Shown: piece after piece, positions 1 through 64,000 of the stretch
Numbering within the stretch: position 1 is the first letter of the stretch
How the letters are laid out: every line of letters begins with the position of its first letter
Origin: Kudoa neothunni
Lineage: Eukaryota > Animalia > Cnidaria
Length of the DNA: 64,000 nt
Direction of reading: 5' to 3'
NCBI GenBank assembly: GCA_964304625.1
Contig: OZ199840.1
Coordinates: 2,024,532 to 2,088,531 of the forward strand
Made by a program: the position numbers and the translations under genes
The notes under the pieces: model-generated
What the model saw: the letters and a program-made list of their open reading frames with translations, nothing else
What the model was told of the DNA's origin: nothing
Database searches by the model: none

Positions 1-617
1 CGATAATTAGGTCAAAATGGGGCTCCTTATCAGTTAAAGATATACATAAATCATAATATTTGAATGAACTATATATATATATTAATATTTTAGTAAAAAA
101 TCAGATGTTGATTATTGTGCATGCGCATGTGCGAAATCGATATTTGTAATTTTTTTGTTTAATTATGAATTTAAAAATTAAATGAGGAAAATTAACATAT
201 GGCTCCACATTTAATGCTAAATTTTAATTTATATAAGATTTGAGTATAAATTGATTCTATGTTGAAGTATAAAAATTTAAAATAATATAACAACAAAAAT
301 AAATAACTTAACTTTGACGTTAATGAAAGTTTACGTCTTACTTTCCTTATAGTCTAATTAAAAAATAAATAATATTTTTAATAATTCTACCCATTTAAAA
401 ACACTTACCTAGTCATCAATCTTCCCATTAAAAATCAAATATTACATAATTTATTTATTTATGAATAGAAAATAGTAGATTGAAATAAAGTTAAATCTCA
501 ATAAAATTCATCAAATGTTTATTTGTTTATTAGATTTATATCAGCTACGGTTGCGCAAGAATCACACATGATATATTTTCGAGAGAGATTCTGATTACTT
601 AGAATCGGTACACTATG
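1..617 (+). repeat. Dispersed repeat, copy 1 (runs off the window start); inverted relative to the copy at 12211-12903
   Basis: 1-90 and 540-617 align to the reverse complement of 12820-12903 and 12211-12290 (e.g. gatatattttcgagagagattctgattactt vs aagtaatcagaatctctctcgaaaatatatc). Similarity stops at CACTATG (611-617). Confidence 0.8.
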
Positions 618-1109
618 AGCGAAGCAAGCTTGGTTGAAAAATTTTTTGTTGAATCAGGGCGTGAGTTTCTGATCCCAAGTAACTATCTCCTGGAACCCTA
701 AGCGAGAAGCCCTGCTCTAAATCGAGCTGATACAACAAGAATTCATATTTCTAATTCAACAATACAGCAGGTACTTGACACTTGACCGAGGATTTCAATT
801 AATCAAAATGGGGAATAAAATTGAATAATATAATGTAAAAAATTTAACTAAACAAAAGATAGATAACTTTTATGAACTTGCGTGAAATTTGGACTTTAAA
901 CTTCGATTTTTAAAGGAGGAAAATCAGCATTTAATGCATTGGTGGACTGGTGGAACCCAGAGGAGTCCATAAAGGGTTAATTACTATTAAGCTTATAAGC
1001 ATATCTAAAAAATTATAAAAATCATTTTTTTTTATTTTAGTTTTAATATCTTTTAAGTTAACCTAAAATTTTAATTAACTCTGTATGGAATGAAGAAAAA
1101 TGTGCATTA

Positions 1110-3782
1110 CAGCCAACAACGGTTATTGCGTAAGTGGATATTGCACATTTTCCGTTATGTGCCACTATTTTATCGTTTAATAAGATGCTGCTCTCTCTTA
1201 TAAATCTTTTAAGTTATTAAGAAAACATTTTGAATTATTTATTTAAATAGATTTTCTCTATAGATACTAGAAAATGGATATCATGCACTAATTTTAGTCA
1301 CCATTAAATTGATCAATATCTCCAAATCAAAGTGTATTGTCATTATTTGGTTATTTTTATTTTAAAGAAGTAGAGCGGAATTAAACGTTGATTTCAAAAT
1401 TTTTATATTAATAAACATTATTCATGGTTAATTTATTAAACAATAAAAATGGAATTAATAGTCAACGCAGAAAAAACTTTATATTATAATTTCTAATTTT
1501 ATCCAAGTGAATAAATTTTTCACTACATTGGTTCCATTACAGGAATGCGCGTTGTTCTTTAAAGCTGAGTAGATTCGTTGATTTTAATCTATCTGTGGTC
1601 ATTGTGCATCAAGAAAATAAATATAATGATACAAAGTTTTGTACACTTTCATTGTTAGATTGTTTTAGGTTTAAATCAACTCTAATATTTGTCATAAAAT
1701 AGATGGTAATTAAAACACAGAATAAATTTCTTCATTAAAGCGGATTTTAATCGCTGAATAAATCTGGAAATTTTTTAAAAACAATGTATAAAGCATTTTT
1801 ATTACATTTAATGTAAATAATGTAACTACGACAAATGGTCAATGATAATGTGGATGACATTTAAATATTGTTTATAAAAAACTGTGTACTTAATTGCTAA
1901 ATACAAATTGATTTCTTTTATACATATATCCCTGAGAGCCTAATATCAATGATCGAATTGATGATAAATCAAATATAGATGATCCGATAGAATTCTGGAG
2001 GAATCAGACCAACGACAATCAATTATAACAAAATAATTGAAATCGATAATCATTGATTAATACTAAACTAAAATATCTATCTCTAAAATTTGCGAGAAAC
2101 GTATTAAATGTTTGGGATAGATTAACTCATTCATTAAATCTTATATGAAATTTTAAAATGATGTAACAAACAAATAATTAACAGGTATAACATGTTTAAA
2201 AATAATCATACATTACATTAATCTCGAAACATTACTATGTTTTTTCTTATACCTGCGCAATCCAACGGTTATATGGAGCAGAATTTTTATTTTATTCCAT
2301 TTTAAATTCTCCAAAAAGTGCGCACTAGCGTTATATGGATGTTTTCTCTGTTCAAAAGAATCTTTACAAATAAAAAGAAGAAAATTATTATAGGAGGCGG
2401 AAGATTTTGTTATAATTGCTCAAAGTCATATAATTATGCTCTTCTGTAAATAAATATTTTATTTTATGCTTCTGAAATCGATAATATTTTAATTTTATAT
2501 AACTTTTAATATAAAATTTATCTTTGAGAATAAGATTTTCATCAATTCATAAAATTATAGGCAAATAACGAGAAAAAGTAATTTAAAGACATTGTACTCC
2601 GTATTAATTTGTCTGTTGTTATGATGAAAATAAGTAATGTCGAAAAAATTAAATATTCTTTAAATAAATTTATCACATGTGTTATATTATTTATTATAGA
2701 TGATGTATAAATACGTATTATTATTATTTTTAAACAACTGTTAAACAATTCCGATGGTAAATATCTTCTATTGCTAAATAAATACCTTTTAAATTTAGCA
2801 AGAGAAAACCGCTAAAAAATGTATAAACTAAAACGTCATTATTAATTATTGAAAATGATGTTTAATTGTAAAAATTTTAAAATTTTAGTATTGTAATTAA
2901 AATTGTTTTTAAATTCCCCAAAAATGCCTACGATTATAAATGATAAGTATTAAAAAGCGAATAAAATATTGGAACAAATTTCATGTTTCATATTTAATCA
3001 TCATGCTTTTTAAGCCAAAATTACAAATTAAAATTTTTAAAACCATTTTTATAAAAGTATTTTATTATTTTCTTCAACTGTGTTAGTATCTAATTGCATC
3101 ATTGTTAAAAAAATAAAAATTAATACAAAGATAAACGATTATATCGGATGAAATAAAAAATTTTAAAATTAAATGTAAAATAACAACTTCATTCTAAATA
3201 CTCGCGCATCCGTATATGTCGTGGTTCGTACGTGTGTATCTTTTGCTTTTTCTTACCCAACCAAACCTAGGCAAATCCAAATCTGTTTATATTTTAATTC
3301 ATAAAACTAGATTTAAAAAAATAATTTGTCGCAATTAATTTGGAAAGAACACCATCCTAGATACACAAGATACACAAGATTATCAAGCTTATCTTTAATT
3401 CTCTACTTTTAAAGTTTTAATAAATCCAACAAGATGGTTATATCATTATTAATCAGTTAGATCATGCAAAACACGTGAAATTATAGAATCTTATTTTTTA
3501 TTCTTATAACAACAATCCATCTATTTGAAATGAAAATGCTCAATATGATGCAAATCACAATTAAAATGATCACCTCACGTAGGTATTCAACGTGCAGAAT
3601 GCTATTACAGAAATACGCTGAACATTTTAATTCAAGACCCAAATGGATTGAATAATTTCTACTCAATGATAAATAGAATATCTAATGTTGTAAAGTATAT
3701 TGAGAAATGTACCGTTATGACAATTTTTCTGAAAATAATTGAGTTTTATATTTCACGCACGCGCAACAACCGTTGTTGACTG
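1110..3782. mobile_element. Non-autonomous Tc1/mariner-pogo-type element (decayed)
   Basis: Imperfect TIRs TA|CAGCCAACAACGGTTATTGCG and CGCAACAACCGTTGTTGACTG|TA with flanking TA dinucleotides. No intact transposase inside. Confidence 0.6.
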
Positions 3783-5214
3783 TAAATATGAGAAAGTTAT
3801 TGGTCTAAATTAAACGCTCTTTATCACACTGAGAAAATTATTTCCTAATTAAAGTTATTTTAAAAAATCAATAAAAACACACGAACAATAGGTGTTTTTA
3901 TTGAAATATTAGATCACCACTAATCTTCATATTTTAATACATTATATATCTGTTTGTTTAAAATTGGGGATAATATCTTTATGGCTCGAAAGTCATAAAA
4001 AATACTGAACTAACATTTAATTTTTTTACTCCATTATATAATCATGAAATTAATATCAATGTACATATTTCATATAACACTATATTAATTCCCACTCCTT
4101 AAGCGATAATTCTATAATTATCTGTTCTTTTTCAAAGTTCGGATTCTTATCTAACTCACTATAGTGTCAATCCGCACTTATTAACTACAGTACACAGCAC
4201 AGAAGGTAATCGATAATTCGCACCAGTCACGCATGCGCATGTTCTTTTATTTTGTATTTTTGTTATTTTTCAGCATGTATATTACTCCGTTTATTTAAAT
4301 AGAATAACAAAAAAATATTATTAAGATTATCAAGATTATTTGACTGAAAAATAATCTAAAATTTTTGTTTTAGTCATATTTATTGATAAATTATTTATGC
4401 TCTTTAACATTAGGATAAAAGTTGGTGAATGGTCAGTTCTTAAAAATTGAAAATACCATTTTATTTCCTATTCATATTTTAGCATAATATGAAATAAATA
4501 TTTACATTTAAATCGTAAAATCTGTATTTATGTGCATCTATAGGATTCTTTAATTGGCAACCAACACTGTGTTGGATTATAATTTTTCCCTCGTATCCGA
4601 TATCCACTAATAACCATTTAATCTATGTGGTTTGGCTGAAAAAGGGCGTATTATCGGTTAGTCACGCGATACAACAGATTGATAATTTCCTAGTTTAATT
4701 CAAAAATATTTTTTAAGACTTATCTTGTTACAATCACAAAAATATTATAAAATGTTTCACCCAACATAAACTTTGAATACGTCGTATCGACAGAAGTGAG
4801 TAATATCGGCCGCCTACTGCTGTATTTACACACACACACACAGAATTTAAAAGCTTTCCCTCACAATTATAACGATGATTGTGTCAACTGTTTGTTATAT
4901 GCAAAAAATCTCGTAACAATTTCCTAAATACAATCTACATTTACATTCTTAGATCCAAATATTTAAATTAATCATCTATTATTAAATATAATAAAAATTT
5001 AATCAAACAAAAAAATCAGCCTAATCTAGAAACGGTTCGTAATGATGATTTTTATTGATATAACTATGTTTAGTTGATGTCTGGACAAAATCATCAAGTG
5101 GAAAATAGAACAGTATATGAAAAGCTATATGAAAATATGCTACAGTTTTTGAAAGACCGTTTCCAACAAGTGTAATTAATCTCCGTCGGAAGAGGAGACA
5201 CAATCTCTAACAAA

Positions 5215-5643
5215 CTAATATTTGTATTTGGTTGAGTAATCTTTGGGTGAGATAACGAGACCGCGTCCTTTTCTTGCGCCTCTATAAACAGTTTCTATGA
5301 TATCTATCATTTCCTGTGGATGTTCGATAGCCCAGTTGATTTTGTTGTTATTACCAGTGCCCAAATCGATCATCATATGTTTGTTGCGGAAGAAAAACAT
5401 CACAGTGCAGGGATCGTACAATTCGTACATCTTGTTGAAATCTGTCACTTGAGAAATATCCACCACATAGATTACGGCGAAGTTTCTCACCAGTTTGGCG
5501 ATTTTGAAGAGGGTTTCATCCATCATCATACAGGTGGGATCCCAATCATGTCCAAATCTGATAACAACCACTTTGTCCTCTTCGCTCAATATGGCTTGAT
5601 CGACTTGCCAGCCGTTGGTCAAATGTGGTAGCATACACGACAT
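5215..5643 (-). CDS. TXNL4A: U5 snRNP thioredoxin-like protein Dim1, 142 aa, CDS intronless
   Basis: MSCMLPHLTNGWQVDQAILSEEDKVVVIRFGHDWDPTC...GRGLVISPKDYSTKYKY is near-identical to Dim1. ATG at 5643; the ORF-track GTG start lies just after a TTTAG acceptor. Confidence 0.98.
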   Translation of the reverse strand: MSCMLPHLTNGWQVDQAILSEEDKVVVIRFGHDWDPTCMMMDETLFKIAKLVRNFAVIYVVDISQVTDFNKMYELYDPCTVMFFFRNKHMMIDLGTGNNNKINWAIEHPQEMIDIIETVYRGARKGRGLVISPKDYSTKYKY

Positions 5644-8600
5644 ATTGCCCACCTAAATAACAACTTTTGAGCGTGCGCAATACAAAACCCTTTACTATCT
5701 ACACTGTCGTTTAAGTAGAAATGATCTAATTTTTTAACTCGAAAACCCACGATAAAAGGAAACATTTTAAATATCTAGTGTGAGCTTTACCTGACATGAA
5801 TCATTTGAGCACACATTACACTGCTGGTGTAATCAAATATTTTTTCTTTATTCAGCGTCATTGTAACACATGTGAAATCGGTGAACTATTGATATTTGGG
5901 AAGTATTACCTATATAGCTTGATTGTGATACGCAGGTTATATTATGTATTATATTATTTTGCATTGTATTGTATTGTTATATTTTCCGTGGAATTTTACG
6001 GAAAAATATTTGTTAATTAGCCATTGTATCTATGTAAAACAACTGTAACGTTGTATTAAATGAAGTTTGTACTCAGGGTAGAGTAATTGTACGTACGCCA
6101 TGAACGCCAAGAACAGCACCGGAAGTAGTGTAGGAGATAGTGATGTTAACGCTAAAAAGAATAGTTTTTTCAACGTCGATGACTGGTTTTGTCGCTTTTC
6201 AGAGTGGGAGTTGAAAATCTAACAGTTCGAATTTCTAGACAAAAATAATATTTCCATATTAAATTGCAGTCACTGAGGGTGCACTAAAACGATGTGATCC
6301 AGTATTAAAATGTCACATTAAAGTACATCTATGGTATTATTCAATGATTTAAATAATAGAGTAAATACTCTTTATTTTGTAAGCCACATTAGTTATTAGA
6401 AGAAGGATTTGTTCAGATGTATAGTTTATAAATTAAATTTTGCAATCTTAATAAGTTTCTGTAATTATGTTATATATTTAGAAACTTGTCGACGATAATT
6501 ACGATATCTTACATGTAACCAAAATTATATAAGTTCAGAGTTTAAGAATATTCTATCATAATTAATATGGTTCCTTTGAAAATTAAATGAAGATGTATAA
6601 TTACTCTCTTGAAATCAAAACAAATAATTATTTTATTTAAATAGTGGTTTAATTTATATAAATTTGTTCAAATACTTTGATGCTTGACCAAATAAACTAT
6701 TTTTCTGCTAAGTGTAGTGAAAACTAACCCATTAGTATTAATTTATAGAGATTAGTTCTCGATAAATTATCAGATTGACATAAATAATATTTTTTAATTT
6801 TCTTCGAATAGACCAAAATATAGTTGATCACTGTTATTTGTAGATAGGCTGTGACCCTTCCGGCACGGCGCGAAAAAATATTCCTCCCTTACGACGTGGT
6901 TCGCCGGGACCCCAGAAAAAACTATCTTAATGATCTTTAATTTATTAGTGCCATGATTTAAACAATTTATAAATTATTTATAAGATGTTCTGTATAGGCA
7001 ATTAAATTGATTATGGATCATTAATAAACTTCAAAACAGAGTCCCATAATGCACAAATATCGGCTATTTAAAATTAAGGAAGAATTTAATTGTAAAAAAT
7101 TAAAATTAAACATATTTTAACCGAAAACAAAGTAATCTGCAACATTAAAATCACTTAAAAGGAAGAAATCATAAGTAAAGTTGATCTGAGAAGACTGCAA
7201 CAGCATGACCTTATAAAATCAGACACACAAATTAACAATAAATTAACAATAAATGGGTTGAAATGAATAAAGGTATCTTGGCTCTAATCTGTAGTTTACC
7301 CTAATTCGTTAATTTTTAAGGCGCAGCTCAAATTAACTCTTGATATTTGATTTATACGTCCTTTTTTCCGACTTAATTTGTTATTAGAAAACTTGATCTG
7401 TTGTGTAATTTTAAATTTTCACTGAATTGCTCGGTTTAAACAAATTTTTCCTTTAAATTTAATAATATAAGAAGTAGGTTTTCATAATTACAAAAGTAAT
7501 AAAACAAAAAAATTCCATTATATTTAAATTACTTCATTGATTTTTCTTAATAATCATTAAATTTAAAAGTTTAACGGAGGAACTTCTTACATCGATCTAG
7601 TGACAAGCTTATATTAGCGAAAAGCAAATATGAAATTAGATAAGTTATTTTGGGATTAAGACTCGATAATCCGCGGTGAAATTCTATAATAAGCAAAGTT
7701 TCATCATTTACTCGATTAAATGTTACATTATAAATCTTTAAATCTACAATTATATGAGAAAAATTAATTTTTACAGTACTTGTGTGTTTTCCTTAAAAAC
7801 GAAACACATTTTTGTCTCTAAAGACACAAAAATCATTAAAATTAGCCGATAATAATTTTTTGAAATGAATTATTTTTATGCCATTTCAAGTGTTGTAAAT
7901 ATTTAGAGGAATTTCGAAATTTGCGGATGGATTAGATTTGTCTATAGAAAGTTAGATTCAAATTCGGACAGGGAGGGCTACGGGCCATTATAACACATAA
8001 TTAAGCCATCAGAATATGTAAATATGAAACTTAAATTTTTATGAAAAAATTAAGCTTTGTAAATTTTTTGATTCAAAAATATAACATTTCAATAGTTTAA
8101 CCGTAAAAATCTTGATTCTACCCGTTTCCGAATAAGGTCTTCCTATATATTCTTCAATGAAATATAATTTCTAGATATATTTATCAATAAAATGTTATTA
8201 ATAAGGTTAAATTTAATTTTACATCAACTTAATGTAAATTTATAAAACACACTATCCTAATCTGCCGGCCGGGCGAATGGACAATGCCAAAAATAAAACA
8301 TTCGCATTGTAATGGCTTACATACAGAGGATGCCCCAATGTGTGTTTTTAGAAAATTGCAAAACACATAATTGTGTTATATTTTTGTACCCGAGCATATT
8401 GTAAAATGATGATTAGTTGGTTCGTGCAAAAATCGTGAAGTTTAGATGGGCAAAACATTTTGAATTCGATGTTCTCGTTACTACCCCATTACCAACCTCG
8501 CTATATCTAGATCTAGATTCGACTGTATTTACGTATGTCTCTAAAATTATGCATATCAACCTTAAAATAAAAAAAGAGTATAGTCATATTGAAATATAAC

Positions 8601-8682
8601 ACAAAAACTAAGAATTATGTAATAGTTAGGTAAACGATACAATATATTTTAGTATGGTTCTGTGCTGCGAATACCATAGCGA

Positions 8683-10201
8683 TTACGATCGGTTAGGTGG
8701 CCATGAGTCAAGAACATTACTTAGTGTTTGGGCCTTATCACTTTTGTACAGAGCGAGAACAATTGAACCACCAGGTATTAATTGAATGTCGTTTGTATTT
8801 ATAATGGTTTTTGTTTTCAGAGAATAAAATCGAGGGAAACTAATGAGAACTTGAGCTTTTAATCCGGCGTCAAAATCAAAATTCTCTAAAGAAAAAATTT
8901 TAGTGTTGCTAGGACCGGAACTCTTCCGATTCTGAATAAGCAACAGATGGGTAAAATCAGAAGCAATCTCAGAAGGTATTTCGAAGATAAAAGAAACTAT
9001 TTCAGAAAGGTCTCTGCGAGTTTTGAGAATGAGTTTACGCTCAATTCTTTTCCAAATATCATTTTCACTCTTCAACGTAATAAAGTCTTGAATGTAAATG
9101 GAAAATGATAAATCGCCGTCATCAAGGTCTTCGAACTCATCTTCATATAGGCTAGATTCCTGTGGAGTAATGTAATCTCCATTAATGAATGCGGAAGCAT
9201 TCGATAGAAAAATGCAAACTGAGTTATATATCATTTTATTGCGTGTATGTCCGTGAGGTGCTGTTTGGATTCCATTGTTATTCAACGATAACTTTCCTAA
9301 ACATCTATCGATCAGGCCAAACAACTTAAGGTTTGATTACTTGTCATAATTATCAACGATAATGACTCGGGATATTCATAATGATGTGTATCATCACGTT
9401 GACCAATATTAACATCAAATATATCGAATGGTAGTACCAGTCCGTCAACGTCTTTAAGGAATGGTTTTATATCGTTAACACGATCATAATGATTCGGTTC
9501 AAAAATCAAATTGATAGATCTTTTCAATATGTAGTATAGGTTATCGTTAATAGTTTGGCCAAACTTTTTTATTGCAACAGCGTCGACTTCACTCTGTTGC
9601 GTACAATAGATATAGAATGACATAAATGGCATCTTTTTAATATTGTTGGCAAATTCTTCTTGGTCCAAATGGGATGGTAGAATAATAATTCCAACAGATA
9701 TGCCATAACGATTGGCCTTATTTAGGAACTTTAACAGCGGTTTTCTTATGTCAGTAATCAAGCCACTGGATGTAAGCATAGCTGGGCAGATTAGCGCAAA
9801 TGTTTGCATACCCCTATTTTTCAGGTCGGAAAAATTGTCGAAAAGGTCGTCAAATTCCTCGTCATCCATGTTTTCACATGCTCTTTCAATGGGATACTTA
9901 TTTAGGTCAGCAATGAACAAATATCCAACAATTGGTAGACTAGTAAGATCTTTAGCTATTCTCGGAGTGACCACCAAAAAGTATATTGCAACACTCATGA
10001 GAATCAGTATCAAAACTGCTACCACAATTACTGAAATAATATTACACCAATTTCGAGAGTTTCCATTATCATCATCATCAGGTGTATATTCCTCCTCATT
10101 TTGTTTAGCCAGAGTATCTAATATTCGATTATTATGAGAAGGAAACTATAGGTACTTTCTGAAATAGAAGAATCGGAGTGTGTTTTAGTTTGGCTCTCCA
10201 T
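8683..10201 (-). pseudogene. SLC3A (CD98hc/4F2hc/rBAT)-like type II membrane protein with GH13-like ectodomain, split by two -1 frame changes (~10144, ~9320)
   Basis: Acidic cytosolic N-terminus; TM ending VVTPR (cf. IVRAPR); GYLFIADL (GALYRIGDL); FSDLKNRGMQTFALICP (LDYLSSLKVKGLVLGP); VDGLVL (VDGFQV); C-terminal AQVLIS...IQLIPGGSIVL (ADLLLST...LKLEPHEGLLL). Joined length ~506 aa. Confidence 0.6.
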
Positions 10202-12210
10202 CGACAATCAAACTTTATAATATTTCGGAATCACGCCCAAATAAACACTAATCAAATTCTTGGTAACGTGTAGCTACGTTAGTACATACAAGTATTGAAA
10301 TAGATAATATACGATTCACTTATTCTAATAATTAGAACAACTGCTCAAATTACCACCTTTGCTCGATAGGGAGAACGAATCAAAGATTATCTGAACAAAA
10401 TCACAAAATTAAGAGGCTTGACTTTCTCCGCTATATTTAAATACCTCTTTATTATACTTAAGATAATTTTCAAGTGGGGTTATTTTTAAACATTTAGTCG
10501 AATATATTATATTCTGATTTTTTAAATAATTAATTGATTCTCTTATAGTTAGCTGGTTGTTCACAACAAGCATTTCTTCCTCATAAATAATTATACGAGT
10601 TCTAATGACAACATTATAAGCTATTTATTAAACTAACGAGAGGTATTAAAATAAAATAGCTTGAAGATAATAAAATTATTAAAAGAAAAATCTGAATATT
10701 GCGCTAAACTAGCTGCATTTTTTAACCTACGAATAGTACATACCCCAAAATGGAACATCTACCGACTATCACAGGAGTAACTAACTCCAAGAAAGTATTA
10801 TAATACCAAGCTCGGGCGATCACATTGTGGGATCCAAGTTTTTATCTAGGGCATATCACTGAAAATTTTATGATAATAAAAGCTCATGAAAATATATTTT
10901 GTTGTATTTAAAATGGTTGTAATAATTTTATATTTTTAATTTTATCGCAATGTCAACTTTCAGATTGGTCATAACTGTTGTTGGCTTTCTTTTCTTTACG
11001 ATGTTAATATTAAACACGTAACATTGATATCTTTTTGATATCAATCGAATCTTATCTACTTACAGTGAATCCCTCATTATTCAGATATTTGGATCAGAGA
11101 TTTTCTCTTCACAGAGCGAGATTCTGGTCAATCGAACACGCCGATTTTTAGATTTTTACGTACTTGGGTTGATCTTCATATCCTCATCAAATATTATTTA
11201 TTTATGAATTATAACAATTTTTTTAGAATTATATGCTCAACAATTTAATTTTCACATTTTAACACTCAGTATATAGGTTCATCCGAGATGTAAAAATTTA
11301 GAGGCATGAAGAGAATACAATTGATAATGAAGTTTTTCAAAACGTGATGCATTTCACGTTCATCAGGCTATATCACACGATTAACGTGAAACACGTAGAT
11401 ACCCTACTAGATAATAATGACAAAATTACACATGTATAATTCGTTCAGAAGTAATTTACAATTTTAAACATTGGAATTCAACATTATTATTTTACTTGGC
11501 TGATTGTATTAAATATTTTATTAAGAGGTCTTTTAATGAGGACACTAGCTCCTCTTCTAAATTAACCAATTCATTAAGATCAGAATTACTTGACTTCTCA
11601 ATGTACTTAATGACCACTGAAGTCTTATTGAAAACCTTATGATCCTTTATGTGTCCGATTTTTCCTTTTTTGTCCTGGAATGATTCAGAGTCGTCTTCAT
11701 TTGGAATTTCCAGATTTTCGACTTTTTTTATGAATTCTCTAGTTTCTGCTTTATTATAAAAATTCACCTATTATGTTGTATCTCCCTAACAATATCAAGG
11801 GATTTTAGATAAAAATTCTAGATTTGGAAATCTATAGGATCCGATTTATTCGAATATTTGCATTAACCCTCTAATGATACTAAAAACCTACATATTGCAG
11901 CGATTTCTATCGACTATTTTTATAACAAAACGGCAATAATTATTAGGGTTTCACCGATACTTAAAACCAGGGCTTCCCTATTGGGGGTCCGGGAGATAGT
12001 TACTGGGGATCCGAGTAACTATCTGTAAATAGTTGCAAATTCACGCTAAGAAAAGAGGCACGCGTTTTCAAAATACGATAACTAGCAGAATATAATATAT
12101 AATCCCTCAAAGTGAGCGGTAAATTAATTATGTTTATTGCTTAATCTCTAGGGATATAACACTATCGTCTAGAGGAAACGTAAAAATTTTACGGCTAAGT
12201 ATACTTTGTA

Positions 12211-12903
12211 CATAATGTATCGATTCCAAGTAATCAGAATCTCTCTCGAAAATATATCATATGCGATTCGTGCGCGATCGAAGCTGAAATAAATCTGATA
12301 AACAAATAATCATTAGAAGGATTTCAGTGAAAATTAATTTTATTTCAACCTGATATTTTATATTCATTAGTATATGAAATAAAAAAGATAATTTATTTCA
12401 TGTTTATTTATAAATAAATTATTTAGTTAGAATATTAAATATCCCAACAAAGAGAATTATGAAATATTTAATTTTTGAAGGAAAAAATTAATGATTCGTT
12501 AAATGTTTTGAAATGGGTAAAATTGTTTAAAATTTTATTATTTATTTTTCGAAGTGAACTACAAGACAAGTAATAATTAAATTTTCATTAGCATCAATAT
12601 TATGATATTTATTTCTGTCGTTAAATTATTTTAAATTTTAATAAATCAAATGAAAATCAATTTAAACTCAAATATTATGAGAATAAAAAATTTTCATTCG
12701 AGACCAGGCCACTTGTTTACTTTCCTCATCTTATTTTTAAGTTTATAATAAACAAAAAATTACAAAATTTAAAATTTGGCGCAAGCTCCATTAATCGCAT
12801 TTCATATTTTTCACAAAAGAATTAATATATCTAGTTCATCTACAAATTATAATTTATTTATATTTTTAAATGATAAAATGCCCCATTTTAACTTAATTAT
12901 CAT
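12211..12903 (-). repeat. Dispersed repeat, copy 2 (inverted, diverged copy of 1-617)
   Basis: Reverse-complement similarity to 1-617 across ~600-690 bp. Begins with CATAATG. Confidence 0.8.
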
Positions 12904-13301
12904 CGGAAAAAGATAAGAAAAAAAATTCTTAACGTTTAATTTAGGCAGAGGCTATTGGGACGGGAAAATTTATTATCCGTTGTATTTATTGTATTCACAT
13001 CTGTTTTCTTTCAAATGTAATTTTAGTAAAAATGTTTCTCTCATCTATAATTACCTCAATTTGTAATCCTTTTTTGGGGGGAAGGGGTGCGAAAACTAAA
13101 TTTATCTCCATCACGGTCACGATATTATTTAAAATAGGAAGTCACGTGACCAATTTCTAGAACGTAATAACGATATAATTTCAAATTTATCCGTCAGATA
13201 AACTTAATAATTGAAATATGTAATAAGTAACATTTATCTATCAATTGGATGGAAAAGAATCTGGGGTAACTTATTATCCCAAAATTCATTAGAGAATTAA
13301 C

Positions 13302-14471
13302 TAGGGGTTAAGACGGCTCGGTTTCGGTTCATCATTTCAGTTTCGAACATTTCAAAAACGGTTTTTGGTTTTGTAACTAGTTTTCAAAATTATCAATGTC
13401 AATTTTGTTTCATCCAAAAAATATGTAAAAATGTGATTGGTTGAAACCTTATTTTAATCGTTCTTGGTTTAAATATGCTCTAAAAAACAAGATTTTGAAT
13501 TATTTTACAATTGAATTAAATTCGATACCATATTTAATTGTTTTAATTAATTTTATTGTTTAAAATTATTTTTTACTGTATTTAAAAACGATTATAAATC
13601 TTTTACGATAAAATGATTTCAAACACATAATAATTGATTCCATGTTTCAATTTCCAATTGAATTATTTCTATTTTTATAAATAAACACAATGGTTTCAAG
13701 TTTCTAGTCGTTCAATTTTGTTCTCAACGGGGAAATAGCACGGTTGTATAAGGTAAAACATGTCTGAGTCAGCACTCGTAGTGTAGGTCTAACATTCATT
13801 AGAAGGAGTTTTACGAACCCTTTCTAAACGATCTGATGCCACACCGCGATTAATAAAATTTATAATTTCGCTAAATGCGAACAATATTTTGTTCTGTTTG
13901 GTCTGGGCACGTAATTTATCAAATTGTCTAAATTTATCTCATATTCGGAAGGTTCATAGTTATGGATTTGATCATTCAGTTCTATGAAATTAACTGCGTC
14001 TTCTAGCTCCAAATTTACAGTCTTTTCTAGAAAATATTTTTTATACAAATGTTTGAATCGAATTTTAAAAACATAAATATATCGGACCAAATGGTGCATA
14101 GTTCAAAACAGCATTTAGTAAATTTAATTTTTAAAATATCTGCATTGGTTCCGTCAATATACGAGAAATCCTCAATTGTAGTGGTGGGTATGAAGTCTTA
14201 TTTATTACATTTTGCTCTTTATTAGAAAGACTAACAAAACAGCTCCAAATACCAGATACAATTCCTGTAATACTAAATACAAAATTTGTTCCCTGTTAAA
14301 ACACGTCATTCAAAAATATTGTTGTCCTTTTACTATTTTAAAGACGCGTTTACTTATTTAAGACTTTATGAATTAATAATAAAAGCTAATATATATTAAT
14401 TAAGAAATAAATGTTCAAAATCGGATTTGGATTTTCGGTTTTGTCAAAAGCCGAACCCGTCTTAACTCCTA
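13302..14471 (-). mobile_element. hAT transposon deletion derivative
   Basis: TIRs TAGGGGTTAAGACGG / CCGTCTTAACTCCTA and perfect 8-bp TSD GAATTAAC (13294-13301, 14472-14479). Minus-strand remnants of the CxxH region (YCSHLAKL) and the hAT dimerisation domain (TTSADSDMF...ISPLRTKLND*KLETIVFIYKN). Confidence 0.9.
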
Positions 14472-14966
14472 GAATTAACCATGTTCTACTATGATCAAAT
14501 ATTTCCAGTCCCGTTCAAAGTTAATCAATTCGCGTTAATAATTAATGAATTTGTTTATCCATTCGTACACAGAGGTGCGCACAAATCATATACATATGTT
14601 GATAATTACTTTGAAGTTATTTAAAAAAATAGCACAATTCTGACGATAATCAAGCTCCTTCTAGTATAATAATTTGGACAACTATTTAAATCAAGGATTT
14701 TTGAATTATTGTTGAGATATCTGTTTAATCAGAATAAATATGGATATAGCAAATCCTTGTTGGTATACTTATTGTTTATTTCGTAGTTAAATATAGTTAA
14801 CGAATCAGTAGTTGTATAAGAACACAACAAACATTAAAAAATGCATATTTTTGAGCGATAAATTCAATAAAGTTATGATTATAAGTATTCTTGTTGTAAT
14901 CTCTTGGCCAAGTTAACTTAGAGTAAATATGTGAGACTATTGCATGGATTTTGTGAACAAGGTATT

Positions 14967-17900
14967 ATGAATAACAATTCTACGAGTGTAAACCTATTAA
15001 TATTAGTCGTGAGAATAACGAAAATTCGTAGACGTTTACAGCATTAAATATTGGGTGATATTGCTCATGGGAATTTTCTCTCATTTGTTTCTCATAATCC
15101 ATGCTATCGGCTGGAAAGAGATATTCTGTGATAATGGGCACATAGTAACGACACTGAAGAATCAAACTAAATTTTAATATCATGTTTAGTATGGAATCGT
15201 TTTGGAATTTAGTGCTACTACAATAACAGGATCATATTACTCATTAAAACAAACCAGCCCTGATCCATCAGTTCAACCTTTCATATTTATATACGAAGAG
15301 ACTATATTTCGTGGTTATTTTATATAATATTCATAATAAATAATAATTGTGATTAAAATAAAAATCTATTATATGTATATATTGAGTCTTAATAGTACTT
15401 TTTCATTATCTCGACAATTTAGTTTATTTTTATTCATGCCTCGATTCAAAATTGCATTATTTTCTTATTATTAATTCTCAACAATTTTATATTATTACGA
15501 TGCGCATAGGTGATAACTGTCTTGAATTTCTAAACGAAATAATACAAAAGTCAATATTTTCAGGTGTAACTAAAAGTCAGATATTTCTTAAAATATTATA
15601 TAAAGAAGTATTTTGCAAACGGTAACTCAATAATTGTTATTTAATTTTGTTATTATTCGAAATAAATTTTTTAGTTACTCTAAGGAACGATTTGATGAAA
15701 TAAAAGCTACTTGGAAGGAATTGGCCAATGATTATTTGAATCTTCAAGGTGTGGAAACAATTGACGTATTAATCAAAAAAAAAAATGACCTACTAATTTT
15801 TGGTCTTTGTAACACTATTATTGAAAAAAAAGTACATTTGTTAGTTTGCTTGTTTAATTGTATTAAGGAGATCAAACAATCATTGACGCTGATATTCGAA
15901 AGAAACATTCTATTTATCGGATTCCCAGTTCAAAATCCGAATGACTACCATGAGTCACTCATACACAGAGTTACATATAACAACAACCAACATTATATCT
16001 TGGCTAACACTTTTAGATGCGCTTCTACATATCATATCAGAATATTAATCTACAACCAACTTATCCAAGTATGATTCTTTGATAAATAGTAACGTAAAGG
16101 ATATTGTTTTAATAATAAATAAAAACGTAGGACACAAAAAGCGATGGTCCCATCGCCCATCCGTGTATGCCAGCAGGCGTAGAAACGATCTATGATCCTA
16201 CTAAAAAAACGACCATATGTGCTATAAATATCGTTAAAACTACTTCGACGAAGTTTGTAGGAGATTTTAATGAAGAAAAATGTAGAACATTTATCTCAAA
16301 TGCAATAAAACAAGATGGGCTCGATGCGGATACTTTTAAAAAAGGAAATTTCGCTGATCTGAATTTACCAATGCTGGTAGATCCTATTATGGATATGTTG
16401 GTAAATTCGACGCCAACATAGCATTTGAATTTTACAACTTTATTTATATTAAAGATTTTCACTTCAGTAATTAGAGAATTCGAATTTATTTATGTAATCC
16501 TGAGGGAATTTTCGCATATGCGATGGCTAAAATGCGATTATTTCCCAACAAGATCCAAAGTAAATTCTATAATTTCTTCACGTTCGTAATTTTCTCCATC
16601 GAATATAGTCTTCAATCGATACGTGTCTTGAAACAATGTACATAGAATACGTGTTAGTACATATTTTGGGATATCCGAACCGTGGAAAGATTCATATGAG
16701 CGCGTATATGGAGTTTATAATTAGATTAGAGTTTGAAATTAAAAAATAGTGAGAAACCACATTCAAACAAGAAAAAAAATATATTTGCTGATCCAAGGAT
16801 GGGATTTTTCGATGAGCTCATTCTACCTTCGACTTTGTAATTTAGAAAATTTCATAATTATTGCAGTATTCTAACTACTGCACAATAGGTTAGTACCTAC
16901 TTCAACTACCTCAATGACAACTGAACCATCTACCATTGTAGAAACAACAACACTTGAACCATCTACCATTGTAGAAACAACAACACTTGAACCATCTACC
17001 ATTGTAGAAACAACACTTGAACCATCTACCATTGTAGAAACAACAACACTTGAACCATCTACCATTGTAGTAACAATAACACTTGAACCATCTACCATTG
17101 TAGAAACAACAACACTTGAACCATCTACCATTGTAGAAACAACAACATTTGAACCATCTACCATTGTAGAAACAACAACACTTGAACCATCTACCATTGT
17201 AGTAACAATAACACTTGAACCATCTACCATTGTAGAAACAACAACATTTGAACCATCTACCATTGTAGAAACAACAACACTTGAACCATCTACCATTATA
17301 GTAACAATAACACTTGAACCATCTACCATTGTAGTAACAACAACACTTGAACCATCTACCATTGTAGAAACAACAACACTTGAACCATCTACCATTGTAG
17401 TAACAATAACACTTGAACCATCTACCATTGTAGTAACAACAACACTTGAACCATCTACCATTGTAGTAACAACAACACTTGAACCATCTACCATTGTAGA
17501 AACAACACTTGAACCATCTACCATTGTAGAAACAACAACACTTGAACCATCTACCATTGTAGTAACAATAACACTTGAACCATCTACCATTGTAGAAACA
17601 ACAACACTTGAACCATCTACCATTGTAGAAACAACAACATTTGAACCATCTACCATTGTAGAAACAACAACACTTGAACCATCTACCATTGTAGTAACAA
17701 TAACACTTGAACCATCTACCATTGTAGAAACAACAACATTTGAACCATCTACCATTGTAGAAACAACAACACTTGAACCATCTACCATTGTAGAAACAAC
17801 AACACTTGAACCATCTACCATTGTAGAAACAACACTTGAACCATCTACCATTGTAGAAACAACAACACTTGAACCATCTACCATTGTAGTAACAATAACA

Positions 17901-19217
17901 CTTGAACCATCTACCATTGTAGAAACAACAACACTTGAACCATCTACCATTGTAGAAACAACAACATTTGAACCATCTACCATTGTAGAAACAACAACAC
18001 TTGAACCATCTACCATTGTAGTAACAATAACACTTGAACCATCTACCATTGTAGAAACAACAACATTTGAACCATCTACCATTGTAGAAACAACAACACT
18101 TGAACCATCTACCATTATAGTAACAATAACACTTGAACCATCTACCATTGTAGTAACAACAACACTTGAACCATCTACCATTGTAGAAACAACAACACTT
18201 GAACCATCTACCATTGTAGTAACAATAACACTTGAACCATCTACCATTGTAGTAACAACAACACTTGAACCATCTACCATTGTAGTAACAACAACACTTG
18301 AACCATCTACCATTGTAGAAACAACACTTGAACCATCTACCATTGTAGAAACAACAACACTTGAACCATCTACCATTGTAGTAACAATAACACTTGAACC
18401 ATCTACCATTGTAGAAACAACAACACTTGAACCATCTACCATTGTAGAAACAACAACATTTGAACCATCTACCATTGTAGAAACAACAACACTTGAACCA
18501 TCTACCATTGTAGTAACAATAACACTTGAACCATCTACCATTGTAGAAACAACAACATTTGAACCATCTACCATTGTAGAAACAACAACACTTGAACCAT
18601 CTACCATTATAGTAACAATAACACTTGAACCATCTACCATTGTAGAAACAACAACATTTGAACCATCTACCATTGTAGAAACAACAACACTTGAACCATC
18701 TACCATTGTAGTAACAATAACACTTGAACCATCTACCATTGTAGTAACAATAACACTTGAACCATCTACCATTGTAGTAACAACAACACTTGAACCATCT
18801 ACCATTGTAGAAACAACAACATTTGAACCATCTACCATTGTAGAAACAACAACACTTGAACCATCTACCATTGTAGTAACAATAACACTTGAACCATCTA
18901 CCATTGTAGTAACAACAACACTTGAACCATCTACCATTGTAGAAACAACAACATTTGAACCATCTACCATTGTAGAAACAACAACACTTGAACCATCTAC
19001 CATTGTAGTAACAATAACACTTGAACCATCTACCATTGTAGAAACAACAACGATTGTAGAAACAACAACAATTGAAATAACTTCGACATCAAAAGTCATC
19101 TCCGAGGGAACCGAAATATGGATTGGTATAGGAGTAGAAGTTGGGATTATTGTTATATTTGGTGCTATTATTTTTTATTGCTTAAAACCAAAAAGAACCA
19201 CCGAACAGAACCTATAA
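14967..19217 (-). other. Note: antisense 742-aa ORF (16871-19099) is a by-product of the stop-free repeat; see the + strand gene at the same coordinates
   Basis: The 33-bp unit has no stop in that antisense frame, and the ORF has almost no sequence outside the array. Confidence 0.3.
14967..19217 (+). CDS. Divergent GDA1/CD39 (E-NTPDase/apyrase)-fold protein with Thr/Ser/Pro mucin stalk and C-terminal TM; multi-exon; start at 14967 or 15067
   Basis: Spliced exons align colinearly with CD39: YGIVLEFSATT (YGIVLDAGSSH), LQGVETI...CNTII (FQGARII...INYLL), FPVQN...YNNNQHYILANTFRC...LIQ (FVPQN...YGKDYNVYTHSFLC...DIQ), HPCMPAG (DPCFHPG), EEKCRTFI, TCLETMYIEYVLVHILG, DPRMGFF (GWTLGYM). A phase-2 intron joins to the mucin exon at 16889. 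TM IWIGIGVEVGIIVIFGAIIFYCL, tail KPKRTTEQNL. Confidence 0.8.
16920..19070 (+). repeat. Coding minisatellite, 33-bp unit (LEPSTIVETTT), ~65 copies, with an 819-bp higher-order repeat
   Basis: Unit CTTGAACCATCTACCATTGTAGAAACAACAACA. 30-bp variant units start at 16986, 17478, 17805 and 18297. Confidence 0.99.
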
Positions 19218-19799
19218 ACATTTTCAATATTTCATGGTTATTCTTGGTTGAACATTTCGTTTTTCCCCCATAACATTACAAATTTTTAAACTAATGCAAA
19301 ATGCCGGCCAGATTCGTTTGAAATGGGAATATTTGGCGTCGCAGATTTTATTGAAACCATTATACGAAAATTATAATAATACTAATTAACCCATAGAAAA
19401 AATCAAAATAACTTTTATCCAAGTACAGTCGATAGTCGATGACGGGTAGATCGTAACTTTCGAAAATAGGTAAAAATTATAAATTATAAAGAAAATTAAT
19501 TATTAAAGTTTAACTCAAAATACACTTTAGAGTAAACACAATATGTGGAAAAAATATTAGCTGTCTAATGATTAAATGTTGGTAAGTTTCCCTTATTTTT
19601 AGGCATTGTCTATTCTTACGGTAACGAATATCTCCTAGAATGATTAATATATTGCAAAACTGATTACATCCCCTTTTAAAGTGATTTTTTATTTCCTCAA
19701 AGATAAATTTTTATCAAGTTAACTTTTCACTAAAAATTAGTGATGGATTTGAGCACTCAATGATAGTATATGTTTTTAATTCACTTAAATATAAACTTA

Positions 19800-22482
19800 T
19801 TTGTAACGATTAAGCATGTATGAGTTTGTATTTTTGTGTGAAGACTTAATTAGTGTAAAATCGATACCTCTTGTACATCCAAGGTGCACACGATGCTTCA
19901 TTTTTATAATCACTGTGGCGGTTTGATTAACCGATAGGATTTGTAATTTGAATTCGAAATTTATTAGATATATAGTACAATTAATTTTAATAACGTGCAT
20001 AAATGACTATCTTATCTTAGAATGCGTAACGTCTAATACGCAATAAATAAATAACATTTCCAAAATGTTCAATAGTTACTCTGGTGGAGTAATTAATATG
20101 TCATCAAGTTAGGCTATTTTTAGAGAAATTTCTCAAAGCTCTATTTTTTTAGCTTTTTTAGGAGCCCAATGGCTGTCGTTCTATTTCCTTTGGGTCTTCC
20201 TATAGATTTGACTTTTGATGGAAGATTAAGTCTAAAAATACAAATCGTAATACTCGAGCAAAAATTTCTTCGACAGTGTACTTATCGAGTTTTCTGCTGT
20301 TGGCACAAGGGCATAAATTTGACTGGACTTAGATTTTTGCGTTTCGGATGTCAAAGGTCGATCTAAGTTAGTGTTATTGCAGATCTTAAAACAGTTAAAA
20401 ATATAATGTTTAATGTTATTTCTCCCTCACAACTATCATTATTAATTACAAAATTTTTAAATTATATTAATTGTAGAAGCATCCTCATCTTCAGAGTAAC
20501 TGTACGTATCATTACCCAAATTATTATTATTAGACCCACCTTTCATTAAAGTATACTTCAAAATTTTTACAGCAATAAAACTAAGAGACTTATATTGGTA
20601 GTTTCAATGAGTTTTTCTTTGTCATGATTTTTTATGACAACCTCGAGACTTTTGATAGTCTCTAGTCAGAGACTGTAAAAACCCCCACAGTATTTTGCTG
20701 AAGTTGACGCCAACTTTTTTGAATAGGTGCATGTTTACTTTAGATTTTTTGAAAAAGTTTCAATAGAATCTTTTTTCTTAATTTTATGATTTCTCCAACA
20801 GGGTTGAAATTATCGCAATCGGTGTTAATGAATTTTATGAAATTATATGTATGATGTCGTGACCATCTGGAATCACATAGTGTTCCACTAAACATATCTA
20901 CCATATTAAGTGCCCTTTGTTGGAGAATATGCTCGCAAGACAATTTATAAGATCGTTGATGCAAACTATTACAACTCTCGATATCTGCTCCATCTTTTTC
21001 AGGGGTAATCGTTATTTTACTTAATTGCTCTGATGCTATGTGGAATGCATAAGGCTTTAATTCATTGAAATATTTCTTATGGGATTCACTAGTGATTCTA
21101 GAGTCGGAAAATTTTTGTAATCCTGAAACAATTCTATTCTTTCTTTCGATCCTATTGGATGTTAAGTAATTGAAGAAATTAGTGAAGAAATCTTCCAGGG
21201 TCGAAAATTGGTATATGACACTTTTTAATTTCGCATTAATAGCCTCTAATCTATTTTTCGCTGAATTATTATGGAAGCTTTCAGTCTTACTTAACCCAAT
21301 ACACCATTATTTACAAATTGGTTTCCAATTTTTATTGAAATATCGGCTAAGCTTTTCGATTCCATATCCATATAATCCATTGGAGAACTTACAAAAATTC
21401 TTTTCAGAATCGCTATATATCATTTTAATAAGAGTAGACAGAATATAATTCTTTTCTTCAGAAATAATTCCGTATTTCCCAACTAAAAATTCTCTTCGAA
21501 AAGCTTGGAGAACATGAAACTTGCAAATTATTGAAGAAGCAGGTGGAAAAATCTCCCTAAGGCATCTTCACAGGTTATGATCTTCGTCTGTGACAATTGA
21601 TGAGATTCTTGATGTTAACCAAAGCGCAACATCGATTATCTCATTTAATAACCATTTTATTGCTGGCTCTGTCTCTTTATAAAGAATGCAACCACTTGTT
21701 ATATGTGTTTGACCAAATGAATCTTTCGCTGCAGTTAAGTAAAAGGATGCTCTAAAAATATATATTTTAACTAAGAAGAGAATTAATGTTACCTTGAATC
21801 AAGTAGTTTGTAGGTTGCATCCATGAACATTATTTCTGGATAATATTCAAACACCCTTCTCATTTGTTCGTCCACGAAAAAAATTCCAGTTACCATATTT
21901 TGGGAAGATAGAATTCTTACTCTGCAATTATAGTTTTTTTGTAGCAAATTTACAACCGAATCGGCATCGTGTAGCTTGCTCGACATAAGTTCCTTAACAT
22001 TGTGAAGAGGTTTCCAAGACACATTTTTTCCAGTTTCTTGATTTATTTTGGATTGCATTAATTTTTTGTTTGCACCCAGTGATATCAATTCGGCAATATA
22101 TGTGTCCGAAAGGTCTATCTTCCGTTGGTTTGGTAAATTCGAATAGAGGGCAGTGTCAACTGTACGATTATGAACCAAATTCATTGATCTTACTTCCAAG
22201 TAATTTCCATCTCCACTTGCTTCTAATGTAATGCTGAGTGGACAATTGGTTTTCATCGATGATTTATTCCTTTCTTCTTTGCCAACACATTTGTAGCTCA
22301 CACCAAAAAAACAAACATAACGAATTTCATAATATATTAGTTGAGCGTTAAAAATTTTTCTTGAATCGCGTATTTTTAGATTGCAGAAATTTGCTTGTTC
22401 GTATGCTCTTATTTTGGTTTGTAAACTTACAAACGAATGAAAACTCATACCAATTAAAAAAAGGAGCGCCTTTTGTTTCCAT
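19800..22482 (-). pseudogene. MULE/SWIM (ZSWIM3-like) transposase, frameshifted and stop-interrupted
   Basis: CPLSITL...LVHN (FAR1/WRKY-like), IMFMDATYKL (first catalytic D), TDED...ICKFHVLQAF (CxxH), SCNS...LSCEHIL (SWIM remnant), GRPKGNRTTAIGL. Confidence 0.85.
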
Positions 22483-22519
22483 TATGTTGAATTGCGCGTG
22501 TGGACAAACTTATCCTTAA

Positions 22520-24827
22520 CCCTTTCGTGCCCAAATTTTTAGAGTTGTAAAAATTATGTTTAATTAAGATTTCTTTTTTAATTCATAAAATAAAATTTTG
22601 AATCCAAATTAAATGTTTAAATATTATTTTTTAACATTTTTCATCGTGGTCACCAGAATGACCATTGGGCACTTGCGCAAAAAAAAATTTCCATCATATC
22701 CACTTCGAGTTTTAAAAGTACAACATAAATTTATCTGTTGTGATAAAAATAGAAACAATTTCTCTGTTTAACAATACAACACGGTATTCCACATTTAATG
22801 CAGCTGAATTGTGTTCTTTTTTTTACACAATCTGCACCTTTCTTTGGTATCCACTATTTCAGGATAGTGGCCGAGATATTATCAAATCTTATCGACTCTG
22901 GTAGGGGTTTCGATTGTTTTTTATGCGAATGATCAACAGCCACAACTTTAAAATCATCCAATGAATGACGTCCACGCTTTTTTGCTATATTGGATTTTTT
23001 GATGTGAATTAAACTTTCACTTATAGACCGAGTAAACGACAAAAGGTCCATTACTTTGTTGATATCATCATTGACCTTCGTATATCGCCTATATAATAAC
23101 CAAGCATTGGTTATGACGGTATTGAGTCCCCAAAAGAATATTCGCATAAAAACTTTCGGCATTTGTGGTTTAACTTGTACAGTGCCATCAACATGTCCGA
23201 CAAGTCAACTCCATCCATGTTTTTATTATATTCTGAAACTACACTGGGATAATCAATATTTGTGGTCTTTTTAGCTCTTCTATCGCATCTTTTAATCACA
23301 CCAAGGGGTTGGGATGAAGAATGAGTAGAAGAAAGCTTAACAACGGAACTGTCACACCATTGAGTTAACACTATTCCATTTTTGGTATCCTGAAAGCTTT
23401 CGTAAGAGCCGCGACCTTACTTGATGAATTGTTTTATCGGGGTTAATGGATAATGTTTAATTCTGTTTCTTCTTATGGTTCCAACAGAATAGATGTTCCG
23501 CTTCTTTAACAGTTGCTGTAGTGGGGTAGAGGTGAAATAATTATCAAAATACAAAAAGAAGGTTCTTGAAGTTGGCAACGTTTCGCACAATTTTACTACA
23601 AAATCACCCAAAGTTTGACCACAAGTTTGTGAAACTGCTGGTGGTTTTCCCTCATACAAGATAAAATCATAGAATAAGCCACTGATTCCACACCGAGCAA
23701 ACACTTTAAACCCCCATTTTGTTGGTTTAATAGGAAGGTACTGTTTGGCTTTGCATCTTCCTTTGAAGGGAATCATTTGCTCAGCGATTGAATTGCAGAT
23801 TTCTGGTTTTATATTTTAAAACGCGGATCGTAGATGCTCTAAAAAAGGTCGTATTTTAGAAAAACGATCATAATTTTCCGAGTTTTGGTCTTTAATGATA
23901 TCTTCATTATTTGAAAAATGAATAAATTTTGAAGTTTTTTTTATCAAATCGATTTCTAGAGAAAACGTTTGATACGTGTAGAAAATCTAACGATGTGATC
24001 CAATATAAGCGATAACGAGGCATTCTAACAATACCCATCAAAATGAGGACCCTAGATACTTTTCAATTTCTTTAACATCTGTAACAAAATTTACTCCACA
24101 TTGAGTTGCATAAATGTTTGTTTCATTTGTTATTATTTGAATTAATGATTCGTCCAAGATGAATCTAAAATAATAACATCGTCCGGCATATCAAGCCAAG
24201 GAACTTTGTTACTCCATTTGTATTCTACATCATCATTTTCAGAGTCAGTGTCATCGGACGTAGAAGCACAGAAATCATCATCTTTTAATTGACATAATTT
24301 TTCCATTTCATCATCAGAAACCGTGTCAGGTTCTAACAGATCGGCATCTGGAAGAATAACTACTTCTGACATTGATTCACCATTATTTAGTTTATTATAA
24401 TTAACGTCGTGATCCATCTTTGTTCAAACTTGGCGCAAAAAAGTTTTAGCGTATGTGCCCAAAGGCTATCCTAGTGACCATGTATTGTTTTCACCATGAT
24501 TTTTTAAAGTTATATAAACTAATTCTAAACGTTAATAAAACTATAGTTTAGGTTGTTATCTACAACCAAAAATTTTTGTGTTATATTTTATTGAAAAAGT
24601 ATTAGTTAATCAATGAAACAATATAATGACTTTTTGGAACCAAAATGGCTGAAAGTTTCCTGCTATAAAATTTTTTTCAAAATCGTCTAAAATATTCTTA
24701 TAATTAGTATTAAAAAGGATTGAACGCCTTCAAGAAAAACCAATTTTATGTACATATTTTCCATAACAAAGCTTCCATATAGAGAATATACATGAGATCA
24801 CTAGGATAGCCTTTGCGCACGAAACGG
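22520..24827 (-). mobile_element. piggyBac transposon, full length but inactive
   Basis: TTAA TSDs (22516-22519, 24828-24831); TIRs CCCTTTCGTGCCCAAA / TTTGCGCACGAAACGG; subterminal inverted repeat GTGCCCAAAGGCTATCCTAGTGA near 24456 vs ~24798-24820. Confidence 0.93.
22731..24417 (-). pseudogene. piggyBac transposase, frameshifted
   Basis: SIAEQMIPFKGR (first D changed to A), KPTKWGFK, FDNYFTS, YNKNMDGVDLSD, and C-terminal Cys-rich RCRLC...CIKC...C...NCFYFYH spread over several frames. Confidence 0.92.
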
Positions 24828-25639
24828 TTAAGTTCATTCTCTCTCTATAAATATTTGCATTCGGTATGTTTTAGGTAATTATTTTAATTTGGCGAGTTAT
24901 TCGTTGTAGTTTAATCAATATATCTAAGAAAAACAATTTAAATAGAAAACCCAAAACTTGATGCTTTCAAATAGGTTAGCATAAAAAAATTATAACAATT
25001 GAGACTTTGAAGATAAAACTGTTGGTTGTATACTCAATATATAATTAAAACTAGGACCAGTCAAAGTTTAAGATAGCTTTAATATTCCACATTGAATTTA
25101 TTATGAAAATCATCATATAAGTATAAAACGATTAATTTTTACAAGGATTCTGTAATATTCACAACTTTGCTCAATTCAACACATAGTATGCTGAACGCGT
25201 TTGAAAATCACACGTAAACTACAGCTAACGCAAACGGCTCGTGGTACGGAGGTCGTATCATGTAAACTAGTTTTACTACAGTATAAGGCATTTCCAATAG
25301 ATAAAAATATTCGGATGGCTATTAATTCAATTTATAAAAGCATTATTAGGTAAATTACAAATGTATACTATCACCGAGCGCTCAAATGCACCACTAATTT
25401 TTATTGAAAAGTTGACCAAAATTTATTTTTCAGGAAATAAAAAATTGCTTTAAACATTAGTGAAATCAGTTTTGTAATATCTTAATCATTCTAGGAGATA
25501 TTCGTTACCGTAAGAATAGCCAGTGCCTTTTTTCTACCATAGATGAGAAGACTTGTTTCAAAAGATAATACAAACCCCCAAGAATTTTATTGAATAAATT
25601 TTGTGGAAGATAAATAAAATAAATGAAAATGGTCAATGT

Positions 25640-25990
25640 TTTTTAAAAATATCCCGCAATAAAAATCAAAATGTTCTTTAGAACGTTATAATTGACCATG
25701 TCGAAGAAAGTTCCATGTGCACCGAGTCTATGATATGGGCCGACTGTTGGGTTAGACAATAATATTTTGGAATACTTCGGCAGAGTTATCCTTAAAGGGC
25801 TGTCTGTTACAAATGAGGCAGTCCATACAGAATGGATTGAGTCTATTTGGAGTGCTTTTACATTGAAGTATGAAAAGTTCAAAAAATCCAAAGAGCTTTC
25901 TCAAATACATATCAGCCTATTTTTAGGATCAATTACTCTAGAGAAGAATTTAGCAATCTTTTTAGATATTTATTTGCTTTATGCATAAAA
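25640..25990 (+). mobile_element. Merlin/IS1016-like transposase remnant
   Basis: VHTEWIESIWSAF matches the HT(N/Q)xIES.W motif of ISXO2-type transposases. Confidence 0.5.
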
Positions 25991-26107
25991 TTAAAAAATT
26001 TCCGGACTTTTGCCAAGCTCATTTTATATGAACCTCAACGTGGTGTATGTATACCGTGGTTTAGGTCATTACAACGCCTTCTTATCTGTTAAGTGTTCAC
26101 TCATTAG

Positions 26108-26657
26108 CAGGGCTGCCAGTAGGGTTTAAAAAACCAAAGATTGAGAAAAACGCTAGTTCAAGGTAAAAAAATTAATGGAATCGTATCTATTAAAGTTTTT
26201 AACCTTCTTTAGATTGTATAATTACGTTCTCAGATATTAACTTCAAATTCATCGTCGTATTATTGCAATTTTTTGGCGGGAAAATTCACTCATCCTTAAT
26301 GTCTAATACAGATCAATATACTCACAATTAATTACTTCATATCTCAAGATATATTTTGAAATAACATTTAAATTTTCTAATTAAGCGCGACAATGTTTAC
26401 TGAGTAATTATGTAATCGTGTCACATTAGACAATCTAATGTGCTGCCATTCCTTATCGTAGATGTATACACCCTGCATGATATAATTTGAGTAGGGTACG
26501 TTATTAAAAATATAAATGTTAATTCTGCGAATAAAAAAAGTTGTGTTATTATTCAATGTTTACAGATTTTTAGTAAAAACCCATGATTTTGTAAAAAATG
26601 AAACAAACACGAAAGAATCCATGGTGACCTTAAAAAACCCAAGCCCAGACAGTCCTG
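26108..26657. mobile_element. hAT-type MITE (550 bp)
   Basis: TIRs CAGGGCTG / CAGTCCTG with perfect 8-bp TSD CTCATTAG (26100-26107, 26658-26665). Confidence 0.85.
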
Positions 26658-27399
26658 CTCATTAGCAGCAGAACGATAAGACTCTGTCGCGTATTAAGCC
26701 GTAATAATTGGTTCATATATGAGGGGTTAGAGTTTTTAATTATTTCAACACATCATTTATTGCCTTTAAAATTCACTTAACAAGATTTATTTGAAACGAC
26801 GAAACAAACTATCATGTGCAAAAGTGCAATTAATTATTTTCGTTTTGATTACATGTTCTGTTGATCATTATAATTAGCTATTACAATATTATGTGAAAAT
26901 ATTTATTTCTATTTCCTCATCACATACTTTTTATTAATCATAGAAGTCAAAATCATTGTTAGCTTATTCCAGGAGTAACCAAAATTTTTGAGCAGCGGGC
27001 CGGCCGCATGTTAAATTTTCGTAAGGGTTGAAAGCAGGATTAAAAAATTGTCATATTGGTTATATGTTTGGTTATAATTAAGGAGTATGATTTTTCCAGA
27101 AAATCAATTTAATAGTTTATTATTTTAATCATACAGGGAGTAATCATTGAATATTAATCCCTTTGGGACGTAAATAATTACGAATAAGACAGCACTTACG
27201 TTAAATTCGTGCTCTTTATGAATGGATGCGCAATAAAATCAATTTTTAAGAGCGTTTTTTCTAATGTTTGGTGGATAAAATGCGTAATTTTTGGTTTTAG
27301 AATATTCCGTTTTATTTTTTAATAAATAATGGACAACTGAATTAAAATTTGTTTGATTCTAAAGTAACGAGAGGTTTTTAAAAATAAGGATAGTTTTCG

Positions 27400-28000
27400 T
27401 AACGTTTTGAAAACATCATCTGTTGCAAATTTTTGTTCACTTTGCTCGTATACTTTTACCTCTGCAATGGTTCCGACTCAATTGTTTAAGGGTGAATAGT
27501 TTCGCTATTCACACTGACAGGTATGACGCACACTTCCTCATTGTAATAGTTTTGAGTAGATTATTGATTTGAATCATTAGTTATTCCATCTACAGTTTAG
27601 GATTTTGTTATTTCGAAGAACATTCAATTCCAGCCTTTAATCATATCTGTAGATATAGTGGTAGTCTTTACATGAAAACATACGCGTTTTAAATAAATTC
27701 TTCATTGGATCCTATATACTAACTAAGTGTACGTCATATTTTTAAATTAGTTGTTCCTAAATAATCTAATTTTTTTCGTTTTAATAATTTAAATGGCCCA
27801 CATTTCTATATTTTTAGATCGAAAATAATATAACCATACATTAACATGCCGATCAGTGTTGTGTTCATAGTAAGCATAATATTCTCGTAAATGTCTATGA
27901 TTTTATAGGGTTTAGCCAGAATTCCATTTAAGGTAGAAATGCCTTATTTTAATAATTTTAGTTTGTTTACGGTGAAAACTGTCATAGAATTCTATTCTTT
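27400..28000 (-). mobile_element. Highly decayed MULE-like transposase fragment
   Basis: Minus-strand STDMIKGWN*MF resembles TNNxIEGWN..F; otherwise stop-riddled. Boundaries approximate. Confidence 0.3.
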
Positions 28001-28344
28001 GTTCTGCAATGTTTTCCATTTATGTAGTTTCTCTTCAGGCATAATTTAAAATTACGAATTAGCAATAACTCACTGTACTCAAGTTGTGTAGATGCGAATA
28101 AATTATACTTTTTATGAGTTTAAATTTTTTTTTTATTTATTAATCATCATTTGGATATAAGTATATCATTTTATAAAATATTTTATGACGCTAACAAACT
28201 TCTAACCAGTGGTAATTATTACTTCACCATTAGAAATTTCTATTATCGAATCAATTAAAATCAACGTGAATAAAAATCAGAATTAATCAATTCTTATCAT
28301 TTAGCTTATAAGCTTCAAAAGTTAAGAATTTTGAACCTTTAGAA

Positions 28345-30703
28345 CAGGAGTTCTCAATTGTTTTTTCAAATTTACCCCCTTAAATTGGAGGCCGAATTCA
28401 TGTTAACCTTAAGGTTTTATACTTGTTTAGCTATGACAGAGGCTATTTGAGGGGTAAATTTTGGTCCTAAAAGACATGTACGCTTACATATGACAATTTT
28501 TAATCCCGTCAACTCTTACAAGTTGTATATAAAATTTATTTATAGTATTTTTCTAAATTAAATTATTTTGAGCCCAATTTTTCGTCCTTAGGGGCGACAC
28601 ATAATTTAAAGTGGTAAAATTAATGACTCTTAAATATTACAACTGTGACTCGATATTGCGTAATTTAACTTTATTAGAATTATGTGCCTTAATTCACTGA
28701 ACAAAACATAATATTCATATTAAGTATGCCTATATGGATAATTATTCAAAAAACAAAAATTTTGAACGAGCGGATATCAAAAAAAATAGGAAAAACCTCG
28801 TGTCTCGCTAGTCTCGCTATTGCGTAACTCATTTTTTTGATTTTAATTCGTTTAATCTGATGGATGCATTATAAAAAGCATTTTAAATTATCAAATAACC
28901 AAAGGGAATATAATAAAAATAATTGATTACCATAATTTTTTAGGTTTATACGAGGTGCTAATGATATTACTGTGAAACGTTTCGGTTAACCAAATTATAT
29001 TACCTTCAATATTGTTGGATAATTTAAAACAGGTTATTTAAATCTTTTTAGAAGATTTTCTAAACAAGACGAAATCATAGATTCGAACATTTCAAAATCT
29101 GGAAAAATATAAAAACTCGGAAAATATAACGATATTAAAATAATTTTTACAATTTTTTTTTTAATGATCGTAAGATCTTGACTTATTTCCCCAAATACTT
29201 GAGTTGAAGATTTTATCTGAAACGAGGGTTAGTTTTATAATTGCAGAAGGCATTACAATCAGAAAAACTCAAATTGCACGGAGAAAGAAAGCGCTGATTT
29301 TGAATATATTTATTTATCGATGAGAAATATTCTCGAGTTTTTGTCGAGATTCCATCTGGAACACACGTTAAATTTGGATGTGACGGCTCAATTTTATGAA
29401 TACACGGATATAGCGTACGTCCACTATTAAAAAATAGCACATTGTAAGCTTGTAGAACAATTCAAAAGCATGTTACTATGTTTATCACTGTTAAAATGAT
29501 CGAAGAAAAATTGTAATTACACATAATAAAAAAAGTTAAGAAAAATTGTTATTTTAGGGGAATTAAAGAGCATTTTGTTTAATGACATTCGCAAATGAAT
29601 GTGCGATTATCTTGATCCATATTTTATCGGATCCTCAAAGATATGAACCAGAGATTCATCGTAGAAAACGTTAAAGTTTAAAATTTCTTAGAACATTGTT
29701 CATATCGTCCTTGATCGATTGATTATTTCGAAAATTACCAGCTCCTATTCTATGAAAAATGCTGTTTGTGTGGTGCGACAAATTAATCTGGGAATAATTC
29801 ATCGCCTAACACCCAACTAGAGAAAAATATTAAGCATAAATGTGTTATTCGGTGAGAAGGACTCCAAAAAAAATTTAAGTATATCGTGTTTGATTACTTA
29901 ATACGTTAAACTTAGCTCAAGGAATGGTTAAGGTTCAAAAATTGGTGTTTTCAATAAATTGTCTATTTTCAAACCAAAATAATTGATTTTTTTCATTTTT
30001 TTAATGAAAAATTAATAAGATAAACTTTAAAATAATTTAATGAAGAAATAACATTATAAAGTAATTAAAAGAAAAATTTTAATATTCATATGTGTAGATA
30101 ATAATGAGTAATGATATTATTTTGTTGGGTGAAAATTAATTTATACATTTAGATTAAGATGATCAAAGTGTATTTACTTGTTATAGTGAAGATCCTGATC
30201 TCATACACAACGATGAAAATGTTACAACGTTTCAAGTAAAAAATCTTACAAATCCGCCCAAAAACATATGTCAATGCACACCTTAACGAATTATTTTCTG
30301 TATACCAAGTTAAGGATGTATCGCGCAAAATTATCAACAAATGAATAAAAAATGATAAAATAATATGAGTAATTTCATGAGAAAAGTTGGATTAGAAGTT
30401 ATCACGCAATTTCGAGACACGACTATATTTCCCATGCGAATAGCCGTCACTTTAAGTCTGATTATTATTAGGTTGCATGATTAAAAAGTAAACGGGTCAA
30501 ATTAGAAAGAGACCGATTATAATTTGAAAAGTAACTGTGAAATATTTAAAACAATTCAGTCAACTTCTAGGAGAGTTTAATAGTCGTGAATAATATGAAT
30601 CGTTAGGAATGTTTAAGTAGGTGGCAAAACCGTGTAGTGTACAAAAAGATTTTCCCTATCGAATTTTGATTCCACACAATTTGGCCGGGGTTGAGAACCC
30701 CTG
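28345..30703. mobile_element. Putative hAT (Charlie-like) non-autonomous element with nested pogo/Tigger-like element (~28640-30425)
   Basis: Outer TIRs CAGGAGTTCTCAA / TTGAGAACCCCTG (TSD only partly matching). Inner ends TA|CAACTGTGACTCGATATTGCGT and ACGCAATTTCGAGACACGACTA|TA. The same CTCGATATTGCGTAAC motif recurs at ~49568. Confidence 0.5.
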
Positions 30704-31421
30704 TTTAAGACGAATGGAAAACAAAAAAATCATGAAAACATGTATATTATCGATTCGGTTATTTCACATTCGGAATTTTGCAATGGTAATGCGTCGATTG
30801 TCTCTCACTTTAATTAGATTTAAATAACAACATCACGAGCAACCAAATAAGAAAGATGAGTTTATATTAACACTCATCTACTAAATTAATTTAAATCAAT
30901 CATAGAAAAACCTCCGACAAACTTTAAAACACGAATGCACACGCGCATATGTATTTTAAAGGAGGACACCGCCGGCCGTACTTTCTAGGTGCCCCTGACT
31001 AATTAAATCTCACCACCCCCGAAGATTATATCTAAATTTAGTCATTTTGAGTACGCCCAAAATCACTACAACAGATTAATTCGAAACTTTTAATAATTTT
31101 AAGGTGCGTCTGGATATTTATATCTAGAATTCCTCCGCTTCTGGCCCATTACTAATGTGTACAATCAATTTTTCATTATTTATCAATTAATCACACGTCT
31201 GATCATCTACTTAAACTTGCGATGGATAACAAAAATGAGAACATTGAAATATATTTGTTTGACCATATTTACACAGCGTACATTTCACTGGAAATTAACC
31301 AGCCACCAGCAACCAATAATTAGCATAGGGTACTGTACATGCGTACGCAGCCACACACAGTAGGTAAGCTAGAACAACAAACACCGTGCAGTGGCAGATT
31401 GAACATTATTCCGACTATGAG

Positions 31422-34017
31422 ATGAAGCGCAAACTATCGGTTCTCTCGGAGGAATTCTGCAAGGCTAAAAAGCTACCCATTCTGGACATGCCCGACCTTT
31501 CCAACATTACAACCAAGGTGGGTGGCAGTTATGGTTGTTGTATTGTGACTGAGAATGTGAACCAATGTTTAGGCTGATCTGAGTTTGAGCTGTCTCAAAG
31601 AGCAGAATAAGAATTTGGCAGTCGCTTTGGAGCAGCAAAAATTGAAACAAGCTGAACAGGCCAAGACTATAAAAGATTATGAATCTGTCCATTCGAAATT
31701 TTCCACAATAGCAATAGAGTTTAAAAATTCATTGATAACAGTAATGTGTTTCGGTTGATTATGGCTGGCTGATTTGGGGTTGGTTGTTTTAGTTGGTGGA
31801 ACACTTGAATACTATTCGCAAAGAGTATAACTGTAACGACGAAAATTTCTCCGATCTAAAACGTAAATGTTAATTTATCACTTTATCCACTGTATACACA
31901 TGTATACATGTGTATGTCTATACATTTATAACGGATTTATTTGATGTATGTGGTGTGTAGAGATTGACAGCATATTCACCAATATTGACTCCCACTCGAT
32001 CGAATCTATCTACACCCAAATAGCTACATTGAAAGAGATGCTGCCTACGTTGCTCAATCAATTGTTTGCCTCTTTCGTTCAACACAATTCCAATGGTGTT
32101 ACCGCAACAAATGGTTGTTTCAATGTGGATATGTGCAATTATCAACAACAAATTAAAAACCATGAGAACCAAATACAATGTTTAACCGAGAAATATAACA
32201 ACACCAAGATTGAGCTTAACGAAACACTTCAGGATATGGATATTCTTCGACACAAAATCTACATGATGCATGATCGTTATGAGGAAAAGCTCGATAATCT
32301 CGACCAAGCCACCAATCAACTGAAGAAAGAAAAGGCCGATTTGGTAGCCAATGCTGTGCATGTTCAAAATCAATTAGGTTCGAATTGTGAACCGCCGGCC
32401 GTCGAAAATAAGTCCGCTAATGGCTGTAACGATCCTGCGATTTTTAGTGACACAACCGCGACTATCACTGAACTCAACGATAAATCCAACCAATTGAATC
32501 TACTACAATCCAACTATGACCAACTTCAACAAACATACAATGAACTGAATCACACATTTCAAAATCTACAAACAACCCATCAACTTCTCTCGGATACACC
32601 ACTCTCTGAGAACCCTGAACACAAAATGCTACTAATGAAAAATAAGGTTCTGTGCGATGACAACCACCAAGTTAGAATATTTTTGTGTTCAAAGGATGAT
32701 CTCGTGTTGTTTTAGTTGCGTGAGTATCTGGAATTTTTCTGGAATATTCTCTCCGAAATCAGGTCTGTTATCAAAGACAATGCTGCCAAGTTTCGAGTAA
32801 CCAATCTGTCAATTATCTAAGCAATCGATTATGTTGATTGTCGTTTGTAGGAGAATATATCCAACCACATTGGTTTGATGATTGAAAATATAAAAACACT
32901 TGAACTGGAAAGGGATAATCTGCGAAATCAAGGTCTCAAAGATTCGCTACTTAAACAACGTTGCCAAGATGAAATCAAACAGCTTAATGAGACCATCTCC
33001 GATCTAACCGATATCAATACAACACTTAAGGTTTGTTTTTTGTAGATATCCGATTGTTATCCTACCGAATAGAATCAAAATAATTTCTATTCTTCACAAC
33101 TGAAAAAACAACATTGTGATTTGAATCTGGCAGCGGATAATGACGATGTGGATGATGACGATGTGCTGATGGACAAATTCACTCTAGAAGAAGCCAAAAC
33201 TAATCTTAAACAACAACACCTGTTGATCAAAAAACTACGGGCCGAACAAGAAACGTTTATAGCTGAAATGGAAATTACCGCCCAATCCTACGAGGAAACA
33301 TACGATCAGAATTCAAATCTTTTGGAGAAATTGAAAGAGAAACAAAACTCCAATCTTAGATTGTCATCTGATCTGTTCAAATGCAATCAGTCGATTCAGT
33401 TGTTGAATTCTCGATTGACCAGCTGCGAACAAAATTCACACTATGCCGACATACTTGAGCGACAATCGAATGATCTGTGTGAACGACTTAACGATGTTAA
33501 TTCACTTCGTATCCAACTTGAAAATAACCTCAATTGTGACACCTTCAAAAATAATGATCAGCTTTCCATCGATAAACTCAAAGAACAACTCATCGCGAAA
33601 CAACTCCAAGTTGATGCTAACGAAACTCAACTCAAAAATACCATCTCCAATAATTCCAATCTTAAAATCGAACTCGAGAATTCAAATAAAACCATCGACA
33701 ACCTCAAAACCAACCTTGAACAACTACAAAAACAACTCGAAGAGAAAACCCAATCGTTAGATTCGCTCACCAGTGCCAAAACTACCTCCTCCATTGATGT
33801 CTCCACTGATGCTATACTAAATGAACAGATTCGTATGTATAAATCGAAATTAACGTGTGCTTGCTGTAATTCCAATCCGATTAATGCTATTATTTATAAA
33901 TGTTTCCATTTGTTTTGTCATGACTGCCTACAAGTTCGTTATGACACACGACAACGTAAATGCCCAAATTGTAATATGACATTCGGTCTCAACGACTTCC
34001 ACAGAGTCTACTTCTAG
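31422..34017 (+). CDS. BRE1: E3 ubiquitin ligase BRE1 (RNF20/40 family), 7 exons, ~749 aa
   Basis: Exons ~31422-31517, 31573-31740, 31793-31862, 31961-32670, 32716-32796, 32851-33030, 33073-34017 splice in frame. Coiled coil with EMEITAQSYEE and C-terminal RING LTCACC...KCFHLFCHDCLQVRYDTRQRKCPNCN.FGLNDFHRVYF. Confidence 0.95.
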
Positions 34018-35899
34018 TTTGCCCTAGTCTCTAGTGGAATAGAATCAAACTCTCAATTTGTTAGATTCTTTTTGCGCGTTGTTGTATATTTGTATAATGT
34101 TGTTGTTTATTGGCAGTTTTTAGATTATTATTATTATTAAGCTATTTTTTTATTCTCTGATGAAACTAAAAATAATTATTTCGTCCTTGAAATTAAAGTG
34201 ATTTAAAGGTCGTGCGTGATCAAAATCATTACAAACCTGCCATAACCTTGCTTGCGCTTGCGAATATAAACAAAAATTTAAAAAATCAGGTTTATTTTGA
34301 GCAACTAGTATACTATTCTTATTTAGTTTAATATTTCAAGTGATTTTTAATGCAACATGATGATTTATAACTGGATGATTCAACAAAAATCTATGATGCG
34401 AAATGTTAAATCTTTCTACTTAGCAGCCATAAACCAATTAGTACAGTGTTTCCCTACACGGCGGGGTGTGAGAGTCATTCTGGAATGAATTTAAAATTAC
34501 ACTTTATATATTTTGGTTTCGTAACTCTCGTTAGTACCTGTTTAAATCAAGTAAGGACGTAATGCGTACAATAATATTTCTGGTTGTTTTCGTCATCAAT
34601 TAGTTCGGATTCATAAAATGAGATATGATAATTTATTCTGTTTAATTCTACGATATAGCGCATTATGATAGTAGTTCATATTAAGTGTGTTCAATGTACA
34701 AAATCTAGCTATCGCTATTTTCATGTAAAATCGGAACTTTGTTATCTTTCAAAATAACACATTTATATGCTTAAGCTGTAATTAGGTTGTCAACATTTTT
34801 GTCTACTTAGAAATAATCTATATCCATAACAATAAAACCACGATGTAGTTTCAACTTTGTCTTCTGTCCAAATTTGAGGTCCATCATTTAATTGTATAGT
34901 TTGTATTACGTTACGTTTCAAGTTTTACTTTCGAATTTGCACCTAGCCTCTGATATAAATCTATATCTAAGTTAATTGTTCTTTAAAGTATAGGTAAAAC
35001 AAGGATCAAAACATTCATTCATACACATAAATAAATGATCGCCAATTTTAACAATACATATATTTGTTATTTTATTCGAGTATATTTAGAAGGCATATTT
35101 TTTGAATCTATTGAATTTTTATTAACCCACTGCCTCATAATTTAAATTAACATATGACTCAATATAGAATAAGGAAGTCGCTAGATTTATTCAGCACTAG
35201 AGAGCGTATGAAACAAGCTTATCGACTACAATACATACAAATAATTAGTATTGCAATTAATTAAAAATAGGAAACGATTTTCACGTTTCTTAGTCCAATC
35301 AAATGTCCTGCTATGAATTACTTACGAAAACCCAGCGAGAGCATGAGAACCGCCAGATCAAATAAATACCAACAATTGATTTTGAAATATTGTTTCTTGT
35401 GAACTATACGAATTGGCTATTTTTATTTGGTTCATTAATTTTCATCTTTAAGTATGGAACTAATTTAAGCGACCAGCCTTTTATAATTTAGTAGTACTCT
35501 TTTTTTATTTATTTCTTGTGTCTAATATTTTGAAATAATTGTAATTGCATTATTTATTAAAATTATTTATTACTTTACATAAAAATGATATATATTAGTA
35601 GGAATGAATAATAGCTCCAATCATTCATGGAGTGTTAAGTCATGAGGAATTAAAAGATAATGTCCACCCTTTTTCACTAGTGCATAGCAAATAAAGTTAA
35701 CCAAAACATTTTAGTTTTAATTTAATTAATATATATATATATATATTGATTGGTCATTGTTTATGTAATATGTTTTTTATCATATTACATAAAAATTTTT
35801 ATAAAAATTATTTTAAAAAGATGTTAAATAATAACAACGTGTCACGTGATTGACCAATTTCACGCACTTTTCGGGCGCTTCTTGTTTTTTATTTAATTA

Positions 35900-36652
35900 A
35901 GTCGATATTTAATGCAAAAAAACTCCTATAACTATATCTATTTCCAAAAAATACAGTATTACTTATTATTCTGAAATTACTCAGTCTAATGACCCAAAAA
36001 CTGCCACTGCATCACGTTTTAAAATATTTATCTCGACTCATAATGGCATCCAAGAGATGAAAAATAAAATAATCGAAATCTATAAATGTTTAAACAATTT
36101 AAAAATAGAAATTATTTGCATGTAGGACAATTTGATTCTGTTGGTGAAGATGTGGATTGAATGGAAACGAAACAAAAAGATTGTAATAAAAGTAAGCGTT
36201 GTCACCATAATCTTCAAGAGAAATCAATTAGCCAAATAAAAAGGTTTATCTTCATTAAAAAAACTCATGTGAAATTCGTGGAGGGTTTCGTTGTTTTTAA
36301 AAAAGTCAAATTCTATTAATTAATCTGCTGACGTTACGCCACTAACTACTTCAGATTGGATCAATCGAATCAGCAGTTTTTTTAAGATACTCTGAAAATT
36401 TTATTTACAATGTAGACGAAACTGTCTTATTCTACCAATAGCAACAATTGGAGTATTTCATTGATTGCTGAAAAATAGTTTTTTGCTATTAATACATTTC
36501 TCGAGTTTTAATTATTTTTTAAAAATTAATATATAATTATCTGGATTTTTCAAACGCAACTTAATCATTATAAAATATGATTTTTTTTGAACAAATTTGG
36601 CGCACTTTTTCTCAGGCCCGTGGGGATTACGTAAAATTGGTTTCTCAGTGTA
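35900..36652 (+). mobile_element. pogo/Tigger transposase remnant
   Basis: IYNVDETVLFYQ at ~36405-36440 (NxDETGLF motif) and a TIR-like end ...TCTCAGTG|TA near 36650. Left boundary approximate. Confidence 0.5.
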
Positions 36653-38490
36653 TTCTTTATGGTTAAAATAGTATACAAGGAAGATATTGCTTTTACATCA
36701 AAGATGTTCATTGTTCCAAATATAGCGGTTGATCTACTCTCTACTGTTTAATATTTCATTGCTGCAGCTTTTGGGACAGAGTTCGATTTTTTTACTTGCT
36801 ATTGACGCACAACCCATAATTTTCATAGTTAAGACAAAATAATCCTTACGCACGACCACCCATAAGTTAATGTATTACGTTCATGTAATGGAGATTAAGA
36901 ATGTTATTATTAATATTATTGAAATTAATGTATATATCTACTCTACAATAAATCAAATGTGTTTTTAACTCCTTCAGGATTTAGGAAGGACATCGATGAT
37001 TAGATTAAGGTTCATCATATAAATTTTTTAAAATTTATATTAGAAAAATGTTACGCGTTTCATCTAATATTGTGAGAGTACGAATATTTAATATTTTTTA
37101 TAAAAATAAATATGTATTTTCATTATCTAATCAACATTAGAAATGAATTGAACTAGTCTCTATAGATTTATCGTGTCTATATTTGAGTGAAATTAATCTT
37201 TAATAACTTTTCAGAGGATCCAAAGATGAGTCATAAATAAGTAAATCTAGCAGATGGTATAAAATAATTGGAATAATCAACTCATAAATTGGTGCCGTCA
37301 GTATTAAATATGGCGTTGGTGTAAAATTGCATTGTGTATTGTTTTAAATTAGATTTGTACGGAAGAATGACAACAGCTATAAAATTCGAGTTTTTATTAT
37401 CCTTAGAGTTAACTTGAAAACATTCACTCAATTACCATCGAAACGGATTTTTCCAGGATATAACTGATACTAAAACATCATATTATAATTAGAATAATTA
37501 GTAAATATCTATTTGGATGGCAAATAATATTCAAATGTCGTTATTTTTGAGCATATTTAAGTAATAGGCTATTGACACAGAGATTTTGAATCCTATGTGG
37601 CAGATAAGCTTGGGTATGTGTATCTTTTCAGTCCCAGAGACTCTTATTTATAGTTGATGTATAAACTTTATTTTTCAGAAATTGCAATATTTAACTATTC
37701 ATTATAGGTGTAACTATACTCGCCTGTATATTATGATTTGTTGCAATAGACATTTCCCTACCCATTTACGTGCATAATAGAGTAGACAGGAAAAGAGCCA
37801 AAACTTAACTTATCCTCATTAACTGTCGTCCTTTCGTGATTTTTTTAATCGTGTGAGCATACGAAATCAAAATAATTTAGTACTTATTTAACAACATTCA
37901 CGTACATTAAATATAATGGGGGACTATTATATTTAGTTTTCAAACAACTTATTGTATGTGATTCAGTAATAAAGTAAAATATTGTTTTGTATTTAATGTG
38001 TAAACTCAAAAAATGTTTTATTCTGAATATTGGAAATTCTTAATAATAAAATCATATAAATATACATGAAAAGGATGAAAAAAACAATTGAGGTGTTTAA
38101 TTTATTTATATTAATTGATCATATATTACCACAGCAATATAAGAATATTAACCGATTTTATTATAATAAAAATTTAATTAATTATTTAATGACACGTTTA
38201 AGGAGAACGAAAACATGGGCTTTTATTCGTTGTTCCTAAACTTTACCACATTCTAATTTAGACACAGACTCATGAAACATTGACCCGCAACCTTCGGTTT
38301 CTTACTATATTGTGACTAGATGTAATTTCACTAATATACTCTCATTAATTAAGATTTCGTGATGTAGACATGAGAAGAATAGGGGAAATAATTTTCACTA
38401 CACAAACAATGGATAATATCGCATAGAAAACGTTTAAATAATCGAAAAATTCAATATATATGGAAAAAAAGCTAATAAAAACTATAAAAA

Positions 38491-39302
38491 CTATTCAGAA
38501 ATGTTAAGAGCCGTTGTTTTGGTGTGTTCGTGTTTATTGACTCTAACTGTAGACTTGGAAGGATCAACCAAGTCCAACTCATAACTGTACACTGTAGCAT
38601 CGTTGTTTTGAATATCCAGAATCATATAAGAAGCGATAGCAGCTTTAGAGGAAGCACCGCTAAATGTTAACGATGAAAAATGGTTTTAATTGTTGGAAAT
38701 GATTAAAATCTTACGTGTCACTTGCCAACAAACAACCAGTAGCTGAACCCGGATCAATAATTAACAAGTTATGTGTTTGTTTCACTGACAACTTGTGATC
38801 TCCACCACAAATAAGTATATCTAGACGGTTTTTACGCGCATAAGTATCACAGCTTAATTCGCAATCTTGAGGGGTGAATTCGCAACTACTACACAAGCCT
38901 ACGGTGAAGTTCTCGATGTCCATTTTGATAAATGTTTTTAAATTTTTCATCTGAATAAAAAGTGTATCATTTCCTCGGTTATTGATAACCAATATAAAAA
39001 ATGATACTCTATCGAATTCCCCCCTGACACAATAAACTTTGTTGCAAACCGATTTCAAATAATCCATAGTCAACTTGCCAGTGACATTCCCAGTGCAGAA
39101 AATGTGTTGGATTTTTCCTGGTACCTACAACCAGTTAGTCATAATGAGTTAACAAACCCAAACAAGTTACTTACCAATAACTTACTCAGCGGTTCTGGTA
39201 TATTCGGAGCAAGTTGTGGGATGTACATGTTCCCTATCACCAATACTAGCTATAAACATTGATTTTATCTTTGTGGAACATTAAATACGAAGTTACCACC
39301 AT
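38491..39302 (-). CDS. VPS29: Vacuolar protein sorting 29 (retromer/retriever subunit), 5 exons, divergent
   Basis: MV|LVLVIGNMYIP...SKLL|VPGKIQHIFCTGN...VRGEFD|...DILICGGDHK...IDPGSATG|...SYMILDIQ...VYSYEL; canonical GT-AG introns in frame. Confidence 0.95.
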
Positions 39303-41415
39303 CGGAAGACCACACTCAATCAATGTTCGAGATTCAATCGCCACATAATCGTGTTAGTTCTCGTCAACAATAAACATTTGTTTAGATATGTCGTTAAATA
39401 ATTTCCCACCAAAGAACTAACCATTCATTATTTCATTCAACACAAAGGAATTAATGTATAAAAGTATAATTGTTTTGAGACTAAAAACCTAATATGTAAT
39501 CAACAACAATGGATTGTTTTATAATATTGTATACTCGTGTCATTTTCGTACTGAATATAATTTTTGCGAATAAATTTATAAACCTTATTGTAGTTTGGTT
39601 TACCAAGTTGCTAAAAAGTTCCAGTTATTAATTTATTTGATAAATCCAGATTGCTTAGCTTAATCGGTTAATAACAAATTAAATAAATCATTTATTAAAG
39701 TCTGAAAATATATTATTTTAAAAAATAGGAAAATCGCACCAAGTTCAGCACTCTCATTTCTAATAATAAAATTTTTCAATTAAAATAAATAAATAAATAA
39801 ATAGCCATTATAGATTTTATGAACGATTTAGCCGAGAAGTTTTTATACTTTTGTTCATTGATAAAATATGTTCTAACTACTAGCTAGTGAAGTTACAGCC
39901 GAGTTCAATATATCAAATTTTATAAATGTATCACACATTCATCCGCTAATCGGCTTTATAATGTTTCGTCTTATTACGATATCATTAATTCAAAATCGTT
40001 TAATTATATTATAATTATAAACATCTATTCACATTGGATTTTTGAAGTTTTGATTTAAAATGCAATGGTAAAGAGAATGTCTAAAGATTGTTAGGAATTG
40101 GTTGATCTTAGATAGATCATCCAAATTAACATTATATAATAATATCTATAGCATAATTAATCGGAAATTAAACTTGAAATCCTTGTAAAATGTTATTCGA
40201 GAATTATTTTGAATTTTAAAGTAGATTTTTTAGGCATTTGAAAAGTTATTTGGGATCGTGAGAAATTATTTACGATTAAAATTAAGTTCAATAATTTTTT
40301 GCATTTGTAAGATTCATTTTTATATGTAGGTGTAATTTTTCGGACATTTAATAAAGATTATTCTTTTATAATCTTGTTGAAAATATAAATTTAATGTTTT
40401 TAAAAATAATCATATAATCAACCAATCAACCTGCGATTGAAGACATTTTATATTAGAAAATATATTTGAAAAATAGAGTTACTAGCTATTTAACTAACAT
40501 TTTCTATACGGTAATTAGGAGAATATATAAAAAATAACCAAAAAATTGGTAGCTTTTTCAGTTATAATTCTTTTTCCCATTCTTAATGTAATATCGATTA
40601 ATAAAATTCATCGGAATATTCACATTTACTCAGAAACTAGTTGTACCATATTATTTTTGAAAATGTAGTGATTATTTATTAAATATACTAAGATTATTCA
40701 AACGATGATACTTTTAGATAATTGAAAAATTATTGCACAACCTTACTGATCTATCTATAATATATAATACAATCCGAATGTTAGATAAATGAATTGACCA
40801 GCCTATCTAATTTAATATTCAAACACTAGTTAGAATAAATTAACTTAGACTCAAACAATAATTGTTTTATAATATGTGATTCCACCAAAGCGTTTATATT
40901 TATATTTTAAGCATTCATTTAAACTCGCTGTTTCCGTCTAACATTATTTATTTATCCTCTTTTGTTAAATGATACTCTTACATTTTAATCCCATTATTTC
41001 TCAGGAAATCATATCAATAACGATGATAAATTTTATTATTTTATAAATGTTTATTCGTTTAAATAAACTTAAAACAAATTAAACTCTTAAAAAATTTAGT
41101 TACTCATAATTACGGTAGAAATATTTCTGAATATCAATGAACGCTTATTTCAACGCAATAAAAAATACACGTTATACGTTTTCTAGATTGCTCAGAATAA
41201 AATATTTTCTCTAACATTTATAATCATTTTGTGTATAATGTTCGTTTAGATGAACAAGAGAAAAATAATATCTCGTTGACGCTATATTTTAAATATTTTC
41301 TGCAAAATAACGCCGAAATGTTGTAATAATTATTATAACATTCGAATACATACTCAAAAATTTGAAATAGCGCCTTTTGAAACAACGTAATTTATTTTTA
41401 TGCTTATTCTTATTA

Positions 41416-43137
41416 CCGTATATACTCGTGTAAAAGTCGCACTTTTTTTCAAAAAACTCTACTTCAGAAACCGCGTGCGACTTTAATTTTACATGAGACA
41501 TCGACGTAAAATTTAGGCTGGTAGTTAGTAAAGTATATAAATCGTCCGTAATAAGTTTATGTTCTACTTTTTATCATTATTTATAAAAAAATATTGTTTT
41601 ACTAAAAATGACGGAATTGTTTTGTTGATATTTAATACATATTTCACCAAAAAAGACATTGATATGACGCCAAATTAAAATTAAAATTTGCAGAATATGC
41701 TATCGAATGTGACAACAATCGACTTGCAGCTAATAAAAATGGAGTTAGCGAAAAGCAGGTACGCGATTGGAGAAAATCTGTTCTACCGTTGGAAGAAATG
41801 TCAGTTTCAAAAATAGCCAATAGGGGAACGACGTCAAAATTTATCTGCGAAGAGGAAGAGTTAAACAGGTGGATAAATGAAATGAGACAAAGCGGATACG
41901 TGGTGACGCGCGGAGCGATTCGATTAAATTCCAGATATTAAAAAGGACTCAAACTTGAAGCATCGGCTGGATGGTGTACGCGTCTAATGAACAGGCATAG
42001 TTTAGCTCTTAGACAAAGTACAAAAAATTTCCGTCCAATTTAGAAAACAAGATTATCAACTTTCATAAATATGTTATAAATATAAGGAAAAAGATAAATT
42101 ATGATCTTAGTCGAATTGAGTTGGAAACATGAACGAAACACCTATGTTTTTTGATGCTCCAGGTAACCAGAAAGTTGATAATATAGGAACCAAAACCGTG
42201 ACGGTTAGAACAACTGGTCACGAAAAAACACACTTTACTTTCGTTTAACCTGTATGGTGGATGGAACTATATTGTCTCCGATGATAATTTTTAAACGGAA
42301 AACGTTCCCAAAAAAAAATTCTCTCTTGGAGTCGTTATTCATGTTCACGAGAAAGGATGGATGCATGCATGCATGCATGTGGAAGGGCTTCATATTTGGA
42401 TGGAGAAAGTATGGTCTCATCTCCCAGATGGCAATTTGGATAAAAAACCATGTCTGTTAATTTGGGATATGTTCCGAGTTCATCTCGTTGATGATGTCAA
42501 AAACTACTATAAAATGGATACAGCTGTTATTCCTTCGGGCTTAACCTCAATGTTACAACCTTTAGATGTTTCTTTAAATTTTCCATTCAAATATAAACTA
42601 CGCGATCAATGGATCAAACGGATATCAGACAGATTGTCGGAAAAGACAGCACCAGAAAATTTTAAGAGACCTGCATTAGCATTGATAGCTAAATGGATAA
42701 AGATTTTCGGTTCTCGATAGACATGAGTATAATTAAGAAATCATTCAAAAAATGTGGCATTTCTAATGCGATGGAAGGAACTGAAGACGATATATTCTGG
42801 GAAGACGACGAAGTACACAATAATACGGAAGAAGAGATATACGACGATATACTCGGACATTTGAACAAAGTGCACGCCCTTTTGACGAGGATGAATTTTT
42901 GTCAGCTAAGGATGACGAGGATGAGTTTTTGTCAGCTAAGGATGATGATGACGACAATGAATATTAATAGTTTGTCAATTTTTTTTAATAATCAAAAATT
43001 TTTTGTATAATGAATATTTTCTTTGTTTGTCTTAAAATAATCGGATTTTATTTAAAATATATTTTGTAAATCGTTAAATGTTTAGGCATTAATAAATTTT
43101 TGATTAATAACTGCGACATATACTCGAGTATCTACAT
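41416..43137 (+). mobile_element. pogo-family (POGK-like) transposon, inactive
   Basis: TIRs TA|CCGTATATACTCGTGTAAAAGTCGCA and TGCGACATATACTCGAGTATCTACAT|TA. Broken ORF with Brinker-like HTH (VSEKQVRDWRK), CENP-B HTH (ASAGWCTRLMNRH), NMNETP, LIWDMFRVH, LQPLDVSLN, SFKKCGISN. Confidence 0.92.
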
Positions 43138-43314
43138 TAAGCCTTGGATAATTGATCTGACACGATCACAAATAGTTAGTTAATTCAAAGCATAGTGTCG
43201 ATTAGTAATCATTCGAAAATTTTCAATTTAATGCAATAAATATTTTCAAAAACTAAAATATCACACAGAACATTATTTACACAAAGTCAACATATGGATT
43301 GGTGTGTATTGAAA

Positions 43315-46300
43315 TCATTCCATAATTTCAATCAAAGTATCTAAGAACTTTGCTCGTTCAGTAGTCGGAATTTGGATGACTAAATGTTAAAATATTTACA
43401 TATTTGCGAAAACACCTAAATGATACTATTTGTTTTGAAATATGGCGCCAGCACTTGAAGACCTAAATGTTCAAGTGTTTTTTTGAAATATTCTCCAAGC
43501 TGGTTATTGGTGGTACAGGCTTCGTTGACAGCTGGCACACCAATAATAGTGGAGACATGTGGATCGTCGCTTTGTAGACAGAGAATTAACGGCATGCTTA
43601 GCGCCTTTCGATTTTTAGTCTACAATTAATCAACCTGATAGATTTACGCCCAACTAAAAACAAACATCCTACCAATGAAACATGTGCATTGAGGAGATAT
43701 TTTGCAAAAAAATCTAACACAGGTCCAACACTTTTGGTGACATGCGTGTGAAATCCCTAAAATTTGGCAATTACACCAGCCAGCATAAATAACGTCAATC
43801 CACGCATTGTGATGAGACCCACCTCAGGTATAACACCAAGATGAAAAGGTCCAGCAGAAATAACATAATGAAGATCGATAAAAGATTGAATTTGGTTGCA
43901 TATATGTTTGATCTAAGTGGAGATTCAATCAAAAATTAAGTCACTAATGACTATTACAGCAAATTTGGTATCTTCTAAAACACCGCCAATAATATCAATG
44001 GAAGAACTAATTGGAAGATCAAGTACACATGTAAAACAGCCAATTCAATTTAACAAATACCGATCCAGTATTTGTAAAGCCGATAGGTATTGACTGCTCA
44101 TATCATTAACAACATCAACATTCTATGAGAAAATCATAAAATTGAGTCTGAAAATAATAGCCGTATTTCTGGCATGTAAAATTTGTATATTATTAATACA
44201 TCTTTACAAAAGTCCAAACAGGTCATCACACAAAAAACAATATCTAAGGCTGAAATCTCTAGTTGGTAACCATAGTTCACCACGAATGAGGGTATGGTAA
44301 GATTTTTAATCCTAAACGGATAAGAATAGAGGGGTTGGATTTTATTTAATTATGGAGACGCGCACTCACCTAAATCTGTCAGAGTTCCTTTCAAGCATAT
44401 CTGTCAAGGTGTTTTTGTAAGTGACCGACATGAGTTGATATTTCTGTTGGCATTGCTTAATTGGCAATCTACATGGGTGTAATTGATGAAATAGGAAATT
44501 AAATATCACCCCACATGAGCCAAATATTCCATTAGTTTCTTCCTACCTTTGACTGTCCATATTTTGAAACTTTAACGTAAAGTAAAAAAATATATGAAAT
44601 AATTTAACAATAATTAAAACCACCTGCAAGATGTTGACAAAGATTTCAACATGCTCTCCAACAGCGACCAATGTCTGTAGAGAAAAAGATTCAACCTTGA
44701 GATATATTATAATTAATCATTGTGAGTGTGCGTTAGTCAATACTCATTCTTGTAGCTTATGCTCATTTTGTAACTGTCAATGTGAGTTCGATCGTGTCGA
44801 TCGTTCATACTGATTCTAAGGAGATGTTGTTGTAGATATGTAACTAAGCTAATGTAGTTTTCACTAGAAAGAAATTATTAAGCTTCTTCACATGAGTGAC
44901 TAATGAATGAGTAGATTTATAAATACGTCTTTAGCTGAAATAACTGAAATATGAAATAAAAATTGATAATATAATTTTAGTTGGAAATCCTCTCAATCTA
45001 TTCTATTATTTTGGAAAAATTAAATAACAAAAAATAATTAAAGTCTATCTAGTGTCCAAAAGACATGATTTTGAGTGCAATTATATATGTCTTAATAATT
45101 AGTCATCTATGATTATATTTTGTCGGATTAGGTTTTTTAAGAAATTTAAATTCGTAATATTTTCGTTATAAACGTATTATTTTAAAATGAGGATAATAAA
45201 AAAATGTCAGATATATCCAAAATTTGTTGACTTTGAACGAGTAATCGATCAAACTTGTGGATACAAACAAGGCTCTTATATTGGGAAATAAATATTTTAT
45301 CGTAAAGTAATAAAAAAAATTTTAAACCGATATTTTAAATTTTTAATCCTAAATAGAAAACACGTTTGTGTGAGGCTCATTTTTAATCGCAGTAACTCTT
45401 ATTTAGAGTTGAGTTTTTAAGTTGATTTTAAATAACCTGCTGTATTTAATTATTAACCACCCTCAAAATTACACTCACCTAGATATTATGATGTGTTGCA
45501 AGCAACATTTCTACTTTAGAAAGAATGATAAGAAGGCAATTAACTAGTTAGGAGCGATATTTTACGAAGCTCACTCAAGCGTAATGGGTTAGATTACCAA
45601 AATAAATTTGTCACCGACTTACGCATATCTCAAAAATATACAAATAAATAATTAATTTAATTCAATATTGTATTAAATGAAATTTGAAATAATACATACA
45701 ATTTAAATTAATGACTTAGAACATTATTTTCTCGCATAATTTGAGTAAAAACACATTAGACAAAATAAGATTAATAAACAAGCATCACGAACGCTACATT
45801 CAATTTAACTAAGACGAGTTAGATCGTCGTAAAATCTCGAGATAATTTGAGAGTTATTTAAATAATAATCAATTACCGTGACAATTTATCGCTAAAAAAA
45901 TTATAAGTAATCCCACATATTGTGCACCTAAACAATGTGATTAATAAAGTAATTATCAGTGTATATAATAAGTAATTATTGGACACAAACAATTATCCCA
46001 CATAAATTTCAACTACCATAAAATATCAAGATTATCTTTTCGTAACTTTACCACCAACTCAAACAAAATTTTACAACTCTACATCAAACATCCCGCATCA
46101 TCATAACCGCTGTCAATGTGACAATCCATATACCGGAACGGTGTGTCTGCATCCATCCATGTATTGATATTGTGAGGATTGCCTAGCAACATAATCCTCA
46201 TTGTTGCTATCGGCCACCATCTCATTATCATCTGAATTTGCCAACAAATAGTCCCGAATGTGTTCTTCACTAGGTATTCTACTTAGATCTTCTTCTCGAT

Positions 46301-46867
46301 CGATCACCACATTGACCAACTGTTTATCGTATAAGTTTCTAATATTCCATGGTTGATACCTGGCGGAGAAGAATAAAAAGAATTTAGGGATGTATGCGAA
46401 GATAGATGGAATTACGAATCCAGTATATAAATTTGGCAGTCGGTTTCCGGTTGATAATATTTTGACAGGTTAACATTGCCGCCACAATTAACACAAACTA
46501 TGTTATTACACTATTCCAGATAATCACCCAAAAGATAATAAATAAAGCTCTCATTACAATAGTCAGATTTTCTCTTATTGTGTTCTCAAATTGGTTTCGA
46601 TTGTGCACACATTTTAGAGTGTAAGAAATATTCTCCATTTTAAAAAGGTTCTAAATCCCCTATTTACAAAATGCGGAGAAAAAATAGCTAACTAACCAAT
46701 AAGATTTTCGTTGAACACACTGCATCAACATCAACAGAGCATAATACTAAAACGTTGTTCTAAAAAACAGTTAAATAACTGAAATATGAATTAACGATAG
46801 AAGCTTGAGATGCTACCTTGGTTCGAATTGGCTTGTAAAAATCTTCTAATAGGTCGTAAACCAACAT
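43315..46867 (-). CDS. CDC45: DNA replication factor CDC45, ~16-17 short exons (boundaries between 44.8 and 45.9 kb uncertain)
   Basis: Exons encode MLVYDLLEDFY, VLVLCSVDVDAVCSTKIL, ISYTLKCV, VNCGGNVNL, LFELVVKLRKDNLDILW, LFLYRHWSLLESM, FKIWTVKGRKKLMEYLAHVGLP, VISAGPF, TKNRKALSMPLIL, ERAKFLDTLI, colinear with CDC45. Mostly missed by the ORF track. Confidence 0.95.
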
Positions 46868-48174
46868 TAAACTGTGTCACTTCCCAGATAATAATAAAGA
46901 TTCAACGCACACAGCCAACGTGCCGCTCGTAATCAATCGGATCCCGCCAAATCACATACCCAGTCATATGCTTGTCATATGTTTTTTAATCCTCCTACCA
47001 GTTTAAGCATATCTTGAAACTAATATATAGCCAATTAGAAGTTGAGTGGTAATTCAAACCTAAATCTTAGGGTTAATTCTATCATTAATTAACTAGACAA
47101 TTAATACTGCTGTAAGCAACCAATTTCACGCATTTTTGAAAACCCTATCTAATTAGAATATTGGTTGGTTATTGCTTATATAATATGTTTCTTGTAATAT
47201 TTCTATCAAAATTTGTAGAAAAATTATTTTATAAAGCTGCCAAATAATGTAACTGGAAGTCACGTGATCACACGAGTTGACGTACTTCCCCTTGGTCCCG
47301 GGGGAAATGCGTGAAATTGGTTCCTCATCGTATTTGTGAAACATATTATTTTACATATTAATTATTTAATGCGTTCGTTTTTTTTAAAATTCGATCTAGA
47401 ATTTAAAATAAGTAGGCTGTCGAAATATTTAGATAATGTAAAAATATTACGTAAACTAATCCCTAATTGACTAATATGGGCCCCATTGAATGATACATCT
47501 TAATCTCTCGCATTTCGATTATGTTTTCATTTACAGTTAAATGAAACCCCAAGTTTATGTTTATTTGTTATCCTCACTAAAATCTGTTGATAGTTGTGAT
47601 CACAAAAATGTATAAATTCGGTCAGTTTGATGATTGATTTTTTTATAAAGTAGAACTTCTGGCGCAACTTATTAGGTTGTGGAATTTTGATTGGTCAGAC
47701 CTTTTCCATTAACGCTGTAAGCAGCGCAGGACGTAACATGAAACTCCGTCCCTTATCCTTATGCAGTATTATGCGGTATTATGCGGTATTATGCAGAAGT
47801 GTGGGATTTAACACATTAAACACCCTCATCTCAAGGCGACCACCACCTCACCCTATCCCTTTAAGCACGTTGGCTCTCTGAGGCCTACAAATTACTTGCC
47901 TTTCGATGGGTTCCGGAGACTTCAACTCCTATTCACGCGAATTTGGCTGCTGGTGCATCCCACCTTACAGCGAGCGTACATTTTAACCGCAGCTTCCGGA
48001 TCAGATTTGATATCCGCACCCAATATAATTCTATAACATTATCGAGATTAACGGCTGAGCTATTCGTTTGTTTACCACAGCTAACACTAACACCGCACCA
48101 TCAGGATTACCGTCACCCAAACACGATATATAAGGATTAAGTCGCTATTTACAAACTACAACAACAACACAATA

Positions 48175-49037
48175 ATGATTGCACCAAGAAAGGCATTCAA
48201 TAAAATTTTCAGTGAAGAGGAAAATTCCATCAATTATATGATTGAACGGGGCATTCTTGAAGAGCCTACTAATTGCAGTAAAAATGGCGGAATCAGATTT
48301 TCGATTCACAGAAAAAATTGGCGCTGTTGTGCAAAGTCTTGCAGGAAAGAAGTCTCCATTTTTGACTTTAAAATCTTCAAAAATATGAAACTTAAAGTTA
48401 ATGATTTCATGGAGATGGCTTATTATTGGTTAGTGAGTGTAAAAATTCTTAACTAGACCATTATAACTGGTCACTCTTCTCAAACTATCACAAACTATTC
48501 GCATTACCTTAGACAAATGGTGGTCGACAGTTTAAGATTCGAGAACATCATAATTAGAGGAGAAAACACAATCGTAGAAATTGATGAGTCGAAGTTTGGT
48601 AAAAGAAAGCACAACAAAGGCCATGGTGTTAATGAAGCATGGGTTCTTGGAGGTGTCGAAAGAACACTAGAAAGAAGAATGTTTCTTGTGGAAGTCCCTG
48701 ATAGAACTACTGAAACTCTAATTAAAAAATAAGAACCTACGTTAAACCAAGCTCCATAACCATCACGGACTGTTCCAAAAGCTACGCCACACTTCATAAT
48801 GTCTACATTCACCTCATTGTTAACCACAGTATAGAATATATGAATAGTGTTTCGGGAGCTCACACCAACACTACCGTGGGCATTTGGGGTGCCATAAAAT
48901 ACCGAATATCTCCAAGAAATAGAACATCATCAGTTAACGAAGTTGGAATAGATCGTGTGGACGGCATTAATAAATTTCTTGGTGAATTCCAATGGAGAAG
49001 AATAAATCAACCTGACTTATGGAGTGGTTTTGTATAA
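48175..49037 (+). mobile_element. Merlin (IS1016/ISXO2-like) transposase, interrupted
   Basis: Zn-ribbon remnant (WRCCAKSCRKEVSI), VEIDESKFGKRKHNKG, WVLGGVER, TIITDC, VNHS, GAHTNTTVGIW, LGEFQWRR; internal stops and frameshift. Confidence 0.92.
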
Positions 49038-49059
49038 AATTTGTTTTTAAAATAAATAT

Positions 49060-49227
49060 AAGCAATATTTTATTGAGGGTTAGGGGGCTTAGACCAAATT
49101 TCAGACCAGCACCGAAATATGGGATAGAGACCCACTGACATGGAAGCAATAACCTGATCACCGGCGGATTCGAACTCATTATTACACGGTTCTGAGCCCG
49201 AGAGTCACACCGATGTGCTATCTATCC
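49060..49227 (-). mobile_element. tRNA-derived SINE-like element
   Basis: Minus strand GGATAGA-TAGCACATCGG (A box) ... GAGTTCGAATCC (B box) at tRNA spacing, an unpaired acceptor stem, then a ~90-nt body and an AT-rich tail. Confidence 0.55.
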
Positions 49228-50920
49228 TCGGTTAGTATAATGTGATAATTGAGGTTATGAAAACGGATTACCGAAATTCTACTTTCATTTTCTTGTTTTA
49301 TTCTAAATGCCTTTATTTGGATTTATTATTTTTAATATTTTTCTCCTAATTGTATTACTTGAATAGAAAAAATAATAATATAGGTCAAAATTAAATTAGA
49401 ATAAATTATATATCTGAACAATTAAAAATATTTAAGTTAAAAAATATTCGAATTTTTGTAATAAGGCATATGAACATGAATAATAAAAATATAATTTAAA
49501 ACAATTAATTAATATTGAACTCAGCGGAAAAGGCCATGATTATTTTATCAAAAATATTGCAGAAAACTCGATATTGCGTAACTGTTTGGGACCAAAGAAA
49601 AGTCACGCAATACCAAGAAATTAAGCATTACCGAGACACACACATGTGTGATAAATACAAATAATTTTGTATGAAAATATTAGTTAATTCTACTGTTTTC
49701 CTCTCGTTTTTTTATTATTTGGTGTAAGAATTGTTGCTAAAGTTAACATACGCTCAATCAGCAGCAGAGTAATATTGCGTCACCACATTTAATCTATAAT
49801 ATATAGCTTGAGTGTTCAAACCCTACCAGCAACTATTCATTAATTTATAATGCTTGAATATTTTGATTATATCTTCAGTACTTCTCTGAGAAGTTATTTT
49901 CGGTATTTATTCTAAAACATCTTGAGTATTAAAGGGATCAAATTCAGCAGTTTGAGTTACGCGATATCAAAAGCACTAATTTTTCCAATTTTTTACAACT
50001 TTTACTAAATTAAACCTTCAAAAATACATTTTTGTCTTCATACATTGTTATTTCAATCCTTATCAAGATAAAATTATCAAAAAAAATGTTAAAATATATC
50101 GAATTGTGCAGCATCAAGAGTTTATTTTATTTAAACATAAATTAGATTTTTTCCAACGAAATAATCTTCAATATGCATATACGAACAATGTAATTTAAAA
50201 ATTAGTTCAATTATATAAATAGAATAATACAAAATAACAAAATGCATGCAGACAATCCCATTAAATATCTTATTTCTTGTAGCTGGATAAAAGACTATTA
50301 GATTACAATGGTATTATGGTCGTCACTCCTATTCCCTCAGCGATTTTAAAATTATTCATTTTTAACGATTAATATATGAAATATACTAATGCAAAACATT
50401 ATTAATTAAAGTATGAAGGAAGTAAAACATCAAAATATTTGCAACATGATATTGATTATAATCATTTCATTACAACGAGAAAATGAAGTTATAGATATAT
50501 GTTTAACACAAATCCTACAAAAAATATGTAATCTGGGTATCAACTCTAAACCAATATTATTACACAATATAGGAAGATAACAACTAACCATTAAGAATTT
50601 GATGTCTTTATCTTATTTATTTTTAGGTGAATAATATTTTCGAGGGATTCATTAGTTAGTAAAATATAAATGTATATTACCTAAAAAAATTAATTCTCAC
50701 AATATTATTTAATAAAAATGATATAATAATTAAACATTTATATAATTTAATAGTTTAAAGAAAAAAACTACACAGAGACTAGCCATATTAAATTTTATGG
50801 TCAATCTAAAGAGATTATTCAAAGTTGAAATCCGAAATAAAAATGAGAAAAAATAAATCTTGGTTTATTATTATTAATGGTACATTTAAGTATTTATTGA
50901 ATGATTATATTGAACTTTAG

Positions 50921-53900
50921 GTGTAATAACGTTGACAATACTTATGCAAAATGAGCTGGTTGAGACGATTCATATGAAATGTGAAATCTTAAGCGAATCA
51001 ACCCCTCCAATAATAAAATTAAAACTTGTTTCAAATAATTATGATAGCAACGGGATGTGTGAATTAGAACATTACAAAAGATTAGATAGGATGTACAATG
51101 TTAAGGCTGGTATTCAAAAGTATGAAGGATTAAGTAATGGACCGTTTAATTGTGGCGACGGTTTCAGCTTTAATTACAATAAAATATCACCAAAACTAGG
51201 TTATATCAAACTTACTATTAAATCATTGAACAAATACAAAAAAGACGAAAAATTTATACTTGGTCTCAATGCAGGTATATTTCACCCAAAACGGTTAAAC
51301 TAACTATAAATAATATCCAGAAATATTTGGTTATATTAATATTAAATTGAAACTTGATGGATCATCGTTAAAGTTCAATTTTGAAAGATGTCCTGCAATC
51401 TACTGTTTTCTCCTTTATGGCGACAATTCTGTGTTTTATGAAATCCATGCGGGTGAACTTGAATGCTCGAGAACTGGCCTGGTGAATGATAACAATTTAT
51501 TTCATTCCAAGGCCACGCATATTTTTGTGTTGTGCTCTCGAGCCCCCAATCATTATTTCTACCTCCCTAGTAAATATCAGCTGACGGCTTCCGATATTTA
51601 CAAACCGCAATACAGTGTGGTATCTGTGAATCGTGGAGGAGAACATAGATATCATTTGATGTTTACTAATGAACCTTTTGGTGATATATGCTATTTTGCA
51701 ATCAGGGAAGTGCCGACAGATGGAAGAGTTCGTGGTAATTATTCATCCAGCTGCAGTAGCGCTTCAGGAATGAACAAGTGCTTTGCTCCTTGCAGGGATA
51801 TTCAAATCACACTAAAAAAATTCATTTTTGTGGAAATATTGATAAAGACAAGATATCACACCTTCAATGATGATACTAGTGGCTATATCGATATTAAATA
51901 TGGTATTATATTTTGGTTTATTGCATTGTTACACCAATAAATAGTTCACGATAATTCTACGGCAGTTTCCAAAGGAATAATAACAGATATAACCACACTC
52001 AGTGCTGTTTTAAATGCCAAGTTATATGGATCGGTTCATTGTAGAGCGACAAAAACTTGTTGCACCGTTGGACAGTACCCTGCAGAATATACAATTGATT
52101 ATCAACACTTGGAAAACAATATAGATTTATCTCTGAAAAAATATGATTTATGTGACGATTTTATATATATGGAAGGATTGATGAGTGGAATTGCGTATAC
52201 AGTGTTTTTAAAAATCAACCTAAACAACAATATTAGTTATTACGAAAAGATATTCTTTAAAACAAGTATTTAATTATTGTTAATATGGATATCACACTGG
52301 ATTATATTCCGCAGAGGGTACACATAATATATCATCATATACGATAAAAGAAGATGGTAACAATACAACGACTATTTCATTGAAGTTTCCAGTTGAATCT
52401 GATCGTCGCTTTTGTGAATATTACACCAGCTTAATGGAAACCAAACTTTATGGAAGAACGAATTGTGATGATCACAATGTTTGTCGTAAACCCTGCGATG
52501 AGAATGTTACAATTAGGGATATATTACCCTTTGCTGATTACGATATAAAAGTCATCGTTGATTATCATTTCAATGAAAAACATATAAAATGTAAGTTGTT
52601 TTGTTTATATCTCACATCTATCTGGTATCTGTAAAGTTGAAGGTTCTCTCAGAATAATATCAAAAAGATTCGAAGAGGGGATTGAAGTAATTGGATATTT
52701 TGTTTTTTATGACGCAGAAAGTGTTTTGTGTCACTACAATATTTATGAGAATGATAATGGCGAATACAAATTAATTTATGGCTGCCCTGCTAATAGAAAT
52801 CCCATAAAACCAAAAAATAGTCATTTTAAATATTCCAGGTCATATGATAAAGAGCGAGGTGCATGTTCACATGTCCCAACCTGTGCTCGGTTTGATTTCG
52901 TTGAATATTACAAGAGCGACAAGCAATACCTTATTTGTGTGGAAGCACAACTACAAATAACCAAACCCAAATGTATTATGATTCCAAAAGGTAGGCCACA
53001 TAATATTAGTTGAAATCGAATTATTTATTATAACTAATGGAAGATAAATGTTAGTTTATTGTCCTTCAATTATAAACATAGTTTTATAGATACATCAAAG
53101 CAAGTAGTAAGTCAAATAGTTTTAAAAATATATTTTGGCGATCGATCTATTCATGTTATTGCTATTCTTCCGAACCAAATCCAAAAATTTAATAGTGAAG
53201 CAAAATGCGAATGGAGCCTAGAAAAAATCTTTCCTGATTATTCTGAGTTGGTTTATCAGTGTAGCGAGAACTTTACAAAACATTGCGTTGAGAAATCAAG
53301 ACCATGCGACTCTTTCACCATAAAAAATATTGGTGGTGCTCCTATGTATCGATTGACTGTTTACTATCAAAATGCCAGGGAAATAAGTGGAAGCCTTATA
53401 TTCAATTACAACCTAATAGAAATCAGTGTTATTAGGCGAGGCGAATTCCTGAATGTATATGCCACTCTACCGATAAGAATAGAAGATGACGGCGCTACAT
53501 GCTCTTGGATGTTATGGAATGTGTATAATGGAACATTAAAGTTTGCGAAAGAATGCTCTGCTAGAAAACCGAATGGTTGTGCTGACCGAATTACACTTTG
53601 TAGTAATTTTACCATTCAAAATAATTGGAGAATACATGCCTATAAGCTGGATGTATTTTATGATGTGGATAATGAAATCAGAGGAAGTACTACGATTAAT
53701 GTTAACCTGCTCGACCTGATCGTTAACCTTCACCATAACAAACTCAAGGTTATCGCTCATCTACCGGGCGAAATCATTGATGACAATCCCTTATGTTTTT
53801 GGAGGTTGTACAAAATTGAATCAAATGTTCAAAAAATTGAAAAAGAATGCTCAGAAGAAAAGAAAAAAGACTGCGATAAGCAATTGACATCATGTCACTC

Positions 53901-55346
53901 CTTCGTTATTGGCGGTATTGTTTCTAATCGTACCTACTTGTTGGAAGTGTACTACGCTTTCAACAGCACCATCCGCGGAACCGTTGTATTTGAAACAAGT
54001 AAAAACTATCTTGATATTTTTAAATTTTATATAAAATATAGCGGAAGACAAAATGTATAAAATTTCAGTTAATAAAAAGTAATCTTTATCAATTCTATTT
54101 TCCTCATTTTTATGTAAAGCAATTATATTGATTTAATATAATACATTGAAAATTTGATTATTTATAACCAGAGATTAACACTATGAATTGAACTTAATAT
54201 AAAAAAATATTATATAGAAATGTTAAGTTATTTATGAATAGAAATTCTTTGTTTGTCTCTCTCTTTTAATTTGTTTCCTGAAATAAGCACGTGTTACATA
54301 ATTTCCACCCAATAGAGAAACATTTATGAAACTTTGAAGTATATTAAATTTTATCTATTTATTATTAAAATTTCATGAGTTTTAAAAACCTTCAAAAAAT
54401 GGCAATTATAAATATTTTAAATTGTCAAAAGCATTATACGATATTGATAATAAGATTAGAACTCGTTTATTTCAGAGTGGTGAACAGTTGAAATTAACAT
54501 TCCCAATTATGTACTGAAATTATTTGTTAATTTAACTATATCATTTTTCTGTGTGGGGGAATGTATTTTTGTAGAAACAAGCGTATTGTTATATTGTAGG
54601 AGATTAAACCGAAAAATTAAAATTAATCGTCGTAAGTTTTCAATTAGTTATATCAATTTTAATTATTACGTGCTTTTTAAAAATGAATTTTAAACGAGTT
54701 TTTATTTCAATTCTTTTCTTTATGGGTTAAGAGATTTTTCAAAGTAGAATATGCCTAATCTCGGATGAATCTAGGAACTTCAAGCTAGTTTGGAAATCCG
54801 TAAGTATGTTAAATTATTCGACAAAATTAAATATTAATAATAATCTAAAACATAGGTTTGATATACTACCATTTTAAAATAGACTTAAAAACCTTTTTAT
54901 AGTCCTAAAGTAAATAATATTAATTAAATTGTTGATTATCGAATATAATAATTATTAAATTAATAATTTCGTAAAATTAAAGGGCAATTGTTTTAATTTT
55001 TTGAATCAAAAAATGTTTGAATATTTTTGTAAGAAATTTTAGATAACAAAATATTGATATTTCTGTATTGTAATTTAGATAATTATACAATGGATATCCT
55101 CTTTTAGTGGAAATTCATTTTATACAATTATTTTGACCAATACCTAATTTCGATGTATGAAATTATTCAAATATTATGAATTTTAGGACGATAATGATAT
55201 TTTTGGCTGTTTCGATACCGCTCATAGTGCTTGCGGTGGTTGGTTGGGTTTGTTATCGATTCATGAGCAAAACACGATATGATTTCGAACAAGCTGGCAT
55301 GCACGAAAATGAATTTGGTAATTTACTACTAAATCCACGTTCTTAA
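50921..55346 (+). CDS. Single-pass membrane protein with ~9 tandem cysteine-rich FN3-like domains; 5' end and some small 3' exons unresolved
   Basis: Exons 50921-51274, 51321-51902, 51945-52265, ~52315-52590, ~52652-52990, ~53044-53998 separated by phase-1 introns. FN3 signatures ITDITTLSAVL, EGLMSGIAYTVFL, TIRDILPFADYDIKV, IGGIVSNRTYLLEV. Last exon 55187-55346 has TM IMIFLAVSIPLIVLAVVGWVCY plus a short tail. Confidence 0.7.
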
Positions 55347-56874
55347 AACAATTATTTTGTTCATTTACTATTTTTTCATTTCTCCTATAACGGTGTTTTT
55401 ATATTGCAATTATTTTACATCTTGAAACACAAAATATAGGGATATTTAAAAAATAAACGAAATTAAAATGATTAAACTACACTTTATTTTCAATAATATA
55501 GAAAAGTTTTCAACTTAATATTTAAAAAAACTCCCTAGGTTAATCCTTTTTTGCTCGCATTTCGCGCATGCGCGTGGTATTTTGAAGTTTGGATTGAATT
55601 TTTTTCGACTGCAATAAGTTGATTTCAATAAATTATCAATAACAACCCATCTTAAATGTAAATTCATATTTTAACTTTGTTGATTTAATTGCCAAAGTAA
55701 CGTTAGCATTGGTTATTGAAACGGAACTCTTTAATCTAAAATCGATTATACGCATGCGCGTGTTCCAATTTTAATCCCGATAACCCATATTTATAGTTGA
55801 TATATAAAATTCATTCTTCAGAATATGATGTATTTAATTATTTTAAATTAGAATCTTATTATTATTTTTTTAATTCAATATTTATTCAGTAGTTTTCAAA
55901 AATAAAAATCAATCCTGAATTATCCAAAATTTTATTTAATAACATAATCAGTGACCAAAAATTAATTAAACTCTGATTATAATCCGTTACAAAATAACCA
56001 AGAACATTTTTTGTTTTTAATTATCGTTTCATAATAAGAATAATCTCTTAATAATTCATATAATAAACATTAGTCGAATTTTAAACAAACTTATTACGAT
56101 TGATCGTGTAATATATTTTACTCGGACTCAATGTGGTTTCAAATATGGTAAAATGTTTTATCGCATGTTCAAGTCATTCTAATTTCGTGGAATTACTAAA
56201 TATTTGTTTTCAATACTGCGGTGAATTTATAACGAATGTGTTTACGCATTTAAAATCTGAATATCTACGTGATTTTGTATACGAAATATTTTTAAATAGT
56301 AATTACAATCAATTAATCAATTGTGAAACCATTGAAGTCTTTCTCAATATTAAAATACGATGAAATAAACATCACAGAGGTGATCGGAGCTAATGATAAT
56401 GATAATAATAATATTAAATCGCCAGACAAATCAATAAACACTGATACAAAGTATATAACCGTATCTGGAAAAATATACTAAAATTACTTTCCATATTTTC
56501 CCATTTAATTTTATTATTCAAATTTTTTTCAAAAATTACTAAAAAGATATAAAAAGTAATTTAGATCACTAAGTAATCCTCGTATAGTTATTTATGTTCC
56601 CGAACAATTGTATACAATGCCGATTAATACGATTTGTTTGTGATGAGCTTAATTTATATTCGGTCGTTAACGCATCTCTTAGTTTAACTATTTCGAACTT
56701 ATATATTTTAGAAAATAGTAATAAAACCCTTGCCGATCTTAATTTTCAATATTGAAATACATTCTAAATACTCCTTTATATTTATCACCTAGGAGATTTG
56801 GGGCGAGTATATTCGATATAGATTATAGTGATAGATAGGCTGTGTGATTGTTGTGTTCGTGTAGGCACTTTAAA

Positions 56875-58448
56875 ATGATTGGTGCTTTGTATATTTTGAA
56901 TCACAAAGGTGATACAGTGATTCAACAATCATTTGATCCGGATATTCCGTAAATATAGTGAGTTTTCAGCTCCCCCCACTATAATAAACCTATAGAGCCA
57001 ATGCGATAACTTATTTTCGTGTGAACATTGTACACAAAAAGGGTGCCTACAATTTGGAACCGGTGAACAAGATTGACCGTTTCAACTACATGCACATATT
57101 TTTAACCAAGGGACTATGGTTGGTGGCCATTACAATGCAGAATACAAATGCTGCTATGGTGTTTGAATATCTTTCACAATTTAGAAGAATCCTACAGTCG
57201 TATCTTGGCGAATTGGATGAATATAGATTGGCTAGCAAATTTCCATTGCTGTATGAACTGTTTGAAGGTTGGTCAGTTCACTCAGCAACAAATTCCACCA
57301 TTTGTATAATAATCATTTTACTGCATTATAGATACGTTGGACAATGGATACCCCCAAATAACAGATATATCGTCGTTGAAAACATGGATCACTCAAAAAT
57401 CACTAAAAAATGCCAACAAACTAACTGATGCTGCCAACCTGACCAATCAACTAACCGGTCAAATAACATGGCGAAAACAAGGCATTAGATACAGGAAGAA
57501 TGAAATTTTCGTGGATATGAGAGAAAAGGTCAACCTGCTTATGTCCGCACAAGGGAAAGTTCTTAATTCTTCGGTTGATGGATTTATACTGGTGAAAACA
57601 TTCCTCTCTGGTATGCCTGAATGCAAGCTGGCTATTAATGACAAATTTATGGTGGAACAAAATGTCCAAACAAAGAATACGCCTGGATCGTGAGTGCAAT
57701 TTGTATATAATTGTTTTTCGAGTTTAATTTAGAAGACCTAAAATTTCGGTAGCTTTGGATGACTGTGTTTTTCATCAGGTACCCATAATAGGAATTCATT
57801 TACACCATTTCCTACGATTGAGACAATATCTATTAATGTTTCTTCATGTAGTGCGTCAAGCTGAGCAAATATGAAACAGATAAAACCATCACATTCATAC
57901 CACCAGATGGTAAATTCGAATTGTTGAGATACAGATCTAGCCATGACGTGCTTCTTCCGTTTCGAGTTTTCCCTATGGTTCATGAGAGGGGTGACACTCG
58001 GCTAGAAATGCAAATCGCACTCAAATCCAATTTTGTCGAAAGTCAAATGGCTTTCAAGATCGAGGTCGTCATTCCAGTGCCTAAAAATGTGACTAAGGTC
58101 ACCACCTATCCCACCAAAGGCAGAACCAAATATCGTAAAGGAGACAATGTGATTGCGTGGCGTATACGGAAAATGCATGGGATGAAAGAGGCTAGACTAT
58201 CTGCGGAAATTGATCTCACTCCAACTGCGATTACCTCAAAGGCACAAAAAGTCATTGGGAATCCTTCTCATTCTAGAAAGGAAGGCCGCCCTCCAATCAG
58301 TGTCAACTTTGAAACTGCTTTCAGTTGTTGTGGTATGAGTGTACGCTACCTAAAAGTGCAAGAACCAAAACTGAATTACGGCAATAATTCTGTTATAAAA
58401 TGGGTACGAAATATCAGCACGAATGGTACCTATGAATTCCGTTTTTAA
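56875..58448 (+). CDS. AP2M1: AP-2 complex subunit mu, 5 exons
   Basis: MIGALYILNHKGD, FRVNIVH, NTNAAMVFEYL, DNGYPQ, LTNQLTGQITWR (T156 site), YRKNEIFVD, FLSGMPECK, LDDCVFHQ|CVKLSK, FIPPDGKFEL, VRYLKVQEPKLNY, VIKWVR. Introns at ~56949, 57268, 57690, 57778. Confidence 0.97.
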
Positions 58449-60378
58449 TTTTATCAATTCTTCTCTCTCATTCTCTCTGTCATTGTCTCATCCAACCTAA
58501 CAATATGACCTTCGTCTGTTGAATTAACATTAATTTTCTTATTTTTTATGGATTTTCTTTTCATGCGCTTAGTTTTCATTTATATTTTTTATAAATTAAT
58601 TGCTAATTATCAATTTATTTAATGTTGGTTATCACGATCAAATTTTTAAATAAGAATTCACCCTCGAAAAATGCTTTGAACAATATGTAGATTTTTTCCC
58701 CAAACTTTTTTTTAACCTGCGGTAGTAAGTTTAAAAAATAAGCTACCATTAACGCATTGATTATATAGTTATTAATATTCATTTTCGTATAAAATAATTA
58801 TTCTTATGAATTATATTTGAAAATTCCTGATTTTGAAGGATAACTATAGAAACTAACTATTCATTTACCCAATTAATCATTAACTCTCCCGGTCCGAAAT
58901 GGGCTCATTAGTGACCCCACGTGAGTTATTTTTGGTTCAACAGCAAGAATTGTGATCTCACCATTTAATGCATCTAGGAGTAGCTCGAAAGAGCTACGAG
59001 TCTTGAATTGAACAAATTTTTAGATCGTTTTAACCATTCAATAATATAGTTATGCCACATGTTTTATGAGGAAATATTATTCTTTGTTTTATTTTTCAAA
59101 AAAAAGTATAATTGTGTCAATTTTATATTTATTTTTTAAGATTCCGTAGGGGTTGAATATGAAGGGTATAGTCGGCGCTTTATAGTAACAGATTTGACAT
59201 CTTTTGGGGAGATACTGTGGATGCATTTTGTTATTTTATGCATTTATTTTCTTTCATTTTATTTAATTCCTTTGAATGTTATTCTAAATTTAATTATTTT
59301 TTTCAAAAACGTTCTGGAAAAGTGCGTAAAATCGGGCAGTCACATGGTAAACAATCAGGGAATTTCTCAACCATAATATGTTATTTATATCCAAATTCTT
59401 CAATAAAAATATTTAAAAAATATTATATATCGATCGTACATTTTATTATTTAAATTTAGTTGCTTTTTAAAAATGGTGTAAAACCAGTCACTACACTGAC
59501 TGTAATGACAGACAGATTAAACACCTTATTCGAGTTATTGCTGAAGTATCTTATTATGTTATATTTTTATTCTATCATCCGGTAATTTTTTTTAATTTTT
59601 TCCGATATTAAAAAATAACTTAATTATTTTTTGCATTAATCTGATTAAAAAATGTACAAAACATGCTCACCAAGTGATTAATATTATGGAAATTTCACAA
59701 CCTTAATATATACATATTATACATCTAACCATTCAAATTATAACACTTTTGAAAAAAAATGTGTATATCGGTTAGCTCGGCTCGGATATAAGCAGATAAG
59801 GAAGTGACTATTGGTACGGTAAATAATATTCAGGTGACATTAGTTTTGACTTTGTTTAATTATTTTTAACCCTCCATTTTCTTCTTAGAAGTCGGAAATA
59901 ATTAAATAAAGCAACTTGTAAAAAATTAAATATATGCACAGCTTGTAATTAAATGTTGTTGAGATTAAAATTTTCCAGCGCGCAAGCGTACATACTTAAT
60001 AACATAAAATTTTACCGTGCCAGTAGCTTTGTCTGCGGAAAATCACTTATCTACTGTAGTAATAAAATATAAAAAAATCCAAAATGATACTGAATACATG
60101 ATTACTTAAACATGTTTTGCGTTTATATAAAAATATGAAAAAAATCGGATTAATTTCCGCGCGACAAAATTCTATTGACACATAAATGAAACCAAATATC
60201 TCTGATTTCCCCCTTAATAATTAACCCATATCTTAACTGTTCATTCCTATACAAATAAAACCTAATAAATTCCCCCGTGTAATTATTTAGAAATTCACGT
60301 ACGTATTCGTTTCTAGATAATCACCAAATTATAAAATTTAAATTCCGCCTTATTTCGTATTGAGTCGTAAAATTTGAA

Positions 60379-62089
60379 ATGAGGAGCCTTGTGCAACGCA
60401 TTTCTCCACCAAATGTCCAACACATGTATCCATTCATTCGTTCATTGACTACCTCCAAACGAGTAGTATATCAAGTTTAAGCTGGGTTGTAGTTTACAAT
60501 AGGTGGATGCTCGTGTGACACTGCTTGGTGCGAGTAACCCTTCCGGCTCAATGTTATCATTGTTATTGAAACAAAACCCATATATTTCAACTTTAAAGTT
60601 GTACGATGATGATAAAAATCTAAAAGGTACAAAAAACTGTTGAACTGTTATTGATTTATTTATTTAAACCAAGGAATGACAATGGATTTGAGTCATATTG
60701 ATACAGGTTGTAGGGTGTGTTGTTTTTTGGTGTGTTTATAGCTGACTTTAATCGTTGTTAGACCCATTGTTATACTGGAATGGAGAATTTAAAGTACGCT
60801 ATGACTAGCACCGATATTCTTGTGGTGAATAACCTGGATGTGGACGGTAATTTTATTTTGTCTCTTTAATTGATTCCATGTAACCCCTTACCCAATGTAA
60901 TATTTGTTACTCTAACAATTTAAATATACTTTAAATATAATTTTAACGATTTTAAGTCATTTTTTATTTTTCTATCTATTAGCTAACGATGGAGAACTAT
61001 CTGGTATTAGTCGAAAAATAGACGAAATTGTGATTGAAATGAATCAGTAACAACAGCATATCATACCTCAATTGTTATTTAATTCATTACTCCATTATAG
61101 TATAAACCAAATACCAATTGTGGTTGTCATGTCAGACCCAGTATAATTTTAAGGTAGTTAACTCCCTTTAAATTACTCAAATAGGTGGATATAATAACTC
61201 CAATTTTTGGTCGTTTTATGTATTTGGAGAAATTTTTTGATGAAAAAAAGTGATGGAATTTTATGAGTGTACATAGCATAATTGATATCAACTTGCTATT
61301 AGACTTATCGGCCTACCAACATTGTACACGGTGCTGGGTAATTTGATAATGGCGAAAAAACTTAAGAACTACCCCGAGGAGAATAACATATTGATGTATG
61401 GAGGTGTGAATGGCGATGATTCTGTTTATTTCTGGACCGAAAAATTTTACCCTGTAACATAACAACGTGATAGTTGTCGGTCTGCTGCTAACGGTGAGTT
61501 GGTTAGGAGCAAACTCTTGAAACTTGTGAGCAATTATTCAAATCTGTTGAGACAGACCTTCAACAATATATGAAATCTTTCAGTGTGGTATTTGATAATT
61601 GATAATAGTCGAATGTAATCTATTGTTCTCAAGAATAAGATGAATAATTTGAGGGCGTATTCGGCTCATCGATTTATTTCCAGTGTAACAAATTTTCTGA
61701 GTGATTCAGACTTGATTATTACACTTGATAATAGATGGCTGAAAGTTTTTTACGCAAGAGAATGGTGGTGGAATCCTGCTACGTTTATCATGAAGGCACC
61801 TACATGACATATCCTTGTGTGCTGGGTGTAATAGTTTGATTGGACTTTTGTTTATAATCGAATGGTGTTATTTGTTTTAGCGAGAGGGAGTTGAACAGAT
61901 AATTATCAAGAAAGAAATTGAGACTCCTAAATTTTTTGTACCCTAAAAATTAAAATTTATAATCATAATTTCTTATCTACGCCATTAATTTAGGCTTCTA
62001 TTAAGAATCACATTGATTACATGGAAAAGTATGATAATCACACTCGTATGCTTACCGCCATTCCAAAATCCCGCGATGATCCCTACTAA
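60379..62089 (+). CDS. Mitochondrial malate dehydrogenase (MDH2)-like protein, predicted catalytically dead, 12 exons, ~350 aa
   Basis: Exons 60379-60462/5, 60503-60626, 60674-60714, 60762-60846, 60983-61046, 61101-61140, 61185-61249, 61303-61453, 61507-61587, 61634-61795, 61881-61937, 61994-62089 join in frame. Presequence ...FIRSLTTSKR, ARVTLLGASNPSGSMLSLLLKQNP.ISTLKLYD, MDLSHIDT, SDPVD, KLIGLPTL, MYGGV, AYSAHRFISSV. Confidence 0.88.
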
Positions 62090-62799
62090 CCATCCACATC
62101 AATTTATTCGAAATTATATTTGATTTCTTTTCTGCGTGCTCGTTTTTAAAAATTCTATTTATATTTTTAAAATAGTTTATTAGTTGAGTTTCTAGTTGTT
62201 TTTGGAGCCAATAAGTTATTTTTGATGAGTTAAATCGGTAAAAGAAATTCAAAATAATATAGCAGTCTATACTTGTAGATAATCGTAGTTTTCTGAATAA
62301 TACATAATTAATAGACTTACGATAGATTTAGGATTCTATTTAAATAATACATGAGACGAAATTCCGCCGAACGTATCTTGTTGACCATGCCATTGCCAAG
62401 ATAGGTTGGAATAACATAGAAAAAACAATTTTTCGTAGCAAACTCACGGAATTGCATAAAATAAATATTCTAATGTGTATACTAATTATGCAATTTGGCT
62501 GATATTTTAACATAAAATAGTCTTTAATGGCGCTTATAATTTTCGCACACTGCTCTTATTTTTTTCATTTTTTCACTTTGTCATAGGTTTTATTTGTTGT
62601 GGAACTGTTCAATGGGTTATCTATTAGAAATTCTATTTCTTGCTCATTGACGCTTTGACATTCTTGCAGGTTTATCCAGTCCTAAATGCGACTGTTCGAA
62701 TGATGCTTTAAAACATTTATGAAAGTTTTCCGCATTGTTCGAGGTTCGAGGTCCGAGGTCCGAGGTCCGAGATTAACGATAAATTTTCCATTACTCTTT

Positions 62800-63850
62800 T
62801 CACGAGTTCCACCAAGCCGTTATAGGATACTTACCTAAATATAGGAAACTTTTTTCGAAATAATCTAGAAATGGCGTTAATGATATTTCAGTTATTTTCC
62901 TAGATTCTATCTCCAGTTTTTCATATCCTTCTGAATAAAATTCCGCAGGAATGAATATGTTGATGAAGTAAAAAATTTGACTAAAAGTCTAAATTCCACA
63001 TTATTTTTGTAATCCCCTCCAAACACATTACCCTAAATGAAAAGTACAATAGTTGATACTTGAAAATTTCAAAAGATGCATATTCAAAAGCTGTAATTAT
63101 ATTATGTGGAATTTTTATATTAATTTTATTAATTAGTGTGTTCATAAATATATAGCAAGATTCTAGATTTTTTCTTTTCTTTAAAACAAAAACTGGAGGG
63201 TAAAATTTATCGAAGAATCCCTCATTAAGGGTGTAGAGCTGTGAAAACTCTTTACGAACAACATAAAAAGTTCTATCTGCTACCATCACAGTTGAATTAT
63301 TTATTTAAGTGCTCAATGTTCTCCTTTGTTGTAAATATTACAATGCTTTGACTGTCATTCGGCCAGAGTTATATAAGCAGAATTTTTCACCTCTTAACGT
63401 ATTTACCTGGATTGCACAAAGATTTAAAATATGTGATTATGTAATATTCCCCATTTTTCTTTCATTTTATATATTTTTATGGTTTTTTGTAAATAAATTA
63501 ATTAGGTTTTCATTGACTGTAGCCAACGTAAAAATTTACAGGTAGAATATGAATATTGTATCGATTGCGCAATTTCGTTAATTTTGCAATTAGGCTTAAT
63601 ATTTTCAATATCCGTTTCTGACATAACCTAATTATGTAATCCTGACTCTTGTATGAAAGTCACATCATCTGAATTATTTGTTTTTACTCGCTCTTTACAG
63701 GTTCTTACAGTACATCTCCAGAGTTGATTTTTTGACGTTTTATATCGTGTACATACAAAAATTTGTTATATAACAATTTTGATTTCCCTCTGTTGAATTT
63801 TATGAGCTATCGTATGACAACCAAAAAATATTTATCCTATATTCCATTTG
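62800..63850 (-). mobile_element. FLYWCH-type MULE transposase remnant
   Basis: LWRCTVRTC (FLYWCH), VADRTFYVVRKEFSQLYTL (DGTF...FxQLYT), IITAFE, TNNAI; multiple lesions. Confidence 0.75.
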
Positions 63851-64000
63851 TATTATCATATTCGATATCCATTTGTTTTATTTTATAAACACAAGGTATG
63901 CATGTTTTTTATAACTAAGAATTAAAATAGTCATTTATTTGATGCACGGTAATGGAATAAATTAATTCTCATTATCGATCACAGGGAAAAATTATTTGCT

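What the first reader, a model, noticed from the sequence alone, without database searches (positions are those of the whole stretch)
14967..19217. Apyrase-fold pseudoenzyme displayed on a ~700-residue mucin stalk
Seen in sequence: an in-frame spliced gene keeps CD39-like structural residues and cysteines but has replaced all five apyrase conserved regions. ACR1 DAGSS is EFSAT, ACR2 ATAGMR is ILYKEV, the ACR3 EEG catalytic-Glu segment is KKND, ACR4 DLGGAS is IFERNI, and ACR5 WTLG is PRMG. A Thr-rich repeat, TM and short tail follow. Established: E-NTPDases hydrolyse extracellular ATP/ADP and parasites use them to dampen purinergic signalling; CD39 has no mucin stalk. Inference: the fold has been repurposed as a non-catalytic head (adhesin, receptor or decoy) held far from the cell surface. 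I do not know this architecture from any described family.
Basis: partly seen in the sequence, partly recalled or inferred. Interest (0 to 1): 0.8.

Follow-up and report, generated by a model that had tools for sequence, protein, structure and literature searches.

The report
Dead-apyrase head on mucin stalk
A fish-muscle parasite (Kudoa neothunni) encodes a membrane protein whose outer head descends from an ATP-splitting enzyme but has lost the catalytic motifs, sits on a very long sugar-acceptor stalk, and belongs to an undescribed, fast-changing family of about 40 genes that may form part of the parasite's surface.

Summary
Window 15067-19217 (+) reads as one intact 10-exon gene. All introns are GT-AG and all phases fit. 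It encodes a signal-like start, a head of about 406 aa, a 727-aa stalk of 64-65 copies of an 11-aa Thr-rich unit, one TM and a 10-aa tail.

The genome is Kudoa neothunni, a myxozoan.

No window exon hits Pfam GDA1_CD39, but NTPDase ancestry is supported:
- The same exon (E5) of two paralogues hits PF01150.
- The E5 profile finds a Pfam-positive myxozoan NTPDase (hhalign 95%).
- Fragment models of two exons rank NTPDases first in Foldseek.
- One intron's position and phase are shared with the parasite's canonical NTPDase.

ACR1 and ACR4 are clearly replaced.

This gene is not unique. About 40 paralogues exist, and all seven close ones examined share the head, S/T stalk, TM and tail. First readers of this scan flagged at least eight other such loci in this genome, all unchecked.

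Against a recent duplicate, head exons diverge about five times faster than introns (dN/dS about 1.8).

Expression, glycosylation and loss of activity are untested.

The parts
15067..15144 (+). Exon 1: start codon and hydrophobic signal-like peptide (26 aa)
   Evidence: The ATG is followed by a hydrophobic stretch and ends before a GTAACG donor. The same exon type (MGF..LCD..I + GTAA) sits upstream of E2 in paralogue L048. It differs at 2 of 78 nt (1 of 26 aa) from the C2 duplicate.
15190..15313 (+). Exon 2: ACR1-equivalent beta-hairpin (YGIVLEFSATT...), phosphate loop replaced
   Evidence: It is preceded by an AG, as in seven paralogues that all start YG[IVMA][IV][LIM]. It aligns with the canonical YGIIDAGSTGS of L001 and YGVVVDISS of P0005. 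It ends in a phase-1 Gly codon, like L001.
15510..15621 (+). Exon 3: ACR2-equivalent region (..IFLKILYKEVF..)
   Evidence: Colinear matches occur in 7 paralogues with the motif IFLKVFY. Equivalence to ATAGMR rests on position only.
15675..15831 (+). Exon 4a: ACR3-equivalent region (..KKKNDLLIFGLCN..)
   Evidence: Paralogue matches give the consensus D[IL]LTFG..N. It contains an A11 run at 15774-15784.
15832..15867 (+). 36-nt in-frame intron (open here, with stops in paralogues)
   Evidence: It begins GT and ends AG. The equivalent 12 codons carry stop codons in L006, L007, L008, L010, L011 and L012.
15868..16068 (+). Exon 4b: ACR4-equivalent hairpin (..TLIFERNILFIGF..) and the FxC[AS]S helix
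   Evidence: There are 15 paralogue matches at E 1e-21 to 1e-29 after iteration. The AF2 fragment has pLDDT 75. Foldseek's top hits are NTPDases with prob 0.9-0.97. The best hhalign placement is P0005 195-256, which is ACR4.
16131..16400 (+). Exon 5: HPC..C..FVG.F.E.C module, the segment with demonstrable NTPDase homology
   Evidence: The profile hits P0005 at E 2.4e-6 in 1.8 billion proteins. hhalign gives 95%. Pfam PF01150 hits this exon in two paralogues. The top PDB sequence hit is rat NTPDase1. The AF2 fragment matches NTPDases.
16455..16559 (+). Exon 6
   Evidence: GT-AG introns of 54 and 49 nt flank it and the phases are 0/0. Only the close duplicate matches it.
16609..16703 (+). Exon 7: C..YLRYVL..LG[FY] helix
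   Evidence: It matches 7 paralogues. The best hhalign placement is P0005 372-402, which is colinear.
16750..16836 (+). Exon 8: ACR5-equivalent (..IFADPRMGFF..)
   Evidence: The motif [FY]xDPR[IVF]G is conserved in 6-7 paralogues.
16837..16888 (+). 52-nt intron linking head to stalk
   Evidence: It runs GTAATT...AATAG. The phase-2 junction restores the stalk frame. The same head, short intron and stalk+TM layout is seen in 7 paralogues.
16889..19217 (+). Exon 9: Thr-rich stalk, TM and tail, ending in TAA
   Evidence: The open frame is 775 aa. The tandem array spans 16922-19051.
16922..19051 (+). Tandem repeat, 33 bp x 64.9 (units LEPSTIVETTT, LEPSTIVVTIT, FEPSTIVETTT)
   Evidence: TRF score 3784 with 94% matches.
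19116..19184 (+). Transmembrane segment (23 aa)
   Evidence: Identified by sequence inspection. It is homologous to the GIGIGV..G.I..FG...F.CLK.KR TM of the paralogues.
19185..19214 (+). Short basic cytoplasmic tail (KPKRTTEQNL)
   Evidence: The TM and tail show no substitutions against the C2 duplicate (0 mismatches in 166 aligned nt of 19052-19217, with 14 gap columns).

Best explanation
Window 15067-19217 (+) is an intact 10-exon gene of the myxozoan Kudoa neothunni for a type I membrane protein.

Shown by sequence:
- The protein has a signal-like N-terminus and a head of about 406 aa.
- It has a 727-aa tandem-repeat stalk that meets mucin (PTS) composition, one TM and a 10-aa tail.
- It belongs to a family of about 40 genes. 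The seven close paralogues examined share the head, an S/T stalk of very variable length, a GKKAG-type juxtamembrane motif, a TM and a basic tail.

Strongly supported:
- The head descends from a GDA1/CD39 NTPDase.
- The phosphate-binding loops ACR1 (DAGSS to EFSAT) and ACR4 (DLGGAS to IFERNI) are gone.
- The parasite keeps two canonical NTPDase genes elsewhere in the genome. All five ACRs were read in one (L001) and only ACR1, ACR4 and ACR5 in the other (L003).

Inferred:
- The head no longer hydrolyses nucleotides. It serves as a surface-exposed binding or shielding module.
- An extended, O-glycosylated stalk holds it far from the membrane, at the interface with the host (the tuna muscle fibre, or the invertebrate host).
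- Excess amino-acid change relative to introns after a recent duplication suggests diversifying selection. That pattern is expected for a host-exposed ligand or antigen.
For: Gene model. All GT-AG, phases fit, and the exon set is reproduced in paralogues.

Stalk, TM and tail..

Family and shared architecture. 43 E5-profile matches, about 41 loci. Seven paralogues end in an S/T stalk, TM and basic tail.

NTPDase ancestry:
- PF01150 hits E5 of L016 (9.3e-5) and L033 (6.4e-4), and it is the only Pfam family hit by more than one member.
- The E5 profile hits P0005, T. kitauei 'ENTPD8', at 2.4e-6. P0005 scores 45 bits on PF01150.
- hhalign gives 95% probability, E 5e-8.
- The top PDB sequence hit is rat NTPDase1 at the equivalent residues.
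- AF2 model of E4b: Foldseek top ranks are Legionella, rat and plant NTPDases, prob 0.9-0.97, at 10-13% identity.
- The best hhalign placements of E2, E4b, E5 and E7 are colinear in P0005.
- A phase-1 intron in a Gly codon lies 42-44 aa after the YG of ACR1, both here and in the canonical gene L001.

Motif loss. No canonical ACR motif occurs in any paralogue locus, while L001 and L003 have them.

Selection. Against the C2 duplicate, introns differ at 11 of 592 sites and head non-synonymous sites at 77.5 of 853 (Fisher p 2e-13). dN/dS is 1.8, with the same ts/tv in exons and non-exons.

Organism. The assembly span, three chromosomes and the 18,219-bp mitochondrial contig match PMC12239612.
Against: - No window exon hits PF01150, and the own-genome PF01150 scan misses the locus.
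- Paralogue E5 hits (21.7 and 18.9 bits) fall below Pfam's 24.9-bit cut-off.
- PDB profile searches with E4a, E4b and E7 returned only noise.
- The VIA wide search with the E4b fragment is non-specific.
- The whole head was not folded.
- There is no RNA evidence: zero reads in three RNA runs, and the genome paper reports very few parasite RNA reads.
- O-glycosylation capacity was not shown. The PF02709 hits are beta-4-GalT-like, not GalNAc-transferases.
- dN versus dS alone is not significant (p 0.10).
- The comparison copy looks like a pseudogene.
- Most close paralogues keep an Asp at the position read by eye as the catalytic Glu of ACR3, so some residual chemistry cannot be excluded.
Confidence: 0.68

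Rival explanations
1. The architecture is the same, but the role differs. The protein is a structural glycoprotein of the spore, valve cells or plasmodial glycocalyx, acting as a spacer, lubricant or matrix component. It would not be a host-directed ligand, decoy or antigen.
For: The stalk dominates the protein. Stalk length varies from about 20 to about 720 aa among paralogues. Stage or location data are absent.
Against: A purely structural spacer would not be expected to show head exons diverging about 5x faster than introns, with dN/dS above 1. A conserved folded head across about 40 paralogues suggests that the head itself matters.
Confidence: 0.15
2. The locus is not one expressed gene. 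Head and stalk are separate genes, or the copy is silent or decaying.
For: There is no RNA support. The nearest duplicate on C2 carries frameshifts in E3, E4a, E7 and the stalk. One DNA contig of run X1 skips 74 nt inside E7.
Against: Ten exons keep frame through nine GT-AG introns, and the final exon is open for 775 aa in 30% GC DNA. Seven paralogues show the same head, short intron and stalk+TM layout, and their TMs are homologous to this one.
Confidence: 0.1
3. The head is not NTPDase-derived. It is a lineage-specific fold that shares only a cysteine-rich module (E5) with NTPDases.
For: Significant sequence similarity is confined to E5. Other exon profiles give no significant match. VIA is non-specific for E4b.
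Against: The E4b fragment independently ranks NTPDases first in Foldseek. E2, E4b and E7 fall at the colinear, expected places in P0005. The YG..hairpin of ACR1 is kept in all paralogues, and L048 keeps MDNGDG. An intron position and phase are shared with canonical L001. Head length matches an NTPDase ectodomain, and the positions of the six cysteines from E4b to E7 match NTPDase disulfide cysteines as recalled from rat NTPDase2 (from memory).
Confidence: 0.07
4. The head is still an active nucleotidase that uses non-canonical residues.
For: An acidic residue (Asp) sits where the ACR3 Glu is expected in most close paralogues (alignment by eye).
Against: Both DxG phosphate loops (ACR1, ACR4) and the ACR2 and ACR5 motifs are replaced in this gene. 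No canonical ACR motif is found across the family. Two canonical NTPDase genes cover the enzymatic need.
Confidence: 0.04

Closest known systems
GDA1/CD39 ecto-NTPDases (Pfam PF01150; rat NTPDase1 3zx3, NTPDase2 3cj1, Legionella NTPDase1 4br9)
   Same: The order of elements is colinear. The ACR1-type YG..beta-hairpin is present. The positions FxC, HPC, C and C match four of the ten ectodomain disulfide cysteines of rat NTPDase2 as I recall them (from memory). Fragment models of E4b and E5 match these structures best.
   Different: All five apyrase conserved regions are replaced. There is no PF01150 hit on the window's exons. Topology is type I (signal peptide plus one C-terminal TM) instead of two TMs or an N-terminal anchor. 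A 727-aa mucin-like stalk is inserted before the TM. The family has about 40 members.
Myxobolid 'ENTPD8-like' proteins: KII62879.1 of Thelohanellus kitauei (P0005), HZS_3131 of Henneguya salminicola (P0033), MXB_1919 of Myxobolus squamalis (P0034)
   Same: They are the closest outside relatives of exon E5. They also have degenerate ACRs (DISS, GTELTR, LDMKNY) conserved between species. They also lack the CxxxxxC pair. They carry a similar RKAG juxtamembrane motif before the C-terminal TM.
   Different: They are still recognised by Pfam (45 bits). They keep the CD39-like N- and C-terminal TMs and have no stalk. Only one homologue per species was returned by the searches. Similarity to the Kudoa family is limited to the E5 region.
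Canonical NTPDases of the same genome (C2:7278745 = L001; C1:885630 = L003)
   Same: They share ancestry with this gene. A phase-1 intron lies in a Gly codon after ACR1 in both.
   Different: L001 has all five ACRs intact (DAGSTG, ATAGMR, LEG, ELGGAS, QWTYG), scores 119 bits on PF01150, and has no stalk. For L003 only ACR1, ACR4 and ACR5 were seen.
Trypanosoma cruzi trans-sialidase/mucin-type surface families (functional analogue; from my own knowledge, not tested here)
   Same: These are large parasite families in which enzymatically dead members of an enzyme fold act as surface ligands, combined with Thr-rich or repeat regions.
   Different: The fold is unrelated (sialidase beta-propeller), anchoring is by GPI, and the organisms are protists. 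No homology is implied.

Membership tests
GDA1_CD39 (PF01150) NTPDase family | Significant match to the Pfam model | tested here: not met
No window exon matches at E<=10. The own-genome scan finds only L001-L003. E5 of two paralogues scores 21.7 and 18.9 bits, under the 24.9-bit cut-off.
GDA1_CD39 (PF01150) NTPDase family | Five apyrase conserved regions, with the DxG phosphate loops (ACR1, ACR4) and the catalytic Glu (ACR3) | tested here: not met
   ACR1 is EFSAT and ACR4 is IFERNI by alignment. ACR2, ACR3 and ACR5 are replaced by position. No canonical motif occurs in any paralogue locus.
GDA1_CD39 (PF01150) NTPDase family | Two-domain ASKHA fold | tested here: inconclusive
   Only exon fragments could be folded. 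For E5, Foldseek ranks 1-7 are NTPDases and VIA gives 2 of 3 hits. For E4b, Foldseek prob is 0.9-0.97 for NTPDases but VIA is non-specific. The whole head was not folded.
GDA1_CD39 (PF01150) NTPDase family | Conserved ectodomain disulfide cysteines | tested here: inconclusive
   Cys are present at the FxC, HPC, mid-E5, E.C, E6 and E7 positions. The CxxxxxC pair is lost in the close group and kept in the more distant paralogues. Pairing cannot be tested.
Mucin-like (PTS) domain proteins | Tandem repeats with at least 40% Ser+Thr and at least 5% Pro | tested here: met
   64.9 copies of a 33-bp unit, S+T 43.2%, Pro 9.1% over 727 aa.
Mucin-like (PTS) domain proteins | Dense O-glycosylation | not testable with these tools
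   The PF02709 hits in the genome are beta-4-GalT-like, not polypeptide GalNAc-transferases. There are no glycoproteomic data.
Type I membrane proteins | N-terminal signal peptide, one C-terminal TM, short cytoplasmic tail | tested here: met
   Judged by sequence inspection only. E1 has a hydrophobic start that is conserved with L048. A 23-aa TM and the tail KPKRTTEQNL follow the stalk. No predictor was run.

The most novel reading that the evidence does not exclude
The roughly 40 pseudo-NTPDase/mucin genes are a major host-interface coat of Kudoa. They would be a rapidly diversifying multigene surface family, partly located near chromosome ends. The dead nucleotide cleft would have become a ligand-binding or decoy site, and stalk length would set how far the head projects. 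The family would be used for adhesion to, or immune or cellular evasion within, the fish host. This would be the first defined variant-type surface family of a myxosporean built from an enzyme fold.
Probability: 0.25. Interest if true: 0.8.

Novelty: new variant of a known kind. Interest (0 to 1): 0.62.

Why it matters
From what I know of the field, little is known about the molecules that myxozoans expose to their hosts; I did not survey that literature. Kudoa species cause post-harvest muscle liquefaction in tuna and other fish. This gene defines a concrete, testable candidate family: about 0.75% of the 5,316 predicted genes.

The family has a clear evolutionary story. An ecto-nucleotidase was duplicated, lost its catalytic motifs, gained a mucin stalk and type I topology, expanded, and changed fast in its head. 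It offers targets for localisation, diagnostics and studies of the host-parasite interface.

It also adds a new architecture to the CD39/GDA1 superfamily and to the list of pseudoenzymes recruited as surface modules. Neither the Kudoa genome paper nor the Sphaerospora preprint mentions it.

Tried and rejected
- Pfam on every window exon: nothing.
- PF01150 six-frame scan of the genome: only the canonical genes.
- PDB profile searches with E4a, E4b and E7: noise.
- ESM Atlas features with the E4 open frame: no usable hit.
- RNA support: runs X5-X7 laid zero reads on 14700-16960, so this was no test. X1 is DNA.
- I used the big representative search before the word search. Exon pieces are too short for the word search's length window. 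It returned only P0001, P0005 and BspA-LRR noise.
- Two word searches meant to collect canonical NTPDases for a deep profile returned only myxozoan proteins. As a result, hhalign templates stayed shallow, and E3, E4a and E8 gave no meaningful placement.
- Nematode origin, suggested by small introns and three chromosomes, was dropped. There is no cuticle-collagen hit (weak test). The mitochondrial genome is myxozoan-type. The assembly matches Kudoa neothunni exactly.
- PF02709 as a proxy for GalNAc-transferases turned out to be beta-4-GalT-like.
- Hypermutation as the cause of exon divergence was rejected. The substitution spectrum and ts/tv are the same in exons and non-exons.
- The 742-aa antisense ORF at 16871-19099 is a by-product of the repeat. 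It has no splice partners, no TM and no paralogue support.
Full report
**Source.** The window is G000:C3:2024532-2088531 of a 40.26-Mb assembly in four contigs. The contig sizes are 17.154, 12.040 and 11.048 Mb plus 18,219 bp. The small contig is a mitochondrial genome. It has a very divergent COX1, TGA read as Trp, and no credible tRNA genes. A published assembly matches in every figure: Kudoa neothunni recovered from yellowfin tuna data, 40.2 Mb, N50 12.0 Mb, three chromosomes, an 18,219-bp mitochondrial contig, 30.4% GC and a median intron of 49 bp (PMC12239612). Earlier agents of this scan had reached the same name. That paper's 5,316 gene models are kept on GitHub. This may be why the protein libraries hold almost nothing from this genome.

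**Gene model.** I read the locus frame by frame. One model has only GT-AG introns, and every junction keeps phase.

| Exon | Coordinates |
|---|---|
| E1 | 15067-15144 |
| E2 | 15190-15313 |
| E3 | 15510-15621 |
| E4a | 15675-15831 |
| E4b | 15868-16068 |
| E5 | 16131-16400 |
| E6 | 16455-16559 |
| E7 | 16609-16703 |
| E8 | 16750-16836 |
| E9 | 16889-19217 |

- The introns measure 45, 196, 53, 36, 62, 54, 49, 46 and 52 nt.
- The 36-nt intron is in frame and open here. It carries stop codons at the same place in six paralogues.
- The AG before E2 is conserved in seven paralogues. A similar signal-like first exon precedes E2 in L048.
- RNA could not confirm any of this. Three RNA runs carrying the species label laid no read on 14700-16960.
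- The joined protein was not built, scanned or folded. All tests below are exon by exon.

**Stalk, TM and tail.**
- TRF finds 64.9 copies of a 33-bp unit at 16922-19051.
- The stalk is 727 aa with 43% Ser+Thr and 9% Pro. It is built from a few variants of LEPSTIVETTT. This meets the usual composition criteria for a mucin-like domain.
- It is followed by a 23-aa hydrophobic segment and the tail KPKRTTEQNL.
- The 742-aa ORF on the other strand is a by-product of the repeat.

**Is the head an NTPDase derivative?** Direct Pfam scans of the window's exons find nothing. A PF01150 scan of the genome finds only two canonical genes. The case therefore rests on the family.

*Family size and motifs.*
- Exons E4 and E5 have 20-23 matches in the genome.
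- A profile of E5 (alignment A1) has 43 matches, about 41 loci.
- None of the 31 paralogue loci held has a canonical ACR motif. The canonical genes do: L001 shows all five, and L003 shows ACR1, ACR4 and ACR5.

*Sequence evidence for E5.*
- E5 of two of the more distant paralogues hits PF01150 at E 9.3e-5 and 6.4e-4, profile positions 232-301. It is the only Pfam family hit by more than one member.
- The E5 profile, searched against 1.84 billion representatives, finds one full-length protein. This is P0005 (E 2.4e-6, residues 262-324), which is KII62879.1 of the myxozoan Thelohanellus kitauei. P0005 scores 45 bits on PF01150.
- hhalign gives 95% probability.
- The best PDB sequence match of the profile is rat NTPDase1 at the equivalent residues, with the cysteines aligned.

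*Fragment models.*
- The E5 model (pLDDT 70) has NTPDase1/2 at Foldseek ranks 1-7.
- The E4b model (pLDDT 75; hairpin, two more strands, helix) has Legionella, rat and plant NTPDases at the top of Foldseek, with prob 0.9-0.97 and only 10-13% identity.
- For E4b the independent aligner is non-specific.

*Colinearity and intron position.*
- The best hhalign placements of E2 (40-56, ACR1), E4b (195-256, ACR4), E5 (259-327) and E7 (372-402) are individually non-significant apart from E5. They are colinear and fall at the expected places in P0005.
- Both this gene and the canonical gene L001 have a phase-1 intron inside a Gly codon 42-44 residues after the YG of ACR1.

*Negative results.* PDB profile searches with E4a, E4b and E7 gave only noise. 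E3, E4a and E8 found no meaningful placement.

I put NTPDase ancestry of the head at about 0.85-0.9.

**Catalytic motifs.**
- By alignment, canonical YGIIDAGSTGS corresponds to YGIVLEFSATT here.
- Canonical ELGGAS, which is LDMKNY in P0005, corresponds to IFERNI.
- The ACR2, ACR3 and ACR5 equivalents (ILYKEV, KKND, PRMG) are assigned by position and by family motifs: IFLKVFY, D[IL]LTFG and DPR[IV]G.
- Both phosphate-binding loops are gone, so hydrolysis is very unlikely.
- An Asp is kept in most close paralogues where the ACR3 Glu is expected. This is read by eye only, so I do not call the loss of activity proven.

**Family architecture.** All seven close paralogues examined end in the same way. 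After the ACR5-like exon comes a short intron, then a Ser/Thr-rich stretch of about 20 to about 200 aa. This is followed by a GKKAG-type motif, a TM of the same sequence type as the window's, and a basic tail. This is the best substitute for RNA evidence that head and stalk belong together. It also shows that the window gene is the extreme member of a family trait, not a one-off. P0005 shares the RKAG motif before its C-terminal TM, but it keeps the N-terminal TM and has no stalk. Twelve of the roughly 41 loci lie within 0.5 Mb of a chromosome end, where 7.5% would be expected. Tandem clusters inflate this count. A 91-aa fragment from an ENA metagenome (P0001) is at most 45% identical to any copy here. 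At least one other organism therefore has the family.

**A recent duplicate and fast head evolution.** C2:7.349 Mb carries a copy of at least window 14031-19801.

| Region compared | Differences |
|---|---|
| Introns | 11 of 592 sites (1.9%) |
| Upstream flank | 1.7% |
| Downstream flank | 5% |
| Head non-synonymous sites | 77.5 of 853 (9.1%) |
| Head synonymous sites | 11.5 of 218 (5.3%) |

- dN/dS is 1.8. Non-synonymous versus non-coding sites gives Fisher p 2e-13. Non-synonymous versus synonymous sites gives p 0.10.
- The substitution spectrum is the same in exons and non-exons.
- The TM and tail show no substitutions (0 of 166 aligned nt, with 14 gap columns).
- The C2 copy has frameshifts in E3, E4a, E7 and the stalk, so it is probably a pseudogene, unless these are assembly errors.
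- Neutral decay cannot make exons diverge faster than introns. Selection for amino-acid change in the head is the simplest reading.

**Mechanism.** Shown: the parts list and the family. Strongly supported: descent from an NTPDase and loss of the phosphate loops. Inferred: a non-catalytic, surface-exposed head on an extended, glycosylated stalk, working as a binding, decoy or shielding module at the host interface and evolving under diversifying selection. The rivals are a purely structural glycocalyx or spore role, a silent or split locus, a non-NTPDase fold, and residual activity. They are listed with their tests.

**Known and new.** The fold family is known, and degenerate NTPDases are already deposited for myxobolids under enzyme names. 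The following are not described in the papers I could search: the type I topology, the mucin-like stalk, the expansion to about 40 genes, and the excess of amino-acid change. First readers of this scan flagged at least eight other such loci in the same genome, none followed up.

Noticed in passing
G000:C2:7342000-7351999 (L036), matching window 14031-19801: This is a recent segmental duplicate of the whole gene. It has a shorter repeat array of about 41 units and frameshifts in E3, E4a, E7 and the stalk, so it is probably a pseudogene. Its exons differ from the window copy about 5x more than its introns do.
   Followed up: yes
Own genome, ~41 loci, e.g. C3:4864, C2:16463, C2:11904138, C1:16996266, C3:10.84-10.87 Mb, C3:10.34-10.37 Mb: The family has about 40 members. 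Twelve lie within 0.5 Mb of a chromosome end, against 7.5% expected, and several form tandem clusters. There are two subgroups: one keeps the NTPDase CxxxxxC pair and the other, which includes the window gene, has lost it.
   Followed up: partly
window 16609-16684: One DNA contig of run X1 (depth 4.6) joins 16609 to 16684 and so skips 74 nt, which is most of exon 7. This could be a haplotype deletion, a paralogue-derived misassembly or an artefact.
   Followed up: no
window 15067-16836 (head exons): There is no N-x-S/T sequon anywhere in the 406 head residues, despite many Asn codons. There are ten cysteines in all.
   Followed up: no
window 15774-15784: An A11 homopolymer lies inside exon 4a (codons KKK). 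It is a slippage-prone site that could switch the frame.
   Followed up: no
Own genome, e.g. C1:110799, C1:67927, C2:611619, C2:614549, C2:967249, C3:606466, C2:6124117: Ten loci match Glyco_transf_7C, seven of them at 64-74 bits. The one I read (L057) is beta-1,4-galactosyltransferase-like. That is many copies for so reduced a genome, and several lie near chromosome ends.
   Followed up: partly
window 21789-22448 (-): An ORF carries ZSWIM3 N-terminal and RNaseH-like domains. It is probably a MULE or transposase-derived gene, about 2.6 kb downstream.
   Followed up: no
L035 (ENA ERZ28624939, scaffold_21136, 901 bp, 30% GC): A metagenome contig encodes a 91-aa E5-type exon (P0001) that is at most 45% identical to any copy in this genome. 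A related organism therefore carries the family.
   Followed up: partly
window 16871-19099 (-): A 742-aa antisense ORF (MVDGSSVVVST repeats) runs across the repeat array. I read it as a by-product of the repeat, not a gene.
   Followed up: partly

Follow-up and report, generated by a model that had tools for sequence, protein, structure and literature searches.

Enzyme paralogues that have lost their activity are a familiar class of protein, and dead proteins of the mitochondrial malate dehydrogenase (MDH2) type already lie in the databases, in beetles. A described partnership that bears on them is the mouse MDH1/MDH1B heterodimer, a strut of radial spoke 3 (10.1101/2025.05.19.654877; PMC11779644), in which a divergent MDH paralogue pairs with the housekeeping enzyme and takes a structural role, as is only proposed for the gene described here; it differs in belonging to the cytosolic MDH1 family, in being ciliary and in carrying an additional N-terminal domain. 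The available text of 10.1101/2025.05.19.654877 does not state that MDH1B is inactive, and there the activity of the heterodimer is not known. The Drosophila S-Laps and the testis Mdh2 paralogues CG10748/CG10749 resemble the present case as duplicated metabolic enzymes with mitochondrial targeting, the S-Laps with degenerate active sites, but the S-Laps have another fold than MDH. Among the literature matches listed, taken as main texts without supplements and with most subscription papers outside the scope, we found no description of a catalytically dead MDH2.

The window, by which we mean the whole 64-kb stretch of DNA analysed, holds a previously unannotated real gene for a degenerate MDH2 homologue (Table 1); it counts as unannotated because the pieces tested have no exact or close database match. 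All three exact look-ups of gene pieces were negative, and a longer-protein search with exon 2 returned three candidates, none scoring. The spliced coding sequence of 1032 nt translates into 343 aa and a stop, with no stop inside the frame, and the alternative frames of the joined sequence hold 27 and 33 stops. All 12 introns are GT-AG and measure 40-136 nt, the same size class as in the neighbouring AP-2 mu gene (56875-58448, plus strand; introns ~45-75 nt); their median of ~51 nt compares with intron lengths given as 57 for Intoshia linei and 27 for Dicyema (PMC6543705), and as 20-25 for Thelohanellus (PMC4986447). The earlier note had joined 12 exons, none of them in its ORF track, into an uninterrupted frame of ~350 aa. 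The open frame is borne out and no exon is among the window ORFs of at least 80 aa, but the exons number 13; every motif quoted (GASNPSG, NLDVDANDGEL, DPVD, LYTVL, GGV, LSLLLK, DLSHI and AYSAHRF) is present.

Table 1. The degenerate MDH2 homologue and its exons, in positions of the window
Feature	Position	Strand	Content
Whole gene, degenerate MDH2 homologue	60379..62089	+	13 exons, 12 introns, 343 aa
Exon 1	60379..60462	+	aa 1-28, predicted mitochondrial presequence, hydrophobic moment 0.6
Exon 2	60503..60626	+	Strand 1, glycine loop GASNPSG (60527-60547, degenerate), helix B, strand 2 with D63 (Asp34 equivalent, kept)
Exon 3	60674..60714	+	Helix C, DLSHI intact
Exon 4	60762..60846	+	Strands 3-4, beginning of degenerate active-site loop
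Exon 5	60983..61046	+	Loop end, helix E; 5' end uncertain (acceptor 60994 scores +1.1 bits)
Exon 6	61101..61140	+	Strand 5, D145-P146 at end (Asn119 replaced); next intron = human c.429
Exon 7	61185..61249	+	Splice model
Exon 8	61303..61453	+	Y176 for Asp150 (61325), L179 for Arg153 (61334), V203 for His177 (61406)
Exon 9	61507..61587	+	Donor 61585 or 61588, at most 1 bit apart
Exon 10	61634..61684	+	AYSAHRF, part of interface helix
Exon 11	61735..61827	+	Next intron = human c.885
Exon 12	61881..61937	+	Splice model
Exon 13 with stop	61994..62089	+	Homology does not settle the acceptor (competing sites within 0.3 bit)

Varying every GT/GC donor and AG acceptor in the flanking exons, junction by junction, gave 164 open junction forms for scoring, a count that includes the 12 chosen junctions. 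The chosen form is the best-scoring in-frame one at nine of the 12 introns, and at introns 1, 4 and 12 it lies no more than 1.1 bits off. Alternative exons might have restored the catalytic residues, as the same note had allowed; none of the 164 forms yields RKxG, GGH, LD..R, NP.N or G.GG.G. Intron retention is rejected, each retained intron breaking the frame, as is a cassette exon in intron 4, for which there is no open candidate. The motifs GGH, RKPG and NP[VI]N are absent from all frames of 57500-64000. Four runs of one sample, which may be the source of this DNA, yielded contigs that carry no differing bases within the gene; some 450-550 nt upstream, at 59798-59960, their summed depth is high with many loose ends, likely a dispersed repeat. 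RNA data are uninformative on expression: read counts over 56800-62600, a region that includes the AP-2 mu control, are 1, 0 and 0 in three raw metatranscriptome runs, and an RNA contig set has no match on the gene region.

A profile made from 12 canonical MDHs (E. coli, six of 15 bacterial loci and five eukaryotic proteins) gives the gene product 97.1 bits and none of 500 shuffles more than 7.3 bits; the match spans profile positions 3-279 of 312. Exon 2 alone finds mitochondrial-type MDH chains as its best PDB matches (top E=4e-5), a weak Ldh_1_N match in Pfam (E=0.018), short Ldh_1_N clusters only in a protein-cluster atlas and, as its sole NCBIfam match, TIGR01772 (E=4e-6, at a score far under the whole-protein cutoff). 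Identity is 24% to eukaryotic MDH2 and 23% to the E. coli enzyme; fly and E. coli share 55%. Set against MDH2 (TIGR01772; PF00056 and PF02866; PDB 4wle, 2dfd, 1mld, 1emd), over ~290 alignable residues at 24-27% identity, the protein has in common a presequence-like N-terminus, introns at human c.429 and c.885, and the kept helices B and C and Asp34. It differs in the replacement of His177, Asp150, Arg153, Asn119, Arg87 and the glycine-rich loop, in a loop/helix E region ~4 residues shorter, in a shorter C-terminal helix region and in its 12 introns. Homology over both domains points to descent from the MDH2 branch of the LDH/MDH superfamily.

Intron positions bear on the age of this copy. The splice variants c.429+1 and c.885+5 document two intron positions of human MDH2 (PMC9676216), the two used in our comparison, which we placed after Pro143 (P143/V144) and Gly295 (G295/K296) by counting from 4wle, a numbering checked against Arg104, Val160 and Ala256. 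Introns 6 and 11 of the present gene lie at exactly these positions and in the same phases; the rough chance of both matches is (12/1030)^2, or ~1e-4. Intron 1 presumably also sits at the position of human MDH2 intron 1, and introns 4 and 9 are, we assume, within two codons of human positions. With introns at human MDH2 positions, the gene is an old genomic copy and not a retrocopy.

In the numbering of E. coli MDH (L017), Asp150, Arg153 and His177 are replaced by Tyr176, Leu179 and Val203 within one gap-free, high-posterior stretch inside exon 8, and Asn119, aligned at high posterior, by Asp. The glycine loop has Asn for Gly10, Pro for Gly11 and Ser for Ile12; Gly7, Gly13, Asp34 and DLSHI are retained. 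Arg87 has no counterpart in the multiple or profile alignments. The state of Arg81 depends on the alignment: MAFFT opens gaps of 11 and 15 residues to bring R122-K123 onto R81-K82, and roughly two in nine pairwise settings pair R122 with a loop arginine at the price of long gaps, whereas both profile alignments set NNLDVDANDGEL on the active-site loop, not R122-K123 on R81-K82 (loop 79-91 of MDH is described in PMC12522045). Loss of the entire catalytic apparatus, as first claimed, holds for His177, Asp150, Arg153, Asn119, Arg87 and the glycine loop, with Arg81 ambiguous between MAFFT and profiles. The protein falls short of an active MDH2 in the His177/Asp150 proton relay, in the substrate residues R153/N119/R87 and in the NAD loop GxxGGIG. 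By the established mechanism, MDH chemistry is not expected without the His/Asp pair, and since no such pair is left here the protein is predicted to be enzymatically dead.

A gene without catalysis could be decaying. In simulations of neutral decay under AT-biased mutation, with frame and splice sites scored as intact or broken, the probability of an intact gene was 0.37 at 0.01 substitutions per site, 0.09-0.14 at ~0.02 and 0.007 at 0.05, and from 0.1 upwards no run of 300 stayed intact, a level of change that leaves the protein 80% identical with the starting sequence. With identity to eukaryotic MDH2 down to 24%, the simulation implies that the frame was preserved as the protein diverged. 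GC content is 37.5% in the coding sequence and 25.7% in the introns (p=6e-7), and GC1 exceeds GC2 as in the neighbouring genes. Because neutral decay would break the gene long before its present divergence, it has probably been kept by selection. The retained pseudoenzyme proposed in the earlier note thus finds support in the intact frame and splice sites, in coding-like composition and in a simulated probability of intactness that has dropped under 0.01 by 0.05 substitutions per site. The lineage itself is very fast-evolving, as marked by the low identity of the AP-2 mu last exon (51-55% to ten animal orthologues, which share 72-92% among themselves). Lineage rate fails to explain the loss of residues that are invariant from E. 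coli to flies, two proteins 55% identical. In metagenome scans, exon 8 matched none of 475 stretches, and AP-2 mu found no relative and one weak locus at 32%.

Searching exon 2 against 1.84 billion representatives gave three matches: two degenerate MDH2-like fragments, both with degenerate glycine loops, and one unrelated repeat protein. One of the fragments, used as a query, returned 16 proteins, of which ten come from seven beetle genera, one is a degenerate fragment and five are canonical MDHs. Five of the beetle copies, from leaf, seed and bark beetles, were tabulated (P0131, Leptinotarsa, XP_074032301.1; P0136, Dendroctonus, XP_019756995.2; P0165, Callosobruchus; P0172, Acanthoscelides; P0170, Diabrotica). 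They lack His177, Asp150, Arg81, Arg87, Asn119 and Gly7/Gly10/Gly11, and retain Arg153, Asn94, Asp34 and DLSHI, with Gly13 and Asp34 present in five of five. Together with P0128, which is truncated before the His position, they form a conserved clade at support 98/93, and all six are annotated as ordinary malate dehydrogenase; dead MDH2 copies under such a label are counted as active in pathway reconstructions. The predicted P0133 and P0134 include a fused peroxiredoxin gene that is probably just a neighbour. In the protein-cluster atlas P0131 leads to three MDH-like clusters of largely arthropod membership (89, 68 and 180 proteins).

The beetle copies and our gene product share the loss of His177, Asp150, Arg87, Asn119 and the glycine loop, the retention of Asp34 and DLSHI, and presequence-like N-termini. 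They differ at Arg81 (lost in the beetles, alignment-dependent here), in Arg153 and Asn94 (kept in the beetles), in identity to canonical MDH2 (30-33% in the beetles, 24% here) and in the replacement residues, the gene product having six of 67 beetle-specific states. In a 20-row tree it has a branch length of 5.1 and comes out as sister to the degenerate clade with 93/93 support, unstarred; a test of placing it with Glossina MDH2 instead does not reject that alternative (p-AU 0.23). Possibly, though less likely than not, the gene product and the beetle copies belong to a single ancient pseudo-MDH2 family that has escaped description and has persisted even in a compact genome evolving very fast. 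The beetle copies look like extra paralogues, and beetles presumably have an intact MDH2 besides. Repeated retention, in beetles and in the present animal, points to a non-catalytic job of the MDH2 fold in animal mitochondria, one that we did not find described among the literature matches listed.

The first 29 residues contain five R/K and no D/E (a probability of 0.016 given the composition of the mature protein), and in composition and amphipathy the N-terminus is like those of MDH2. Identity to canonical eukaryotic MDH2 is 46% over strand 1 and the glycine loop, 69% in helix B, 44% in strand 2 and 62% in helix C; the remaining segments mostly lie at 5-40%, with two other interface helices at 19% and 27%. 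The unit from strand 1 through helix B and strand 2 to helix C appears to be the part best kept by selection, and degenerate copies of several beetle genera retain these segments too. Helix C, with DLSHI, packs on the partner subunit in the MDH dimer. Over 84 invariant positions, by class lists of our own and with the doubtful MAFFT match at R81/K82 counted as kept, the protein conserves 11 out of 31 at the ligand site, 11 out of 24 at the interface and 7 out of 29 elsewhere. Retention is no different at the ligand site than over the remaining positions (18 of 53; p=1), and the interface does not differ significantly from the other positions (p=0.15), so that significant interface-specific conservation is rejected. 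The dimer-interface segments had been held to be the best conserved; that stands for helices B and C and not for the other interface helices.

The explanation we favour, tentatively and a little short of an even chance, is a retained and dead second copy that would work beside an intact MDH2 encoded elsewhere in the genome. Its presequence would direct import into mitochondria, the kept helix B/helix C surface would be the dimer face to the intact enzyme, and the non-catalytic subunit would serve as scaffold or regulator of active MDH2. This reading starts from the homology, the open spliced frame, the two ancestral intron positions and the loss of the His/Asp relay, Arg153, Arg87 and Asn119, and adds to them, as suppositions, expression, purifying selection, import, an intact MDH2 elsewhere and dimerisation. 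With helix C kept and the protein's own substrate-side helix drifted, the pattern is as of a one-sided partner of an active subunit. The interface enrichment of p=0.15 counts against such a partner, as do the equal retention of ligand-site positions and the low identity of the two other interface helices (19% and 27%), and tblastn found no intact MDH2 within the 64-kb window. The PDB matches of exon 2 include the chloroplast MDH entries 8xku and 8xkv, which we take to be chloroplast MDH within an import-motor complex.

Unlikely, though the best placed of the alternatives, is an S-Lap-like structural protein that assembles by itself in germline (sperm) mitochondria, without calling on an active MDH2 partner. 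S-Lap1 and S-Lap6 are inactive components of paracrystalline material (PMC6388916), testis-specific Mdh2 paralogues of Drosophila sit in spermatid mitochondria (PMC6154878) and are dated to more than 180 My (PMC7560327; PMC11012351 is a further source for this comparison), and extreme divergence is typical of germline mitochondrial copies. The main text of PMC6388916, however, mentions neither malate nor CG10748/CG10749, and the available text of PMC6154878 and PMC7560327 does not state that the fly Mdh2 paralogues are catalytically dead.

We think it quite improbable that the protein is the organism's sole MDH2, the TCA step being lost or rerouted and the dead protein kept for an essential non-catalytic role. 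Ancestral introns (hence no retrocopy), a very fast-evolving lineage, the unrejected grouping with canonical fly MDH2 (p-AU 0.23) and a 64-kb window without a second copy speak for it, but comparable beetle copies occur in aerobic animals that need active MDH2, the reduced parasite Thelohanellus retains a complete TCA cycle (PMC4986447), and one window is a tiny share of a genome. A broken TCA cycle is the less likely because the parallel beetle copies look like extra paralogues, and we regard it as unlikely; were it true, the animal would lack a full TCA cycle and would reveal an essential moonlighting role.

More doubtful again is a sensor of NAD(H) or adenylate that binds nucleotide at the adenosine end, or a new chemistry. 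Gly7, Gly13 and Asp34 are kept, the last two also in all five beetle copies, and conservation is highest in the N-terminal Rossmann half; against this, the Gly10, Gly11 and Ile12 replacements disrupt the pyrophosphate loop, and the His/Asp pair for 2-hydroxyacid chemistry is gone. Very unlikely is a recently silenced pseudogene that bears no lesion yet, which needs silencing within ~0.02 substitutions per site, where the probability of an intact gene is 0.09-0.14, and in which the catalytic residues would have gone earlier, under a maintained frame. The least credible reading is an error in the splice model or in the alignment that hides a catalytically competent product: junctions 1, 4 and 12 leave more than one choice, and an alignment of R122-K123 with R81-K82 is feasible, but the His177, Asp150 and Arg153 positions lie in one exon and align gap-free, GGH, RKPG and NP[VI]N occur in no frame around the gene, and the contigs hold no differing bases in it.

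Elsewhere in the window, housekeeping genes lie at 5215-5643 (-), 31945-34017 (+), 38711-39124 (-) and 44137-44542 (-), a set made up of Dim1 (PF02966), a coiled-coil RING protein that we take to be Bre1-like, a metallophosphoesterase-fold protein, presumably VPS29-like, and CDC45 fragments. Broken remains of DNA transposons occupy 20740-24423, 41663-43010 and 48091-49037, with ZSWIM/MULE-like, DDE_Tnp_1_7 (piggyBac-like), DDE_1 with Brinker HTH and ISXO2-like types represented. A run of long cysteine-containing ORFs at 50914-54060 (+), six of which were tested and gave no Pfam match at E<=0.001, is possibly a lineage-specific surface protein. At 16875-19217 (+), a 780-aa ORF with tandem EPSTIVETTTL-type repeats and a hydrophobic stretch at its end encodes a mucin-like membrane protein.
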